Positions 1 to 64,000 of a stretch of DNA of 64,000 bases are shown one piece after another. This DNA is from an uncultured Thiotrichales bacterium (GTDB lineage: Bacteria > Pseudomonadota > Gammaproteobacteria > Francisellales > CACEW01), in assembly GCA_903870015.1 (NCBI GenBank), contig CAIQBE010000042.1, forward strand, positions 27,443-91,442, in the 5' to 3' direction. Positions within the stretch are counted from its first letter, which is position 1, and each line of letters begins with the position of its first letter. The translations under genes were made by a program, and so were the position numbers. The notes below the pieces were generated by a model. That model saw only the letters and a program-made list of their open reading frames with translations. It had not been told where the DNA came from and did no database searches.

Positions 1-399
1 AAGCGCTATACTATATCCCCTGGTTTTAATGGTAAAATCCTTAGCCCCATGCTCATTTACCATACCATCCCCCTGCTCTCACCCCTTATGATACAATTGC
101 CACCTGAGACTTATGGCGCTGATATGCTGCCACAAGTATTTAACGACCCCAAGATGCTGCAACAAACGTTAATCAATTATCCTGATATTCGCTATTTTCT
201 TTTCGATATGCGATTTAGAGATTTGGTAACTTCTGATGCAACACGTAAGATCATCAGTCACTGGGAAGACACTGGCAAAATTAAGCCGATCATTAACAAG
301 GACAAAATTTTAGTTTATCAAATCCTGGTGCCCTTAACTCAGCTGGACTTTACCATTCCAGCAAATCCTTCAAATACCAAGAGTTCCATGCTAAAATAA
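1..399 (+). CDS. hypothetical protein, 5'-truncated by the window edge
   Basis: Frame 1 is open from base 1 (KRYTISPGFNGKILSP precedes the first Met at 49) to the TAA at 397-399. I recognise no motif. Confidence 0.4.
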   Translation, partial: KRYTISPGFNGKILSPMLIYHTIPLLSPLMIQLPPETYGADMLPQVFNDPKMLQQTLINYPDIRYFLFDMRFRDLVTSDATRKIISHWEDTGKIKPIINKDKILVYQILVPLTQLDFTIPANPSNTKSSMLK

Positions 400-422
400 G
401 CTATGTGTTACATAAAAGTTGA

Positions 423-2066
423 TTGAATATGACGCCTAGAAAAATCATTGCCACTACCGCGCTGTTTTATGCCAACGGTTCGATTCATCTTGGGCATTTG
501 GTTGAGGCCATTCAAACCGATATTTGGGTGCGCTTTCAGCGTATGCGCGGCCATACCTGCTATGCCATTTCGGGTTACGATACTCATGGCACGCCGATTA
601 TGCTTAAAGCCGAAGAAAACAAAGAAGCCCCTGAGGTAATGGTTGATCGCATTGGCGCTGAACAACTAAAAACGTTTAATCAATTTTTGATTCAGTTTGA
701 TGGTTTTGAGTCTACAAATTCGGAGACCAACAAAGCCCTTTCCTATGATATTTACGCCAAAGTCAAAGCCCATGGCGCGATTGATACAGCGGAAATTGAA
801 CAATGCTTTGACACCGTCAAAAACATGTTTTTGCCAGATCGTTTTGTTAAGGGCACATGTCCACGTTGTAAGGCCAAAAATCAAAATGGCGATAGCTGTG
901 AAGTATGTGGCGCCACCTACAGTCCCAAAGATTTATTAGATTCAGTTTCAGTGTTATCGGGAACTGCACCAATTTTGAAAAAAAGCGAACATTACTTTTT
1001 TAAGCTTACCCAATATCGCGATTTTTTAGCGACCTGGACCGAGGCGCATTTGCAAAGCGAGATGCATAATAAGCTCAAAGAATGGTTTGACCAAGGCTTA
1101 AGCGACTGGGATATCTCGCGCGATGCGCCCTATTTTGGCTTTTTAATTCCCGGCACGACCGACAAATATTTTTATGTGTGGCTTGATGCGCCCGTGGGGT
1201 ATCTGAATAGCTTCAAGGCTTTGTGCGATCGCACTAATTTAGATTTTAATGAATTTTGGCACAAAGATTCGACCACTGAATTACATCATTTTATCGGCAA
1301 AGATATTATGTATTTTCACGCCATGTTTTGGCCAGCACTGCTCCACGCCGCAGATTTTCGCACGCCGACAGAGATTCATTGCCACGGCTTTTTGACGATT
1401 AATGGCGAGAAGATGTCCAAATCGCGCGGGACTTTTATCAAAGGCGATGATTACCTTGCGCAAGACCTAAACCCTGAATATCTGCGCTATTATTTTGCTG
1501 CTAAGCTCAATAGCGGCGTTGAGGACTTGGATATCAATCTGGCTGATTTTGTGCATCGTGTGAATAGCGACTTGGTTGGCAAATTTGTTAATATCGCCAG
1601 CCGCTCGGCCAGCTTTATTCAGAAAAAATTTAATGGCCAGCTTGCAAAAAACCTTATGAATCAAGAACTGTGGCAAAGCTTTGTCGACAAATCCGCAGGT
1701 ATTGCTAATGACTTTGAAAAGTTGAATTACGCCAAAGCGATTCGTGAGATTATGGCGCTGGCTGATATTGCCAATCAATTTGTGGATCAGCATCAGCCTT
1801 GGAGCCTGGCTAAAGATGAAAGCAAACTCCCCGAAGTCCAACTAATCTGCACGCAAGCCTTAAATCTATTTAGAATTTTGTTAATTTATTTAAAGCCGAT
1901 TGTGCCTGAGCTGACGCTCAAAGCTGAGGCATTTTTTAATATCGCACCCCTGACATGGGATGATTTAACCAAGCCCTTACTGGATCATCAACTAAACGCC
2001 TTCACGCCTTTAATCACGCGCGTGGATGAGCTAAAAGTCAATGAGTTAATTCAAAAAAAACCATGA
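423..2066 (+). CDS. metG: methionine--tRNA ligase (short form, no C-terminal tRNA-binding appendix)
   Basis: 547-aa ORF with a HIGH-type motif ([11 protein letters not shown]), a KMSKS motif and Zn knuckles (CPRCK...CEVCG). It is collinear with the E. coli MetRS catalytic and anticodon-binding domains as I recall them. Confidence 0.95.
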
Positions 2067-2452
2067 CCCTTAAGCAAGCGATTATCCGCCCAGAAGATTG
2101 CATCGGCTGCACCAAATGCTTAGATGTCTGCCCAACCGATGCCATTATCGGCGCTAGCCAACTGTTACATTCTGTGATCACCGAAGACTGCATCGGCTGC
2201 GAACGCTGCGTACCAGCTTGCCCGGTCGATTGCATTGATTTAATGCCAATGCCTGATGAATATAATCCCGAAAAATTAGATGCCACCGCCAAATCCAAAC
2301 GCTCCGAGCATATACGAAGTATTTCACAGCAACGCAAAGAGCGCCTAGCGCGACTCGAAGCCCAAGAGCGCGAGGCTTTTTTCGCTTCTAAGGCTGAGAG
2401 TAGCGAGCGCAAGGGGTATCTTGAGGGGCTGCTTAAGAAAGAGAAGTTATAA
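2063..2452 (+). CDS. 2x[4Fe-4S] ferredoxin, RnfB/RsxB C-terminal-like
   Basis: Two CxxCxxCxxxCP clusters ([24 protein letters not shown]) and a charged Lys/Arg/Glu tail. The start overlaps the metG stop (ATGA). Confidence 0.8.
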
Positions 2453-2675
2453 CGCAAATTCTCGCCCCACTTGCCAGCGCGTTTATCAAAAAGATAGCTG
2501 CGTTACCACACTGGTCTGACTAAAAGCGCACCGAGCTACCCTCGCCGACCAGGACAAAGAGCTGACAGTGATTTATCCCGGTGATGTTCCCATTCGTTTA
2601 AGCAAAGAAGTGATTTGTATTGGCTTACAAGCGTTTCTTTCAAAATAACCAAACATCATCACCCCATGACTAACA

Positions 2676-3533
2676 CTACCCCGCCTTACCTTCCATACAC
2701 TGCACAATATATTCAGCGAGCATTTCCCCGGCTTTGGAGAGATTATCTTTTTTAATTAATGCGATCTCTGCATCTGCAAGCTTAGGGAGTTTTAGTTCTT
2801 TTTGGATTGGGTGAATTCCTGGGGGGAGCATATTTGCTGGCAACACAGTAATGCCTAGCCCCGCTTTTACTGCTGCTAGCGTCCCCGCTAGGCTTGGACT
2901 TGTGTAACTCATATGCCATGGTTTTTTTACGTGATCTAGGGCAGCTAGGGCTCTAGCCCGATAAATACAGGGCTGGGGTGAGAGCACTAATGACAATGAC
3001 TCTTCGGGTTGATAATCATTGGCGGCGGCCCACACGAGTGGTTCGCGCCATACTTTGATGCCTGATTTGACTAGCTGCGGGTCGCGTTTAAACAAAATCA
3101 CATCATAAAGACCTTTGTGAAAACCATCAATTAAATTAAGCGTTAAATCACAGGCGACGTTTAATTGCACGCGGGGGTGGTATTTTCTAAAGTTGGCCAA
3201 GACCTGCGGTAGATAGTGGGTGGCGAAATCCTCTGGGGTACCGATGCGAATTTCGCCTTCGATGTCTGGCTCTTTTAAGCGACTATACGCCTCCCACTGC
3301 AACTGCACGATACGCTTGGCATAGCCAAAAAATATTTCGCCTTCTTGCGTCAGGGTCACTCTGCGGCGCTCACGATTAAACAAAGCGCAGCCTAGCTCAT
3401 CTTCGAGTTTTTGTATTTGCAACGTCAATGCTGCTTGGGTACGGCCCACCATGGCGGCTGCTTGGCTAAAAGTACCGACCTCAACAATCGCAATAAAGTT
3501 TTTGAGCTGCAAGCTATCTAGATGTAATGGCAC
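2676..3533 (-). CDS. LysR-family transcriptional regulator
   Basis: 285 aa with an N-terminal wHTH (FSQAAAMVGRTQAALTLQIQKLE) and a LysR-type substrate-binding C-terminus. Divergent from the dabB-dabA pair. Confidence 0.85.
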   Translation of the reverse strand: MPLHLDSLQLKNFIAIVEVGTFSQAAAMVGRTQAALTLQIQKLEDELGCALFNRERRRVTLTQEGEIFFGYAKRIVQLQWEAYSRLKEPDIEGEIRIGTPEDFATHYLPQVLANFRKYHPRVQLNVACDLTLNLIDGFHKGLYDVILFKRDPQLVKSGIKVWREPLVWAAANDYQPEESLSLVLSPQPCIYRARALAALDHVKKPWHMSYTSPSLAGTLAAVKAGLGITVLPANMLPPGIHPIQKELKLPKLADAEIALIKKDNLSKAGEMLAEYIVQCMEGKAG

Positions 3534-3638
3534 CAGAATCTTATATTAGTTTTTTTAATATATTAAATTAAAACTATTAATTTTACAAATACAATCGCCA
3601 GCCTTAAAATAAGGCTACTCATAAAAAAAGGGCCTCCA

Positions 3639-4979
3639 ATGACATTATTTCAAGGACTGTTTCAACCCGATCACTTATCCTGGATTATGGCGGGACTAAT
3701 TATCTTGGTGATGATAACGGTTTACGGCTTTTCCAAGCGCTATATGATGGGCGATCGATATTATCAGGGGCATCTCAAGAATATCTTATTTTTAACGGTC
3801 AGCCTATTAGTCATGGTATTTGCCGATAACCTACTCATATTACTTGGCGCATGGACGCTTAGCAATCTCGTGTTAGCACGCCTCATGATTCATAAAAAAG
3901 AATGGGTGGCTGCACGCGCTTCGGGAATTTTGGCACTCAAAACTTTGGGGATTGGCATCGTACTGCTGGCGATTGGATTTTATCTACTGATTGATATCAC
4001 CGGCACATTTTCTCTTCATACCCTGCTCTCAAATAGTAATGCTCAGCCCTCGGCAAAACTTACTATCGCGCTCACCCTCATTTTTATAGCAGCGATGACC
4101 CAATCGGCGATCTACCCCTTTCATCGTTGGCTGATCTCATCACTCAACTCCCCCACTCCGGTTTCGGCCTTGATGCATGCAGGCCTGGTCAATGGCGGTG
4201 GCTTTCTCTTGATCCGCTTCGCGCCCCTTTACTTATCAAAACCCTTCTTGCTGCATGTGATCTTTATTGCTGGACTCATCACTGTGATTCTTGGCACGTT
4301 CTGGAAACTCATTCAAACGGATATTAAGCGCATGCTGGCCTGCTCGACCATGGGACAAATGGGTTTTATGGTGATGGAATGCGGCATGGGTTTATTTCCG
4401 CTCGCACTATCGCACCTTGTCTGGCATGGTTTATTTAAGGCTTATTTATTCTTAGGTAGCGGCGCAGTGGCCCAGGAAAAATTGCGCAACAATCACTTTG
4501 GTCGCACTACTGTGCTATCCTTCATTCTCGCTGCAATCTTTGGACTGATCGGGGCTTATGTTTTTGCCTTAACCGCTCGTAATATTTTTAGCCTTGAGAA
4601 TACTAGCATCATCATGCTTGGCTTGGCTTTTATGACCTGCACTCAATTTGCCTGTAATTTCCTTGAGGCGAATATTACCCTGGTGAAGGTGATTTTGGCT
4701 ATCCTTGCAAGTGTGTTGTCTGGATTATTTTATGGCGCCAGCATCTTTGTGATCGATTATTTACTTGCAGCATTAAATCTCTTTCAACCCCAAGCGCTTG
4801 ATGCGATCTACACCAGTGGCTTTGCTGTTATTTTCTTGATTTGGATTTGCTTAAATCTAAATATCAGTGAACGTTTACAAAAAACGACGCTGTGGCAGCG
4901 CCTGTATATGTCGGCACTTAATAGCAGCCAACCCAATGCCAGTACCATTACTGCTAACCGCACTGACTATCAATTCTAG
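3639..4979 (+). CDS. dabB: DabB, NuoL/MrpD-like proton-conducting membrane subunit of a DAB inorganic-carbon transporter
   Basis: 446-aa polytopic membrane protein resembling the proton-conducting NuoL/MrpD family (SALMHAGLVNGGGFLL region). It lies immediately upstream of a DUF2309/DabA gene. Confidence 0.75.
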   Translation: MTLFQGLFQPDHLSWIMAGLIILVMITVYGFSKRYMMGDRYYQGHLKNILFLTVSLLVMVFADNLLILLGAWTLSNLVLARLMIHKKEWVAARASGILALKTLGIGIVLLAIGFYLLIDITGTFSLHTLLSNSNAQPSAKLTIALTLIFIAAMTQSAIYPFHRWLISSLNSPTPVSALMHAGLVNGGGFLLIRFAPLYLSKPFLLHVIFIAGLITVILGTFWKLIQTDIKRMLACSTMGQMGFMVMECGMGLFPLALSHLVWHGLFKAYLFLGSGAVAQEKLRNNHFGRTTVLSFILAAIFGLIGAYVFALTARNIFSLENTSIIMLGLAFMTCTQFACNFLEANITLVKVILAILASVLSGLFYGASIFVIDYLLAALNLFQPQALDAIYTSGFAVIFLIWICLNLNISERLQKTTLWQRLYMSALNSSQPNASTITANRTDYQF

Positions 4980-4992
4980 AAGGACACAATCT

Positions 4993-7176
4993 ATGAATGC
5001 TCATTCACCTATACAAAATCTAGTGACTCAAGCCGCTGCTGTTATTGCACCAGTCTGGCCCATCAAAACTTTTATTGCCTGCAATCCCTTGCAAGGTTTC
5101 GAAGATTTCCCTATCGAACAAGCGCTAACTTTGGCAGAGCACTACAAAGACATCAATCGTTTGATTGAACCTGGACGCGAGGCGGTTAATCGAGAAATGA
5201 TTAAATGGCTGATGGCTTTTTTAGATGATGGCCAAGCCATTATTGCCTTGCCCAATCGTGCCAAGGGTTTTTATCATGCTTTTATTAACCTTGCGCGATT
5301 TGACAGCCACTTGTGTAAAGATCCAGAGATGACGTCTTGGCTTGCTAACTTACCCAACAATCCCGAGCAGGCTATTGTAGAAAGCTTTGTGCGCCTGCAT
5401 ATCAATGCTAGCGATCAAGAAGAGTTTATTAAGCAATCGCTATTCGCGTTGTCTGGATGGTCAGGCTATGTTAAATGGAATAATGATTGGCGCAACGGCA
5501 CTAATGACAAAAACCCAATTACCATGACCGACTATGTCGCGGTGCGTTTAATTATCACCTGCGCTTTGTGGCCACAAGCGAAAGTCTTAACAACCAATAG
5601 CACTTCTGCCCCCGCATTACCCAATGCTACCGCTGAAGCAGCATACCGTGATGACTTATTGCAAAAAATTTTGGGACAAGCACAAACAGGCAATTTAACG
5701 ACAACACAAAGACCTGATGCGCAATTAGCGTTTTGTATCGATGTCCGCTCTGAACCTTTTCGCCGCGCGTTAGAAGCCACTGGCAATTATGAGACCCTGG
5801 GCTTTGCCGGATTTTTTGGATTACCGGTGCGGGTTAAAAACTATGGTGATGATGAGGCCCATGACTCCTGCCCAGTATTGTTAAAACCTTGTCATGAAGT
5901 GCATGAACATCCTGAGGGCCATGATGCTGCCGAAATTAGGCGTCATGACCAGGGCAAATCCGCGCTTAAATTGCCAAAATCTTTTTATCAAGGATTGAAA
6001 TATCATTTCGCCACGCCATTAGCCCTGGCTGAAATGCTCGGCCCTTGGCTTGGCTTGCGAGCCCTGGCGCGTACTTTTCTGCCGCAACTTACGAGCAGCC
6101 TTAAGAGCACTTGCAAAGCAATCATTGCCTCAGAAATCAATACCACCCCCATATTAGAAGATATTAACCTACCGCAACAAGCTGATTATGCCGAGGGCGC
6201 GCTGCGCATGATGGGGCTGACACAGAATCTTGCGCCTGTTATTGTTTTTTGTGGACATGGCAGCACCACCCATAATAATGCTTACGCCTCAGCCCTTGAC
6301 TGTGGCGCTTGCGGGGGTAATGCAGGTGGTAGTAATGCCCGGATTTTAGCATTGATCTTAAATAAAAAAGACATTCGCTTAATACTTGCTGCAAGAGGCT
6401 TGATCATCCCCGATAACACGATATTTATGGCCGCTCAGCATGATACCACGACTGATGACCTCACGCTGTATGATGCCAACCCTAGTGATTCACAACATAA
6501 AACCCTGATAGCCGATTTAAAGAAAAACCTGATCATCGCCAGACATACCAATGCAGCATCGCGCGCTGCTGAGTTTGGTGTCAGTGCAATCGCAGACCCG
6601 GTCAACGGCACATTGCTGCGCAGTCAAGATTGGGCACAACCACGACCAGAATGGGGCTTAGCCCGTAATGCTGCTTTTATCGTCGGCCCAAGAACCCTCA
6701 CCAAAAATTTAAATTTACAAGGTCGTTGTTTCTTGCATTCTTACGACTGGCAACATGACACAGATGGCAAATTTTTACAGACTATTCTCACAGCGCCTAT
6801 GGTCGTGGCCCAATGGATTAATAACCAATACCTATTCTCAACCCTTGATAATGTCTCGTATGGTGGCGGCAGCAAGGTTACCAAAAATGTCATTGGCAAA
6901 ATCGGAGTTATGCAGGGCAATGCCAGTGACTTAATGCACGGCCTACCCCTACAATCAGTGTACGCGACTGATGACCAGCCTTATCATGAAGCGCTTCGCC
7001 TCTTAACCATTGTGTACGCACCCCGAGCTGTCATCATGCCCCTCATTCAAGCGAATCCAATTTTGCAAAAACTTTTTGGCAATGGCTGGGTGAGCCTCGC
7101 CTGTATTGATCCCTCGGACAACAAAGCTTATCTTTTGCAACGGGACTTAAACTGGATAATGACAGAGCAACCTTAG
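4993..7176 (+). CDS. dabA: DabA (DUF2309), beta-carbonic-anhydrase-like subunit of the DAB transporter
   Basis: Start chosen at ATG 4993 (MNAHSPIQ), preceded by GAAGGA. Predicted Zn-ligand motifs are AFCIDVRSE and CGHGSTTHNNAYASALDCGACGG, with the His-to-Cys spacing of 15 reported for DabA. Confidence 0.85.
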   Translation: MNAHSPIQNLVTQAAAVIAPVWPIKTFIACNPLQGFEDFPIEQALTLAEHYKDINRLIEPGREAVNREMIKWLMAFLDDGQAIIALPNRAKGFYHAFINLARFDSHLCKDPEMTSWLANLPNNPEQAIVESFVRLHINASDQEEFIKQSLFALSGWSGYVKWNNDWRNGTNDKNPITMTDYVAVRLIITCALWPQAKVLTTNSTSAPALPNATAEAAYRDDLLQKILGQAQTGNLTTTQRPDAQLAFCIDVRSEPFRRALEATGNYETLGFAGFFGLPVRVKNYGDDEAHDSCPVLLKPCHEVHEHPEGHDAAEIRRHDQGKSALKLPKSFYQGLKYHFATPLALAEMLGPWLGLRALARTFLPQLTSSLKSTCKAIIASEINTTPILEDINLPQQADYAEGALRMMGLTQNLAPVIVFCGHGSTTHNNAYASALDCGACGGNAGGSNARILALILNKKDIRLILAARGLIIPDNTIFMAAQHDTTTDDLTLYDANPSDSQHKTLIADLKKNLIIARHTNAASRAAEFGVSAIADPVNGTLLRSQDWAQPRPEWGLARNAAFIVGPRTLTKNLNLQGRCFLHSYDWQHDTDGKFLQTILTAPMVVAQWINNQYLFSTLDNVSYGGGSKVTKNVIGKIGVMQGNASDLMHGLPLQSVYATDDQPYHEALRLLTIVYAPRAVIMPLIQANPILQKLFGNGWVSLACIDPSDNKAYLLQRDLNWIMTEQP

Positions 7177-7919
7177 CCACCTTTCTTAGCTGGCAGAGGC
7201 TCAGCCTTAAAATACGGCGTAGCAATTTGTATCCCTAAATACGAACTCGCACCTGGTGTCATCACCTCTTGGCCATTGATCTTTATGATCTTCGTGGTAT
7301 TTTGACAACCATTCACGGTCATAAATGCTTTACCATCTTTTGTTCCTAGCGCATAAGAGGGCGAAATAAAGGTACCGCTATCGTGACTTGAGGTCTCCAT
7401 CAATACATTCACGCAGCGCAGCACTGTAGGCATGGGGCTAATAAATACGCCCTGGTCTGGTACTGCGTAAAACGTATTTCCTGTGCCAGGTACTGGCTTG
7501 ATATTTTGCATAAAAGAAGGTCCGCCATAATCACCAAAACCACCTTTGGAAAAATCCGGGATTTGATCGCCATTGGCCTCCATCCCCACTTCTGCTGCCG
7601 TCCAATTAGGACCAAAGCTTAGCCGTTGATAGGATTGGCTGCCAATAGCACTTAACGTGTTATTCATCTGCGCTTGTGCTAAGGCCGCATCAATCACATT
7701 GCGCAAACCATCGTAGGCCTGTAAAAATCGCGGTAAATCAGTTTTAGGATTAGGCACCTGAAAATGACCATCCGCTCCTCGAAACCCTGGTACCAAATCT
7801 GCAACACCTTGTGGCGAACAGAGTTGATCACCAATATTAGTCGTTGCATTCGTTTGTGCATAAACAGAAAAAGGTAAGAGTAAACTTGAAAAGATCACGG
7901 GTAATACGGCATATTTCAT
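7173..7919 (-). CDS. secreted hypothetical protein
   Basis: 248-aa ORF with a cleavable-looking signal peptide (MKYAVLPVIFSSLLLPFSVYA/QT). No recognisable domain. Its 3' end overlaps the dabA stop by 4 nt, convergently. Confidence 0.6.
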   Translation of the reverse strand: MKYAVLPVIFSSLLLPFSVYAQTNATTNIGDQLCSPQGVADLVPGFRGADGHFQVPNPKTDLPRFLQAYDGLRNVIDAALAQAQMNNTLSAIGSQSYQRLSFGPNWTAAEVGMEANGDQIPDFSKGGFGDYGGPSFMQNIKPVPGTGNTFYAVPDQGVFISPMPTVLRCVNVLMETSSHDSGTFISPSYALGTKDGKAFMTVNGCQNTTKIIKINGQEVMTPGASSYLGIQIATPYFKAEPLPAKKGG

Positions 7920-8155
7920 GCTGGGCTCCTGGACTAAGATTGAAGTTGATTATACGCATAAAATACTAAGTTTTTCAATGCACAATAAATGTCTGCGATG
8001 CTATTCATGGATTGCCAATTGCCAGCTATGAAATGTGGCTGTGGTGTTGTGAAATATTTATCTGGAGGCACAAAATCAAATTGGGTTCATTTAACTTTAC
8101 AAGGAATGTGTGTTATAATATGGCCTATAAACGCGATAATTTTAGGAGGTTTTTT

Positions 8156-8341
8156 ATGAGTACTCATTTGGTGATTAACACCAATCCTCATTTAAAAGAC
8201 CCAAAAAAAGTAGCCCAAGGCATTTGTCGAATGGTCAAAAGCTCTTCAGCCGTAGAAGGCATCTATGTTAACATCAATGCTGCTGCGAAAAACGGCGCGT
8301 ATCAATTTACCGTGACCTCGCAATTATCTCAGAAAAAATAG
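8156..8341 (+). CDS. small protein with an SxxxEG motif (possible FicA/VbhA-like Fic inhibitor)
   Basis: 61 aa. AGGAGG sits 7 nt upstream of ATG 8156 and a perfect TATAAT is at 8114-8119. The internal SSAVEGI fits the [ST]xxxE[GN] inhibitory-helix motif. The 3' end overlaps the fic gene. Confidence 0.5.
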   Translation: MSTHLVINTNPHLKDPKKVAQGICRMVKSSSAVEGIYVNINAAAKNGAYQFTVTSQLSQKK

Positions 8342-8942
8342 CTTTCATGGGCTCATAATCATCATTTAAACCCTGTCTGATTGCAGAGAAATATGACTCT
8401 TTTTGCTCTCTTGCAATAAGCGAGAAGTCTAACAGGGGTAATTGCCCTTGCAATGCCATTAACTGCGAGATCAATCGCGCCAATCGTCCATTACCTTCGC
8501 GAAATGGATGAATTAATACAAACTCAACATGGACGATTGCTAATGCAAATAATAACTCATCTTCAGACTTAAAAGTGCATGGCGTGTATTTTGCGAGAAC
8601 TGTTTTTTCAAAATCCCGCATTAATTTTGGCACTAAGTGTGCCGCAGCAAAAGTAAATTTGCCCTTACTCATGTTTACTTGACGATAATGGCCCGCCCAA
8701 CTATACACGTCTTTTAACCAATCATAATGCATAGCGATGATGTCTTGTTCAGAAAAGGCTCTATCTTGCAGTAGAGAAAAGATCATTTTTTGAGACAACT
8801 CAGCAAATTTCATGGTCTCAACTTGCCCTATTTCAGCTCCTGAGTTGATATTCAATAGGTTTTTAAGCACCCTAGCTTCTGATCCAGATTGATACTCTCC
8901 TTCGCTAGCACCCTCTGTGTTATAACGTCCGGTATTTTTCAT
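8307..8942 (-). CDS. fic: Fic/DOC family protein (putative AMPylase)
   Basis: Canonical Fic motif HPFREGNGRLARL. Start taken at ATG 8942 (MKNTGRY, AGGA upstream) rather than the upstream TTG at 8978. Confidence 0.85.
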   Translation of the reverse strand: MKNTGRYNTEGASEGEYQSGSEARVLKNLLNINSGAEIGQVETMKFAELSQKMIFSLLQDRAFSEQDIIAMHYDWLKDVYSWAGHYRQVNMSKGKFTFAAAHLVPKLMRDFEKTVLAKYTPCTFKSEDELLFALAIVHVEFVLIHPFREGNGRLARLISQLMALQGQLPLLDFSLIAREQKESYFSAIRQGLNDDYEPMKAIFSEIIARSR

Positions 8943-9152
8943 TTTCTGTCCTGCCCTTATCGCATTTAAACTTCGCAATCTACTGATTACCTTTGCATAT
9001 TTTTTATTCTTGATTATTTTAACATCAAAAAGATAAGGGCGTGCGAAATACAGTCAAAAAATTTCTCTAGTAGCAAAACTCTTTGTTAACTCCGCTGCGT
9101 TTTCAAGTACAATAGTCTTAATTAAATTACCAACCCTCTGGAAATTAAAATC

Positions 9153-10181
9153 ATGATTGAATTTGATAAGGCGGGCCCTGAGCGCAATAGCATTATTACG
9201 CCTGAGGCTCAGAATGATGATCATTTGATTGATCGGGCGATTCGACCCAAGACGCTGAAAGATTATGAAGGTCAGGAAGAAACGGCTGACCAGCTCTCCA
9301 TTTTTATTCAGGCGGCGCGTAAACGCGCTGAGGCCCTCGACCATGTCTTAATTTTTGGCCCACCGGGTCTTGGGAAAACCACACTCTCGCATATTATTGC
9401 CACTGAAATGGGGGTGAATATTAAAAGCACCTCGGGGCCTGTGCTTGAAAAGCCTGGGGATGTTGCCGCACTGCTTACGAACCTACAGGCCAATGACGTC
9501 TTGTTTATTGATGAGATTCATCGCTTAAGCCCCGTGGTTGAAGAAATTTTATATCCGGCGATGGAGGATTATCAGCTGGATATTATTATTGGTGAGGGTC
9601 CGGCGGCGCGCTCGATTAAAGTGGATTTACAGCCTTTTACTTTGATTGGTGCGACGACGCGTGCAGGCTTGCTCACTTCGCCTTTGCGTGATCGCTTTGG
9701 GATTGTGTTGCGCTTGGAATTTTATAAGATTGCTGATTTAACCAATATTGTCATGCGTTCTGCGCATATCTTGAATGTCGGTATTGATGAGGCTGGCGCT
9801 CATGAGATTGCCAAACGCGCGCGCGGCACCCCGCGGATTGCCAATCGCTTACTGCGCCGCGTGCGTGACTTTGCAGAGGTTGAAGCCAATGGTCATATTG
9901 ATAAAACTATTGCTGATCGCGCCCTGAACTTACTCAAGGTTGACACCTTTGGTCTTGATCAAATGGATCATCGTGTACTGCTCACGCTTATGCAAAAATT
10001 TGGTGGCGGCCCTTGTGGCTTAGAGAGCTTAGCTGCGGCGGTGAGTGAAGAAAAAGGTACGATTGAGGATGTGATTGAGCCCTACCTAATTCAACAAGGC
10101 TTTTTAGCACGCACCCAGCGTGGCCGTGTTGCGACTGACTTGGCTTATACTCACTTTCACTTAACTAGAGAGCCTTCATGA
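9153..10181 (+). CDS. ruvB: Holliday junction branch migration ATPase RuvB
   Basis: 342 aa with Walker [11 protein letters not shown], Walker B LFIDEIH and the RuvB winged-helix C-terminus. Full-length collinearity with RuvB. Confidence 0.95.
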
Positions 10182-10579
10182 AAACTTTTGAGCATCCTTT
10201 TAGAATTTATTATGAAGATACCGATGCTGGTGGCGTCGTGTACCATCCGAACTATCTTAACTTTATGGCGCGTACTCGTACTGAATGGCTACGCTCTCTA
10301 CCTAACTTTTTTGAAAATTTACGCGCGCAAAAAATTTTAACACCGGTCAAGGCAGTTGAGATAGAATATCATGCCCCGGCTTTTTTAGATGATGAAATTA
10401 TCGTGCGCATGTACTTAAAAAGTTTTAAGCCTGTCAGCGCTCTTTTCTTTCATGAAGTCTACCGTTACAATACTGATATTCTTTTGTGTACGGCAACCAT
10501 TAAAATCGCCTGCGTTGACCAGGACCTGAAATTATGCCGCTGGCCAGATTATAATGCCATGCTAGAATTGCTTAAATAA
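10178..10579 (+). CDS. ybgC: tol-pal-associated acyl-CoA thioesterase YbgC
   Basis: 133-aa hotdog-fold 4HBT-type protein ([19 protein letters not shown]). It sits directly upstream of tolQ and has a 4-nt overlap with ruvB. Confidence 0.85.
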
Positions 10580-10591
10580 CAAGGAGATTTC

Positions 10592-11272
10592 ATGGGAAGC
10601 GAATTATCAATTTTTGGCTTAATCGCCAACTCCAGCTGGGTCGTGAAAATCATTATGCTGATTCTACTAGCCGGATCAGTATGGTCGTGGACCGTGATTT
10701 TCCAAAAAATAAAATTAATCAGAAGTACCAAAGCCGTATCGATGAAGTTCCATAAAGCCTTTTGGTCAGGCACTGATTTAGGCACCTTAGCCCGTAATTT
10801 CAAAGGTGATACGGTTGCGCTGCCTTCGATTTTTCAAGCCGGTTTTCAAAATTTTTTAAAATGGCAGGATAGCAAAGCGCCTGCGTCGCAAATTATTGAA
10901 AATGTTGAGCGTGCTATGCGCGTTGCCTTTGTGCGTGAAAGTGATCGCTTAGAAGTACAACTGCCTTTTCTTGCAACGATTGGCTCAGTGAGCCCTTATG
11001 TTGGTTTATTTGGAACCGTGTGGGGCATTATGAGTGCGTTTGTCGCTTTGGGCGGCGTTGAGCAAGCGACATTATCGATGGTTGCCCCTGGCATTGCTGA
11101 AGCCTTGATTGCCACAGCCATGGGGTTATTTGTCGCAATTCCTGCAGTTATTGCCTATAATCGTTTTCTCGCGAGCATCGAGCCATTATTGAATGAATAT
11201 GAAAACTTTCAAGATGAATTTGTGAATATTTTAGAGCGGCAATTGTCACAACCCGCACGGAAAACTTCATGA
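10592..11272 (+). CDS. tolQ: Tol-Pal system protein TolQ
   Basis: 226-aa MotA/TolQ/ExbB-family protein with 3 TM segments. Position in the tolQRAB-pal cluster supports the call. Confidence 0.9.
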   Translation: MGSELSIFGLIANSSWVVKIIMLILLAGSVWSWTVIFQKIKLIRSTKAVSMKFHKAFWSGTDLGTLARNFKGDTVALPSIFQAGFQNFLKWQDSKAPASQIIENVERAMRVAFVRESDRLEVQLPFLATIGSVSPYVGLFGTVWGIMSAFVALGGVEQATLSMVAPGIAEALIATAMGLFVAIPAVIAYNRFLASIEPLLNEYENFQDEFVNILERQLSQPARKTS

Positions 11273-11697
11273 GAAAAACACGCTCTAAACGTAAACGCAT
11301 TTCTGAAATCAACGTCGTCCCCTATATCGATGTGATGCTGGTTTTGCTGATTATTTTTATGGTGACCACCCCTTTGTTGTCCCAAGGCGTGAAAGTCGAT
11401 CTACCCAAAGCTGCAGCCAAAGCATTGCCCAATGAAAACGTCCCGATTATTGTTTCAGTTGATCAAAAAGGTAATTACTTTTTAAATATTGCACAAAGCC
11501 CTTCAGCGCCTATTTCTGCCGCTGATTTAACACAGCAAGTATCGTCAAGCTTGGAAAAAAATAAAGATCGCAAAGTCTATGTACGCGCGGATCAAAGTGT
11601 TGATTACGGCAAAGTCATTAGCGTCATGGTGACCTTACAACAAGCCGGCGCCGGTAGCGTAGGACTCATGACGGATAGTCCAAAAAACCAGAGCTAG
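11269..11697 (+). CDS. tolR: Tol-Pal system protein TolR
   Basis: 142-aa ExbD/TolR family protein (INVVPYIDVMLVLLIIFM TM segment). 4-nt overlap with tolQ. Confidence 0.9.
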   Translation: MRKTRSKRKRISEINVVPYIDVMLVLLIIFMVTTPLLSQGVKVDLPKAAAKALPNENVPIIVSVDQKGNYFLNIAQSPSAPISAADLTQQVSSSLEKNKDRKVYVRADQSVDYGKVISVMVTLQQAGAGSVGLMTDSPKNQS

Positions 11698-12453
11698 GTG
11701 ATCATGCAAACCCTTGAGACCCGATCTTTTGTTTATTCCTTTGGCTTGCATCTCTTGATTGTGCTTGGAATTGTGATAGCTGGCTTGCAACATCAAACCA
11801 ATTTTTTTTACGGCACGGCCGTGCGATCTCCACAACAAGTGCAAATTGTGAATGCCATGTTGGTCCTGCCCCAACCCTCACTTTCAAAAGTTATTACCCC
11901 CACCCCACCTGCAGCGGCCTCTGTACCAACACCGCCAACGCCTAAAACCTCAACACCCAGCCCAGCAAAACCCGCACCCGCCCTGATTGCCCAAAGCAAA
12001 GAGGGCACTGTTCAACAAAAGCAAAAGCAGGCGCAGCCCAAACAATCGGCCCAGCAAGTCCAAGCTTTGCAAAAATTAAAGTCCCTGGGACTCTCTAGCA
12101 TCCAACAGGCAGTGGATTCTAATCAAAAAGAAGCGGCTTCTGCGGCACAAGCAGCAGCAATGCTTACCATGCAAGAAAAATATATGGGCTTGATTCAGCA
12201 AACAGTTAAAAGCAATTGGATTAATCAGTTTAGCCCTAGCGCACAATTGACAGCTATTTTAAAAATCAAGCTGGATCAAGAGGGCAATGTACTAGCAGTT
12301 TCGGTGGCACAATCCAGTGGCAATGCTGCGTTTGATCGACAGGCGATTCTTGCCGTACAAAAATCTTCACCCTTGCCATTACCCCCTGATCCTACACTCC
12401 TGAAAAAATTTATAAATTTGACCTTGCCGTTTAATAACCAGGATTTACAGTAA
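11698..12453 (+). CDS. tolA: Tol-Pal system protein TolA
   Basis: N-terminal TM anchor, a Pro/Ala/Gln-rich linker (PTPPAAASVPTPPTPKTSTPSPAKPAP) and a TolA-type C-terminal domain. The GTG start abuts the tolR stop; ATG 11704 is an alternative start. Confidence 0.85.
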   Translation: MIMQTLETRSFVYSFGLHLLIVLGIVIAGLQHQTNFFYGTAVRSPQQVQIVNAMLVLPQPSLSKVITPTPPAAASVPTPPTPKTSTPSPAKPAPALIAQSKEGTVQQKQKQAQPKQSAQQVQALQKLKSLGLSSIQQAVDSNQKEAASAAQAAAMLTMQEKYMGLIQQTVKSNWINQFSPSAQLTAILKIKLDQEGNVLAVSVAQSSGNAAFDRQAILAVQKSSPLPLPPDPTLLKKFINLTLPFNNQDLQ

Positions 12454-12502
12454 CCCTAAATCCATGCGACAATGAAGCCCTCAAATAATCAATTGCAAAA
12501 TT

Positions 12503-13825
12503 ATGCGTAAACTTCTAAGCTTTGTTTTTGGCTTGTGCTTTGTGGTAGCAAGCTATGCCGATCTGACTATTCAAATTGTTCAGGGTGTTAACAAACCCTA
12601 TCCGATTGCAATTGTGCCCTTTGGCCATGATTTGCAGGCGCTTCCCGGCTTGCCTAATGGTTTAACGGGCGTCATTAACAATGACTTAAATAACTCTGGA
12701 CGTTTTGCACCCTTAGCGCAAAGCCTCATGCCCAGCAAACCTTCTGAAATACAAAACTTTAATTGGAAACAATGGAACAATGCTAATACTGGCATCGAAT
12801 ATGCATTGATTGGTAATGTCACTCCTGGCACCACCCCAAATACTTATACCGTCACGTTTGCTTTATTAAGCTTGCTCAATAATAAACCTTTGGTAGGCCT
12901 AAAATTTTCAAATATTCCAGAAGCACAAATGCGCTTACTCGCCCACCAAATTAGCGATACGGTGTACCAAACCGTGACTGGAAAAAAAGGGTATTTTCGT
13001 ACACGCTTAGCTTATGTGACTGTCGATCATCATACTTCACCCAATGCTTTGTGGGAGCTCGTTGTTTCTGATTATGATGGCTACAATCCTACCGTTCTCT
13101 TAAAGCAAACTAATATTCCCATTACGTCCCCTGCCTGGTCTGCTAATGGCTCAGAGTTAGCTTATGTGACTTATATCAATAATCGTCAGGCGGTTATGAG
13201 CATTACCCTTGCCTCAGCCAAACGTAAAATTATTGCGAATTTTCCTGGCATGAATAGCGCGCCGGCCTTTTCGCCTGATGGCAAATATATTGCTATGGCA
13301 CTTTCTGGGTCAGATACTTCAGATAACTCCAATATCTACGTGATGGATTTATCGACGCGCAAGCTCACCAAGTACACGACCTTTGCCAACAATACCTCAC
13401 CTACTTGGTCACCTGATTCCAAAAGTATTGCCTTTAACTCTGACCGTGGCGGCTCACCACAAATTTATTTGTTAAATTTAAGTGATAGTTCAGTATCACG
13501 CTTGTCTTATACCGGGGCAAGTAATTATGCACCGGTGTTTATGCCTGATGGTCAAAGTTTAGTGATCATGACTCAGCAAATACCCGGTGGTCCCATTCGC
13601 ATTGCAACACTTAATCTGGCCTCAAATGCTATTAACATGATTACTAATGGCCAACTCGATAAATCACCATCAATCGCACCCAATGGAGATATGGTTGTCT
13701 ATACTAACTATAATACTACGAACGGCATCTTGTCAGCGGCATCATTAGATGGTACAGTACAATTACGGTTACCGGCCACCGAAGGGTCAGTTGAGTCTTC
13801 AGCATGGTCACCATTTTTAAATTAA
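12503..13825 (+). CDS. tolB: Tol-Pal system beta-propeller protein TolB
   Basis: Signal peptide plus repeated propeller motifs (FSPDGKYIA, WSPDSKSIAF, FMPDGQSLV). 440 aa. Confidence 0.93.
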   Translation: MRKLLSFVFGLCFVVASYADLTIQIVQGVNKPYPIAIVPFGHDLQALPGLPNGLTGVINNDLNNSGRFAPLAQSLMPSKPSEIQNFNWKQWNNANTGIEYALIGNVTPGTTPNTYTVTFALLSLLNNKPLVGLKFSNIPEAQMRLLAHQISDTVYQTVTGKKGYFRTRLAYVTVDHHTSPNALWELVVSDYDGYNPTVLLKQTNIPITSPAWSANGSELAYVTYINNRQAVMSITLASAKRKIIANFPGMNSAPAFSPDGKYIAMALSGSDTSDNSNIYVMDLSTRKLTKYTTFANNTSPTWSPDSKSIAFNSDRGGSPQIYLLNLSDSSVSRLSYTGASNYAPVFMPDGQSLVIMTQQIPGGPIRIATLNLASNAINMITNGQLDKSPSIAPNGDMVVYTNYNTTNGILSAASLDGTVQLRLPATEGSVESSAWSPFLN

Positions 13826-13844
13826 ACAAAACAGGAGATGATTA

Positions 13845-14405
13845 ATGAAAATAAATACAATTCTGAAAGTCGCTGCGATTGCAGTATCCGCCAGCCTTTT
13901 AATCGGTTGTGCTACAAAGACTAAAGAGGGCAACAATGCTCCAGCAGTACCTGGCGCGCAAAATGCAGGCCCACAAGGTTTAGCACCCTCTGCTGATTTA
14001 CAAGCAACCCTAAATGCGTTGCCTAACACCGTTTACTTCGGTTTTGACCAATACAACTTAACACCTAAAGCAATCGCTGCGCTTCAACAAAATGCTGCCG
14101 TTTTGTTAAAGAACCCACAAGTTAACATTATGATTGCTGGTAATGCTGACCCACGTGGTAGCGTTGAGTACAACTTTCACTTAGGTATGCGTCGTGCACA
14201 AGCAACTTACAACTACTTAGTGCAACAAGGTGTTCCAGCTGCACAAATGTGTATGGTTAGCTATGGTGATATGAAACCTGTTGCAACCCCAGAGCAATTT
14301 GGTGGCAACAAAGACAAAGCCTACTCTATGAATCGTAATGCTCAAATCGGTTACAACGAAAATTGCACCGGTTGGGATGCAAACCAATACAAAGGCGGCC
14401 ACTAA
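13845..14405 (+). CDS. pal: peptidoglycan-associated lipoprotein Pal
   Basis: Lipobox LLIGC and an OmpA-like C-terminal domain (NADPRGSVEYNFHLGMRRA). Confidence 0.93.
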   Translation: MKINTILKVAAIAVSASLLIGCATKTKEGNNAPAVPGAQNAGPQGLAPSADLQATLNALPNTVYFGFDQYNLTPKAIAALQQNAAVLLKNPQVNIMIAGNADPRGSVEYNFHLGMRRAQATYNYLVQQGVPAAQMCMVSYGDMKPVATPEQFGGNKDKAYSMNRNAQIGYNENCTGWDANQYKGGH

Positions 14406-14426
14406 TTCTTATTTAGTTGAACCTTT

Positions 14427-14458
14427 AAAAAGCCCCGAATTCGGGGCTTTTTTATTTT
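14427..14458 (+). terminator. rho-independent terminator after pal
   Basis: The hairpin AGCCCCGAATTCGGGGCT is followed by a T-run (TTTTTTATTTTT). Confidence 0.8.
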
Positions 14459-14538
14459 TACCACTATTATTTTTACCACTCCTTGCACAATCATATCAAT
14501 GCTACTAGAATATCTAAAACATTTGATCACTGACTGTT

Positions 14539-15363
14539 ATGAAACGTTTATCCATTTTATTGATCTGCGCCTTAGGCATCAGCAACGGGTTTGCAAGCGC
14601 ACCCGTGTCTACACTCAGCATTCCCACGACTAATAACGATGCCGCAACTGCCGATGTGCATACCATTAACACCACGGATGCAAGCTCACATGAAAGCGCT
14701 GCTGTGCCTCAGGTCGTTAATAGCCAAGCTGTCCTCGCCAGCTTAACCCCCGATGAACGTATCGCTCGCTTAGAAAATCAAGTGACTTATTTAAACACTT
14801 ACACCACTCAAGTGAATAGCATATCAACTCAAATGGATATGCTCCGTGGCCAGATCGAAGATTTAAATCATCAAGTCGCTGATCTACAAAAACAAGTGAC
14901 TACACTCACGCAAGCCCAAGCTGCCGCAGCTACACAAGCACAAGCCGCAGCCGCTGATAGCAAAACCGCAAGCACTGCCCCCGCACCTTCTGCTGCCGAG
15001 CAAAGCGCGTATCAGAGCGCCTATAACCTTATGGCCAAAAAATCCTACGCCCCAGCGATCAAAGCCTTTAATAACTTCTTAACCAAATACCCCAAGAGCA
15101 CGCTCAACCCCAATGTACATTATTGGCTAGGCGATTTATATTTAACTCAAGGCCAACCTGATTTAGCCTCCAAGCAATACCGCAGTGTTATCAACACCCA
15201 AGACGCCACCAAACGCCCCGACGCCATGGTTAAACTCGGCACGATTTTATTAGCCTACGGCGATAACGCCCATGCCAAGACTTTATTTCAAAGCGTAGTG
15301 AAGCAGTATCCTGGCACCCCACAAGCAACTCAGGCTAAGGGACATTTGAAGGATATCCAGTAG
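14539..15363 (+). CDS. cpoB: cell division coordinator CpoB (YbgF)
   Basis: Signal peptide, a Gln/Ala-rich coiled-coil segment and a C-terminal TPR-like YbgF domain. It is the last gene of the tol-pal cluster. Confidence 0.85.
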   Translation: MKRLSILLICALGISNGFASAPVSTLSIPTTNNDAATADVHTINTTDASSHESAAVPQVVNSQAVLASLTPDERIARLENQVTYLNTYTTQVNSISTQMDMLRGQIEDLNHQVADLQKQVTTLTQAQAAAATQAQAAAADSKTASTAPAPSAAEQSAYQSAYNLMAKKSYAPAIKAFNNFLTKYPKSTLNPNVHYWLGDLYLTQGQPDLASKQYRSVINTQDATKRPDAMVKLGTILLAYGDNAHAKTLFQSVVKQYPGTPQATQAKGHLKDIQ

Positions 15364-15476
15364 GGTTCATTGAGAATAACCCCACCCCCTGTACAACACA
15401 TATAACATCAGCCATAGATGCATTAAACAACTTGTATAATACAACCTGCAACATAAGGTTAGTTAGGTTAGGTTAA

Positions 15477-17249
15477 CTAAACCAACCTAACATGCTTCAA
15501 ATTCAAGCTCACCTTGGTTTTTTGCTGGTAGGTTTGGGCGCCCAAGCTATACACCACAAACACCTGATCGCCCGTGTTAAGCATGAATTTATCCGAATCA
15601 CCGCCGCCGAACCAAATGGCGGTGTGCTCGCTTTCTTGATGATGCAGGGCTAATTTTAATTCTAGGTGATTTAGGTTTTGGCCAAAGCGCCTAACATTGC
15701 GCACATAGGCTTTGCCCTCAAATAAAGGCTCATCGAATTCGCGACCGAAGGGGGCTAGGGTTTTTAGGGTTTCTACTAAATTTAAATCAATCTGTTCTTG
15801 TACGTAACCATCGCTTAGTAATAAGGGCCCGACTTGTTTGCCTTTGAGCATGTTGCCGACGGCTTCTTCAAAAGCGTTAGAAAATAATTCGAGATCCTCG
15901 AGATTAATCGTTAAGCCTGCGGCGGCTTTGTGGCCACCGAATTTGACTAATAACTCAGGATGTAAATTGCTGATGATTTGCAAGACATCGCGCACATGGA
16001 CATCATCGACACTGCGACAAGAGCCTGTGAGCACTTCGGGTTCATTAAGCTTGGGGGATAAAATCACTGTGGGTCGACCAAAGGTATCTTTGATACGACT
16101 GGCCGCAATGCCATGCACACCAGCATGCCCTGCTTCTAAATGGATTACCAAAGAAATACGCCCTTGCATCACTTGATTCTCGGCGATTTTTAAGGCATCA
16201 CTGACTAACTCTTTTTGAATGCGTTTGCGCTCTTCATTTTGCTGCCATAATAATTGCGCGTAAGGACCTGCGGCCTCTAAACTTTCCGCGAGCAAAAAAT
16301 TGACCGAACCCAAGGCGTCGGACAAACGCCCATCGCTATTTAACAAAGGCCCAATCAAAAAGCCTAAATCTTCTGCGGAGATTTGGGGATTTTTTAACAA
16401 GGGTTGCAATGCCTGCCAACAGGGGCGCTTAAATTCGTTAATGCGCTGCAGGCCGTATTGGACAATCACGCGATTATTGATGCTGCGCGCTAGGCTGACG
16501 CAATCGGCGACTGTTCCTACGGCGACATAATCCAAAACACCTAGCACTGATGGCGTATCTTTGGGTAAATCACCCGCATCAACCATGGTGCGTCTTGTGG
16601 CGGCCATCAATAACCACGCCACCATACACCCAGCAATATAAGGATCTGGGAATTTACAATCTTCGCGTGTTGGATTTAATACTGCATAGGCGCTTGCAGG
16701 AATGCCCTCACTTGGAATCGCATGATGGTCAGTGACAATGACATCAATGCCAAAGGCTTTTAATTTGGCAATGCGTCCTTCATCTGAGCTGCCATTATCC
16801 GCGGTGATTAATAAAGTCGGCGGGACAGGATTTTCTAAGATTCGAGCGCACAAGGCTTCAGATAAGCCATAGCCCTCTTGCATCCGATGGCCGATATAGG
16901 ATTGCAATTTATCTTCGGGATGCTGAAATACTTCTTTTAAACAGGTGATCAAGACTGCATGACTCGTTTGACCATCGCAATCATGATCGGTCTCAATGCC
17001 GATGACTTCTTTATTTTTAAGCGCTAAACGCAAACGCGCGACGGCTTTATCCATGTCTTGCAATAAAAAAGGGGAGGTAATATCAGCCAAGCGGCCTTGT
17101 ATTACTGCGAGGGCTTTTTTGTCATGCTCAGGGATGGGGCGCGCAGCGATGATCCTCGCTAAAAATGGCGACACGCCCTCTTTTACTAAAAGGTTAAGCG
17201 CTGCTTCGTTGACAGGACGGCGTTGTATACGGATAGGTTCTAACATCAT
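15477..17249 (-). CDS. recJ: single-stranded-DNA-specific exonuclease RecJ
   Basis: DHH motifs (DHDCDGQTS, VTDHH) and a DHHA1 motif (GGHKAAAG). 590 aa. Confidence 0.93.
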   Translation of the reverse strand: MMLEPIRIQRRPVNEAALNLLVKEGVSPFLARIIAARPIPEHDKKALAVIQGRLADITSPFLLQDMDKAVARLRLALKNKEVIGIETDHDCDGQTSHAVLITCLKEVFQHPEDKLQSYIGHRMQEGYGLSEALCARILENPVPPTLLITADNGSSDEGRIAKLKAFGIDVIVTDHHAIPSEGIPASAYAVLNPTREDCKFPDPYIAGCMVAWLLMAATRRTMVDAGDLPKDTPSVLGVLDYVAVGTVADCVSLARSINNRVIVQYGLQRINEFKRPCWQALQPLLKNPQISAEDLGFLIGPLLNSDGRLSDALGSVNFLLAESLEAAGPYAQLLWQQNEERKRIQKELVSDALKIAENQVMQGRISLVIHLEAGHAGVHGIAASRIKDTFGRPTVILSPKLNEPEVLTGSCRSVDDVHVRDVLQIISNLHPELLVKFGGHKAAAGLTINLEDLELFSNAFEEAVGNMLKGKQVGPLLLSDGYVQEQIDLNLVETLKTLAPFGREFDEPLFEGKAYVRNVRRFGQNLNHLELKLALHHQESEHTAIWFGGGDSDKFMLNTGDQVFVVYSLGAQTYQQKTKVSLNLKHVRLV

Positions 17250-17304
17250 GCCGTGATTATACCTAAAAAATCATGGCAGTTCACTGGCGCAGTCAGAGGT
17301 CAAT

Positions 17305-17631
17305 TTAAAAAGAAAATGGCGCAGGTTGAGCGCTATTTCCCTCAACATTTCTCATAAACATCGTAGCGGCAGCCGCAGCTGTAAACGCTACAGATGCACC
17401 TGCAACCATTGCATGCACAGCGCCAAGAGTATTTCTTCTCATAGAATTAGGCCTCATCAACATCTGCTGACAATACATCGCAACGGAGGCAACAAAAGCC
17501 AAGGGCGCAATAACGAGCGCCTCAGGCTTGCTGAGATCTTGCCCTATAATCCTGAATGTGGCGATGATAATTGCAGCTGTGGCGACTGAACTAGCATCTT
17601 GTATATTATGAACATGATGATTAGCTAACAT
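17305..17631 (-). CDS. small hydrophobic hypothetical protein
   Basis: 108-aa ORF with 2-3 Ala-rich hydrophobic segments and no recognisable domain. The coding status is not independently supported. Confidence 0.4.
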   Translation of the reverse strand: MLANHHVHNIQDASSVATAAIIIATFRIIGQDLSKPEALVIAPLAFVASVAMYCQQMLMRPNSMRRNTLGAVHAMVAGASVAFTAAAAATMFMRNVEGNSAQPAPFSF

Positions 17632-17969
17632 ATTCTGTGCCTTACATTAATTGTTACAATGCCTACCACTATGACCAATTGTTGAATTTTTGTCAAATTA
17701 TTTAAGCACCATGAGCAAACTAAATCGGGATAGGCAAAAAGACCTCTATTTAATCTTCTGATCATTTTATATTAACCTAAATTTGTATAAAATTTTCAGG
17801 ATGAAAAATTATGACCCATCTGCGCTGATTTTTACTATCCCATATCTCACTTTCAAGGCTGTCAATATTCGACAGCGAGGCCTAAAACGGGCATAATACT
17901 GTCTTCAGGGCCCTGATGCCTCTGCTTTGAAGGGATCGGGACAATGCATTCGCGCATGAGGAGTTCATT

Positions 17970-20114
17970 ATGCTAAGTTTGCTTATCGTTGTTCTTGCTT
18001 TATGTTTATGCCTTTATGGCTCTTTGCATATTTGGCCTAACCGTAGTGCCTGGCTTTTGCTGCAATGGCATAACCGTCAACATTATCGTGTGCATTTTCA
18101 GGGCGCTGATTATAGGCTTGATAACGCGATGGTGATGATTGCGCGCGCACCCAATGTACGCATGGCCTGCTTACTCAAGCGCTTGACGCCAGTACCGGTT
18201 TATTGTCTGAATCAAGAGATTCCTCATTCAAAACTATTACAGCGTTTTCTAAAACACTCACATATTCACTTTATCACCAGTGCAGAACTTTATAAGCTGC
18301 CTAAACCTGGCTTGATTCTTATCAGCACCGATGATTATGAGGCCGTACAAAAACTGCAGTTGCCGCTCTCTTTGGCTTATCTCGCCGGCAGTGCGTCTCC
18401 TTGTCACACACGCATGCGTTTTAGCCCTCGGGATTTACAATTATCACTACAACGTTTTCATGAAGGTGAAACTAGCCTTGATATCGCTTTGCAGCGTTTA
18501 TCAGTGTATGCGTGGGAGCACTATGTCGATAAACTGCCCTCGATTATTGATTCCTGGCTGGATCAGGCTAAGGCCTTGGGTTCACGCCTCAGCGTTGCCG
18601 ATTCAACGGGTTTACAGCTTTCGCATTATCGCTTGATGGCTAGTGTTATTACTTTGCATACGAAACTCTTTAGCCCTTTATCTGACTCTAATCGTGTCGG
18701 TATTTGCCTGCCCAATAGCGTTGCGGGCACCGCGGCTTTATTAACTTTATTTTCTTTGGGCAAGACTGTTGTTACGATTAACTATACCGCAGGCATTGCT
18801 GCGCTTAGGACCGTTATTGAAGACTCAGGGCTTACCACAATCATTACCTCTAAACTGTTTGTGGCAAACCTGCGGAAGAAAGGCTTTCCCATTGATGACA
18901 TGTTGACGCTTGTGGCCCCGATTTATCTTGAAGATCTTAAAGCTAGCATGACCAAGCATGAGCTTTTAAAAAATTATCTGCTGGCTCGCTTTGCCCCTAC
19001 GGCGTTTTTGCGGGCGATTTTAGTACCGCCTGTAGCATCAAATCAGGTCGCAGTGATTTTATTTAGCAGTGGTAGTGAGGGCAAACCCAAAGGCGTTGAA
19101 CTCACGCATAAAAATATTATCGGCAATGTACGCCAAGTCTCTGAGGTCTTAGAGGCCCATGCTAATGATGTATTATTATCTGTGTTACCTACGTTCCATG
19201 CCTTTGGCTTAAGTGCGGCAATGCTCTTGCCGCTCATGGAGGGCATCAGTATTATCTCCCATCCTGACCCAACCGATACCGCCACTATTGGCGCTTTGGC
19301 CCAGCAATATAAAGCTACCGTGCTCTTTGGCACCTCAACTTTTTTGCGCCTGTATGCTAAAGCTAAAAATATCACACCTGAGATGTTTACTAATTTACGT
19401 GTTGTGGTTGCCGGTGCAGAACGCTTATTGCCCGAGGCGCGGTGTTTGTTTGAAGAGAAATTTAAAAAAGTCATTTATGAAGGTTATGGCACGACTGAAT
19501 TAAGCCCCGTTGCGAGCGTTAATTTACCCGACACGCCCTGCCAAATTCGCCAAAAAATTGGCTCTGTCGGTAAAGCCATTGCTGGCTGCATGATTCGCAT
19601 TATTGATCCTGAAACCGGTGTGACCTTGCCTCAAGGCGAGGCTGGTTTAATTTTGGTAGGCGGTGTCAATGTGATGAAAGGCTATTTGAATCATGATGAC
19701 AGCACTAATGCCAATATTTTATACGAGCATGGCATTCGTTGGTATAAGACTGGCGATAAGGGCCGCCTTGATGCCGATGGCTTTTTAGTTATCGCCGATC
19801 GCTATTCCCGCTTTGCCAAACTAGCCGGCGAGACAGTGAGCTTAGGTGCGGTCGAACAGCAAATCACAATGCTAGTGGCTACCCCTGAGCTTGAGCTTTT
19901 AGCCGTTGCCATTCCAGACCCCAAAAAAGGCGAGATGATTGTATTATTGCACACAAACGCGATTAGCTCTGATGAGTTGCGACAAAAAGTAGATCAATCG
20001 AATTTGCATAATTTGCAGAAGCCTTCAAAATATTTACAGGTCGAGGCAATTCCTAAGCTAGGCGTCGGCAAAACCGACTTTGCGGCGGCAAAGGCGCTTG
20101 CTTTTAGTACATAA
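17970..20114 (+). CDS. Aas-like acyl-[ACP] synthetase / AMP-dependent ligase with a degenerate N-terminal acyltransferase-like domain
   Basis: The C-terminal ~500 aa carry AMP-binding motifs (ILFSSGSEGKPKGV, EGYGTTE, YKTGDKG) and are collinear with E. coli Aas from memory. The N-terminal region aligns to the PlsC-like domain but lacks HX4D at the expected place. GAGGAG RBS. Confidence 0.75.
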   Translation: MLSLLIVVLALCLCLYGSLHIWPNRSAWLLLQWHNRQHYRVHFQGADYRLDNAMVMIARAPNVRMACLLKRLTPVPVYCLNQEIPHSKLLQRFLKHSHIHFITSAELYKLPKPGLILISTDDYEAVQKLQLPLSLAYLAGSASPCHTRMRFSPRDLQLSLQRFHEGETSLDIALQRLSVYAWEHYVDKLPSIIDSWLDQAKALGSRLSVADSTGLQLSHYRLMASVITLHTKLFSPLSDSNRVGICLPNSVAGTAALLTLFSLGKTVVTINYTAGIAALRTVIEDSGLTTIITSKLFVANLRKKGFPIDDMLTLVAPIYLEDLKASMTKHELLKNYLLARFAPTAFLRAILVPPVASNQVAVILFSSGSEGKPKGVELTHKNIIGNVRQVSEVLEAHANDVLLSVLPTFHAFGLSAAMLLPLMEGISIISHPDPTDTATIGALAQQYKATVLFGTSTFLRLYAKAKNITPEMFTNLRVVVAGAERLLPEARCLFEEKFKKVIYEGYGTTELSPVASVNLPDTPCQIRQKIGSVGKAIAGCMIRIIDPETGVTLPQGEAGLILVGGVNVMKGYLNHDDSTNANILYEHGIRWYKTGDKGRLDADGFLVIADRYSRFAKLAGETVSLGAVEQQITMLVATPELELLAVAIPDPKKGEMIVLLHTNAISSDELRQKVDQSNLHNLQKPSKYLQVEAIPKLGVGKTDFAAAKALAFST

Positions 20115-20163
20115 ATCTGGCATCGTTAATAGCATAAAGTATCATTTAGCTTTGAGGGATAAC

Positions 20164-20712
20164 ATGAAACCTGAGATTCAACTTAACCCTGGCGAAACAC
20201 TCTTATATGAAACTCAACCCAAGCAGGTGCTTGCTACATACAACATTCTGTTCTTGATTTTGATGCTGCCTGTTTTTATGCTTATGGGTTGTATTGCCGT
20301 CTATTTAAAGTATTCCGCTGCAGTGTTCTCTGAATCATTATCCTACTCCGTTACTCTTGCTCATGCGGATGGAGCTCTTATCATAGAAACCTTTATAGTC
20401 ATTCTGATTTTTGTATACTGTTGGCTAAACTTAGCGATTAAGAAATATTGGTACTTCATTACGAATGAGCGCTGCATCAAATTTTCATATTTTGGGGGAG
20501 TTAACAAACAAATCGTTTTGTTCAGTGATATTGTCGATGTCGATATTTCTCAAAATATGTTGCAAACTCTCTTCGGGATACGCTCAGTTATTATTAATGC
20601 GCCTGTGATGCGCCCAGCTGGCAAAGTTGTTATTGCTGGACTCACCGCTGAATCTGCGGAAAAAATCTCGAATATCATTGGCGAGCAAATGCGTGCTGCG
20701 TCCAAGAAATAA
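20164..20712 (+). CDS. bacterial PH (bPH_2/YdbS-like) domain membrane protein, paralog 1
   Basis: Start at ATG 20164 (GAGGGA RBS). N-terminal LNPGETLLYETQPK, two TM helices, then KKYWYFITNERCIKF...VDVDISQN, typical of bPH_2. Confidence 0.7.
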   Translation: MKPEIQLNPGETLLYETQPKQVLATYNILFLILMLPVFMLMGCIAVYLKYSAAVFSESLSYSVTLAHADGALIIETFIVILIFVYCWLNLAIKKYWYFITNERCIKFSYFGGVNKQIVLFSDIVDVDISQNMLQTLFGIRSVIINAPVMRPAGKVVIAGLTAESAEKISNIIGEQMRAASKK

Positions 20713-20785
20713 CTACTTAGCGCTTGCTTTTGGTCCATAGATCTGGCATCTTTGTTTATAATATGTCAGAAACTGAAGGGGCAAC

Positions 20786-40200: not shown

Positions 40201-40839
40201 GCCCTGAAATATAATCGCGAATTTGTTTTGGAATTTTTTAATAAAGGCCATTTTTATCTTAAAGAAGTGCGCGGCGAATGGATGCTAGTGTTTAAAGGCG
40301 CGGCCAATACTCGCAAATGGATTCGCGGCACGACCTATTCTCTCGACAATCCAAAAGTCGCAATCTTCAAAACTTATGCGCTGGCACAAGCACCCGAAAG
40401 CATCTTAAGAAAAAGCACTGATTTAGCCAAAGATGCCGCTGCTGACACTCCTATGAATTTTATTCTAGTAGCACCGATTGATGCCGTGCAGTATTTCTTT
40501 TTTGATGATGATCCGCATAAGCAAATGAGCGATCTTTTGGTGAATATTGGGGTGGATTTGATTAATGCAGCAATTGTCGGGATTTTGGTGGCGTTGATTG
40601 GATTTTTTTTCTCGGCCGCTTTTGGAATTGGACTTGGGTTGATTGTTATTCTTGGCGTGCCTGCAGCAGCTCTTGCTGGCTGGATCTTAGAAACCGCTGA
40701 AGAAAATCTCGGCATCAAAGATAAACTGATTGAAATGGGACGCTCAGCTCAAAATCTGTTTTCACATCTCAACGATCAGCTAAAATTTGATTTCCCAGCA
40801 TTTGCAAATACTGCAGCACAAACTTTAACGGCAGCATAA
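37294..40839 (+). CDS. vgrG: evolved VgrG-like spike protein (gp27/gp5-like) with a large C-terminal extension ending in two membrane helices
   Basis: The N-terminus follows the VgrG/Phage_GPD pattern (FDGVLTQVRFSGY...LCIEPAVALY...FNGVSVLDIAKQIL...IRDETMLGFLQRILSYQGLAYYFDY). A gp5 OB-fold signature is present (TRMVQPMHSDDHRSHMTLPTNSEGAMLWSEGFSGEPLLLGTLNN). A Thr/His/Asn-rich beta-helix-like region covers aa ~590-740. The C-terminus has LINAAIVGILVALIGFFFSAAFGIGLGLIVILGVPAAALAGWIL. Confidence 0.8.
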   Translation: MVQHEDIYCDLSLNGMLFDDCELKALKITTALDRPFVVQITLLSHQALRFFQQNIFNPFTLKISGQDFSACYFDGVLTQVRFSGYHCYDLCIEPAVALYRDETYQHLFNGVSVLDIAKQILWGRPFNIPAPMFQAYAIKLMGDRDYPLLYRVLIRDETMLGFLQRILSYQGLAYYFDYSLEKSPLIITDCVNHFAGNIDAAYSPNSPHALTLKPYIETIIYKKLGLPQNVLSSGAPTLQPNNLVAETAEVLKNNAPNTLYHVNTNEQSDRNAKTRADITRLALLSQQHTAKMLGGGLLFAGMTINVHGAWLIRASEIDITFDEHHPERLGSIATTISVQDAAVRYQAMPQFGEHATLMAGIKTGTPGTEMGVNLMSVNEQGHYHATLPSNISSNSEAHGVHIFDTRMVQPMHSDDHRSHMTLPTNSEGAMLWSEGFSGEPLLLGTLNNLSNIHPTTSRNPQNAYWQDNDTNKLAFINHGTYEPYQKTGRKTATILETPCYDLKQNHSYVRMGDKIDHDIAHPAQEAEPGLFLHTSGNYHEQHHGGLLMLLGNLYQDPQKSGFTPVLRHMVQLAQALNAYHILHSVTAHFQSETLTSSGVTETHTQDATTINKTLTATNNFQNYHANTVDNVYVNQQHQTQGDTTSKTFNTHVLNTTSNTTTLTESGDHTTESHDKHTLNLNHLNNQFMTTTQKTTIHTQTTQINTLSQNFSEYSAQVDRLNINSAHTLMTANTAALGGANFYQGDILSIGSDAQAPDTPAMVDLNQNGANAISDEQSTIKKAIVFLLDCPNHSPLLQLCVNHLNPQTIPANNPFIYPLTHEQKRGAITLTTQFKQKAVHYTLHPQIRNINLQYKAPMQQSNPWFTPEGKLPTYMGMRALSSHQGTDFSDADQNIVMLKADSTPPASCLKGGGFHVNSVDNNTIAWLMQQLYKINKHYTYGANNQDQTWQWSPPSTSDYIGLAEKGVTTFALKYNREFVLEFFNKGHFYLKEVRGEWMLVFKGAANTRKWIRGTTYSLDNPKVAIFKTYALAQAPESILRKSTDLAKDAAADTPMNFILVAPIDAVQYFFFDDDPHKQMSDLLVNIGVDLINAAIVGILVALIGFFFSAAFGIGLGLIVILGVPAAALAGWILETAEENLGIKDKLIEMGRSAQNLFSHLNDQLKFDFPAFANTAAQTLTAA

Positions 40840-40857
40840 TTAACATCGAGGACTTTT

Positions 40858-41628
40858 ATGACGACATGCAACCACTCATTATCTGTTAAAACTTTTTTGA
40901 TCCTGCCATTCCTTTGGCTAGTCATCACTATGCCCCCAACTTGTATTACTTGGTGGCATGGTGGCTCAGTCTACTTTATTTATCTGCTTTCATTGATTAA
41001 TCTTGTCGGCGCATTATTTGTTTTTAAGAACTATAAAAACTACTATTTATTGATGTGCGTTCTTTTTATTGTTAGCACTGCCTTTAATCTTTTTGGAATC
41101 TTACTCCTTTTTTTCCCGGCGCTGAATGCTCATACGCTTATCTTCCTTTATTTACCACCAACTACTAGCTTGATTATGCTCGCGCTCTTACTTTCCCCCT
41201 TTGCTGTTTTTGCCACTCTGAAAGCCTTGACTATTGATTATGACGCTATGAAGCGCGAGGCCTATAAAAATGGCGCTATTGATAAGCTAAACAGTTTGTT
41301 AATTTTTGATAATCGTCGCAGTTACGTCGCGAGAATCAGGTTTAAAAACATCTTTTCCCCCAAGCATCGCAACTGGATGAAACCCACAATAGTCACTTCG
41401 GTTTTATTAGTATTTGGCCCCATTGGCGCGCTAGGAAGTTCGATGGCAAGAAACGGCAACTCAACGTTTAACGCCCTATTTTTTCTGATTGCAGGTTCTA
41501 TCTTCCTATGGTGCGCTTATTTCTGTGCTGTTAGTGCTTATGCGCAGTATCAGCTGATCAAAAAGATTGAACAAGATTTGCGGGTTGCGTTGAAGCCTGT
41601 GTTTAAAACATCTAGCACGCCGTCCTGA
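40858..41628 (+). CDS. polytopic membrane protein (candidate cognate immunity or partner of the VgrG C-terminal domain)
   Basis: 256 aa with about 6 TM segments. It starts 18 nt after the vgrG stop with a GAGGA RBS. No recognisable family. Confidence 0.6.
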   Translation: MTTCNHSLSVKTFLILPFLWLVITMPPTCITWWHGGSVYFIYLLSLINLVGALFVFKNYKNYYLLMCVLFIVSTAFNLFGILLLFFPALNAHTLIFLYLPPTTSLIMLALLLSPFAVFATLKALTIDYDAMKREAYKNGAIDKLNSLLIFDNRRSYVARIRFKNIFSPKHRNWMKPTIVTSVLLVFGPIGALGSSMARNGNSTFNALFFLIAGSIFLWCAYFCAVSAYAQYQLIKKIEQDLRVALKPVFKTSSTPS

Positions 41629-41835
41629 TAATGCCTAGCATTCATCAGGATCCAGCATTAATTAGCTATTTTCAAAGTCATTTGAAAATTCAAAGCCTAA
41701 GTTTTGTTAGATCTATTTCAACCTGGATCCTGACGCCCCAAGCTTCGTTGATATCCCCGTCATTGTGCTTGTCATTAAATCACAAAATTAAGCTCTTTTT
41801 TGAAGTTAATCGTGCTAAAAAAATTGATGCTGATT

Positions 41836-42387
41836 TTAGACTATATTACAGTCATTAGGACCTGGCCGTTTTGGTGGTCCTCCCCGCTGCACTGCTATTG
41901 CTGCCGCCACCGGCAATGCGGTTTCCGGCCTTGACACTGCTGGCTCTGCTCGTGGCAAGACCACTCTTGATGCTGCAGGCCTTTTTTCCAAAGCAAAATG
42001 AATATTTTGCGTAATCAATTCAGCATCCCCTATTATCAGAATCTCTCTAGCCTTTTTTTCTTCAATTTCTGCTGTAACTTTTGCTAAAAGCTCTTCAAGC
42101 ACTGAGAATCCACCCTCTGCATCAATTGCTGCACAGCTTTCGGGAAAGTGAGAAAGATTAGCCATCACTTTTGCTGCCATTAGCTGAACATAAGAATCAT
42201 CTGACCCCAAAACCCTCACGAGCGGTCCAACCACCTTTGCCGCTATGATTGCATGGCAATCAGCCTTACATCCAGAATGATTCAGGAGTTTTCGCACTGC
42301 ATTTTTCTGTTGATCCAAGTCCTCTAAATCCTTTGATATTTTCGAAAAATCCACTGCCTCGGCTATAGCACTTGATCCATCATACAT
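41836..42387 (-). CDS. armadillo/HEAT-repeat-like protein
   Basis: 183 aa. The segment CHAIIAAKVVGPLVRVLGSDDSYVQLMAAKVMANLSHFPESCAAIDAEGGFSVLEELL follows the ARM consensus (aI.eaG.i.pLv.lL.s.d..vq..Aa.alsNl.....c..i...gg...L..lL). The C-terminal tail is Pro/Ala-rich. Confidence 0.6.
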   Translation of the reverse strand: MYDGSSAIAEAVDFSKISKDLEDLDQQKNAVRKLLNHSGCKADCHAIIAAKVVGPLVRVLGSDDSYVQLMAAKVMANLSHFPESCAAIDAEGGFSVLEELLAKVTAEIEEKKAREILIIGDAELITQNIHFALEKRPAASRVVLPRAEPAVSRPETALPVAAAIAVQRGGPPKRPGPNDCNIV

Positions 42388-42576
42388 ACAAATATCTCCT
42401 TTTTGACAACTCTTGCTTATTGTACTCGATTAAATTTTTTATACCAAGATCAAAAAACCAAACAATAATATACTCAAACAATTTTCAATATGCAGGCTAT
42501 AGATCCGATTGGATATTTCAAAGTATCTATTGCGCACTAATAGCATCGAATCTTCAACCTGAAATCGAGCCCCTCC

Positions 42577-43740
42577 CTATACTACAATCGTACTATTCAC
42601 CCGCACCATTAACAACAATAGCCCCATGATGCTTAAAATCACATAAAAAACACCTAGCAACATCTGGCCTTGATCAGGCATGAAGTTCAATGAAAAGTTC
42701 ACGAGCATGGCAATGAATGTTTGAATAAACCCATAAATCGCACCAGCAATGCCAATATTCACATTAATTGCAGCAAAACTTAGCGCTAAAGCATTTGGAA
42801 ATACCAGACCACAGCCCAGAGTCACTAAGAAAACACAGGGAACCAGAATTTGCACATGACTACCCCACAGCGCCTCTGTGATTACTAATACCAAACCACT
42901 AAGGAACAAGAGACTTAGGCCAACACGCAGCAAAGTACGGGGCGATGTCTTTTTAACCATGCGACTACTGATCAGGGCAGCCATTGTTAAGCCTGACGCT
43001 GCAAATAGCATTATTTCCCCATTCACTGTGGCGGATAAGCGTAGTTGCTTCTGAATAATAAAAGGTAGGATATTGGCATAAAGAATGATGGCTGAAAAAC
43101 TAAACCCCGTGATCAAGACATAATGCATAAAATGAAAATTACCAAGAAGCTCACGATAGTGCTTGAGCGTACGCGATAGGCTTAGGCTTTTTTCTTTATG
43201 CTGCAAGGGTTCTTTAAAGCAGAACAACACTAGCATTAGAAGCATGATGCCATAAGCGGATAAGAATCCAAAAACTGCACGAAAGCCAAACTCATTTTGC
43301 AAGAGCCCTCCAACAAAAGGCGCAACTGCTGGGCTCAAACAAATAAAAATAGCCATCTGTGAAGATTTGACAGCGAGGGTCACGCCAGAAAATAAATCGC
43401 GTAAGACCACGCGTGACAGCGATAGCCCCGCACCCACCGCCAGGCCTTCAAGTACCCGACCCAAACAAAATAACTCAAAAGACGGTGCCAACATACAGAG
43501 TATCGATCCGACTACAAAAAGGCTTAAACCAAAAATGATCGGTGGCTTGCGCCCCACACGATCAGAGACCGGGCCATAGACAAGCTGAGAAAAAGCAAAC
43601 CCCACTAAAAACAAACTGACCGTCAGCTCAGTATGATTGGCGGTTTGGCCAAAGTAAGCGCCAATCGCCGGCAAGGATGGGGCAAAAATATCCGTCGCAA
43701 TAAGACTCAAGACCGCCATTAATATTAAGATCATGAACAT
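42577..43740 (-). CDS. MFS drug-efflux transporter (Bcr/CflA-like)
   Basis: 387 aa with 12 TM segments. MFS motif A-like GPVSDRVGRKPPI. Divergent from a LysR regulator. Confidence 0.8.
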   Translation of the reverse strand: MFMILILMAVLSLIATDIFAPSLPAIGAYFGQTANHTELTVSLFLVGFAFSQLVYGPVSDRVGRKPPIIFGLSLFVVGSILCMLAPSFELFCLGRVLEGLAVGAGLSLSRVVLRDLFSGVTLAVKSSQMAIFICLSPAVAPFVGGLLQNEFGFRAVFGFLSAYGIMLLMLVLFCFKEPLQHKEKSLSLSRTLKHYRELLGNFHFMHYVLITGFSFSAIILYANILPFIIQKQLRLSATVNGEIMLFAASGLTMAALISSRMVKKTSPRTLLRVGLSLLFLSGLVLVITEALWGSHVQILVPCVFLVTLGCGLVFPNALALSFAAINVNIGIAGAIYGFIQTFIAMLVNFSLNFMPDQGQMLLGVFYVILSIMGLLLLMVRVNSTIVV

Positions 43741-43830
43741 AAAAACTCCTTAAGGTTTAAATTTGTGCTATTTTTACCGATCTAGTATAATAAGTAAAAT
43801 TTATTATACTTATAAGATGAATAACTTCTA

Positions 43831-44745
43831 ATGATGGACCTATACCGACTCAATTTAAACTTATTAGTGGCCCTGGATGTGTTACTGACGGAGCAAAGCG
43901 TGACGAAGGCAGCAAAAAAGCTCTTTATGACCCAGGCAGCCATGAGCAATAATCTGCAACAGTTGCGTGAAGTATTTAAAGATGAACTACTCATGCGCGA
44001 AAAAAATCGCATGGTTCCAACAAGCTATGCTACCTCTCTGCAACCAAGGCTCCATGAAATTTTGGAAGAGTTGCGTAGCGTGGTCTTAGTGGGCCAATCT
44101 TTTTTACCCCAAGTATCGCGTAGAACTTTTAAAATCATGATGACGGATTATATGAGTGCACTGATCCTCCCCAAGCTTATCCAAACGCTGGAAGCAAAAG
44201 CGCCGGAGATTAAAATCGTGGCATTGCCCGTGGATTATCACATGCAAGATCCCGCTTCATCCCTCAGTGACTGTGATTTGGCAGTGTGCAAGGGACAATA
44301 CGCTGATGCTCACCTGAAAAAGAAATTACTTTTTAAAGATCGTGCCGTCAGCATTATCAATGCCAAGCATCCTTTGGCTAAAAAAGCTAGCATCAGCCTG
44401 GATGAGTATTTGGCCTATCCTCATATCGCGATTTGTTTAAATAATCCCGAGATACCCACGTTAGTAGAAGAGGCTTTATCAAAGCTTAATCGCACCCGCC
44501 GCATTCAAATAGGTATTCCCTTTGTCGGCGTTATTTTTCAAATGATTCAAGCCTCCCATGAACTCATAGGCACCGTGCCAGAACAGGTAGCAAAACTTTA
44601 TCAGGCCCAATATAGCTTTGCAATCAAGCCCCTGCCTATTCCGATGGATGAAATGGATTTCAATCTCATATGGCATCCACGCCATGATAATGATGCTGGG
44701 CATTGTTGGTTGCGGGAGGAGTTGATGCGGTGTGTTTCTGAGTAA
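43831..44745 (+). CDS. LysR-family transcriptional regulator
   Basis: 304 aa with an N-terminal wHTH (LNLLVALDVLLTEQSVTKAAKKLFMTQAAMSNNLQQLRE). Confidence 0.85.
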   Translation: MMDLYRLNLNLLVALDVLLTEQSVTKAAKKLFMTQAAMSNNLQQLREVFKDELLMREKNRMVPTSYATSLQPRLHEILEELRSVVLVGQSFLPQVSRRTFKIMMTDYMSALILPKLIQTLEAKAPEIKIVALPVDYHMQDPASSLSDCDLAVCKGQYADAHLKKKLLFKDRAVSIINAKHPLAKKASISLDEYLAYPHIAICLNNPEIPTLVEEALSKLNRTRRIQIGIPFVGVIFQMIQASHELIGTVPEQVAKLYQAQYSFAIKPLPIPMDEMDFNLIWHPRHDNDAGHCWLREELMRCVSE

Positions 44746-44775
44746 AACAGAGCCAAACCCAACCTCTTATCAAAA

Positions 44776-45093
44776 CTACGCAACCGCTTTCAACTCAACC
44801 ACAAAGTGCATGCCATCTTGGTTCAGCGCATCTTGCAATGCCAAGGCAATAAACTGCTCCTCCGAATATCCAAGCTTTTGTGCAAACTCCTTGGCTTTTT
44901 TAGGGCTCAAGCTCTTACGACCACGCTCTAAATCGCACAAGTACTGGTTAGAGATATTCAACTTTTTCGCAAAATCGACTTGATTAACATCATCACTCGT
45001 ACGAATCGCCCAAAGTAAATTAGCAATCGTCAAGGTCTCGCCCGTCATTTTTTCAAGATCTTTGAGCGCTTTGCTCTTTTTTCTAGTAATCAT
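44776..45093 (-). CDS. higA: HigA-like XRE-family antitoxin
   Basis: 105 aa with an HTH_XRE core (VNQVDFAKKLNISNQYLCDLERGRK). It is downstream of, and overlaps by 11 nt, a RelE/HigB-like toxin gene. Confidence 0.75.
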   Translation of the reverse strand: MITRKKSKALKDLEKMTGETLTIANLLWAIRTSDDVNQVDFAKKLNISNQYLCDLERGRKSLSPKKAKEFAQKLGYSEEQFIALALQDALNQDGMHFVVELKAVA

Positions 45094-45364
45094 GCTTGTT
45101 GACCTCTACTATTTTGATCAAATGAATCTCACCGGTTGCAGTAATTTCATATATTGCCCTATAGGCTTTATTCAAACGGATTGATCGCTGTCCCTTCCTA
45201 TTTCCTTTCAATGGCTCATCGTGAAAACTAGGAATTTTTCGGATTTCAAGTAATCCAATCCGCTCAACCATATCAATCCAAACTTGTAACTTCAATTTAA
45301 TTTGATGCGGAACTTTCTCTAAATCCCTCTTTGCTTGTTTGGTCAGCTCTATTTCGCACTTCAT
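45083..45364 (-). CDS. higB: RelE/ParE-superfamily toxin, HigB-like
   Basis: 93 aa. The pattern LTKQAKRDLEKVP...GNRKGQRSIRLNKAYRAIYEI...IHLIKIVEVNKHDY is typical of RelE/HigB toxins. The toxin-first gene order is as in higBA. Confidence 0.75.
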   Translation of the reverse strand: MKCEIELTKQAKRDLEKVPHQIKLKLQVWIDMVERIGLLEIRKIPSFHDEPLKGNRKGQRSIRLNKAYRAIYEITATGEIHLIKIVEVNKHDY

Positions 45365-45392
45365 TCAAACAATACTCCGATTAAGTGTATCA

Positions 45393-45410
45393 TACTCCTG
45401 GCAAGAGTAT
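45393..45410. promoter_or_regulatory. inverted repeat ATACTC-N6-GAGTAT in the higBA promoter region (candidate operator)
   Basis: Located 29-46 nt upstream of the higB start. An additional ATACTCC copy is at 45372-45378. The repeat overlaps a TATGAT/TATAAT-like -10 region. Confidence 0.45.
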
Positions 45411-45612
45411 AATGTCAAACAAAACTAAAGCCTCAATCTTGATTGAGAGTCTGGATACAAAATGCCTTCACTTGCTTTAGTGACTGATCAAATTTTACCA
45501 ATTAATCAAATAATGATCAATCATTGACCGCGCTCACCAATATCCCTTTAATTTTCGCTGCGTTAATCCGTGTTGTGTTATAATCAAGCGCCTAAAAATT
45601 TTAAATACTTTC

Positions 45613-45828
45613 ATGAATACCCATTTATTTTTTGATACTTTCTCCATAAAATTTAAAGCGCTTAAATCACAAACTGAAGAAAAGCTTCAAAACTCCAAGA
45701 AAGCCATCCGAAATATGAATGCTTCCAAAGGCTTTACTGACTACCCAAAAGAATTTAAAGAACTGGTCAAGGCCATTGAGAAATCGATACTGCCATTAAC
45801 TTCTCAACTGTACGAAGATTTAAAATAA
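45613..45828 (+). CDS. small hypothetical protein
   Basis: 71-aa Lys/Glu-rich ORF preceded by TTATAAT. No homology recognised. Confidence 0.3.
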   Translation: MNTHLFFDTFSIKFKALKSQTEEKLQNSKKAIRNMNASKGFTDYPKEFKELVKAIEKSILPLTSQLYEDLK

Positions 45829-45904
45829 ACTGACTGGCATTATCTTAAAAGCATTAAAAATCAAAAACAGCTTTCTAGTTTTTTTGCAATGGAAATAAAT
45901 GAAG

Positions 45905-46402
45905 TTACAGCACCTCAAGAATCTTTTTTACGTCAGCATATAGTAAAAATGAGCTACCGCAATATACCCCTGCAAAACTACTTCCAATAGCAACAATCAT
46001 TGCTTTATGTAATGTTTCTTCAGAAAACCCTTGAGCCTCCTCTGCTTTACAATAGGTTGCATCACTCACTACTGTTAGTTTATGCCCCAGATGAAATCCA
46101 GCAACTGCTGTTGCTAACACACATTTACTCGTTCCATATCCGATCACATAAATAGGCTCACTTCTCTTTGTCTCGATGAATACCGTAAAATCTGGATTGG
46201 CGTAACATGAAAAAATATTTTTTTCAAAATACCCCTATCCCGCTCTTGGCTCAAATCCCTCTACAAAGCCTGAAAATTCTGGAGCATCTCGATTAAAAAT
46301 TGGAGCGCCTGGTATATTTCTAAAATGCTGAACATGAATAACATTCCAAGCCTGTAACCTTGCAAGCTCTAATAATTTCTTGGCATTATTTTTTCTCCTA
46401 TA
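45905..46402 (-). pseudogene. isochorismatase/cysteine-hydrolase-family pseudogene (N-terminally truncated, internal TAG)
   Basis: The minus-strand frame reads ...KKLLELARLQAWNVIHVQHF...PRAG*GYFEKNIFSCYANPDFTVFIETKRSEPIYVIGYGTSKCVLATAVAGFHLGHKLTVVSDA. The catalytic Lys and Cys regions are present. There is an in-frame TAG at 46235-46237. The region with the N-terminal Asp motif is absent and no start codon is present. Confidence 0.7.
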
Positions 46403-46469
46403 TTATGATGATTAAAATACGAAAGGGGGGGACATTGTCCGCACCCCAATAAACGGCAAGCGCTTCCGA

Positions 46470-48029
46470 CTATTTTTCTTGCGCAGAACTCGCGGCGCCA
46501 GCTGATTTTAACAACACTAAAATCCAGGCCGTCAAGATAACGCCAATCGCTCCCATCACCCATAAGGTATCATGAAATGCTTTGTCATAACCTACAATGG
46601 CTTGCTGGGTCGCATATTGTTGCTGCGCGGCTAGACTGCCATTCCCAAAAGAACTTAAACTAACATTCACATGTCCTTCGGCAATCGCATTTAACCATGC
46701 GGAAAGATGTTCTGGTCCCACTAGTGATACACCTACTGATGACAAATGGGCGTACAAGGCGGAGGTAAAGACAGCTGCAAAAATGGTGATTGCAATCGCT
46801 TCACTGCCTAAGCGGAATGTATTTAATAATCCTGCTGCCATACCTGATTTTTCTGGCGCAATAATACCTAAGGCAATGCCATCTACCGTACCAAAAGATA
46901 ACCCCATCGCTATTCCGCCTGTTAACATAGGTAGTGCAAGACCTAACAGCGTGGAATCAGGATGAATGGTTTGTAAGGAGAAGATACTAAACAACATAAA
47001 GCCCATTGCAATCGAAATAATGGTTTTTGGTGTTAGCCCCATTTGAATCAATTTAGAGGACAAGAAAGGCAAGACGAAAACAGGTCCCGTTAATAACACA
47101 ATAGCGATACCGGCATCCACAGGACTAAATTGCAAAACACTCATAAAATAGATTGGCAAGTAGAGAATGATCGTAACATAGCAAAACGCCAATACTACGG
47201 GCACCATGGTCATAGCTAAAAATACACGCTCTTTTAAAATTTCTAAATGGAGCATGGGCGCAGAATAACGCTTTTCCCGGTAAACAAATAAGCCAAAAAT
47301 AACAACCACACCTGCTAAAATACCCATAATTGATTGACTAAACCCACCCCATTGCGATGATTGCACAATTGCAAACATCAGAGCAAATAAGCCGACCACA
47401 AATAAACCCGAGCCCAACCAATCAAAGCCAGCATTATGCGTTGGACGTACATGTTTTTCATTGAAAGTGAAACTGAGTGCTGTCACCAATAACAAACCAA
47501 TGGCGTGGGTATAAAATACTGACTGCCAACCAAATAGATGGAGCAAAATGCCCGCCATCGTGGGGCCAAATGCAACGCCTGCGCCTGCAACTGAACCAAA
47601 TAAGGCAAAAGCCCGAGTCAATGCATGGCCAGAAAAATTATTAGAGAGAATCGCAGGGCCACAAGCAAAAACAGCAGCGGCACCAATACCTGCAAACGCC
47701 CGAGCGACATCAAGCATATATCCGCCAGGTGCTAACCCAGATGCAATTGAGGCAACGGCAAACAGTAAGCACCCTGCTGTAAAGGTGCTCGCACGACCAA
47801 ATCGATCCGCTAATGCACCCCATAACAACGTAAAGCTTGCAAAGCATAAGTTAAAGGATGGCGCTACCCACTGCAAAGAGATAATATTAATATTACTCCC
47901 CAGCCCCTGACTAATGGCAGGTAAAATAATCCCTGTCCCAGCAAGGGCCATGGGTACGATAAAAACTGCCAGTAAAATCGTAAATAGCAGCAGGGTCTTC
48001 GATGATGTTTTTTCAGTACTTGCTTTCAT
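46470..48029 (-). CDS. MFS transporter, DHA2 (EmrB/QacA-like, 14-TM) type
   Basis: Start set at ATG 48029 (MKASTEK, AGGAGA RBS). About 14 TM segments. MFS motif A-like GALADRFGR. It is the last gene of the ACP/KAS III operon. Confidence 0.8.
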   Translation of the reverse strand: MKASTEKTSSKTLLLFTILLAVFIVPMALAGTGIILPAISQGLGSNINIISLQWVAPSFNLCFASFTLLWGALADRFGRASTFTAGCLLFAVASIASGLAPGGYMLDVARAFAGIGAAAVFACGPAILSNNFSGHALTRAFALFGSVAGAGVAFGPTMAGILLHLFGWQSVFYTHAIGLLLVTALSFTFNEKHVRPTHNAGFDWLGSGLFVVGLFALMFAIVQSSQWGGFSQSIMGILAGVVVIFGLFVYREKRYSAPMLHLEILKERVFLAMTMVPVVLAFCYVTIILYLPIYFMSVLQFSPVDAGIAIVLLTGPVFVLPFLSSKLIQMGLTPKTIISIAMGFMLFSIFSLQTIHPDSTLLGLALPMLTGGIAMGLSFGTVDGIALGIIAPEKSGMAAGLLNTFRLGSEAIAITIFAAVFTSALYAHLSSVGVSLVGPEHLSAWLNAIAEGHVNVSLSSFGNGSLAAQQQYATQQAIVGYDKAFHDTLWVMGAIGVILTAWILVLLKSAGAASSAQEK

Positions 48030-48085
48030 ATTTGTATCTCTCCTATCAAAAAGGTTAATGTAAAGTTTTATAATTCTCAATTATT

Positions 48086-48820
48086 TTAAAGCCACTCCCG
48101 CTCGCCGTCTCCGTGGGCCAGGCTTGTTCCATAATGGAGTTTTTCCACTCGCTCAATTTCTCTAAATGTTGCCGCAATATCTTCCTGAGCCAGCGCTAGC
48201 GCCTTATCAATGGACATCTGCTTTTCAAACCCATAAAGCTTAACAATTTTCTCTAATCGCTCTTCAATAGACCCTCCAATAATTGTATATTTAATATCAA
48301 GTTCGTTCAAGGTTTTGATAAGCAGCTCATCTGACAGCGCTCTAAATCTTTCAGAAACAGGACGATGCCCATCAGCCACTAAGGGAAACTCAATCGGCAA
48401 ATGAATGAATTCGCTGTAGGTGCTTTTGGCATAATCTCGTGCAATCGCACCAAAATTTACCATCATATCTTCAAAAAATAATACTGAATCTGTTCTTGGA
48501 ATATCAAAGTCCTGCCCTTCTTTAGGATGCATGCCTACACGCACCCGAACCATGCCATAGACCCACTCATGCAAGGCTGAACCATCAGAAACAAAAGTGC
48601 TTAAGTGACTCTCTTTGACAGACCGCTCCATAATGCGCCGTATCGACAAATGCATTAACTCCCCCGGAGAACAGCCTTCAAGTGTTTTGCCAGGCAGTGC
48701 TATGGGCAAGATTTCCCGCATGGTTTTTGCACGTGTTGCGGTAATGCCAACCAAGTGCGACAAGGCCAGTGTTGTTGTCGTTTTCCCACTAGAGTAGGTC
48801 CCTGATATTGCTAATTTCAT
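48086..48820 (-). CDS. P-loop ATPase (AAA_28/NadR-like)
   Basis: 244 aa. Walker A at the extreme N-terminus (ISGTYSSGKTTT). AAGGGA RBS. Confidence 0.65.
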   Translation of the reverse strand: MKLAISGTYSSGKTTTTLALSHLVGITATRAKTMREILPIALPGKTLEGCSPGELMHLSIRRIMERSVKESHLSTFVSDGSALHEWVYGMVRVRVGMHPKEGQDFDIPRTDSVLFFEDMMVNFGAIARDYAKSTYSEFIHLPIEFPLVADGHRPVSERFRALSDELLIKTLNELDIKYTIIGGSIEERLEKIVKLYGFEKQMSIDKALALAQEDIAATFREIERVEKLHYGTSLAHGDGEREWL

Positions 48821-48853
48821 AATGTTTTCCCTTTGTTTGTTAAAAAATAAGTT

Positions 48854-49825
48854 TTAATTAGGCAGCGCATGACCCAGCCCATAAAAAACCCTCATATCAC
48901 CCATAACTCCTTCGATATTGACACACCGCCAAGGAGCTCCCTCTATTAAAATCTGCTCACTTCTTATCACATTTATCGATGCCAATCCCCCATTACTTTT
49001 AGGAGTGTTATCTCTAGAGAAAGTCATCCCTCGCATCCATAATGTAGAACTATTAGCACGTGATATCCCATCTAATAGGTACAAATAACATTGCCCCAAC
49101 TGAGATAGCACTACCATCGCATCAATAGGTGATGCGCCTTGCCCTATTAAGGTCTCCATACCTTGATAGGCTGCACGCTCCGCGAAAGCACTCTCCACCT
49201 TAGCGGTCACTGAAGCGGCATCTAAATCAACATCCACTTCCGTAATGTTATGCGTCACATTCGCAAAACCCGTGCCATAAAAATTATTGGTTGGTTCACC
49301 TAAAATAGTATTGATCGTATCGTAGTGCAGCCCCTCTTTTGGAATGAGGTTTTGATGCTCTCTTAACGTGGGCAATTGCAGCTCGAGCACCACCACCATT
49401 CCACCTATATGACTTTCAAAAGAGACAACCGAACCTTCGGTTGTCAATAAAGTCGTAGTCGCTTTAAAATTCTCTAAATTTTCTAAAGGCTCCTTGCCTG
49501 CTTTCATGGTGAGTGAAACGATAGTGATTGCTTTACGCTTCAATGTCGTAAGCCCGCGTGATATGACACAATAAGCCTCGCTTAATTGCAGGGCAATTAA
49601 TGCTGCATCCACACTACTCAGATGCACTTTTTGATGGGTACTGCCCTTAGTCGACCAATTTTCAGGAATAGCCACACAACACATCGCCTCTGCTCCTGAT
49701 GCAGTTATCATTATTTCTTTGATTGTTCGCACGGCACGTTTATACCCATTAGAAAAAAAACGTGTACTCTTGTCCCCTAAAAAGTCATCAATATTCGCAA
49801 ATTTTGTACGCATCATAGTCCTCAT
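48854..49825 (-). CDS. hypothetical protein of the ACP/KAS III operon
   Basis: 323-aa ORF starting 6 nt after the KAS III gene. No motif I can name. Confidence 0.55.
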   Translation of the reverse strand: MRTMMRTKFANIDDFLGDKSTRFFSNGYKRAVRTIKEIMITASGAEAMCCVAIPENWSTKGSTHQKVHLSSVDAALIALQLSEAYCVISRGLTTLKRKAITIVSLTMKAGKEPLENLENFKATTTLLTTEGSVVSFESHIGGMVVVLELQLPTLREHQNLIPKEGLHYDTINTILGEPTNNFYGTGFANVTHNITEVDVDLDAASVTAKVESAFAERAAYQGMETLIGQGASPIDAMVVLSQLGQCYLYLLDGISRANSSTLWMRGMTFSRDNTPKSNGGLASINVIRSEQILIEGAPWRCVNIEGVMGDMRVFYGLGHALPN

Positions 49826-49831
49826 TAAAAG

Positions 49832-50824
49832 TTATATTTCAGTCACGCCCATTAATCGAGTCTCGCTCAAATTCATTGCCATACTGCCCCACGACAATCC
49901 CACACCAAATCCAGAGAGCACCACTTGCTCTTTGGTTTTGGCTGTAAAACTTTCGCGCTCATGGCATAAAGCCAAGGGAATAGAGGCGGGCCCCGTATTA
50001 CCATAATGCTTGACCGTAATCGGTACCTGCTCTTTACTAAGCGCTAATTTTTTACGTAAATAGTCGAGGATAAACTGATTGGCCTGGTGTAATGCAAAAA
50101 TACCCACTTCCTCTTTAGCCCAACCCATTTGCGCAAGCACGGAATTAATAGATAGAGGGACTTCACGTAAGGCAAACTCCATAATTTCAGAGCCATTCAT
50201 GTGCAGATAAGCATCTCCACCCTCTTTGGTTTTATCAATCATGAGGTGTTGAAAACCCGTGCCATCGGTCATGATATTAAAAGCGATATCATGGGTGCCT
50301 TGCTCTACAATGGTTGCCGCACCCCCATCACCAAATACTAACCGTACCTTTTGATCATCAGGATTAAGGTATTGGCTAATGGTATCGCCTACACAGATCA
50401 GCACCCGCTTGCAGCTGCCCGAATTAATCAATAGTGAAGCTTGATATAACCCATAAATATACCCAGAGCATCCATAATTAATATCAAGAGCAATGGCTGT
50501 TTTTGGGAGCTGCAACTTACCTTGTAAAATACAGCTTGTGGCCGGCATTTTATAATCGGGTGTTTGTGATACAAAAATAATGGCATCGACGGATTCAGGA
50601 GCTATTGCTAATGCTGCCATCAAATTTCGCGCCGCCTCTAGACAAAAATCAGATGCCTTTTGATGCGGTAAGGCAATGCCCACAGATTCAATACCCGTGC
50701 TCATCATGACCCGTTTAATTTCATTTAGACCAAACTTATCTTCAAGCGTTGTTAGATCTAATTTATTTTTAGGTATCACGGCAGAGATGCCTTTAATCGC
50801 CAAATTTTTGAGCCTAATGTTCAT
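49832..50824 (-). CDS. beta-ketoacyl-ACP synthase III (FabH-like)
   Basis: 330 aa. Cys-His-Asn triad contexts: NYGCSGYIYGL, ALHQANQFIL, HYGNTGPASIP. Confidence 0.88.
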   Translation of the reverse strand: MNIRLKNLAIKGISAVIPKNKLDLTTLEDKFGLNEIKRVMMSTGIESVGIALPHQKASDFCLEAARNLMAALAIAPESVDAIIFVSQTPDYKMPATSCILQGKLQLPKTAIALDINYGCSGYIYGLYQASLLINSGSCKRVLICVGDTISQYLNPDDQKVRLVFGDGGAATIVEQGTHDIAFNIMTDGTGFQHLMIDKTKEGGDAYLHMNGSEIMEFALREVPLSINSVLAQMGWAKEEVGIFALHQANQFILDYLRKKLALSKEQVPITVKHYGNTGPASIPLALCHERESFTAKTKEQVVLSGFGVGLSWGSMAMNLSETRLMGVTEI

Positions 50825-51072
50825 CCGTTCAGTCCTTTGGTTGCTAATCTCTGCTTAATGAGGTCAAAAATATCGCCTACTGTTTTACATTGTTCTACCT
50901 CAATTCCCTTCACCATGACTTGATAGTGACGATCAATCACTGCAATCGTTGAAACGATGGAAAGTGAGTCCCAGAGCTGCGCACCCTCAAGTAGAAACCC
51001 ATCCGTTAAGGTGTCAACCTTCACTGCTAACAGCTTTGCTAATTCTTGTAAATATTGTTGCTTTTCCATCAT
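50821..51072 (-). CDS. acyl carrier protein
   Basis: 83 aa with a phosphopantetheine attachment motif (WDSLSIVS). 4-nt overlap with the KAS III gene. Confidence 0.8.
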   Translation of the reverse strand: MMEKQQYLQELAKLLAVKVDTLTDGFLLEGAQLWDSLSIVSTIAVIDRHYQVMVKGIEVEQCKTVGDIFDLIKQRLATKGLNG

Positions 51073-51089
51073 ATACTCCCCTGTTTTAT

Positions 51090-52427
51090 TTATAGATTTC
51101 TCATTTTTTTAAAGCGCTGACCATGAAACGTGTGTTCAACAAATTCTATCTTTTGCGGAATCTTGTATGCGGGTAATTGCGTTCTACAAAAAAATATCAG
51201 CTTGGTTTTAAATTCTCCCGGATCAAAACCGCTTTTTACTCTTACTTTTACCGCAACGATATTTCCTAAAATGGCGTTGGGCTCACCGCTTACGACAGCA
51301 TCTTCAATGCCTTCCATTTTTAATAGCACATTTTCAATCTCACCGGGGTAGACTTTTTCTCCTCCGACATTGATAACATCACTTTTTCGGCCTAAAATTT
51401 TAATGTAGCCATCTTGCTCCATGACCATGTCACCGGTTTTAAACCAACCGTCTTCGGTATAGGGCGATGGCGCATTTAAATAGCCGAGCATGCCATTTTC
51501 CAACTTCACTTCTAACATTCCATCGTTGATCCGCACGCGCTCAGGATCCTCATCTAACTTGATAAATAAAGAATCTGATGCTTTTGATTTAGCCTTTAAA
51601 ACACCGATTTCTGAAAGACCATAAGCCTGAAAAAATCTAACCTCTGGGAAAGCAGCATTTAATCGATGCAGTAATGATTCTGGCATCGGCTCACTGCCAT
51701 AATTAACAATTTTCAATGAATGTAAGTCATACTTTTCATGTGCCTGACTTAATAACAATAAGTTTAAAAATGAGGGCGAGGTCACTAACACCTCAACTTT
51801 TTCCGCCTCAACTACCTTCGCAACTGCATCGGTTTCTCGTACCTCGGGAATAATGAGCGTCCCACCACTAAATAAATTACACAATATGGTATTAAAGCCC
51901 CCGATATGATCAAAGAGTAAAAAAGAAATCGTTCTAAATGCTGTTTTCTTTTCGCGAAAGTTCATGAGCAAGTTATTAAAATCATGGATGATGGCTTTGC
52001 TTTTGCCACTCGATCCCGATGACATGATGATTAGGCCCGGATGATTCTCTTTTCTTAAGCGCATGACTAAATCATGTTGGAGCCGATACTGTAGTGGCTC
52101 AATGGCAAATTGTGCATCATGAAAAGTAACGACATATTCTATGCCCACGATGGCCTGATACTCCTGCTGTTTTGCGGGAACTACATTGGTCATCGGCACA
52201 ATGATGCAGTTAGTATTGGCTAAAGCAAACAACATCGCTACCGAATAAGGTGAAAAATCAGCATTGATTTGGACAATAGCACCGGATGAGATCCCCTGAT
52301 TTTGTAGTGTTGCTTCATACTCAGCTATTTTTTTGCTAAGCCACGCATAAGAAAAGTGCTCTCCCTGGCTCACAATCGCCGTTTTATCAAATTGTTGAAA
52401 TCCTGCGATGAAAGTTTGCACGTTCAT
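51090..52427 (-). CDS. AMP-dependent synthetase/ligase (probably carrier-protein-loading)
   Basis: 445 aa with adenylate-forming motifs IIMSSGSSGKSKAI, YGLSE, FKTGD and a C-terminal GEKVYPGEIE. It is flanked by ACP genes. Confidence 0.85.
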   Translation of the reverse strand: MNVQTFIAGFQQFDKTAIVSQGEHFSYAWLSKKIAEYEATLQNQGISSGAIVQINADFSPYSVAMLFALANTNCIIVPMTNVVPAKQQEYQAIVGIEYVVTFHDAQFAIEPLQYRLQHDLVMRLRKENHPGLIIMSSGSSGKSKAIIHDFNNLLMNFREKKTAFRTISFLLFDHIGGFNTILCNLFSGGTLIIPEVRETDAVAKVVEAEKVEVLVTSPSFLNLLLLSQAHEKYDLHSLKIVNYGSEPMPESLLHRLNAAFPEVRFFQAYGLSEIGVLKAKSKASDSLFIKLDEDPERVRINDGMLEVKLENGMLGYLNAPSPYTEDGWFKTGDMVMEQDGYIKILGRKSDVINVGGEKVYPGEIENVLLKMEGIEDAVVSGEPNAILGNIVAVKVRVKSGFDPGEFKTKLIFFCRTQLPAYKIPQKIEFVEHTFHGQRFKKMRNL

Positions 52428-53128
52428 GAAACTCCTCCCAAATAAATATTTTGACCTGTGACAAAATCACTTTCTTTTTTGATGTAAAAATCAATTGTGT
52501 TGGCCACATCCTCAAAAGTTCCCATTCTTGGGATAGCCTGCCGGCTAATTAATCTCGACATTTTCTCTTTTGGGACCGAACGAATTAAATCCGTTTCAAT
52601 GGGCGTCGGACCGATGGCATTTACGGTAATTCCTAGGGCAGCTAATTCACGCGCCATGACTTCAGTCAAGGATTTAATCCCTGCTTTTGATGCCGCATAA
52701 ATAGCTTCACCCTCTAGCTTTAATGGCGTTGCGACCGTCGTGAAATTGATGATGCGGCCATAACGATGCTTTGACATTAGTTTTGAGGCTTCTCGGCAAA
52801 ACAAAAATGTACCCACAACATTCGTTCCTAAAATGTCATTTACCGTCGATAGTGGTGTGAGCGCGATATGATTCATCGATGCAATGCCCGCATTATTGAT
52901 AAGATTGTCTAATCGCCCATGGGTCTTACGAATATATGAAAAAATTTTCTTCACGGCAGATTCATCGGTCACATCGGCAATGAAATGTTGATATCCGACA
53001 AGCGACCAATCAATATCAGAGCGACTGCAACCAATCACAATGTGCCCTTGCCTCACATAATGCTCGACGAGATAGCGACCAATGCCTTTGCGTGTACCAG
53101 TAATGAGTGTGATGGGCTTCTTAGTCAT
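52424..53128 (-). CDS. short-chain dehydrogenase/reductase (FabG-like)
   Basis: Start at ATG 53128 (MTKKPITLITG). TGxxxGIG cofactor motif (TGTRKGIG), NNAG, and catalytic YAASKAG. Confidence 0.88.
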   Translation of the reverse strand: MTKKPITLITGTRKGIGRYLVEHYVRQGHIVIGCSRSDIDWSLVGYQHFIADVTDESAVKKIFSYIRKTHGRLDNLINNAGIASMNHIALTPLSTVNDILGTNVVGTFLFCREASKLMSKHRYGRIINFTTVATPLKLEGEAIYAASKAGIKSLTEVMARELAALGITVNAIGPTPIETDLIRSVPKEKMSRLISRQAIPRMGTFEDVANTIDFYIKKESDFVTGQNIYLGGVS

Positions 53129-53426
53129 GATGATTGCCCTCAACTAGCGTTTGCAAATAGCTGGATAATGTACCTATGGTTAAGAAGGGGCTATTACGTT
53201 GTGACATGGCTTTTTCATTGGCAAGAATGATCGACACCCCAAACTGATCCTCAATTTTTTGCTCAACATTCACAATCAGTGAAACTAATGAGATAGAATC
53301 TAATACCCCGTGTTTACCATAGATGGGGGCATCACCTCCAAACTCTGTATTTATTGGCGTGTCTAAGGTTTGGTTTAACTCATTAATTGCGTCGATGACG
53401 ACTTGACTATACTCATTGGCTAACAT
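53121..53426 (-). CDS. acyl carrier protein
   Basis: 101 aa with a phosphopantetheine attachment motif (GVLDSISLVS). It is the first gene of the operon. Confidence 0.8.
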   Translation of the reverse strand: MLANEYSQVVIDAINELNQTLDTPINTEFGGDAPIYGKHGVLDSISLVSLIVNVEQKIEDQFGVSIILANEKAMSQRNSPFLTIGTLSSYLQTLVEGNHHD

Positions 53427-53702
53427 GTTTTACGCTCCTTATTATCCTGTTTGTTGTGCGGCAATTTTTTTCTTTGTTTCTTGGTCACTTTTACTCTCCA
53501 GTTGATTATTTTTGGGTTATTGGCCGATTGTCGTCATGATTTTCTCCTGTTTAAAATTAAAGGCTACAGTTAATTATGAGTAAAATATACGAAACAAACG
53601 TGACCATGTCAAGCATTATTTGCATATTATATTCAAATCAATGAGGCAAGCTTGATATTTTGAAACTTTAATGAGATAATTGGGGCACATAAATGCCGAT
53701 AA

Positions 53703-54380
53703 ATGATTATCTTGAACTTAAAAAAATGGACCACTAGTGAAATTTTAAAAAATTTCATGTTTAAGAAAAATCTCAAATCAGCTGAGTTGGCTCGTCTGAC
53801 CGGCCTTCCCCAACCTACTGTCCATCGTATTGTTGAGGGAGATAGCATCCGACCCCATAGAGACTCCTTAGAGGCCCTGGCAAAATTCTTTAATATTACC
53901 GTTCCACAACTCCAAGGCATTGACCCTATTGAAGAACTAGAGGTTACAGTTGCAAACCCCATGCCAGAGGGCTGGCGAAAAATTCCAGTCTATAACTGGG
54001 ATAATGTAGTTAGCTTTGCTAAATCAAATAAAAGTGAAATCCAAACAGGTCGCGCTGAAACCCTTACTAATGCCGACGTTAATGATGCAGGCTTTCTTAT
54101 TGAGCTTACTGATGAATCGATGTACCCACAGTTTCCCGCAGGAACCGAAATCATTGTAAATACTGAATATGAGCCCATGGATCGTGAAATGGTTGTTGTA
54201 TATTTAAAACACCTTGATAAAGCATTTTTCAGAATGATATTATTTAATGGTGCTGAGCGCTTTGTGCGCCCGCTGAACCCTGATCTTATGCCCATTGGTG
54301 TCGTAAAACTTAACTTAGAGGAAGATATTGTTGTTGGCGTTTTTATTGAAGAGCGAAAAAAATCAAGACGTAGTGTATAA
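53703..54380 (+). CDS. XRE-HTH / S24 peptidase-fold repressor (LexA/CI-like)
   Basis: N-terminal HTH (LKSAELARLTGLPQPTVHRIVEG). The C-terminal S24-like fold has DESMYP (Ser region) and ...RPLNPD. The expected Ala-Gly site and catalytic Lys appear substituted. Confidence 0.75.
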   Translation: MIILNLKKWTTSEILKNFMFKKNLKSAELARLTGLPQPTVHRIVEGDSIRPHRDSLEALAKFFNITVPQLQGIDPIEELEVTVANPMPEGWRKIPVYNWDNVVSFAKSNKSEIQTGRAETLTNADVNDAGFLIELTDESMYPQFPAGTEIIVNTEYEPMDREMVVVYLKHLDKAFFRMILFNGAERFVRPLNPDLMPIGVVKLNLEEDIVVGVFIEERKKSRRSV

Positions 54381-54413
54381 TTATTGCAAATAGAAAGACC
54401 GGAGTTCTTACAT

Positions 54414-54902
54414 ATGAAAGATTCAAAAAAAATAAGTGATTACATCAAATGGATGATTGAAGCCTATGCAGAATTACGTGCTGAACAAGCAACGCATGTT
54501 ACTCACCGCGTTGTAGAATCTCATAAAAATGAAAAAGGCGAACATCAAGTTTCAGTTCAAATCACTGGAAAAAGCCTTGTATTTAAAGCATCACCCAAAG
54601 AAATTATGGCCGACGATAACTTATTAGAATCTTTTTCTCGAAAAGATATTCGCTTGCTCACCTACCTTGCCTGCGAGGATATCAAGGAACCCACCCATGA
54701 AATACTAGAGCAAAAATTTATTCGTAATATGAACAAATTTTTCTTTAAACTCAAGCACGGCAAGACCGGCGAAGAAATGGAAAAATCTGCCGAGGAAATT
54801 TCAACCAACCCTGAACTGATTAAATCCCTCAGTCCTGAAGATGCCCATAAGATTGGCTATGTTACTGCAAACCAAATGATCAAGAGCGAAAGCAAAGCAT
54901 GA
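54414..54902 (+). CDS. hypothetical protein
   Basis: 162 aa from ATG 54414 (GGAG RBS). Charged and soluble, with no recognised domain. Its stop overlaps the start of the YhhQ-like gene (ATGA). Confidence 0.5.
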   Translation: MKDSKKISDYIKWMIEAYAELRAEQATHVTHRVVESHKNEKGEHQVSVQITGKSLVFKASPKEIMADDNLLESFSRKDIRLLTYLACEDIKEPTHEILEQKFIRNMNKFFFKLKHGKTGEEMEKSAEEISTNPELIKSLSPEDAHKIGYVTANQMIKSESKA

Positions 54903-55597
54903 TCTCCAAAAAAAATGTGGCTTCTAACACATTTCTCGTCCTTGCAATGCTTTTTCTGGCCCTCATTCTTCTTACCCACACATTTGCAAATAAAGAGTTA
55001 CTCTACCCCCTGGGAGGAATTAGCTCCCCTGGGATGTTGACTTTTCCGCTTGCCTTTATGGTTTTAGATATTATTGCAGAGATCTATGGCTTTCACACCG
55101 CCAAACAAGTTATTTGGGCTACACTTGCAATCAGTGGATTTTTCTTTTTTGCCGGCGCTATGATGGCCTACTTCCCTGACCCAAACAATATTCCCAATTT
55201 GATTCCTGGACAATACTACCAAGCTATTTTTGGAATCTTACCCAGAGTTTATATCGCAACCTTCATTGGCATGCTCCTAGGCTCTACAGTGAATGCAAAA
55301 CTCCTTTCAAAATGGAGAATATTACTAAAAGGTAAATATTTTTGGGCAAGAAGCTTAGGCGCATCTGCAATAGGCGATTTCATCTTTATCTTTGTTGGAA
55401 CTTTTTTAATCTGCCTGGAACGATTTCCATTTTACATAATCTTAAAGTTTTCCCTTACCGCGTACCTCATTGAAATTTGTGCACTCATTATTCTTGCCCC
55501 ATTTGCCAGCATTGTTACCTCCCTAATAAAACTGATACTGAGAGATAAAGCTAGCTCTTTACAGATTGAGTACAACCCTTTCAGTCTTGAAAACTAA
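54899..55597 (+). CDS. YhhQ/VUT-family (queuosine-precursor-type) transporter, paralog A
   Basis: 232 aa with about 6 TM segments. The signature region FPLAFMVLDIIAEIYGFHTAKQVIW resembles YhhQ (DUF165/Vut_1). Confidence 0.7.
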   Translation: MISKKNVASNTFLVLAMLFLALILLTHTFANKELLYPLGGISSPGMLTFPLAFMVLDIIAEIYGFHTAKQVIWATLAISGFFFFAGAMMAYFPDPNNIPNLIPGQYYQAIFGILPRVYIATFIGMLLGSTVNAKLLSKWRILLKGKYFWARSLGASAIGDFIFIFVGTFLICLERFPFYIILKFSLTAYLIEICALIILAPFASIVTSLIKLILRDKASSLQIEYNPFSLEN

Positions 55598-56280
55598 GCT
55601 TTTTGTAAAAAAGGATTGGCAATTTCCTCAGATGCAATAACTCGTGTGCAATCTGTTTTTTTCAGAACAAAAACTACGATATTTGCAGGAAATGACAATA
55701 AGATATTGATAGTGGCTTTCAAAGCAATACCCCAAAAAATCATGGAAACAAGTTCGCCTTGAAATGTAGTCCCATATAGCATAATGGCGAACCCTAAACT
55801 GGTAAAAATAATCTCTCCAATCATCGATGCACCAATACTTCTTAACCAAAAATAGCGTCCTTTCAGCAACACCTTCCACTTTGTCACCAAGCGGATATTT
55901 AAAAAGCCTCCGATAAAAAAACCCACAAAAGTTGCCAAAAATAACTTCAACAATGGCCCAAAAATCATTTCATAATCAGACTCACCGTGCCACGTTAAGG
56001 GCGAAGGAAAATGAATTAAAAGCACTAAAATCAAGGCCACAATAAAATCGACTACCAACATGCAATAAAACATGTTTTTTGCCGCCTTATAACCATATAA
56101 CTCTGCAATGATATCACTTAAGATAAACCAAAATGGCGAGATAAAAGATCCTGCCGATGCCACACTATGACCCATTGAAATAGGCTTATACACAAGCAAT
56201 TCTGCACACAACCCAAGAGCAACATATAACATACTAAAAAACACTAAACACCTAAATTGATTGTCTTTGATCATCACCAA
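55594..56280 (-). CDS. YhhQ/VUT-family transporter, paralog B
   Basis: 228 aa with the same signature (SPFWFILSDIIAELYGYKAAKNMFY). Convergent with paralog A, with a 4-nt overlap. Confidence 0.7.
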   Translation of the reverse strand: MVMIKDNQFRCLVFFSMLYVALGLCAELLVYKPISMGHSVASAGSFISPFWFILSDIIAELYGYKAAKNMFYCMLVVDFIVALILVLLIHFPSPLTWHGESDYEMIFGPLLKLFLATFVGFFIGGFLNIRLVTKWKVLLKGRYFWLRSIGASMIGEIIFTSLGFAIMLYGTTFQGELVSMIFWGIALKATINILLSFPANIVVFVLKKTDCTRVIASEEIANPFLQKA

Positions 56281-56354
56281 CCTAATACGCTCTTTGCAAT
56301 GATTGTAGCGAATATGGTAAAGTTTCTCAACAACGCATCTTTAATGAGTTTTCT

Positions 56355-57278
56355 ATGTCTCATGGCCCCGAGGCCCCTCAGTACCTGCACTCTTATGGTG
56401 ACGCAACCGACCTTGGTGAACTTGAGGTCGAACGGTTACGACTACTTAACACTGCCTATAGCCCAACGGCACATGCGATGCTTGCGCCTCATTTAAAGCC
56501 AGGAATGGAAGTATTAGAGCTAGGTGTGGGGACAGGTGAAATTGGTAGCTGGTTAGCCGAAAAGGTTGGTGCAGAGGGTAAATACATTGCCATAGATAAA
56601 GATCCGCAACAACTAGCAAAAGCAGCGCGCCTCATTCATGGCTCTCAAGTGCACCTTATTGCTGCAGATGCTCTACGCCTCAGCGATTCCGCAGAATTTT
56701 CTGCCCAGCGACCTGCAGAAGGCTTTAATCTTGTCTATTGTCGCTGGTTCCTCTGCCACATTACAGAAGCCCAACGCACAAAATTAATTCAACATATTAT
56801 GTCACTGCTCGCTCCCAACGGTGTATTTATCTGTGAAGAGCCTGACTATCGAAATATGCGCCTGAAGGAAAGAGGCGCCATAACCCCTAGCCCAGCGATA
56901 GATAGCTGGAAAGATATTGTTAAAGGCTTGCAAGCAAAGCCTAGCTTAGGCCTTGATTTAGAAATGGATGATAGCAAATTGACGGCTGAATTACAGAAAG
57001 CCATTTTAGGGCATGCCGGTTATCATGCTGAAATTATCTGTCGGTTTGAGGCCGAATTAACTAATGGCCAGAAACATGCTTTGGTTCTAGGAATACAAAC
57101 TGCTGCCAAAGCAATTCTTTCTCTTGGAAAAGCACCAGCAGATGTTGATACTTTGTTGTCCCAACTTCGAATCATAGAGAGCAATCCCGATCAAAGTGTT
57201 GTATTTTATACTAATACTTTTGCCAAACTAACGAGATCGGTAGACTCGATGACTGCAGCACTCCCCTTACCTACCTAA
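56355..57278 (+). CDS. class I SAM-dependent methyltransferase
   Basis: 307 aa with motif I VLELGVGTGEIG and an acidic post-I residue (AIDKD). Its 3' end overlaps the NRPS 3' end by 12 nt, convergently. Confidence 0.8.
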   Translation: MSHGPEAPQYLHSYGDATDLGELEVERLRLLNTAYSPTAHAMLAPHLKPGMEVLELGVGTGEIGSWLAEKVGAEGKYIAIDKDPQQLAKAARLIHGSQVHLIAADALRLSDSAEFSAQRPAEGFNLVYCRWFLCHITEAQRTKLIQHIMSLLAPNGVFICEEPDYRNMRLKERGAITPSPAIDSWKDIVKGLQAKPSLGLDLEMDDSKLTAELQKAILGHAGYHAEIICRFEAELTNGQKHALVLGIQTAAKAILSLGKAPADVDTLLSQLRIIESNPDQSVVFYTNTFAKLTRSVDSMTAALPLPT

Positions 57279-60200
57279 GGTAGCTTCGTGTAAAAACTTA
57301 GCTTGTTCAGCAATACTATGCCGAGATAGTAGATCAGACATTTTTATGACATACCCAAGTTCGATTATTTTACTGAACAGCCTAATATAAAGCATAGAAT
57401 CTCCACCCAAATCAAAAAAACTATCTGTGGGCTGGATTTCATCGATCCCCAGTAGCTCATGCCATATATCCATTAATTTCGCCTGAATCTCTACGTGATT
57501 GGCACTGACTATAGATTGGCTTGGCAATAATACCTCAGAAAGTACCGGTTGATCGACTAAAGATGAAATAGCTACGTCAGCATCTGCCTCTATGACCTGA
57601 TTAATATCTAACAACATCGGTACAAAATTTTCTTGTCGACTCACACAACAAAGAAACTGTTCAGGTCGCCCAGGGTGAAGCACCATAAAAGCCTGTAAAC
57701 CCATTTTTTGTATTTCATCATGTAGCACCGTGAGATCGCCCCCCTCCTCCATGCTATAGAGCCGTGTATTTGTCAGACCGGTAATAATCAAACTGCCTTG
57801 GACAAAAGGAAGCTGCGACATAAGCCACTCCCTTAATTGACTTAATGAGCTCCATTGTGCCCCTTTAAATACAATAGGGGGCCCTCGATCCGCTTCAACC
57901 TTATTGGCTTTTGGCAATACATGCAAGGTTGCAGTATATCTAAAATCTCGTAACTCATTACTAAAATGCATTAGTTTCGGTTCAAAGAGTGGCACCAGAC
58001 TGAACGATGCTTTTTGAATAATTTGCATAATAAACCGAGGGCTCACAAACAATTCTTTTTCAAGCAAATGGTAATCATTTAATTGCTTGCAATCATTCAC
58101 GCCCTGCGCACATTTGGCTTGCCGTACATACTCATAAAAACAACCTTGCCAGTCTGCGTGCCGCAAGTCACCCAAAATAATTCGCCCTCCCTGAGGGTTC
58201 AGCAAAGCAATTGCTTGCTCCAATACTAATTCAAAATATTCAAGACTCGGAAAATATTGCACCACAGAATTCAGTATAATAGTGTCAAATGTCCCGGGTA
58301 GAATATTAAGTTCATCTGCGGCTAATACCTTAAACTGCGTGTCTTTATCTTGATACGTCGAGGCCAGTTTTTCGATCACCGCTGCTGAAAGATCAACTCC
58401 TAAATATTGGATATATTTTTTTTCCAAGGCCTTCATCACCTGACCTGTACCGCAACCAACTTCAAGCACACGCCCCAATGGCTCCCTTTTTATTTTTGCA
58501 GCAATATCATGCAGCCAATCCTGCATGACCTCAGATGAAAATGGGTGACCATCTACACTATTATTCCACCCCAACCAGGGCTGCATATTCAGATCTGAAA
58601 CCCCATGATATAAATCATCATAAATTGCGCTCCAGTACGCCAGAACTCCTTCATTTTTTTGATTTTGAGCTGAGCTTAGAGACAACAAGACCCTTTCAAA
58701 TGCATTGACAAGCCCAGAGGCATTTTCCCTAGAAAATACGTCCTGAGAGAAAATAAATGTTAAATCTGCCTCATCCTCTGACCACGCTACCTGCAGTTCT
58801 AGATCAAAACGAGCCATTCCATAATCAAGCTGCACCGCCTGAAAGCCCCTCCCATCTTCTGCCCCCCGATCAAAGGCATTAAATACAAACTGTGACAGCG
58901 GCTGAGCATCGGTTAAAAGAGTTGCCCCTACTGCTGATGCAATCTTTGCGAAAGGGATATCACGATACTCCAAGATCATAGTGCTTTTTCTTTTGATTTC
59001 GGCAATCCAATGTTCGGGACTCCACCTATCTGTTTTATGGCGTTGTAGTGCCAGCACTCCAAAATTAATAAATAGTCCTATACAATCCTGCTCTTCTTCT
59101 CCACGCAAAGAAATGGGCAATGCAATTTGCAAATGATCTTCATTGATAAAAGCAAAAAGCACTTTTGCAAAGGCGGCAAGCAAAACTGTATTTGCTGTTG
59201 CAGAAGACTGGGCAGCAAGCTTTTTGAGCGCTACCAATAAGTCTTTATTTAAATGCAATCTTTGCTGAAACCCCTTAAAGGAACGCACCAATGGGGGTTG
59301 TAACGATGAGCGCAAAGTATTTTTTAAACGCTGCAACCCCATTACCTCAATATAATTTTTAACACTTTTCGGATCCACCTCATCATCTACTGCATTTTTT
59401 ACATATTCGAGATAGCTCTTAGGAGCCGATGGAAGTACTCCATGTCTCAACCAATGCTTGAGACGACTTAATAAATTGAGCAAACTGCGCCCATCTGTAA
59501 TAATATGATGCAATACAAGCTGCACATACAGCGAATCAGAAAACGAATGAACTACTACCCTTAGCAAAGGAGGCTCTGTTAAATTGAAAGGAGGGTCAAT
59601 AAACTCTCTCAGGGCACCTAAGAATAAGGCATCATTTGCAATATTTTCCGGCGCCGAATGAGCATATTTTTTTAGCTGAACATGAGGCATTTCCGCCCCC
59701 ACTTTCTGCACAACGCCATGGTTTTCTTCAAAAAACCCAATCCTGAAAAAAGGCTCATTTTTCAGAATTAAATCTAATCCCTGAACCACACTCTCATCAG
59801 AGGTCGGCCATAAAACCTGATATAAAAATGCATCATGATAACATACCGCCTCTGGGAAAAACCGGCTAAATACCCAAATCCCCTTTTGCATGGCAGACAG
59901 AGGAAGGGGCTCTTTATCTAAATTTATCTGCTGCGTAGACTCAACTTCTGGTCGCTCGGTAATAGCTTTTTCTCGAATAATATGTAGCAAATCATCAAAC
60001 CACGGCTGATTTAAAAACTGGGTCAAGGATACTTTAACCCCCAATACCTCATTAACTTTACTGAGCAATTCAATTGCTCGCAAAGAGTGCCCACCATTTT
60101 CAAAAAACGACAAACTCAAATCGATTTGCTCACGCCGTAGAACCTTACACCATATTAATAAAATTTTTTGCACCAAAGGATCTCCTTGATCTGGTTGATG

Positions 60201-63200
60201 CAATGTCATTACTGGGGAGGTGCTTTCCTTATACAATAGCTTCAGCGCCTGAAAATCAATTTTGCCATTCGCCGTCAGCGGCATTTCATTCAGAAAAATA
60301 AAGTGGCTAGGGAGCATCACCGGGGGTAACTCTTTACTCAAAATATGGCGTAGCTCATTAAGATCACAAGATTCTCGACAAAACTCCTGCGGAATCATTG
60401 CCTGTAATTGCGCAATTTGTTCTACTCCCTCTAAAATATTGGCTTCGGGCATGCCAAAATCAATCAGCGAGGCAATTTCGGTAACCCCCGCTTCTTGTAA
60501 CTTTACTGCAAATTCCGCACACTGCTGGGGTGTACCGATTAAACACTTCTGCTCAATAAAGCGCTCTACTAAATTTTCAAAATAGGCTTCTGACAATGTA
60601 TTTCCAATATCTGAACTTGCTTCATTTTGTATTTTTGTTAAAAGACGCATATGGGCGCGAAAATACTCTTGCAATGGCTTTTTTACCTCTTCACGAGCCA
60701 CGCCTGACTCAGGATGAATATACGTATGCACCATCAATGTTACATGCTTTTGCAAAGGATCAAATCCATGCTCAGTCAAGTTTTGGCGATATACCCGTAG
60801 TTTTTTCGCTAGAGCATCCAAATCCTGAATCAAAAGATGCGTTAAAATATTTAAGCCTAAACGCCCGGCCTCTGCGAACACCTCTACATCATCAGCAACG
60901 GTGAGCCACAAGGGGCACCCTGCTTGGGTTGGCCTCGGATACACTGAGAGTGAACGCAGTTCATCTGCCCCGTTTTTACCCTCATACACCCCATGAGCCC
61001 AGATATTTTTAAGTATTTTTAACTTTTCAAACATCACTTGCTTTCTGTCTTGATATTGCTCTGGGGCAAAAATAAAATCATTTGGATGCCAACCTGATGC
61101 AATAGATAGACGCACTCGTCCATTATAGAGGCAATCTAATGTCGCCCATTGCTCTGCAACGATAACGGGATGATGTAAAGGCAAAACCACACTTCCCGCA
61201 CCTAAAACCAGATTTTCTGTTATTGCCGCCAATGCCGCAGTTACGACTGCAGGCGTAGAAAAAACAGCACCCATTGGATCAAAATGACGCTCTGGTGTCC
61301 ACATGCCATACAGACCCGCTTGATCGGCTTTCTTCGCCAACAACTTATAAAAATCAAAGTTATTTTTTTGTGGGGCTTCAACTTCTGGAAAGCAAAAAAG
61401 ACTCATTCGCATTGAATGTGCTTTTTTCTTTTTAACCTGCAAGTATGCTACCAAACTTTGTGAGTCACTTGGAGCAGTCATCACCACAGCACTTTCAACA
61501 AGTCCTGTTGCACAAAGTACATTTTCAATCTCAACAGGATCTAGACGCTGCCCTCTTAACTTTAACTGCCGATCCTGCCGCCCTACAAAATAAATACGTC
61601 CTTCTGGACTAATCCATGCCTTGTCACCAGTTTTATAGACTCTAACTGTTTTATCGGATGAAATCGCTAGGCTGACAAAAGATTGTGTGGTTTGGATAGA
61701 ATCTAAATAACCCTCTGCTAGCGCCGCACCTCCAATACAAAGTTCGCCCTTCACACCATGAGGCAAAATCTGGTTGAACTGATTGACCACAACACAAAAG
61801 CAATTGGCGAGTGGGCGCCCAACATGAATAGGCTCATTGAAATTAAGCTGTGCTAGAGTAGCCCAAATCGTTGCCTCTGTTGGTCCATATAGATTTATCA
61901 CTTTCTTTTGCCTAGCTGATAGGCGTTGAAATAACTCTAAAGGCAGCGCCTCACCTCCTACCAATAAAATACGGAAAGAACTAAGCGGCAAGCCTTCATC
62001 CAAAAATAACTTCCAACGTGAAGGAGTCGTTTGCAAAAAAGTAGGTTGATGCTTGTGCACAAGCGCTTGCAGGCGCATAAAATCAGCAATGACTGCATCA
62101 CTTGGAAGCAAAAGCGTGCTGCCAGCACAAAGAGGCGCAAGCACTTCTAACAATAAAATATCAAAAGTTGTCTGCGTTACCGACAACCAAATATCATCGC
62201 TACAAACTTTCAGTTCATCAGACAGAGCAGTAATATTATTATTCAGTGCTGAGCGAGGGACTGCGACACCCTTTCCCTGCCCAGTACTCCCAGAAGTAAA
62301 GAGAATATAAGCAATAGAGCCTGGAAGATGATCATTATTGATAAAGCTAACGCCTTGACTGCTTGCAAAAATCTCAGGATAAACATGAAAACGTACGCCA
62401 CTAATCGGATTAATGTGGTCCTGCGCCAATAAGATGTCATGACAATCTGCCTCATGCAATCTTTTGTGCAAGCGTATATCCGGCCAGTCAAGCCCCAATG
62501 GCATGAATGGAATCCCTGCGGTCAAACAAGCCAAAATTGTGACAACCCATGCACCCCCCCGAGGCAGAAAAACCCCTAGAGCAGTGTGGATATTTTGGCT
62601 TTTTAAATATATAGCAAGGTTTTGAACTTGCTCTGATAATTGCTGATACGTCCACTCTTGCGCATCAGTGATACAAGCCAATCTTTGTGGATTTTTTTGA
62701 ACTTGTCTCTGAAAACAGCTTATTATATCTAGCGGTTGCGGAGTGCTTTTCCCATAAATAATTGCCCAACTCTGCTCGTTCTCTAAATTAAAAAGTCTAA
62801 AATCTTTCAATAGTCGATGAGGATTATTTAGCGCCTGTTCGATGATAGAATGATAAGCAGATACGATAAGAGGCCATATTTCTGTAGGCAGCTCCGTAGG
62901 GCGAAACTTTAAACATAACTCCATTTTAATAGGATCAAATTGTATCGTGAGTGGAAAATCCGTAATTTGATCATAATCTACTTGCACTAATGCTGGCACC
63001 CCAAAAAAATCTGGCCTCCGAAAACTCAACGCGGTAAATACAGAGTCAAAATACCCTGCAATATTCATACCACTTGACTGAGTAATTTCAAGCAAACTAC
63101 TGATATCATGTTTCATCAAACTTTGAATGTTTTGCTTAATCTGCCTCATCCAATCTGCAAAAGAGCGCTCAGGATCTACTGTAACAATAAGAGGTAATGT

Positions 63201-64000
63201 ATTAATAAAACAACCTGTTGCGTTATTCCATTCTATCGGTAGCTTATTTTTACCAGAATAAACCAAACCCGATACAACCGTAGTTTGATTTAACCATGAG
63301 GCAAGGAGCAAACTCCAACAACCCTGAAGCAATGCAGTCGCAGATACCTTGTAAGTTTTAGAAAACTCTTGTATCTGTGCGCACTCAAGCTCACTCATCT
63401 GAATAAAAAAGGATTGGGACACCCCGTCTTGTAGTTCAGATCCCGTGATTAGCGAGGCCTCTTCCAGACCGATTAATTGCTGCCTCCAAAAAGCCTGATG
63501 CTCTTTCATATCGTAATCAACACGAAAATTTAGAAACTCAGCAATTGACTGCTGCGAAGTCATAGATGCTTTCTGCTGTTGTTCAATTTCGTGATAAATT
63601 TGATGCAATCGATTCACCACGGGAGTTAAACTTCCCGCATCAAACAAGAGATGGCTGTAGAAGAAATGAATTTTGTCCTGCTCATTAGGCAAATGAAAAT
63701 GTTCGATATATAAAGCTCTTGGCTGAAAAGGATTCAAGCCTTGATTCATGACCCGCTCTTTTCTAGCGATTAACCATAAGTCAATTTGACTTTTCTCATA
63801 CCTAGACCAATCAAAATAGGCAAAAGGAACCGTAAACGGCTGATGTAGCATGACACTAATCGACTCAGCTGAATCAATTTTTTTGAAAGACTGCCGTAAT
63901 ACATCAAACTCACTAACGAGCTGCTGACAAGCACGCTCTAAAATAATGCGATTTAAACTTTGCTGATAATGCAAAGTAATTGCAATTGTGTAAGTGCCTC
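57267..64000 (-). CDS. nonribosomal peptide synthetase, 5'-truncated by the window: (C)-A[LLM monooxygenase insert]-T-C-MT-x-T
   Basis: The frame stays open to base 64000 (GTYTIAIT precedes the listed start).
- A domain motifs: LFTSGSTGQGKGV, NLYGPTE, YKTGD, GRQDRQLKLRGQRLDPVEIE, NGKID.
- LLM domain: MSLFCFPE...WTPERHF...GSVVLPLHHP...SIASGWHPNDF.
- T1: GGHSL.
- C2: HHIITDGRS.
- MT: VLEVGCGTG.
- T2: GGDSM. Confidence 0.9.
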   Translation of the reverse strand, partial: GTYTIAITLHYQQSLNRIILERACQQLVSEFDVLRQSFKKIDSAESISVMLHQPFTVPFAYFDWSRYEKSQIDLWLIARKERVMNQGLNPFQPRALYIEHFHLPNEQDKIHFFYSHLLFDAGSLTPVVNRLHQIYHEIEQQQKASMTSQQSIAEFLNFRVDYDMKEHQAFWRQQLIGLEEASLITGSELQDGVSQSFFIQMSELECAQIQEFSKTYKVSATALLQGCWSLLLASWLNQTTVVSGLVYSGKNKLPIEWNNATGCFINTLPLIVTVDPERSFADWMRQIKQNIQSLMKHDISSLLEITQSSGMNIAGYFDSVFTALSFRRPDFFGVPALVQVDYDQITDFPLTIQFDPIKMELCLKFRPTELPTEIWPLIVSAYHSIIEQALNNPHRLLKDFRLFNLENEQSWAIIYGKSTPQPLDIISCFQRQVQKNPQRLACITDAQEWTYQQLSEQVQNLAIYLKSQNIHTALGVFLPRGGAWVVTILACLTAGIPFMPLGLDWPDIRLHKRLHEADCHDILLAQDHINPISGVRFHVYPEIFASSQGVSFINNDHLPGSIAYILFTSGSTGQGKGVAVPRSALNNNITALSDELKVCSDDIWLSVTQTTFDILLLEVLAPLCAGSTLLLPSDAVIADFMRLQALVHKHQPTFLQTTPSRWKLFLDEGLPLSSFRILLVGGEALPLELFQRLSARQKKVINLYGPTEATIWATLAQLNFNEPIHVGRPLANCFCVVVNQFNQILPHGVKGELCIGGAALAEGYLDSIQTTQSFVSLAISSDKTVRVYKTGDKAWISPEGRIYFVGRQDRQLKLRGQRLDPVEIENVLCATGLVESAVVMTAPSDSQSLVAYLQVKKKKAHSMRMSLFCFPEVEAPQKNNFDFYKLLAKKADQAGLYGMWTPERHFDPMGAVFSTPAVVTAALAAITENLVLGAGSVVLPLHHPVIVAEQWATLDCLYNGRVRLSIASGWHPNDFIFAPEQYQDRKQVMFEKLKILKNIWAHGVYEGKNGADELRSLSVYPRPTQAGCPLWLTVADDVEVFAEAGRLGLNILTHLLIQDLDALAKKLRVYRQNLTEHGFDPLQKHVTLMVHTYIHPESGVAREEVKKPLQEYFRAHMRLLTKIQNEASSDIGNTLSEAYFENLVERFIEQKCLIGTPQQCAEFAVKLQEAGVTEIASLIDFGMPEANILEGVEQIAQLQAMIPQEFCRESCDLNELRHILSKELPPVMLPSHFIFLNEMPLTANGKIDFQALKLLYKESTSPVMTLHQPDQGDPLVQKILLIWCKVLRREQIDLSLSFFENGGHSLRAIELLSKVNEVLGVKVSLTQFLNQPWFDDLLHIIREKAITERPEVESTQQINLDKEPLPLSAMQKGIWVFSRFFPEAVCYHDAFLYQVLWPTSDESVVQGLDLILKNEPFFRIGFFEENHGVVQKVGAEMPHVQLKKYAHSAPENIANDALFLGALREFIDPPFNLTEPPLLRVVVHSFSDSLYVQLVLHHIITDGRSLLNLLSRLKHWLRHGVLPSAPKSYLEYVKNAVDDEVDPKSVKNYIEVMGLQRLKNTLRSSLQPPLVRSFKGFQQRLHLNKDLLVALKKLAAQSSATANTVLLAAFAKVLFAFINEDHLQIALPISLRGEEEQDCIGLFINFGVLALQRHKTDRWSPEHWIAEIKRKSTMILEYRDIPFAKIASAVGATLLTDAQPLSQFVFNAFDRGAEDGRGFQAVQLDYGMARFDLELQVAWSEDEADLTFIFSQDVFSRENASGLVNAFERVLLSLSSAQNQKNEGVLAYWSAIYDDLYHGVSDLNMQPWLGWNNSVDGHPFSSEVMQDWLHDIAAKIKREPLGRVLEVGCGTGQVMKALEKKYIQYLGVDLSAAVIEKLASTYQDKDTQFKVLAADELNILPGTFDTIILNSVVQYFPSLEYFELVLEQAIALLNPQGGRIILGDLRHADWQGCFYEYVRQAKCAQGVNDCKQLNDYHLLEKELFVSPRFIMQIIQKASFSLVPLFEPKLMHFSNELRDFRYTATLHVLPKANKVEADRGPPIVFKGAQWSSLSQLREWLMSQLPFVQGSLIITGLTNTRLYSMEEGGDLTVLHDEIQKMGLQAFMVLHPGRPEQFLCCVSRQENFVPMLLDINQVIEADADVAISSLVDQPVLSEVLLPSQSIVSANHVEIQAKLMDIWHELLGIDEIQPTDSFFDLGGDSMLYIRLFSKIIELGYVIKMSDLLSRHSIAEQAKFLHEATLGR

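Follow-up and report, generated by a model that had tools for sequence, protein, structure and literature searches.

An operon predicted to encode AvrD/MmyD-type butenolide synthesis with its own acid-activation genes in an uncultured gammaproteobacterium

To our knowledge, only three product classes of AvrD-family enzymes are known, all of them bioactive, and syringolides elicit plant defence. In AfsA-type synthesis (A-factor, MMFs), a β-ketoacyl-ACP and a phosphorylated keto-sugar (DHAP) give a butenolide phosphate, on which a phosphatase then acts. For AvrD-type enzymes, avrD alone was reported to lead to syringolides in E. coli (PMC3879358), and a cluster with AvrD, KAS III and ACP genes makes sphydrofuran (PMC11195616). 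In the methylenomycin cluster of S. coelicolor (SCP1), deletion of mmyD abolished all methylenomycin-related metabolites, MmyC and MmyA have been proposed to supply an acetoacetyl-ACP that is condensed with a pentulose, and MmyX and MmyK are given as kinases in Table S1 (PMC12593393). The AvrD family is small, with 618 representatives among 1.84 billion protein clusters. It is also found in AvrD-kinase-OYE-MFS cassettes of Firmicutes (Streptococcus sobrinus, Staphylococcus caprae and a Bacillus plasmid), no characterisation of which was found in the literature searched.

In the window (the whole stretch of 64,000 nucleotides that was analysed), an ORF check placed eight co-directional minus-strand ORFs at 46470-53426, encoding in gene order a carrier-like protein (carrier 1), a FabG-like SDR, a short adenylate-forming ligase, a second acyl carrier protein (ACP2), a FabH-type KAS III, an AvrD-like protein, an MmyX-like kinase and an MFS transporter. 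With the supported ATG starts, the junctions measured -8, -4, +17, -4, +18, +33 and +56 nt, confirming an earlier note that had described an eight-gene minus-strand operon with overlaps or gaps of 56 nt or less, and a Shine-Dalgarno-like sequence was observed 5′ of each of the eight starts. The eight genes of that note all stood; the limits it gave for the SDR, the AvrD-like protein and the MFS transporter were those of maximal ORFs, probably 5, 4 and 17 codons too long, respectively, and ATG starts at 53128, 49813 and 48029 were chosen instead, backed by the lengths of the orthologues and by how the genes were called on identical contigs. At least five diverged metagenomic lineages have the eight genes in unchanged order, and the sister loci showed 47-86% protein identity across the eight genes with outer flanks that otherwise differed, which indicates that the operon is more than a chance arrangement. 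Three modules, each found separately elsewhere, make up the operon, i.e., carrier-SDR-ligase, ACP-KAS III (with the first module beside AfsA) and AvrD-kinase-MFS (alone in Firmicutes). The translational coupling of the genes fits the limits of these modules, with -8 and -4 nt inside module 1, -4 nt inside module 2 and positive gaps between modules. We consider it probable (about 0.7) that the operon makes, from these three modules, an AvrD/MmyD-type acyl-butenolide that is syringolide-, sphydrofuran- or methylenomycin-precursor-like. The locus had previously been matched to no named pathway; its AvrD-like, MmyX-like kinase, KAS III and ACP genes are in fact those at the core of butenolide clusters of the AvrD/MmyD type (methylenomycin, sphydrofuran and syringolide chemistry).

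The protein listed earlier as 323 aa long and without a recognisable motif was found to be a full-length member of the AvrD/MmyD family (48854-49813, minus strand; 319 aa, with the ORF extending to 49825), matching PF05655 with E 3.6e-57 and 194.7 bits (cut-off 25) over protein residues 9-322 and model positions 3-331 of 331. It is a predicted butenolide synthase, and by its family membership the operon would be a further form of the rare syringolide/methylenomycin/sphydrofuran pathway type. Identity was 31.6% to MmyD over 98% of its length and 27-28% to P. syringae AvrD, and all 23 columns invariant across P. syringae AvrD, Streptomyces MmyD and the Firmicute homologues were kept (23/23), including W53, S54, K56, H64, S66, D69, D248, R252, S255, T257 and R296. 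Structure prediction, which had been suggested for this protein with a hotdog among the folds named, gave a double hotdog (AF2, pLDDT 82.5) like that of acyl-thioester-handling enzymes; the nearest solved folds were TesB-type thioesterases and PKS dehydratases, and a PDB sequence search returned nothing usable. Such a predicted fold is compatible with a reaction of a β-ketoacyl thioester and a pentulose to a butenolide. The identity of only 27-32% to studied members counts against the butenolide reading. A homology between AvrD and AfsA was also considered and rejected, as profile comparison between the AvrD alignment and an AfsA from another bacterium (locus L026) gave a probability of 0.1% and no detectable relation; the analogy between the two enzymes thus rests on chemistry and on a shared supply cassette.

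The gene following that of the AvrD-like protein (48086-48820, minus strand) encodes a P-loop small-molecule kinase of the AAA_28 family (PF13521). It had been described as a P-loop ATPase; the AAA_28 domain agrees with this, and the description can be taken further, with 57% identity to MmyX (38% to MmyK) and a predicted small-molecule kinase fold (AF2, pLDDT 86.5) nearest to the NadR ribosylnicotinamide kinase domain, deoxynucleoside kinases and thymidylate kinase. For this protein, too, a PDB sequence search gave nothing usable. In 9 of 10 genome loci the AvrD and kinase genes were neighbours or lay close together, and the kinase was present on every non-Pseudomonas plasmid with an AvrD homologue (15/15). 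Across phyla the kinase was 55-63% identical, AvrD only 22-32%. From this comparison a testable role follows for MmyX, that of a kinase conserved as the partner of MmyD. Counting against the butenolide reading, P. syringae AvrD works without any kinase, so that condensation as such can do without one; the 'AAA family ATPase' ending the P. syringae avrD operon was found not to be a homologue of the MmyX-type kinase. The last gene (46470-48029, minus strand; ORF extending to 48080) encodes a 519-aa DHA2-like MFS efflux transporter (MFS_1, E 3e-35), 78-82% identical in L001/L002 and L004. Of its earlier assignment as a 14-TM DHA2-type exporter, the MFS_1 domain stood, about 14 hydrophobic segments were counted in a crude hydropathy scan, and the nearly full-length match to TIGR00711 reached 151 bits against a cut-off of 230.

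Compared with the methylenomycin cluster, the operon shares adjacent homologues of MmyD, MmyX and MmyC (31% identity for the last) together with an ACP and an MFS exporter; the AvrD, kinase, KAS III and ACP genes are adjacent in both but differ in order, and the common logic is a dedicated β-ketoacyl-ACP and a pentulose (PMC12593393). The operon and its immediate neighbours were, however, without the families of MmyE (OYE), MmyO/F, MmyG, MmyQ, MmyY and MmyT, which are cyclopentanone-forming or tailoring, and the operon was without the second kinase MmyK, while upstream of KAS III it has an additional ligase, second carrier and SDR, and it belongs to an uncultured gammaproteobacterium. An MmyP-like HAD phosphatase was absent across the window; L026 and two of the sister loci (L003 and L005) have one. 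Phosphate handling here thus either differs or relies on a host enzyme, a point against the butenolide reading. P. syringae AvrD belongs to the same Pfam family, aligns over the full length and shares all invariant residues, but it uses host β-ketoacyl thioesters, is not linked to KAS III, ACP, ligase or MmyX-type kinase genes, and its operon partners (histidine phosphatase, dioxygenases, sulfotransferase and aminotransferase) are unrelated to the window operon genes. The sphydrofuran cluster of Streptomyces ambofaciens (GI-9; 'furan' type in antiSMASH 5 and later), compared by its published gene list, has AvrD-family, KAS III, ACP and MFS genes in common with the operon but no AAA_28 kinase, ligase or second carrier, and other tailoring enzymes (PMC11195616). 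In the Firmicute cassettes, AvrD, MmyX-type kinase (58-63% identity) and MFS genes stand in the same order as in the operon, but dedicated acyl supply genes are missing and an Old-Yellow-Enzyme flavoprotein and an HxlR regulator are added.

The second module consists of ACP2 (50821-51072, minus strand) and the KAS III (49832-50824, minus strand), whose genes overlap by 4 nt. The DSLS motif reported for ACP2 is present, and its own PP-binding match was weak; the orthologue profile matched solved ACPs with E 4e-7. In an alignment with S. aureus FabH (1zow), Cys119, His246 and Asn276 of the KAS III fall in the region of the catalytic triad, in agreement with the intact triad noted previously. The KAS III scored 244 bits against the generic FabH model, only 24 bits against NF005293 (cut-off 450) and 20 bits against NF053539 (cut-off 550), the StlD/DarB family models, and a proposed likeness to DarB/StlD systems was thus not borne out. 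The KAS III, the SDR and the ACPs all fell under the NCBIfam cut-offs for FabH, FabG and AcpP, and a domain search of the operon found no fabD, fabF/B or fabZ/A; the earlier view of a dedicated, exported small-molecule pathway distinct from the housekeeping fab cluster is supported. No phosphopantetheinyl transferase or malonyl transferase was encoded nearby, which counts against the butenolide reading. In L026, the five-gene carrier-SDR-ligase-ACP-KAS III cassette (55-81% identity; 68.5% for KAS III) adjoins an AfsA gene and the MmyP-like HAD gene, and the chemistry of AfsA-type systems is analogous. The window operon differs from these systems in having neither an AfsA domain (no match to PF03756 among the operon proteins, and none in the window when the L026 AfsA was searched by tblastn) nor a TetR-type receptor gene.

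Carrier 1, the first protein of module 1 (53121-53426, minus strand; 101 aa, AAGGAG ribosome-binding site), is a probable phosphopantetheine carrier loaded by the ligase. The DSIS motif given for it earlier is present (LDSISLVSLI), Asp43-Ser44 was invariant in 5 orthologues, and in the loci compared the gene always lay directly upstream of the SDR-ligase pair. Its naming as an ACP is less firm: the PP-binding match (PF00550) was weak, at E 0.03 in 2 of 5 orthologues, that to DltC had E 0.0026, a sequence search of the PDB gave no match, and the orthologue profile found no ACP there. This weak recognisability as a carrier protein counts against the butenolide reading. The FabG-like SDR (52424-53128, minus strand; 234 aa from the ATG, the ORF reaching a TTG at 53143) matched adh_short with E 2e-41 and TIGR01830 with 159 bits, below that model's cut-off, and its identity was 81% with the SDR of the AfsA-linked L026 and 67% with that of the polysaccharide-type L027. 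The ligase (51090-52427, minus strand; 445 aa), whose gene overlaps that of the SDR by 4 nt, has AMP-binding and AMP-binding_C domains; its nearest solved relatives were fatty-acyl/feruloyl-CoA synthetases, and its family of ~447-aa ligases is very large (>6000 matches). The carrier-SDR-ligase trio was also found without KAS III in the polysaccharide-type loci L027, L029 and L030 (44-67% identity), next to glycosyltransferase, DegT aminotransferase, epimerase, deacetylase and acyltransferase genes. For this very widespread trio, a role as an acid-activation and redox module is testable; no relevant description of a carrier-SDR-ligase route to 3-hydroxybutanoyl sugars was found in a literature search. 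As the SDR is kept with the ligase and carrier 1 in loci without KAS III and AvrD, its substrate is likely to be independent of KAS III. It also counts against the butenolide reading that the SDR might work on what KAS III produces, or on the butenolide once it is formed.

For the butenolide pathway proposed here, gene content, family membership, predicted folds and the conservation and modularity of the loci come from the present analysis, the AvrD/MmyD reaction is drawn from published work on homologues, and we infer which acid and sugar are used, in what order and on which substrates the SDR and the kinase act, and what is made. The ligase would adenylate a carboxylic acid, probably aliphatic or hydroxy-aliphatic, and load it on carrier 1, where the SDR would set the oxidation state of the tethered acid. 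In line with the acid-loading idea of the earlier note, the ligase-carrier pair probably feeds the KAS III, which would use the acyl group on carrier 1 as primer together with malonyl-ACP2, its malonyl group presumably coming from housekeeping FabD, to give a dedicated β-ketoacyl-ACP2. The AvrD-like enzyme would then move the β-ketoacyl group onto a pentulose hydroxyl (of xylulose or ribulose, perhaps phosphorylated), and an intramolecular Knoevenagel condensation would close the 2-acyl-butenolide. The MmyX-like kinase may phosphorylate a hydroxyl on the sugar or the sugar-derived side chain, and the DHA2-type MFS pump would export the product. This distinct architecture, which brings its own front end for acid activation and occurs in uncultured bacteria, points to new chemistry. 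A wider proposal, which we regard as doubtful and offer only tentatively, is that this clade of uncultured, possibly host-associated Gammaproteobacteria makes a butenolide/furan not seen before, which may serve as a diffusible signal or an antibiotic; that AvrD and the MmyX-type kinase are together an overlooked core of two enzymes, near-universal outside Pseudomonas, with the kinase acting on the invariant sugar-derived part; that the carrier-SDR-ligase-ACP-KAS III cassette is portable between AvrD and AfsA synthases; and that the recurring neighbouring HTH-S24 regulator, with its partner protein, might provide the cognate control.

Other readings of the same genes were weighed. In the order of steps put forward before, the loaded acid is extended by KAS III, after which the SDR converts the β-keto group to give a 3-hydroxyacyl-ACP by reduction; the AvrD-like hotdog protein would then be an acyltransferase or thioesterase only, and a hydroxy fatty acid or acyl-sugar ester, with no butenolide, would be exported. 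The FabG-like SDR (TIGR01830, E 1e-46), the thioesterase and dehydratase folds nearest to the AvrD-like model and the missing MmyP-like phosphatase would all suit such a scheme. However, the SDR (67-81% identity) accompanies the ligase and carrier 1 even where KAS III or AvrD is missing, at 67% identity where both are, the same cassette serves an AfsA enzyme that requires a β-ketoacyl-ACP, and every family-invariant AvrD residue is kept; moreover, ketoreduction after condensation is not supported because it would remove the group needed by AvrD/AfsA chemistry. We therefore regard this order as unlikely.

It had also been speculated that the locus supplies a lipid starter to the nearby NRPS (57267-63974), in which case the carrier-SDR-ligase-ACP-KAS III genes would provide a (hydroxy)acyl starter and the whole region would be one lipopeptide cluster. 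The NRPS has a second Condensation-domain stretch besides that at residues 1357-1773, which may be N-terminal to the adenylation domain (starting at residue 421), and L001/L002 have, directly upstream and on the same strand, genes for an NRPS, a KS-carrier protein and a methyltransferase. This link appears very unlikely, as no NRPS was found within ~10 kb in L003/L006 and L004 or in the examined parts of L005, the AvrD-kinase part being kept in all of them, five unrelated genes on both strands separate the operon from the window NRPS, and AvrD, kinase and MFS would be left unexplained. The window and L001 NRPSs were only 27% identical with differing architectures, and orthology of the two was ruled out. 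By analogy with the loci where the trio is commonest, a system for cell-surface or polysaccharide acylation could be imagined, given the glycan-type genes around the trio in L027, L029 and L030; it is hardly to be expected here, as the operon and its flanks held no glycosyltransferase, sugar-nucleotide enzyme or N-acyltransferase and the trio is joined instead to KAS III, AvrD, kinase and efflux pump in all sister loci.

Upstream of the operon, a sigma-70-like sequence (TTGACA-17-TATATT; 53584-53612, minus strand) with 11/12 matches was the top site of the region, ~160 nt upstream of the first start codon; it is a candidate promoter only, since such sites were no commoner in the region than in shuffled sequence. 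The 5′ leader (53427-53610) contains several short inverted repeats, and a riboswitch or attenuator there was dropped as its RNA fold was no better than that of shuffled sequence (z = +1.03); no RNA genes were found in the window by Rfam (gathering thresholds) or ARAGORN. A divergently transcribed gene (53703-54380, plus strand) encodes a Cro/CI-type HTH and Peptidase_S24 protein by its domain matches, a candidate cluster regulator, with homologues less than 7 kb from the cluster in L003/L006, L004 and L005 in varying positions and orientations. It is paired with a gene for a 172-aa protein (54384-54902, plus strand) without a Pfam or NCBIfam match. In L003/L006 and L005, homologues of this protein (33-42% identity) adjoin the homologue of the regulator; the equivalent position in L004 is taken by a 187-aa gene with no detected homology to the 172-aa protein. 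Collection scans of species-representative genomes and JGI metagenomes gave only a handful of clade members. Identical proteins were confined to metagenome assemblies, and the nearest named relatives were MAGs labelled Gammaproteobacteria or Neisseriaceae.

Eight ORFs were found at 46470-53426 on the minus strand, in agreement with the co-directional eight-gene operon described in the earlier note. ATG starts were chosen for the SDR (53128), the AvrD-like protein (49813) and the MFS transporter (48029) on the basis of orthologue lengths and of the genes called on identical contigs from metagenomes. Counted from these starts, the junctions in gene order were -8, -4, +17, -4, +18, +33 and +56 nt. 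A purine-rich Shine-Dalgarno-like sequence preceded all eight starts, and the region's best promoter-like match (TTGACA-17-TATATT at 53612-53584), a consensus match only, was located upstream of the first gene. Domain searches bore out most of the named enzymes, namely a classical SDR, an adenylate-forming ligase with AMP-binding and AMP-binding_C domains, a KAS III with both FabH domains, and an MFS_1 transporter near the EmrB/DHA2 subfamily. The catalytic triad claimed for the KAS III also stood, as Cys119, His246 and Asn276 lined up with the catalytic motifs in FabH of S. aureus. The same searches gave a weak PP-binding match for the 83-aa second carrier (ACP2) and an AAA_28 domain for the kinase gene product. 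The first gene product had likewise been called an ACP; its Asp43-Ser44 motif was invariant among orthologues, but its carrier identity was only weakly recognisable in searches, and we refer to it as carrier 1. The GC content of the operon was that of the rest of the window, which also carries the MetRS, RecJ, DnaG, TopA, DprA and TolB genes and is chromosomal DNA.

The 323-aa protein, previously thought to have no recognisable motif, proved to belong, over its full length, to the AvrD family (PF05655, E 3.6e-57, 194.7 bits vs a threshold of 25). Over 98% of its length it shared 27-28% identity with the AvrD proteins of P. syringae; identity to MmyD, the AvrD-family protein of the methylenomycin cluster, was 31.6%. 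It retained 23 of the 23 family-invariant residues defined on an alignment of Pseudomonas, Streptomyces, Bacillus, Streptococcus and Staphylococcus members. A PDB sequence search found no solved structure for any member of the family. The AlphaFold model (pLDDT 82.5) was a double hotdog, and the nearest solved folds were TesB-type thioesterases and PKS dehydratases, all of which handle acyl thioesters. The family is small, as a search of 1.84 billion cluster representatives gave 618 at E ≤ 0.001, and the clade found here formed a single 50%-identity cluster whose next relative was 37% identical. Close relatives (51-69% identity) were rare, all of them from uncultured bacteria represented by metagenomes or MAGs and labelled, where a label was given, as Gammaproteobacteria and in one case as Neisseriaceae.

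The gene order carrier 1, SDR, ligase, ACP2, KAS III, AvrD, kinase, MFS was kept in all the diverged metagenomic sister loci with enough sequence for comparison (the lineages L001/L002, L003/L006, L004 and L005), with protein identities to the operon of 47% to 86%; the MFS proteins of L003 and L005 belonged to a different MFS lineage. Because order and identity were kept while the outer flanks varied from locus to locus, the operon is a selected unit and no chance run of ORFs.

The AAA_28 protein was 57% identical to MmyX, whose gene lies between those for the AvrD-family protein and the KAS III in the methylenomycin cluster, and 38% identical to the second methylenomycin paralogue, MmyK. Both have been described as putative kinases, and MmyP as a candidate phosphatase (PMC12593393). 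The predicted model (pLDDT 86.5) was closest to the NadR ribosylnicotinamide kinase domain, deoxynucleoside kinases and thymidylate/shikimate kinases, and since these are small-molecule kinases the protein is predicted to be a P-loop small-molecule kinase rather than an AAA+ machine. AvrD and kinase genes were adjacent or close in nine of the ten AvrD loci from species-representative genomes; the two were direct neighbours in Ralstonia PSI07 and on a plasmid of Bacillus, and both Streptococcus sobrinus and Staphylococcus caprae carried a four-gene AvrD-kinase-Old-Yellow-Enzyme-MFS cassette that adjoined an HxlR regulator. Among plasmids, 32 records carried an AvrD homologue, and the 15 non-Pseudomonas ones matched, by genus counts, the 15 with the kinase. 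The kinase was 55-63% identical across phyla, whereas AvrD was only 22-32% identical, which suggests from sequence comparison that the kinase sees the invariant, sugar-derived part of the chemistry.

The Firmicute cassettes of AvrD, MmyX-like kinase, Old Yellow Enzyme and MFS genes, apparently uncharacterised to date, were located at 7053-11150 in the S. sobrinus locus (L023), 7058-11131 in the S. caprae locus (L024) and 7127-11879 on the Bacillus plasmid (L016). The MFS gene came first in L016, and the order in the other two was AvrD, kinase, Old Yellow Enzyme, MFS. Homologues of the AvrD and kinase pair were also present on Lactobacillus and Lactiplantibacillus plasmids, and some copies were fragmented.

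Comparison between loci resolves the operon into three fused units that each also exist alone: carrier 1-SDR-ligase (module 1), ACP2-KAS III (module 2) and AvrD-kinase-MFS (module 3). Translational coupling fitted these boundaries: genes overlapped inside modules 1 and 2, and gaps separated one module from the next. The five-gene cassette of modules 1 and 2 was present at 55-81% identity in L026 (1073-10627), a locus of another metagenomic bacterium beside tig-clpP-clpX. There it formed the end of one co-directional run, after genes for a protein with a true AfsA domain, a flavin monooxygenase, an MFS transporter, an Acyl_transf_3 protein, an alpha/beta hydrolase and, immediately before the cassette, the MmyP-like HAD; AvrD was absent from this locus. 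L026 probably encodes the synthesis of a gamma-butyrolactone or butenolide in a Gram-negative bacterium. AfsA represents the other enzyme family that makes butenolides from a beta-ketoacyl-ACP and a keto-sugar phosphate, as in A-factor biosynthesis. The strongest argument for a beta-ketoacyl-ACP as the output of the supply cassette is that it serves AfsA in one locus and AvrD in others. On one further metagenome contig the five-gene cassette was followed by an aldo-keto reductase gene and adjoined CsrA and conjugative-transfer genes (TraG/TraD-like, DtrJ-like, DUF2859), and this version may be the cargo of an integrative conjugative element.

The carrier 1-SDR-ligase trio also occurred without ACP2 or KAS III, at 44%, 67% and 49% identity respectively, in polysaccharide-type loci that hold aminotransferase, epimerase, deacetylase and acyltransferase genes and, in L027, also a glycosyltransferase gene. 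Ligases of this kind, ~447 aa long, form a very large family. As the trio occurs alone, the SDR belongs with carrier 1 and the ligase, at a point before KAS III, rather than with the butenolide. The earlier note had placed ketoreduction after the condensation; that order is not supported, since it would destroy the beta-keto group needed by AvrD and AfsA chemistry and leaves the conservation of the SDR in loci without KAS III unexplained. Polysaccharide acylation by the operon itself is unlikely, because glycan-synthesis genes were absent at the window operon.

It had further been suggested that the operon supplies a lipid starter to the NRPS at 57267-63974 (minus strand), a 2235-aa protein. 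In this NRPS condensation domains were matched in two stretches, a luciferase-like monooxygenase comes after the core of the adenylation domain, and two carrier domains and one methyltransferase domain are also present. L001/L002 also carries an NRPS immediately upstream, but this NRPS is only 27% identical to that of the window; no NRPS was present within ~10 kb in L003/L006 and L004 or in the examined parts of L005, and the suggestion, which leaves the AvrD, kinase and MFS genes unexplained, is not supported. A separate methyltransferase gene (56355-57278, plus strand) abuts the NRPS. Membership tests for the housekeeping fab cluster failed, as the earlier note had anticipated, and so did those for its proposed resemblance to DarB/StlD systems.

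We favour a butenolide-type route, in which an acid would be adenylated by the ligase, whose closest relatives of solved structure are fatty-acyl and feruloyl-CoA synthetases, and loaded on carrier 1, and the FabG-like SDR would alter the oxidation state of the acyl group while it is tethered. KAS III would then join this acyl primer to a malonyl-ACP2 extender to give a beta-ketoacyl-ACP2, a step that parallels the formation of acetoacetyl-MmyA by the methylenomycin KAS III (MmyC) and ACP (MmyA). The AvrD-like enzyme would esterify a pentulose with the beta-ketoacyl group, and a Knoevenagel condensation would close the butenolide. The same reactions have been proposed for AvrD and MmyD with genetic support in both, as avrD alone led to syringolides in E. 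coli (PMC3879358) and deletion of mmyD abolished all methylenomycin-related metabolites (PMC12593393). The kinase would phosphorylate the pentulose or the sugar-derived side chain, and the MFS pump would export the product, which may serve as an antibiotic, a signal or a host-interaction molecule; the acid, the sugar and the final structure are inferred. Two absences weaken the model: no MmyP-like HAD homologue was found anywhere in the 64-kb window, and no phosphopantetheinyl transferase gene was found near the window operon. HAD hydrolases 30-36% identical to MmyP were encoded directly upstream of carrier 1 in L003 (5680-6372), L005 (2618-3316) and L026 (6320-6994), and in L004 a phosphopantetheinyl transferase gene directly followed the MFS gene.

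The operon resembles early methylenomycin and sphydrofuran biosynthesis; the sphydrofuran region, which contains an AvrD gene, is reported as an antiSMASH 'furan' type (PMC11195616). Lacking both the tailoring set and the phosphatase, the operon is no methylenomycin cluster, and its partner genes differ from those of the P. syringae avrD operon. What is new is a front end that activates an acid and brings a second carrier and an SDR, a host range of only uncultured Gammaproteobacteria-type MAGs, and the modular organisation, in which AvrD is linked to the MmyX-type kinase and the supply cassette recurs in an AfsA locus.

Within 7 kb of the AvrD operon, four lineages carried a Cro/CI-type HTH and Peptidase_S24 regulator paired with a ~175-aa protein without family match, at 53703-54380 and 54384-54902 (both plus strand) in the window, 13447-14103 and 12911-13444 in L003, 10669-11331 and 10140-10667 in L005, and 11971-12603 and 12549-13112 in L004, where the partner held the same position and homology was not detected. 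Position and orientation of the pair varied among lineages, and it could regulate the cluster or form one module of a genomic island common to the loci. Vut_1 (YhhQ-like, PF02592) transporter genes also lay beside the operon in four lineages (L003 4716-5411, L004 13130-14143, L005 1487-2182), those of the window being two convergent paralogues with a 4-nt overlap (54899-55597, plus strand; 55594-56280, minus strand). At 17970-20114 (plus strand) the window encodes a stand-alone 714-aa AMP-binding enzyme, whose N-terminal ~240 aa had no family match. Just downstream of the MFS gene, two short minus-strand ORFs (45905-46147 and 46369-46563) look like disrupted-gene remnants; the former matched the C-terminal part of an isochorismatase domain, and the isochorismatase-type fragment was also present on identical metagenome contigs. 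Just beyond the operon were a ParE/HigB-type toxin with an HTH antitoxin (44776-45364, minus strand), a 1181-aa VgrG-like (Phage_GPD) protein (37294-40839, plus strand) and an armadillo-repeat protein (41836-42387, minus strand), which suggests an accessory, interaction-related region of the chromosome.

Follow-up and report, generated by a model that had tools for sequence, protein, structure and literature searches.

In MtaG and MelG of the myxothiazol and melithiazol pathways, the oxygenase lies between motifs a4 and a5 of the adenylation (A) domain, in a terminal C-A(MOx)-T-TE module where hydroxylation is followed by cleavage to a terminal amide (PMC10204066). SolF module 4 of the solanimycin pathway of Dickeya solani is an internal module with further condensation after it; its A domain is predicted to be glycine specific and has the oxygenase at a8-a9, and α-hydroxyglycine is kept in solanimycin B (PMC10204066). 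Glycine A domains with a MOx domain are also found in 38 corallorazine-like (crz-like) clusters of Serratia and Pseudomonas, and the authors expect truncated linear products from these MOx-bearing clusters (PMC11342130). The Ox domain of PuwE, credited with the 2-hydroxylation (alpha to the thioester) of the acyl chain in puwainaphycin, is likewise a luciferase-like monooxygenase (LLM) domain of an assembly line (PKS/NRPS), though it is found between PKS and NRPS modules, not inside an A domain, and its substrate is a β-amino fatty acyl chain. TioS A4-M4 (PDB 5WMM) accommodates a guest in the same a8-a9 loop as the protein described below, but that guest is a methyltransferase, not an oxygenase.

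The window (the whole stretch of 64,000 nucleotides analysed) contains, on the minus strand, a nonribosomal peptide synthetase (NRPS) reading frame that stays open without interruption between the window edge (64000) and the stop codon at 57267-57269. Residues are numbered in this frame with residue 1 at nt 63998. The features of the frame and its neighbours are as follows.

62739..64000, minus strand: condensation domain C1, clipped by the window edge (Pfam Condensation; motif in the full-length protein)
61419..62714, minus strand: N-terminal part of adenylation domain A2 with motifs a1-a8 (Pfam AMP-binding, 1.4e-62; TIGR01733, 2.4e-90; GrsA alignment)
60363..61427, minus strand: guest insert between a8 and a9 (BLASTP break at GrsA 480/484)
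60405..61403, minus strand: luciferase-like FMN-dependent monooxygenase, natural-product LLM (TIGR04020, Bac_luciferase, PDB 6KET)
60249..60404, minus strand: C-terminal part of A2 with a9 (LPPVMLPSHF) and a10 (NGKID) (AMP-binding_C; BLASTP to GrsA 484-519, 61% identity)
60000..60170, minus strand: carrier domain T1, FFENGGHSL (Pfam PP-binding; Ser motif)
58656..59906, minus strand: condensation domain C2 with intact HHIITDG (Pfam Condensation, residues 1365-1781; motif)
57906..58634, minus strand: MT domain of the NRPS backbone N-methyltransferase type (Pfam Methyltransf_12/23/25; PDB 5WMM, 5e-21)
57291..57518, minus strand: terminal carrier domain T2, FFDLGGDSM (domain and motif search)
56355..57278, plus strand: stand-alone class I SAM methyltransferase, 307 aa (neighbourhood comparison)
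55594-56280, minus strand: Vut_1 (queuosine-precursor-transporter family) gene (TIGR00697, 1.2e-22)
54899-55597, plus strand: second Vut_1 gene (TIGR00697, 1.9e-16)
54384-54902, plus strand: 172-aa protein with no family match (neighbourhood comparison)
53703-54380, plus strand: HTH/peptidase S24 repressor (neighbourhood comparison)

An earlier note on this DNA had asked for the modules beyond base 64000. They were recovered in the full protein, P0001 (2913 aa), where an A domain with a cysteine code and a C domain precede A2 to give the layout A1(Cys code)-C1-A2(Gly,LLM)-T1-C2-nMT-T2. The T-C-MT-T order that the same note had placed downstream of A2, making the module non-terminal, was found by Pfam and motif searches.

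A2, including its insert, spans 60249-62714 on the minus strand, with AMP-binding at residues 429-765 and AMP-binding_C at residues 1213-1246 (model positions 43-76; Pfam). The N-terminal part holds nine of the ten specificity residues (DILQLGLIW), and the equivalent of Lys517 is in NGKID. In the register of GrsA-PheA, the BLASTP reference, against which the numbering falls in step, D235, I236 and L239 are found in FDILLLE, L299 and G301 in ILLVGGE, L322, I330 and W331 in NLYGPTEATIW, and K517 in NGKID, while Q278 lies without gaps at an offset of +43 from D235. The resulting code, DILQLGLIWK, is of the glycine type, and independent position mapping with phmmer agrees. Formal alignment thus returns the code that had been read by eye, and all the peptide strings quoted with that reading are present in the translation.

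Position 278 should be noted, since the call of Q or T there hinges on gap placement. BLASTP placed a one-residue gap just before this position, which gives T; this reading was dropped for the ungapped register, because the latter reproduces the glycine codes in the literature. DILQLG-type codes have been assigned to glycine and linked with MOX domains (PMC12283262, PMC5466765). A literature search found no paper with the exact full string DILQLGLIWK. LgrA module 2, the top PDB match of the A core, was considered as support for glycine and rejected because its code positions differ (roughly DIANLCIIYK).

Relative to GrsA, the guest insert comprises 355 residues (858-1212, nt 60363-61427). The BLASTP alignment is continuous to GrsA 480 and restarts at GrsA 484, so that the insert is flanked by a8 (GRQDRQLKLRGQRLDPVEIE) and a9 (LPPVMLPSHF), the latter followed by a10 (NGKID). 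Both a9 and a10 are present only past the insert, with no second copy ahead of the guest domain, indicating a true interruption rather than a pseudo-subdomain. The insertion had been placed between a8 and a10; it does lie after a8 and before a10, and the GrsA alignment narrows it to a8-a9. The suggestion that this architecture differs from that of MtaG and MelG is correct, and the a4-a5 insertion given for those modules is stated in PMC10204066, but the a8-a9 position is not new, as SolF has been published.

Residues 866-1198 score 358.9 bits with TIGR04020 (MupA/Atu3671), whose NCBIfam cutoff is 244.45 (E 2.5e-107), and the guest domain is complete, covering model positions 2-340 of 341. The profile search thus agrees with the natural-product LLM type claimed for the insert, and the core (60405-61403) fits closely with the span of ~60395-61406 proposed previously. 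Bac_luciferase is matched at residues 863-1173 (E 1.2e-48, Pfam), and the closest solved structure is the Ox domain of PuwE (PDB 6KET, 2e-73 over 313 residues). The motifs of the catalytic region, including W-x-P-E-R-H-F, are invariant among relatives with 34-57% identity. Within the family, the LLM is also the most strongly conserved domain (61/55/58%, versus 38-47% for the C domains). We conclude with high confidence that A2 is a glycine-type A domain interrupted by an LLM at a8-a9.

To place this domain among its homologues, 152 LLM domains from the closest 50%-identity cluster representatives were surveyed. The insertion is at a8-a9 in 64/152 and at a4-a5 in 77/152, so that the two architectures of LLM-interrupted A domains are about equally common. 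Each type occurs in both terminal and internal modules, and many of the 64 a8-a9-type LLM domains are in internal modules. In 59/65 and 79/79 cases an LLM domain has a nearest neighbour of its own insertion type, the two types lying mostly apart. Glycine-type codes are found in all 77 a4-a5-type LLM-interrupted A domains and in 48 of the 64 of the a8-a9 type. The remaining codes, about 16/64, are not of the glycine type, so the LLM, in its a8-a9 form, is not bound exclusively to glycine chemistry. Short LLM fragments dominated the results of a homologue search with the junction region, and neither SolF nor any Serratia or Pseudomonas protein appeared among them by name.

The a8-a9 hosts with non-glycine codes would suit an LLM that acts elsewhere, by S-oxygenation of the cysteine unit or Baeyer-Villiger-type chemistry, or that is a structural relic; members of the family in PKS lines have indeed been proposed to perform hydroxylation or Baeyer-Villiger chain shortening. 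The full-length TIGR04020 match above cutoff, the invariant catalytic-region motifs and the highest conservation of all domains count against this reading, as do the strong association with glycine codes and the targeting of the thioester-α position in all NRPS precedents. Activity elsewhere, or none, is consequently very improbable.

The LLM probably hydroxylates the α-carbon of glycine, the most likely oxidation site by analogy with PuwE, SolF and MtaG. In the proposed course, A2 would activate glycine and load T1, and the LLM, with reduced FMN and O2, would hydroxylate the α-carbon of the glycyl unit; the timing of hydroxylation is most likely when this unit is bound to T1. The glycyl unit would most likely be N-capped beforehand, giving a carbinolamide as the product. 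If the glycine amine were free at hydroxylation, the hemiaminal would shed ammonia to give glyoxylyl-S-T1.

As in MtaG and MelG, a glycine A domain here harbours an FMN monooxygenase from this family, whose chemistry there is glycyl α-hydroxylation. Unlike theirs, the insert here is at a8-a9, in an internal module that continues as T-C-MT-T, and the protein lacks a TE that could hydrolyse glyoxylate. SolF, compared by its published features, shares the glycine code, the oxygenase at a8-a9 and the intact downstream condensation domain. It operates, however, within a large PKS/NRPS line leading to a polyene-hexapeptide, whereas P0001 is a two-carrier NRPS with a C-nMT-T end and, unlike SolF, has a carrier-less Cys-type A domain. 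The NCBIfam model of SolG, the neighbour of SolF, scores far below its cutoff here (271.7 vs 2200), and a profile search of genome contigs, whose top listed locus was 42% identical, found no Dickeya locus among the best 80 loci listed. The crz-like clusters are similar in that small NRPSs (lipodipeptide-type in their case) of Gammaproteobacteria carry MOx within the A domain for glycine, with an N-methyltransferase on the same line, but crz lines have a starter C domain, a serine module and a carrier of their own for module 1.

Downstream of A2, both T1 and T2 keep their Ser motifs, and C2, MT and T2 are intact and conserved in 9/9 family members. The MT domain stands without a surrounding A domain, its best PDB match being the TioS M domain (5WMM), and no TE, R or terminal C domain is present in the protein at the gene end. 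Such an end would be compatible with chemistry of the MtaG/MelG type, in which the acyl-glycyl carbinolamide collapses to a primary amide and glyoxylyl-S-T1 and the cleavage itself off-loads the TE-less enzyme. This is the accepted role of glycine A-MOx modules in myxothiazol and melithiazol, and the truncated linear products expected for MOx-bearing crz-like clusters point the same way (PMC11342130). Unlike MtaG, however, P0001 has no TE to clear glyoxylate off T1; nothing would be gained by keeping C2, MT and T2, as all nine members do, in a line whose chain departs at T1; with T0 absent, there is no sign of an upstream chain on a carrier; and the internal a8-a9 module of SolF can keep its hydroxyl (PMC10204066). 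Cleavage is therefore unlikely. The integrity and conservation of C2 (HHIITDG) and T2 argue that C2 would pass the hydroxylated unit on, as in SolF, instead of its being cleaved as in MtaG. The earlier note had left retention of α-hydroxyglycine and mid-line cleavage side by side; retention, with SolF as precedent, is now the best-supported reading and cleavage the less likely. For retention and transfer of the hydroxyl as such, we see an even chance, and the overall view of a glycine-type a8-a9 LLM-A domain with α-hydroxylation and hydroxyl retention is, by a slight measure, favoured.

The N-terminal side of the protein bears on whether the glycine amine is free. P0001 has no carrier domain (T0) after A1, i.e., upstream of C1, and the active-site motif of C1 is SHLLFDA in place of HHxxxDG. 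In two relatives (P0121, P0126), C1 is absent altogether. Glycine could then be N-terminal with a free amine, and hydroxylation would give a hemiaminal that loses NH3, after which C2 would move the glyoxylyl group to the residue on T2. Unacylated α-hydroxyglycine is unstable, as this oxidative deamination would require. On the other hand, a formyltransferase gene directly follows the NRPS gene in the C1-less relatives, and deep-branching relatives have a fused F domain, which point to an N-capped glycine or upstream residue, and C1 in proteins of the window type is conserved like C2, suggesting acyl delivery. Deamination is accordingly rather improbable. A view of C1 as a decaying relic was also rejected, because its identity among relatives equals that of C2. 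Being as conserved as C2 despite SHLLFDA and the missing upstream carrier, C1 probably has an acyl donor. KAS III, AMP-ligase, ACP-like and AvrD genes are adjacent and are candidate acyl donors for C1. An 83-aa carrier-like protein is encoded at 50821-51072.

A1, at roughly residues 125-625 of P0001, has a code of the cysteine type (DLFNLSLIWK here, DLYNLSLIWK in relatives). It is kept although T0 is lost in P0001, P0002, P0003 and P0212; P0121 and P0126 retain it even though they lack C1 as well. The last module, C2-nMT-T2, has no A domain of its own. By elimination, A1 may load T2, a tentative assignment that we would not press. A1 would then charge T2, MT would N-methylate the T2-bound residue, and C2 would yield an (N-capped) α-hydroxyglycyl-N-methyl-cysteinyl thioester. 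In yersiniabactin HMWP2/HMWP1, one cysteine-activating A domain serves several carriers, including that of an A-less Cy-MT-PCP module; the modules there have heterocyclising Cy domains, with a TE at the end. P0001, by contrast, lacks a TE, and its C2 is a condensation domain of the ordinary HHxxxDG kind.

P0001 is a member of a small orphan NRPS family from uncultured Gammaproteobacteria, whose neighbourhood conserves Vut_1, methyltransferase, S24 repressor and MFS genes. A Vut_1 gene adjoins the NRPS gene in every family locus examined. The gene for the 307-aa methyltransferase is convergent with the NRPS gene and overlaps its 3' end; it is kept in most loci examined and was not seen in the P0160 locus. 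The pair of S24 repressor and 172-aa protein genes is similarly kept in most loci examined, and was not seen in those of P0002 and P0148. P0148, P0160 and P0264 have an E-like domain at their end. One relative sits in a Legionellales genome; this link comes solely from the P0002 locus, with IcmQ and CBU_0585_lpg0581. For TopA, the best matches bearing a name were at 66% (Aquicella, Thiolapillus). Surveys of Legionella biosynthetic gene clusters do not mention the architecture of P0001.

A broader role for the interrupted domain, as a key part of a minimal TE-less off-loading logic that includes ring-closing release, is conceivable but improbable. The carrier-less cysteine A domain would serve the remote A-less C-nMT-T module, and either the LLM-made α-hydroxyl or the Cys thiol, the latter adding to a derived N-acyliminium, would act as nucleophile or electrophile in closing a six-membered ring, namely a thiomorpholinone or a morpholine-2,5-dione. 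The cis form of the amide would be promoted by N-methylation, and the product would be freed by the cyclisation. If true, this would define a new class of small heterocyclic metabolites from uncultured Legionellales-like bacteria.

The interrupted A domain itself is one more example of a documented class, common in databases and with SolF as its precedent. The family around it is compact, conserved and non-colinear: one A domain lacks a carrier, one module lacks an A domain, and a release domain is missing. The small size of this NRPS makes it a tractable system for what decides between retention and cleavage of α-hydroxyglycine.

The gene carrying the glycine-type adenylation domain A2 is, within the window, one uninterrupted ORF on the − strand; it enters at the window edge and ends with the stop at 57267-57269. 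Domains of the window part were placed by Pfam and NCBIfam, with residues numbered from nt 63998.

Residues ~5-420, − strand: condensation domain C1, truncated by the window edge
Residues 429-765 (Pfam) and 450-839 (NCBIfam, TIGR01733), − strand: AMP-binding core of A2
Residues 863-1173, − strand: luciferase-like monooxygenase, LLM (Pfam)
Residues 1213-1246, − strand: AMP-binding_C, last 34 positions only (Pfam)
Residues 1277-1333, − strand: carrier domain T1 (Pfam)
Residues 1365-1781, − strand: second condensation domain C2 (Pfam)
Residues about 1820-1947, − strand: class I methyltransferase MT (Pfam)
C-terminal to MT, − strand: final carrier domain T2 (Pfam/NCBIfam)

The earlier note had described a nonterminal module followed by T-C-MT-T, and Pfam and NCBIfam bear out this order. 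Its coordinates and all the peptides that it quoted are correct against the translation and the domain matches; as an observation the note holds in all its details, and its interpretation is sound. Two antisense ORFs of 107 aa (60262-60585, +) and 102 aa (60596-60904, +) fall within the stretch that codes for the LLM and A9; with the − strand gene strongly supported, they are most likely spurious.

In BLASTP against GrsA-PheA, the numbering of which fell in register with published positions, the alignment is unbroken as far as GrsA residue 480 and picks up again at 484, placing the insert at residues 858-1212 (nt 60363-61427). Motif A8 (GRQDRQLKLRGQRLDPVEIE) precedes the insert, and A9 (LPPVMLPSHF) and A10 (NGKID) follow it. 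For KR "interruptions", a true interruption has been distinguished from an intact domain with a pseudo-subdomain (PMC8341866). Since no A9- or A10-like motif was found upstream of the insert, A2, judged by its motifs, is truly interrupted rather than being an intact A domain with a pseudo-subdomain. The same A-domain loop holds a methyltransferase in TioS, the A core of which aligned to the query as far as chain residue 482 and the M domain of which begins by residue 501.

The inserted region scores 358.9 bits against TIGR04020 (E 2.5e-107; cutoff, 244.45) and matches the model almost end to end, residues 866-1198 corresponding to positions 2-340 of 341, in agreement with its earlier description as a natural-product LLM. 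The closest solved structure is the PuwE Ox domain (6KET; 2e-73 over 313 residues), which is credited with hydroxylating the puwainaphycin acyl chain alpha to its thioester. The W-x-P-E-R-H-F stretch and some 60 other columns are invariant across the nine family members (34-57% identity). The LLM is the best-conserved domain of the protein, with 61, 55, and 58% identity to the relatives P0002, P0003, and P0121, respectively, against 38-47% for the C domains. The LLM is very likely to be catalytically active.

The specificity code of A2 in the GrsA register is DILQLGLIWK, taken from FDILLLE (D235, I236, and L239), ILLVGGE (L299 and G301), NLYGPTEATIW (L322, I330, and W331), and NGKID (K517), with Q278 read at an ungapped offset of +43 from D235. 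BLASTP places a one-residue gap immediately before position 278; the ungapped register is preferred because it reproduces known glycine codes. Independent phmmer position mapping returned the same code, so the two routes agree with the glycine assignment made earlier. Glycine codes vary mainly at positions 299, 322, and 330, and DILQLGMIWK occurs in all monooxygenase (MOX)-bearing glycine domains examined in the same study (PMC12283262), while DILQLGVI is linked to the glycine unit of nocamycin (PMC5466765). The best PDB match of the A2 core, the glycine-activating LgrA module 2, was not counted as evidence, since its code residues differ.

In the myxothiazol and melithiazol modules, the flavin monooxygenase domain is inserted between a4 and a5, and in the solanimycin synthetase SolF it is inserted between a8 and a9 (PMC10204066). 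The position that the earlier note gave for the MtaG/MelG oxygenase, between a4 and a5, agrees with this report. The claim of a different architecture holds with respect to MtaG/MelG but not as a novelty, since the characterized SolF has the a8-a9 arrangement. An oxygenase inside a glycine A domain is also found in 38 corallorazine-like clusters of Serratia and Pseudomonas (PMC11342130).

When 1.84 billion cluster representatives were searched exhaustively by HMMER for the A8-LLM-A10 stretch, 3490 matches fell below 1e-30. The best 150 of these and three close homologues were mapped, giving 152 LLM domains. In 64 cases the LLM comes after an A core that is complete (A8-A9 type), and in 77 it divides the core around position 205-215 of 432, between A4 and A5 (MtaG type); the other 11 have different positions. 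Each of the two types is found both at protein ends (T or T-TE) and inside multimodule proteins. Glycine-type codes were found in all 77 A4-A5-type hosts and in about 48 of the 64 A8-A9-type hosts (exactly DILQLGLIWK in 12). The remaining ~16 (P0121-P0268 set) have codes such as VDWVVSLADK-like, DAMHVGGLA, DPRHFGF..., and DLYNMSMIWK, in contrast to the statement that all MOX modules sit in glycine domains (PMC12283262). Grouped by insertion type, LLM domains have a nearest neighbor of their own type in 59 of 65 and 79 of 79 cases and are thus mostly not neighbors of the other type. Named isolates with contiguous A8-LLM-A9 among the matches listed include Cellvibrio mixtus, Burkholderia ubonensis, Rheinheimera soli, and Sphingomonas gei. 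Contig JAZKIV010000011.1 (424 kb, Pseudomonadota MAG) has at least four separate A8-LLM-A9 matches (L002, L003, L005, and L014), which suggests giant synthetases with several hydroxylating modules. A glycine A domain with an LLM at a8-a9 is thus a kind already known and common.

The full-length product, P0001 (2913 aa), is 100% identical over the window part and adds about 140 residues resembling a C-domain tail, as well as a further A domain, A1.

P0001 residues 1-670 (locus L001 1603-3612), outside the window: A1 and the approach to C1

The A1 code, DLFNLSLIWK, is one residue off the cysteine code DLYNLSLIWK of five relatives. Only 45 residues separate the A10 motif of A1 (NGKIDFKCL) from C1, and no carrier motif is present between them. 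With two carriers in all, the domains run A1(Cys-type)-C1-A2(Gly,LLM)-T1-C2-MT-T2. C1 has SHLLFDA in place of HHxxxDG; C2 has HHIITDG. The MT, closest to the TioS backbone N-methyltransferase (5WMM, 5e-21), has no A domain around it, and the last module, C-nMT-T, has none either.

The core A(Cys)-...-A(Gly,LLM)-T-C-MT-T is common to nine proteins, the N-terminal equipment of which varies: a fused formyltransferase (F) domain, an F gene in trans, or a C1 that probably has a donor. P0148, P0160, and P0264 have an N-terminal F domain, a carrier after A1 (T0), an intact HHxxxDG in C1 (FHAILDG in P0148), and an extra E-like end domain. The carrier after A1 is missing from P0001, P0002, P0003, and P0212; the C1 motif is SH/NH...D/E-A in the first three, and no HHxxxDG-like motif was found in P0212 C1. 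P0121 and P0126 lack C1 and have a stand-alone F gene directly after the NRPS.

L083 10272-11693 and P0126 locus 17141-18295: stand-alone formyltransferase genes of the C1-less relatives

The fused F domain of the deep-branching relatives is the same domain as this stand-alone F. Around the window's NRPS gene, the 14 kb that could be read showed no formyltransferase gene. C1 is not regarded as a relic, since it is conserved to the same degree as C2. [quoted passage not shown] GGDS(I/M), a carrier signature usually found before E domains, is present in T0 and T2, and GGHSL is present in T1.

The sequence shows an A domain of glycine type that has a complete natural-product LLM in its a8-a9 loop; a carrier comes next, and then an intact condensation domain. 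By analogy with SolF, MtaG, and PuwE, the LLM would hydroxylate the T1-bound glycyl unit at its alpha-carbon, using FMNH2 and O2; rival readings are that free glycine is oxidatively deaminated to give a glyoxylyl unit, or that the LLM acts at another site. The varied N-terminal equipment is consistent with a need to acylate the glycine nitrogen, in which case the hydroxylated product would be a carbinolamide, not an unstable hemiaminal. The domain anatomy suggests that C2 would pass the hydroxylated unit to an N-methylated residue on T2 rather than the chain being cleaved. In a further rival reading, MtaG-type cleavage would be the release step, and P0001 has no TE, R, or terminal C domain. 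Retention of alpha-hydroxyglycine in an internal module, as the earlier note proposed, would match the glycine-activating, internal SolF module of Dickeya solani, the alpha-hydroxyglycine of which is kept in solanimycin B (PMC10204066). The T2 residue may be cysteine loaded by A1. All nine members keep the cysteine-type A1 code; A1 stays intact where its own carrier is lost, and an A domain is always missing from the last module, so that loading of T2 by A1 is the simplest reading.

A Vut_1 (queuosine-precursor-transporter family) gene adjoins the NRPS in all eight family loci read. In most of them, an MFS transporter, a class I methyltransferase of ~300 aa, and an HTH/S24 repressor accompanied by a ~150-180-aa protein without known family are also found. 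IcmQ and a CBU_0585/lpg0581-family gene in the P0002 locus assign the P0002 relative to Legionellales. The TopA of the window matches named relatives at 66% at best and other relatives at 72-97%. A peptide deformylase gene (L086 806-1429), which could serve processing or self-protection, adjoins Vut_1 and P0160, an F-domain-bearing relative.

53703-57278: Vut_1, methyltransferase, S24 repressor, and repressor-partner neighbor genes (MFS gene beyond base 64000)
46470-53143, − strand: second small-molecule gene set (MFS DHA2 efflux pump, AAA_28 protein, AvrD-family protein (PF05655, 3.6e-57), KAS III, 83-aa weak PP-binding protein, 445-aa AMP-ligase, SDR/FabG-like reductase)
37294-40839, + strand: Phage_GPD/VgrG-like protein, 1181 aa
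17970-20114, + strand: AMP-binding protein, 714 aa, with a 240-residue N-terminus without known family
4867-7176, + strand: DabA-type inorganic-carbon transporter subunit gene, preceded by a 446-aa ORF (3639-4979)

The second set adjoins the NRPS cluster; its product may be a syringolide/butenolide-like lipid, or the set could provide C1 with an acyl donor. Other window genes are ordinary chromosome (MetRS, RuvB, TolB, RecJ, DnaG, TopA, and DprA).

The glycine A(LLM) module adds one example to a known and common kind. This surrounding NRPS family, non-colinear, without a release domain, and uncharacterized, is the moderately unusual part.
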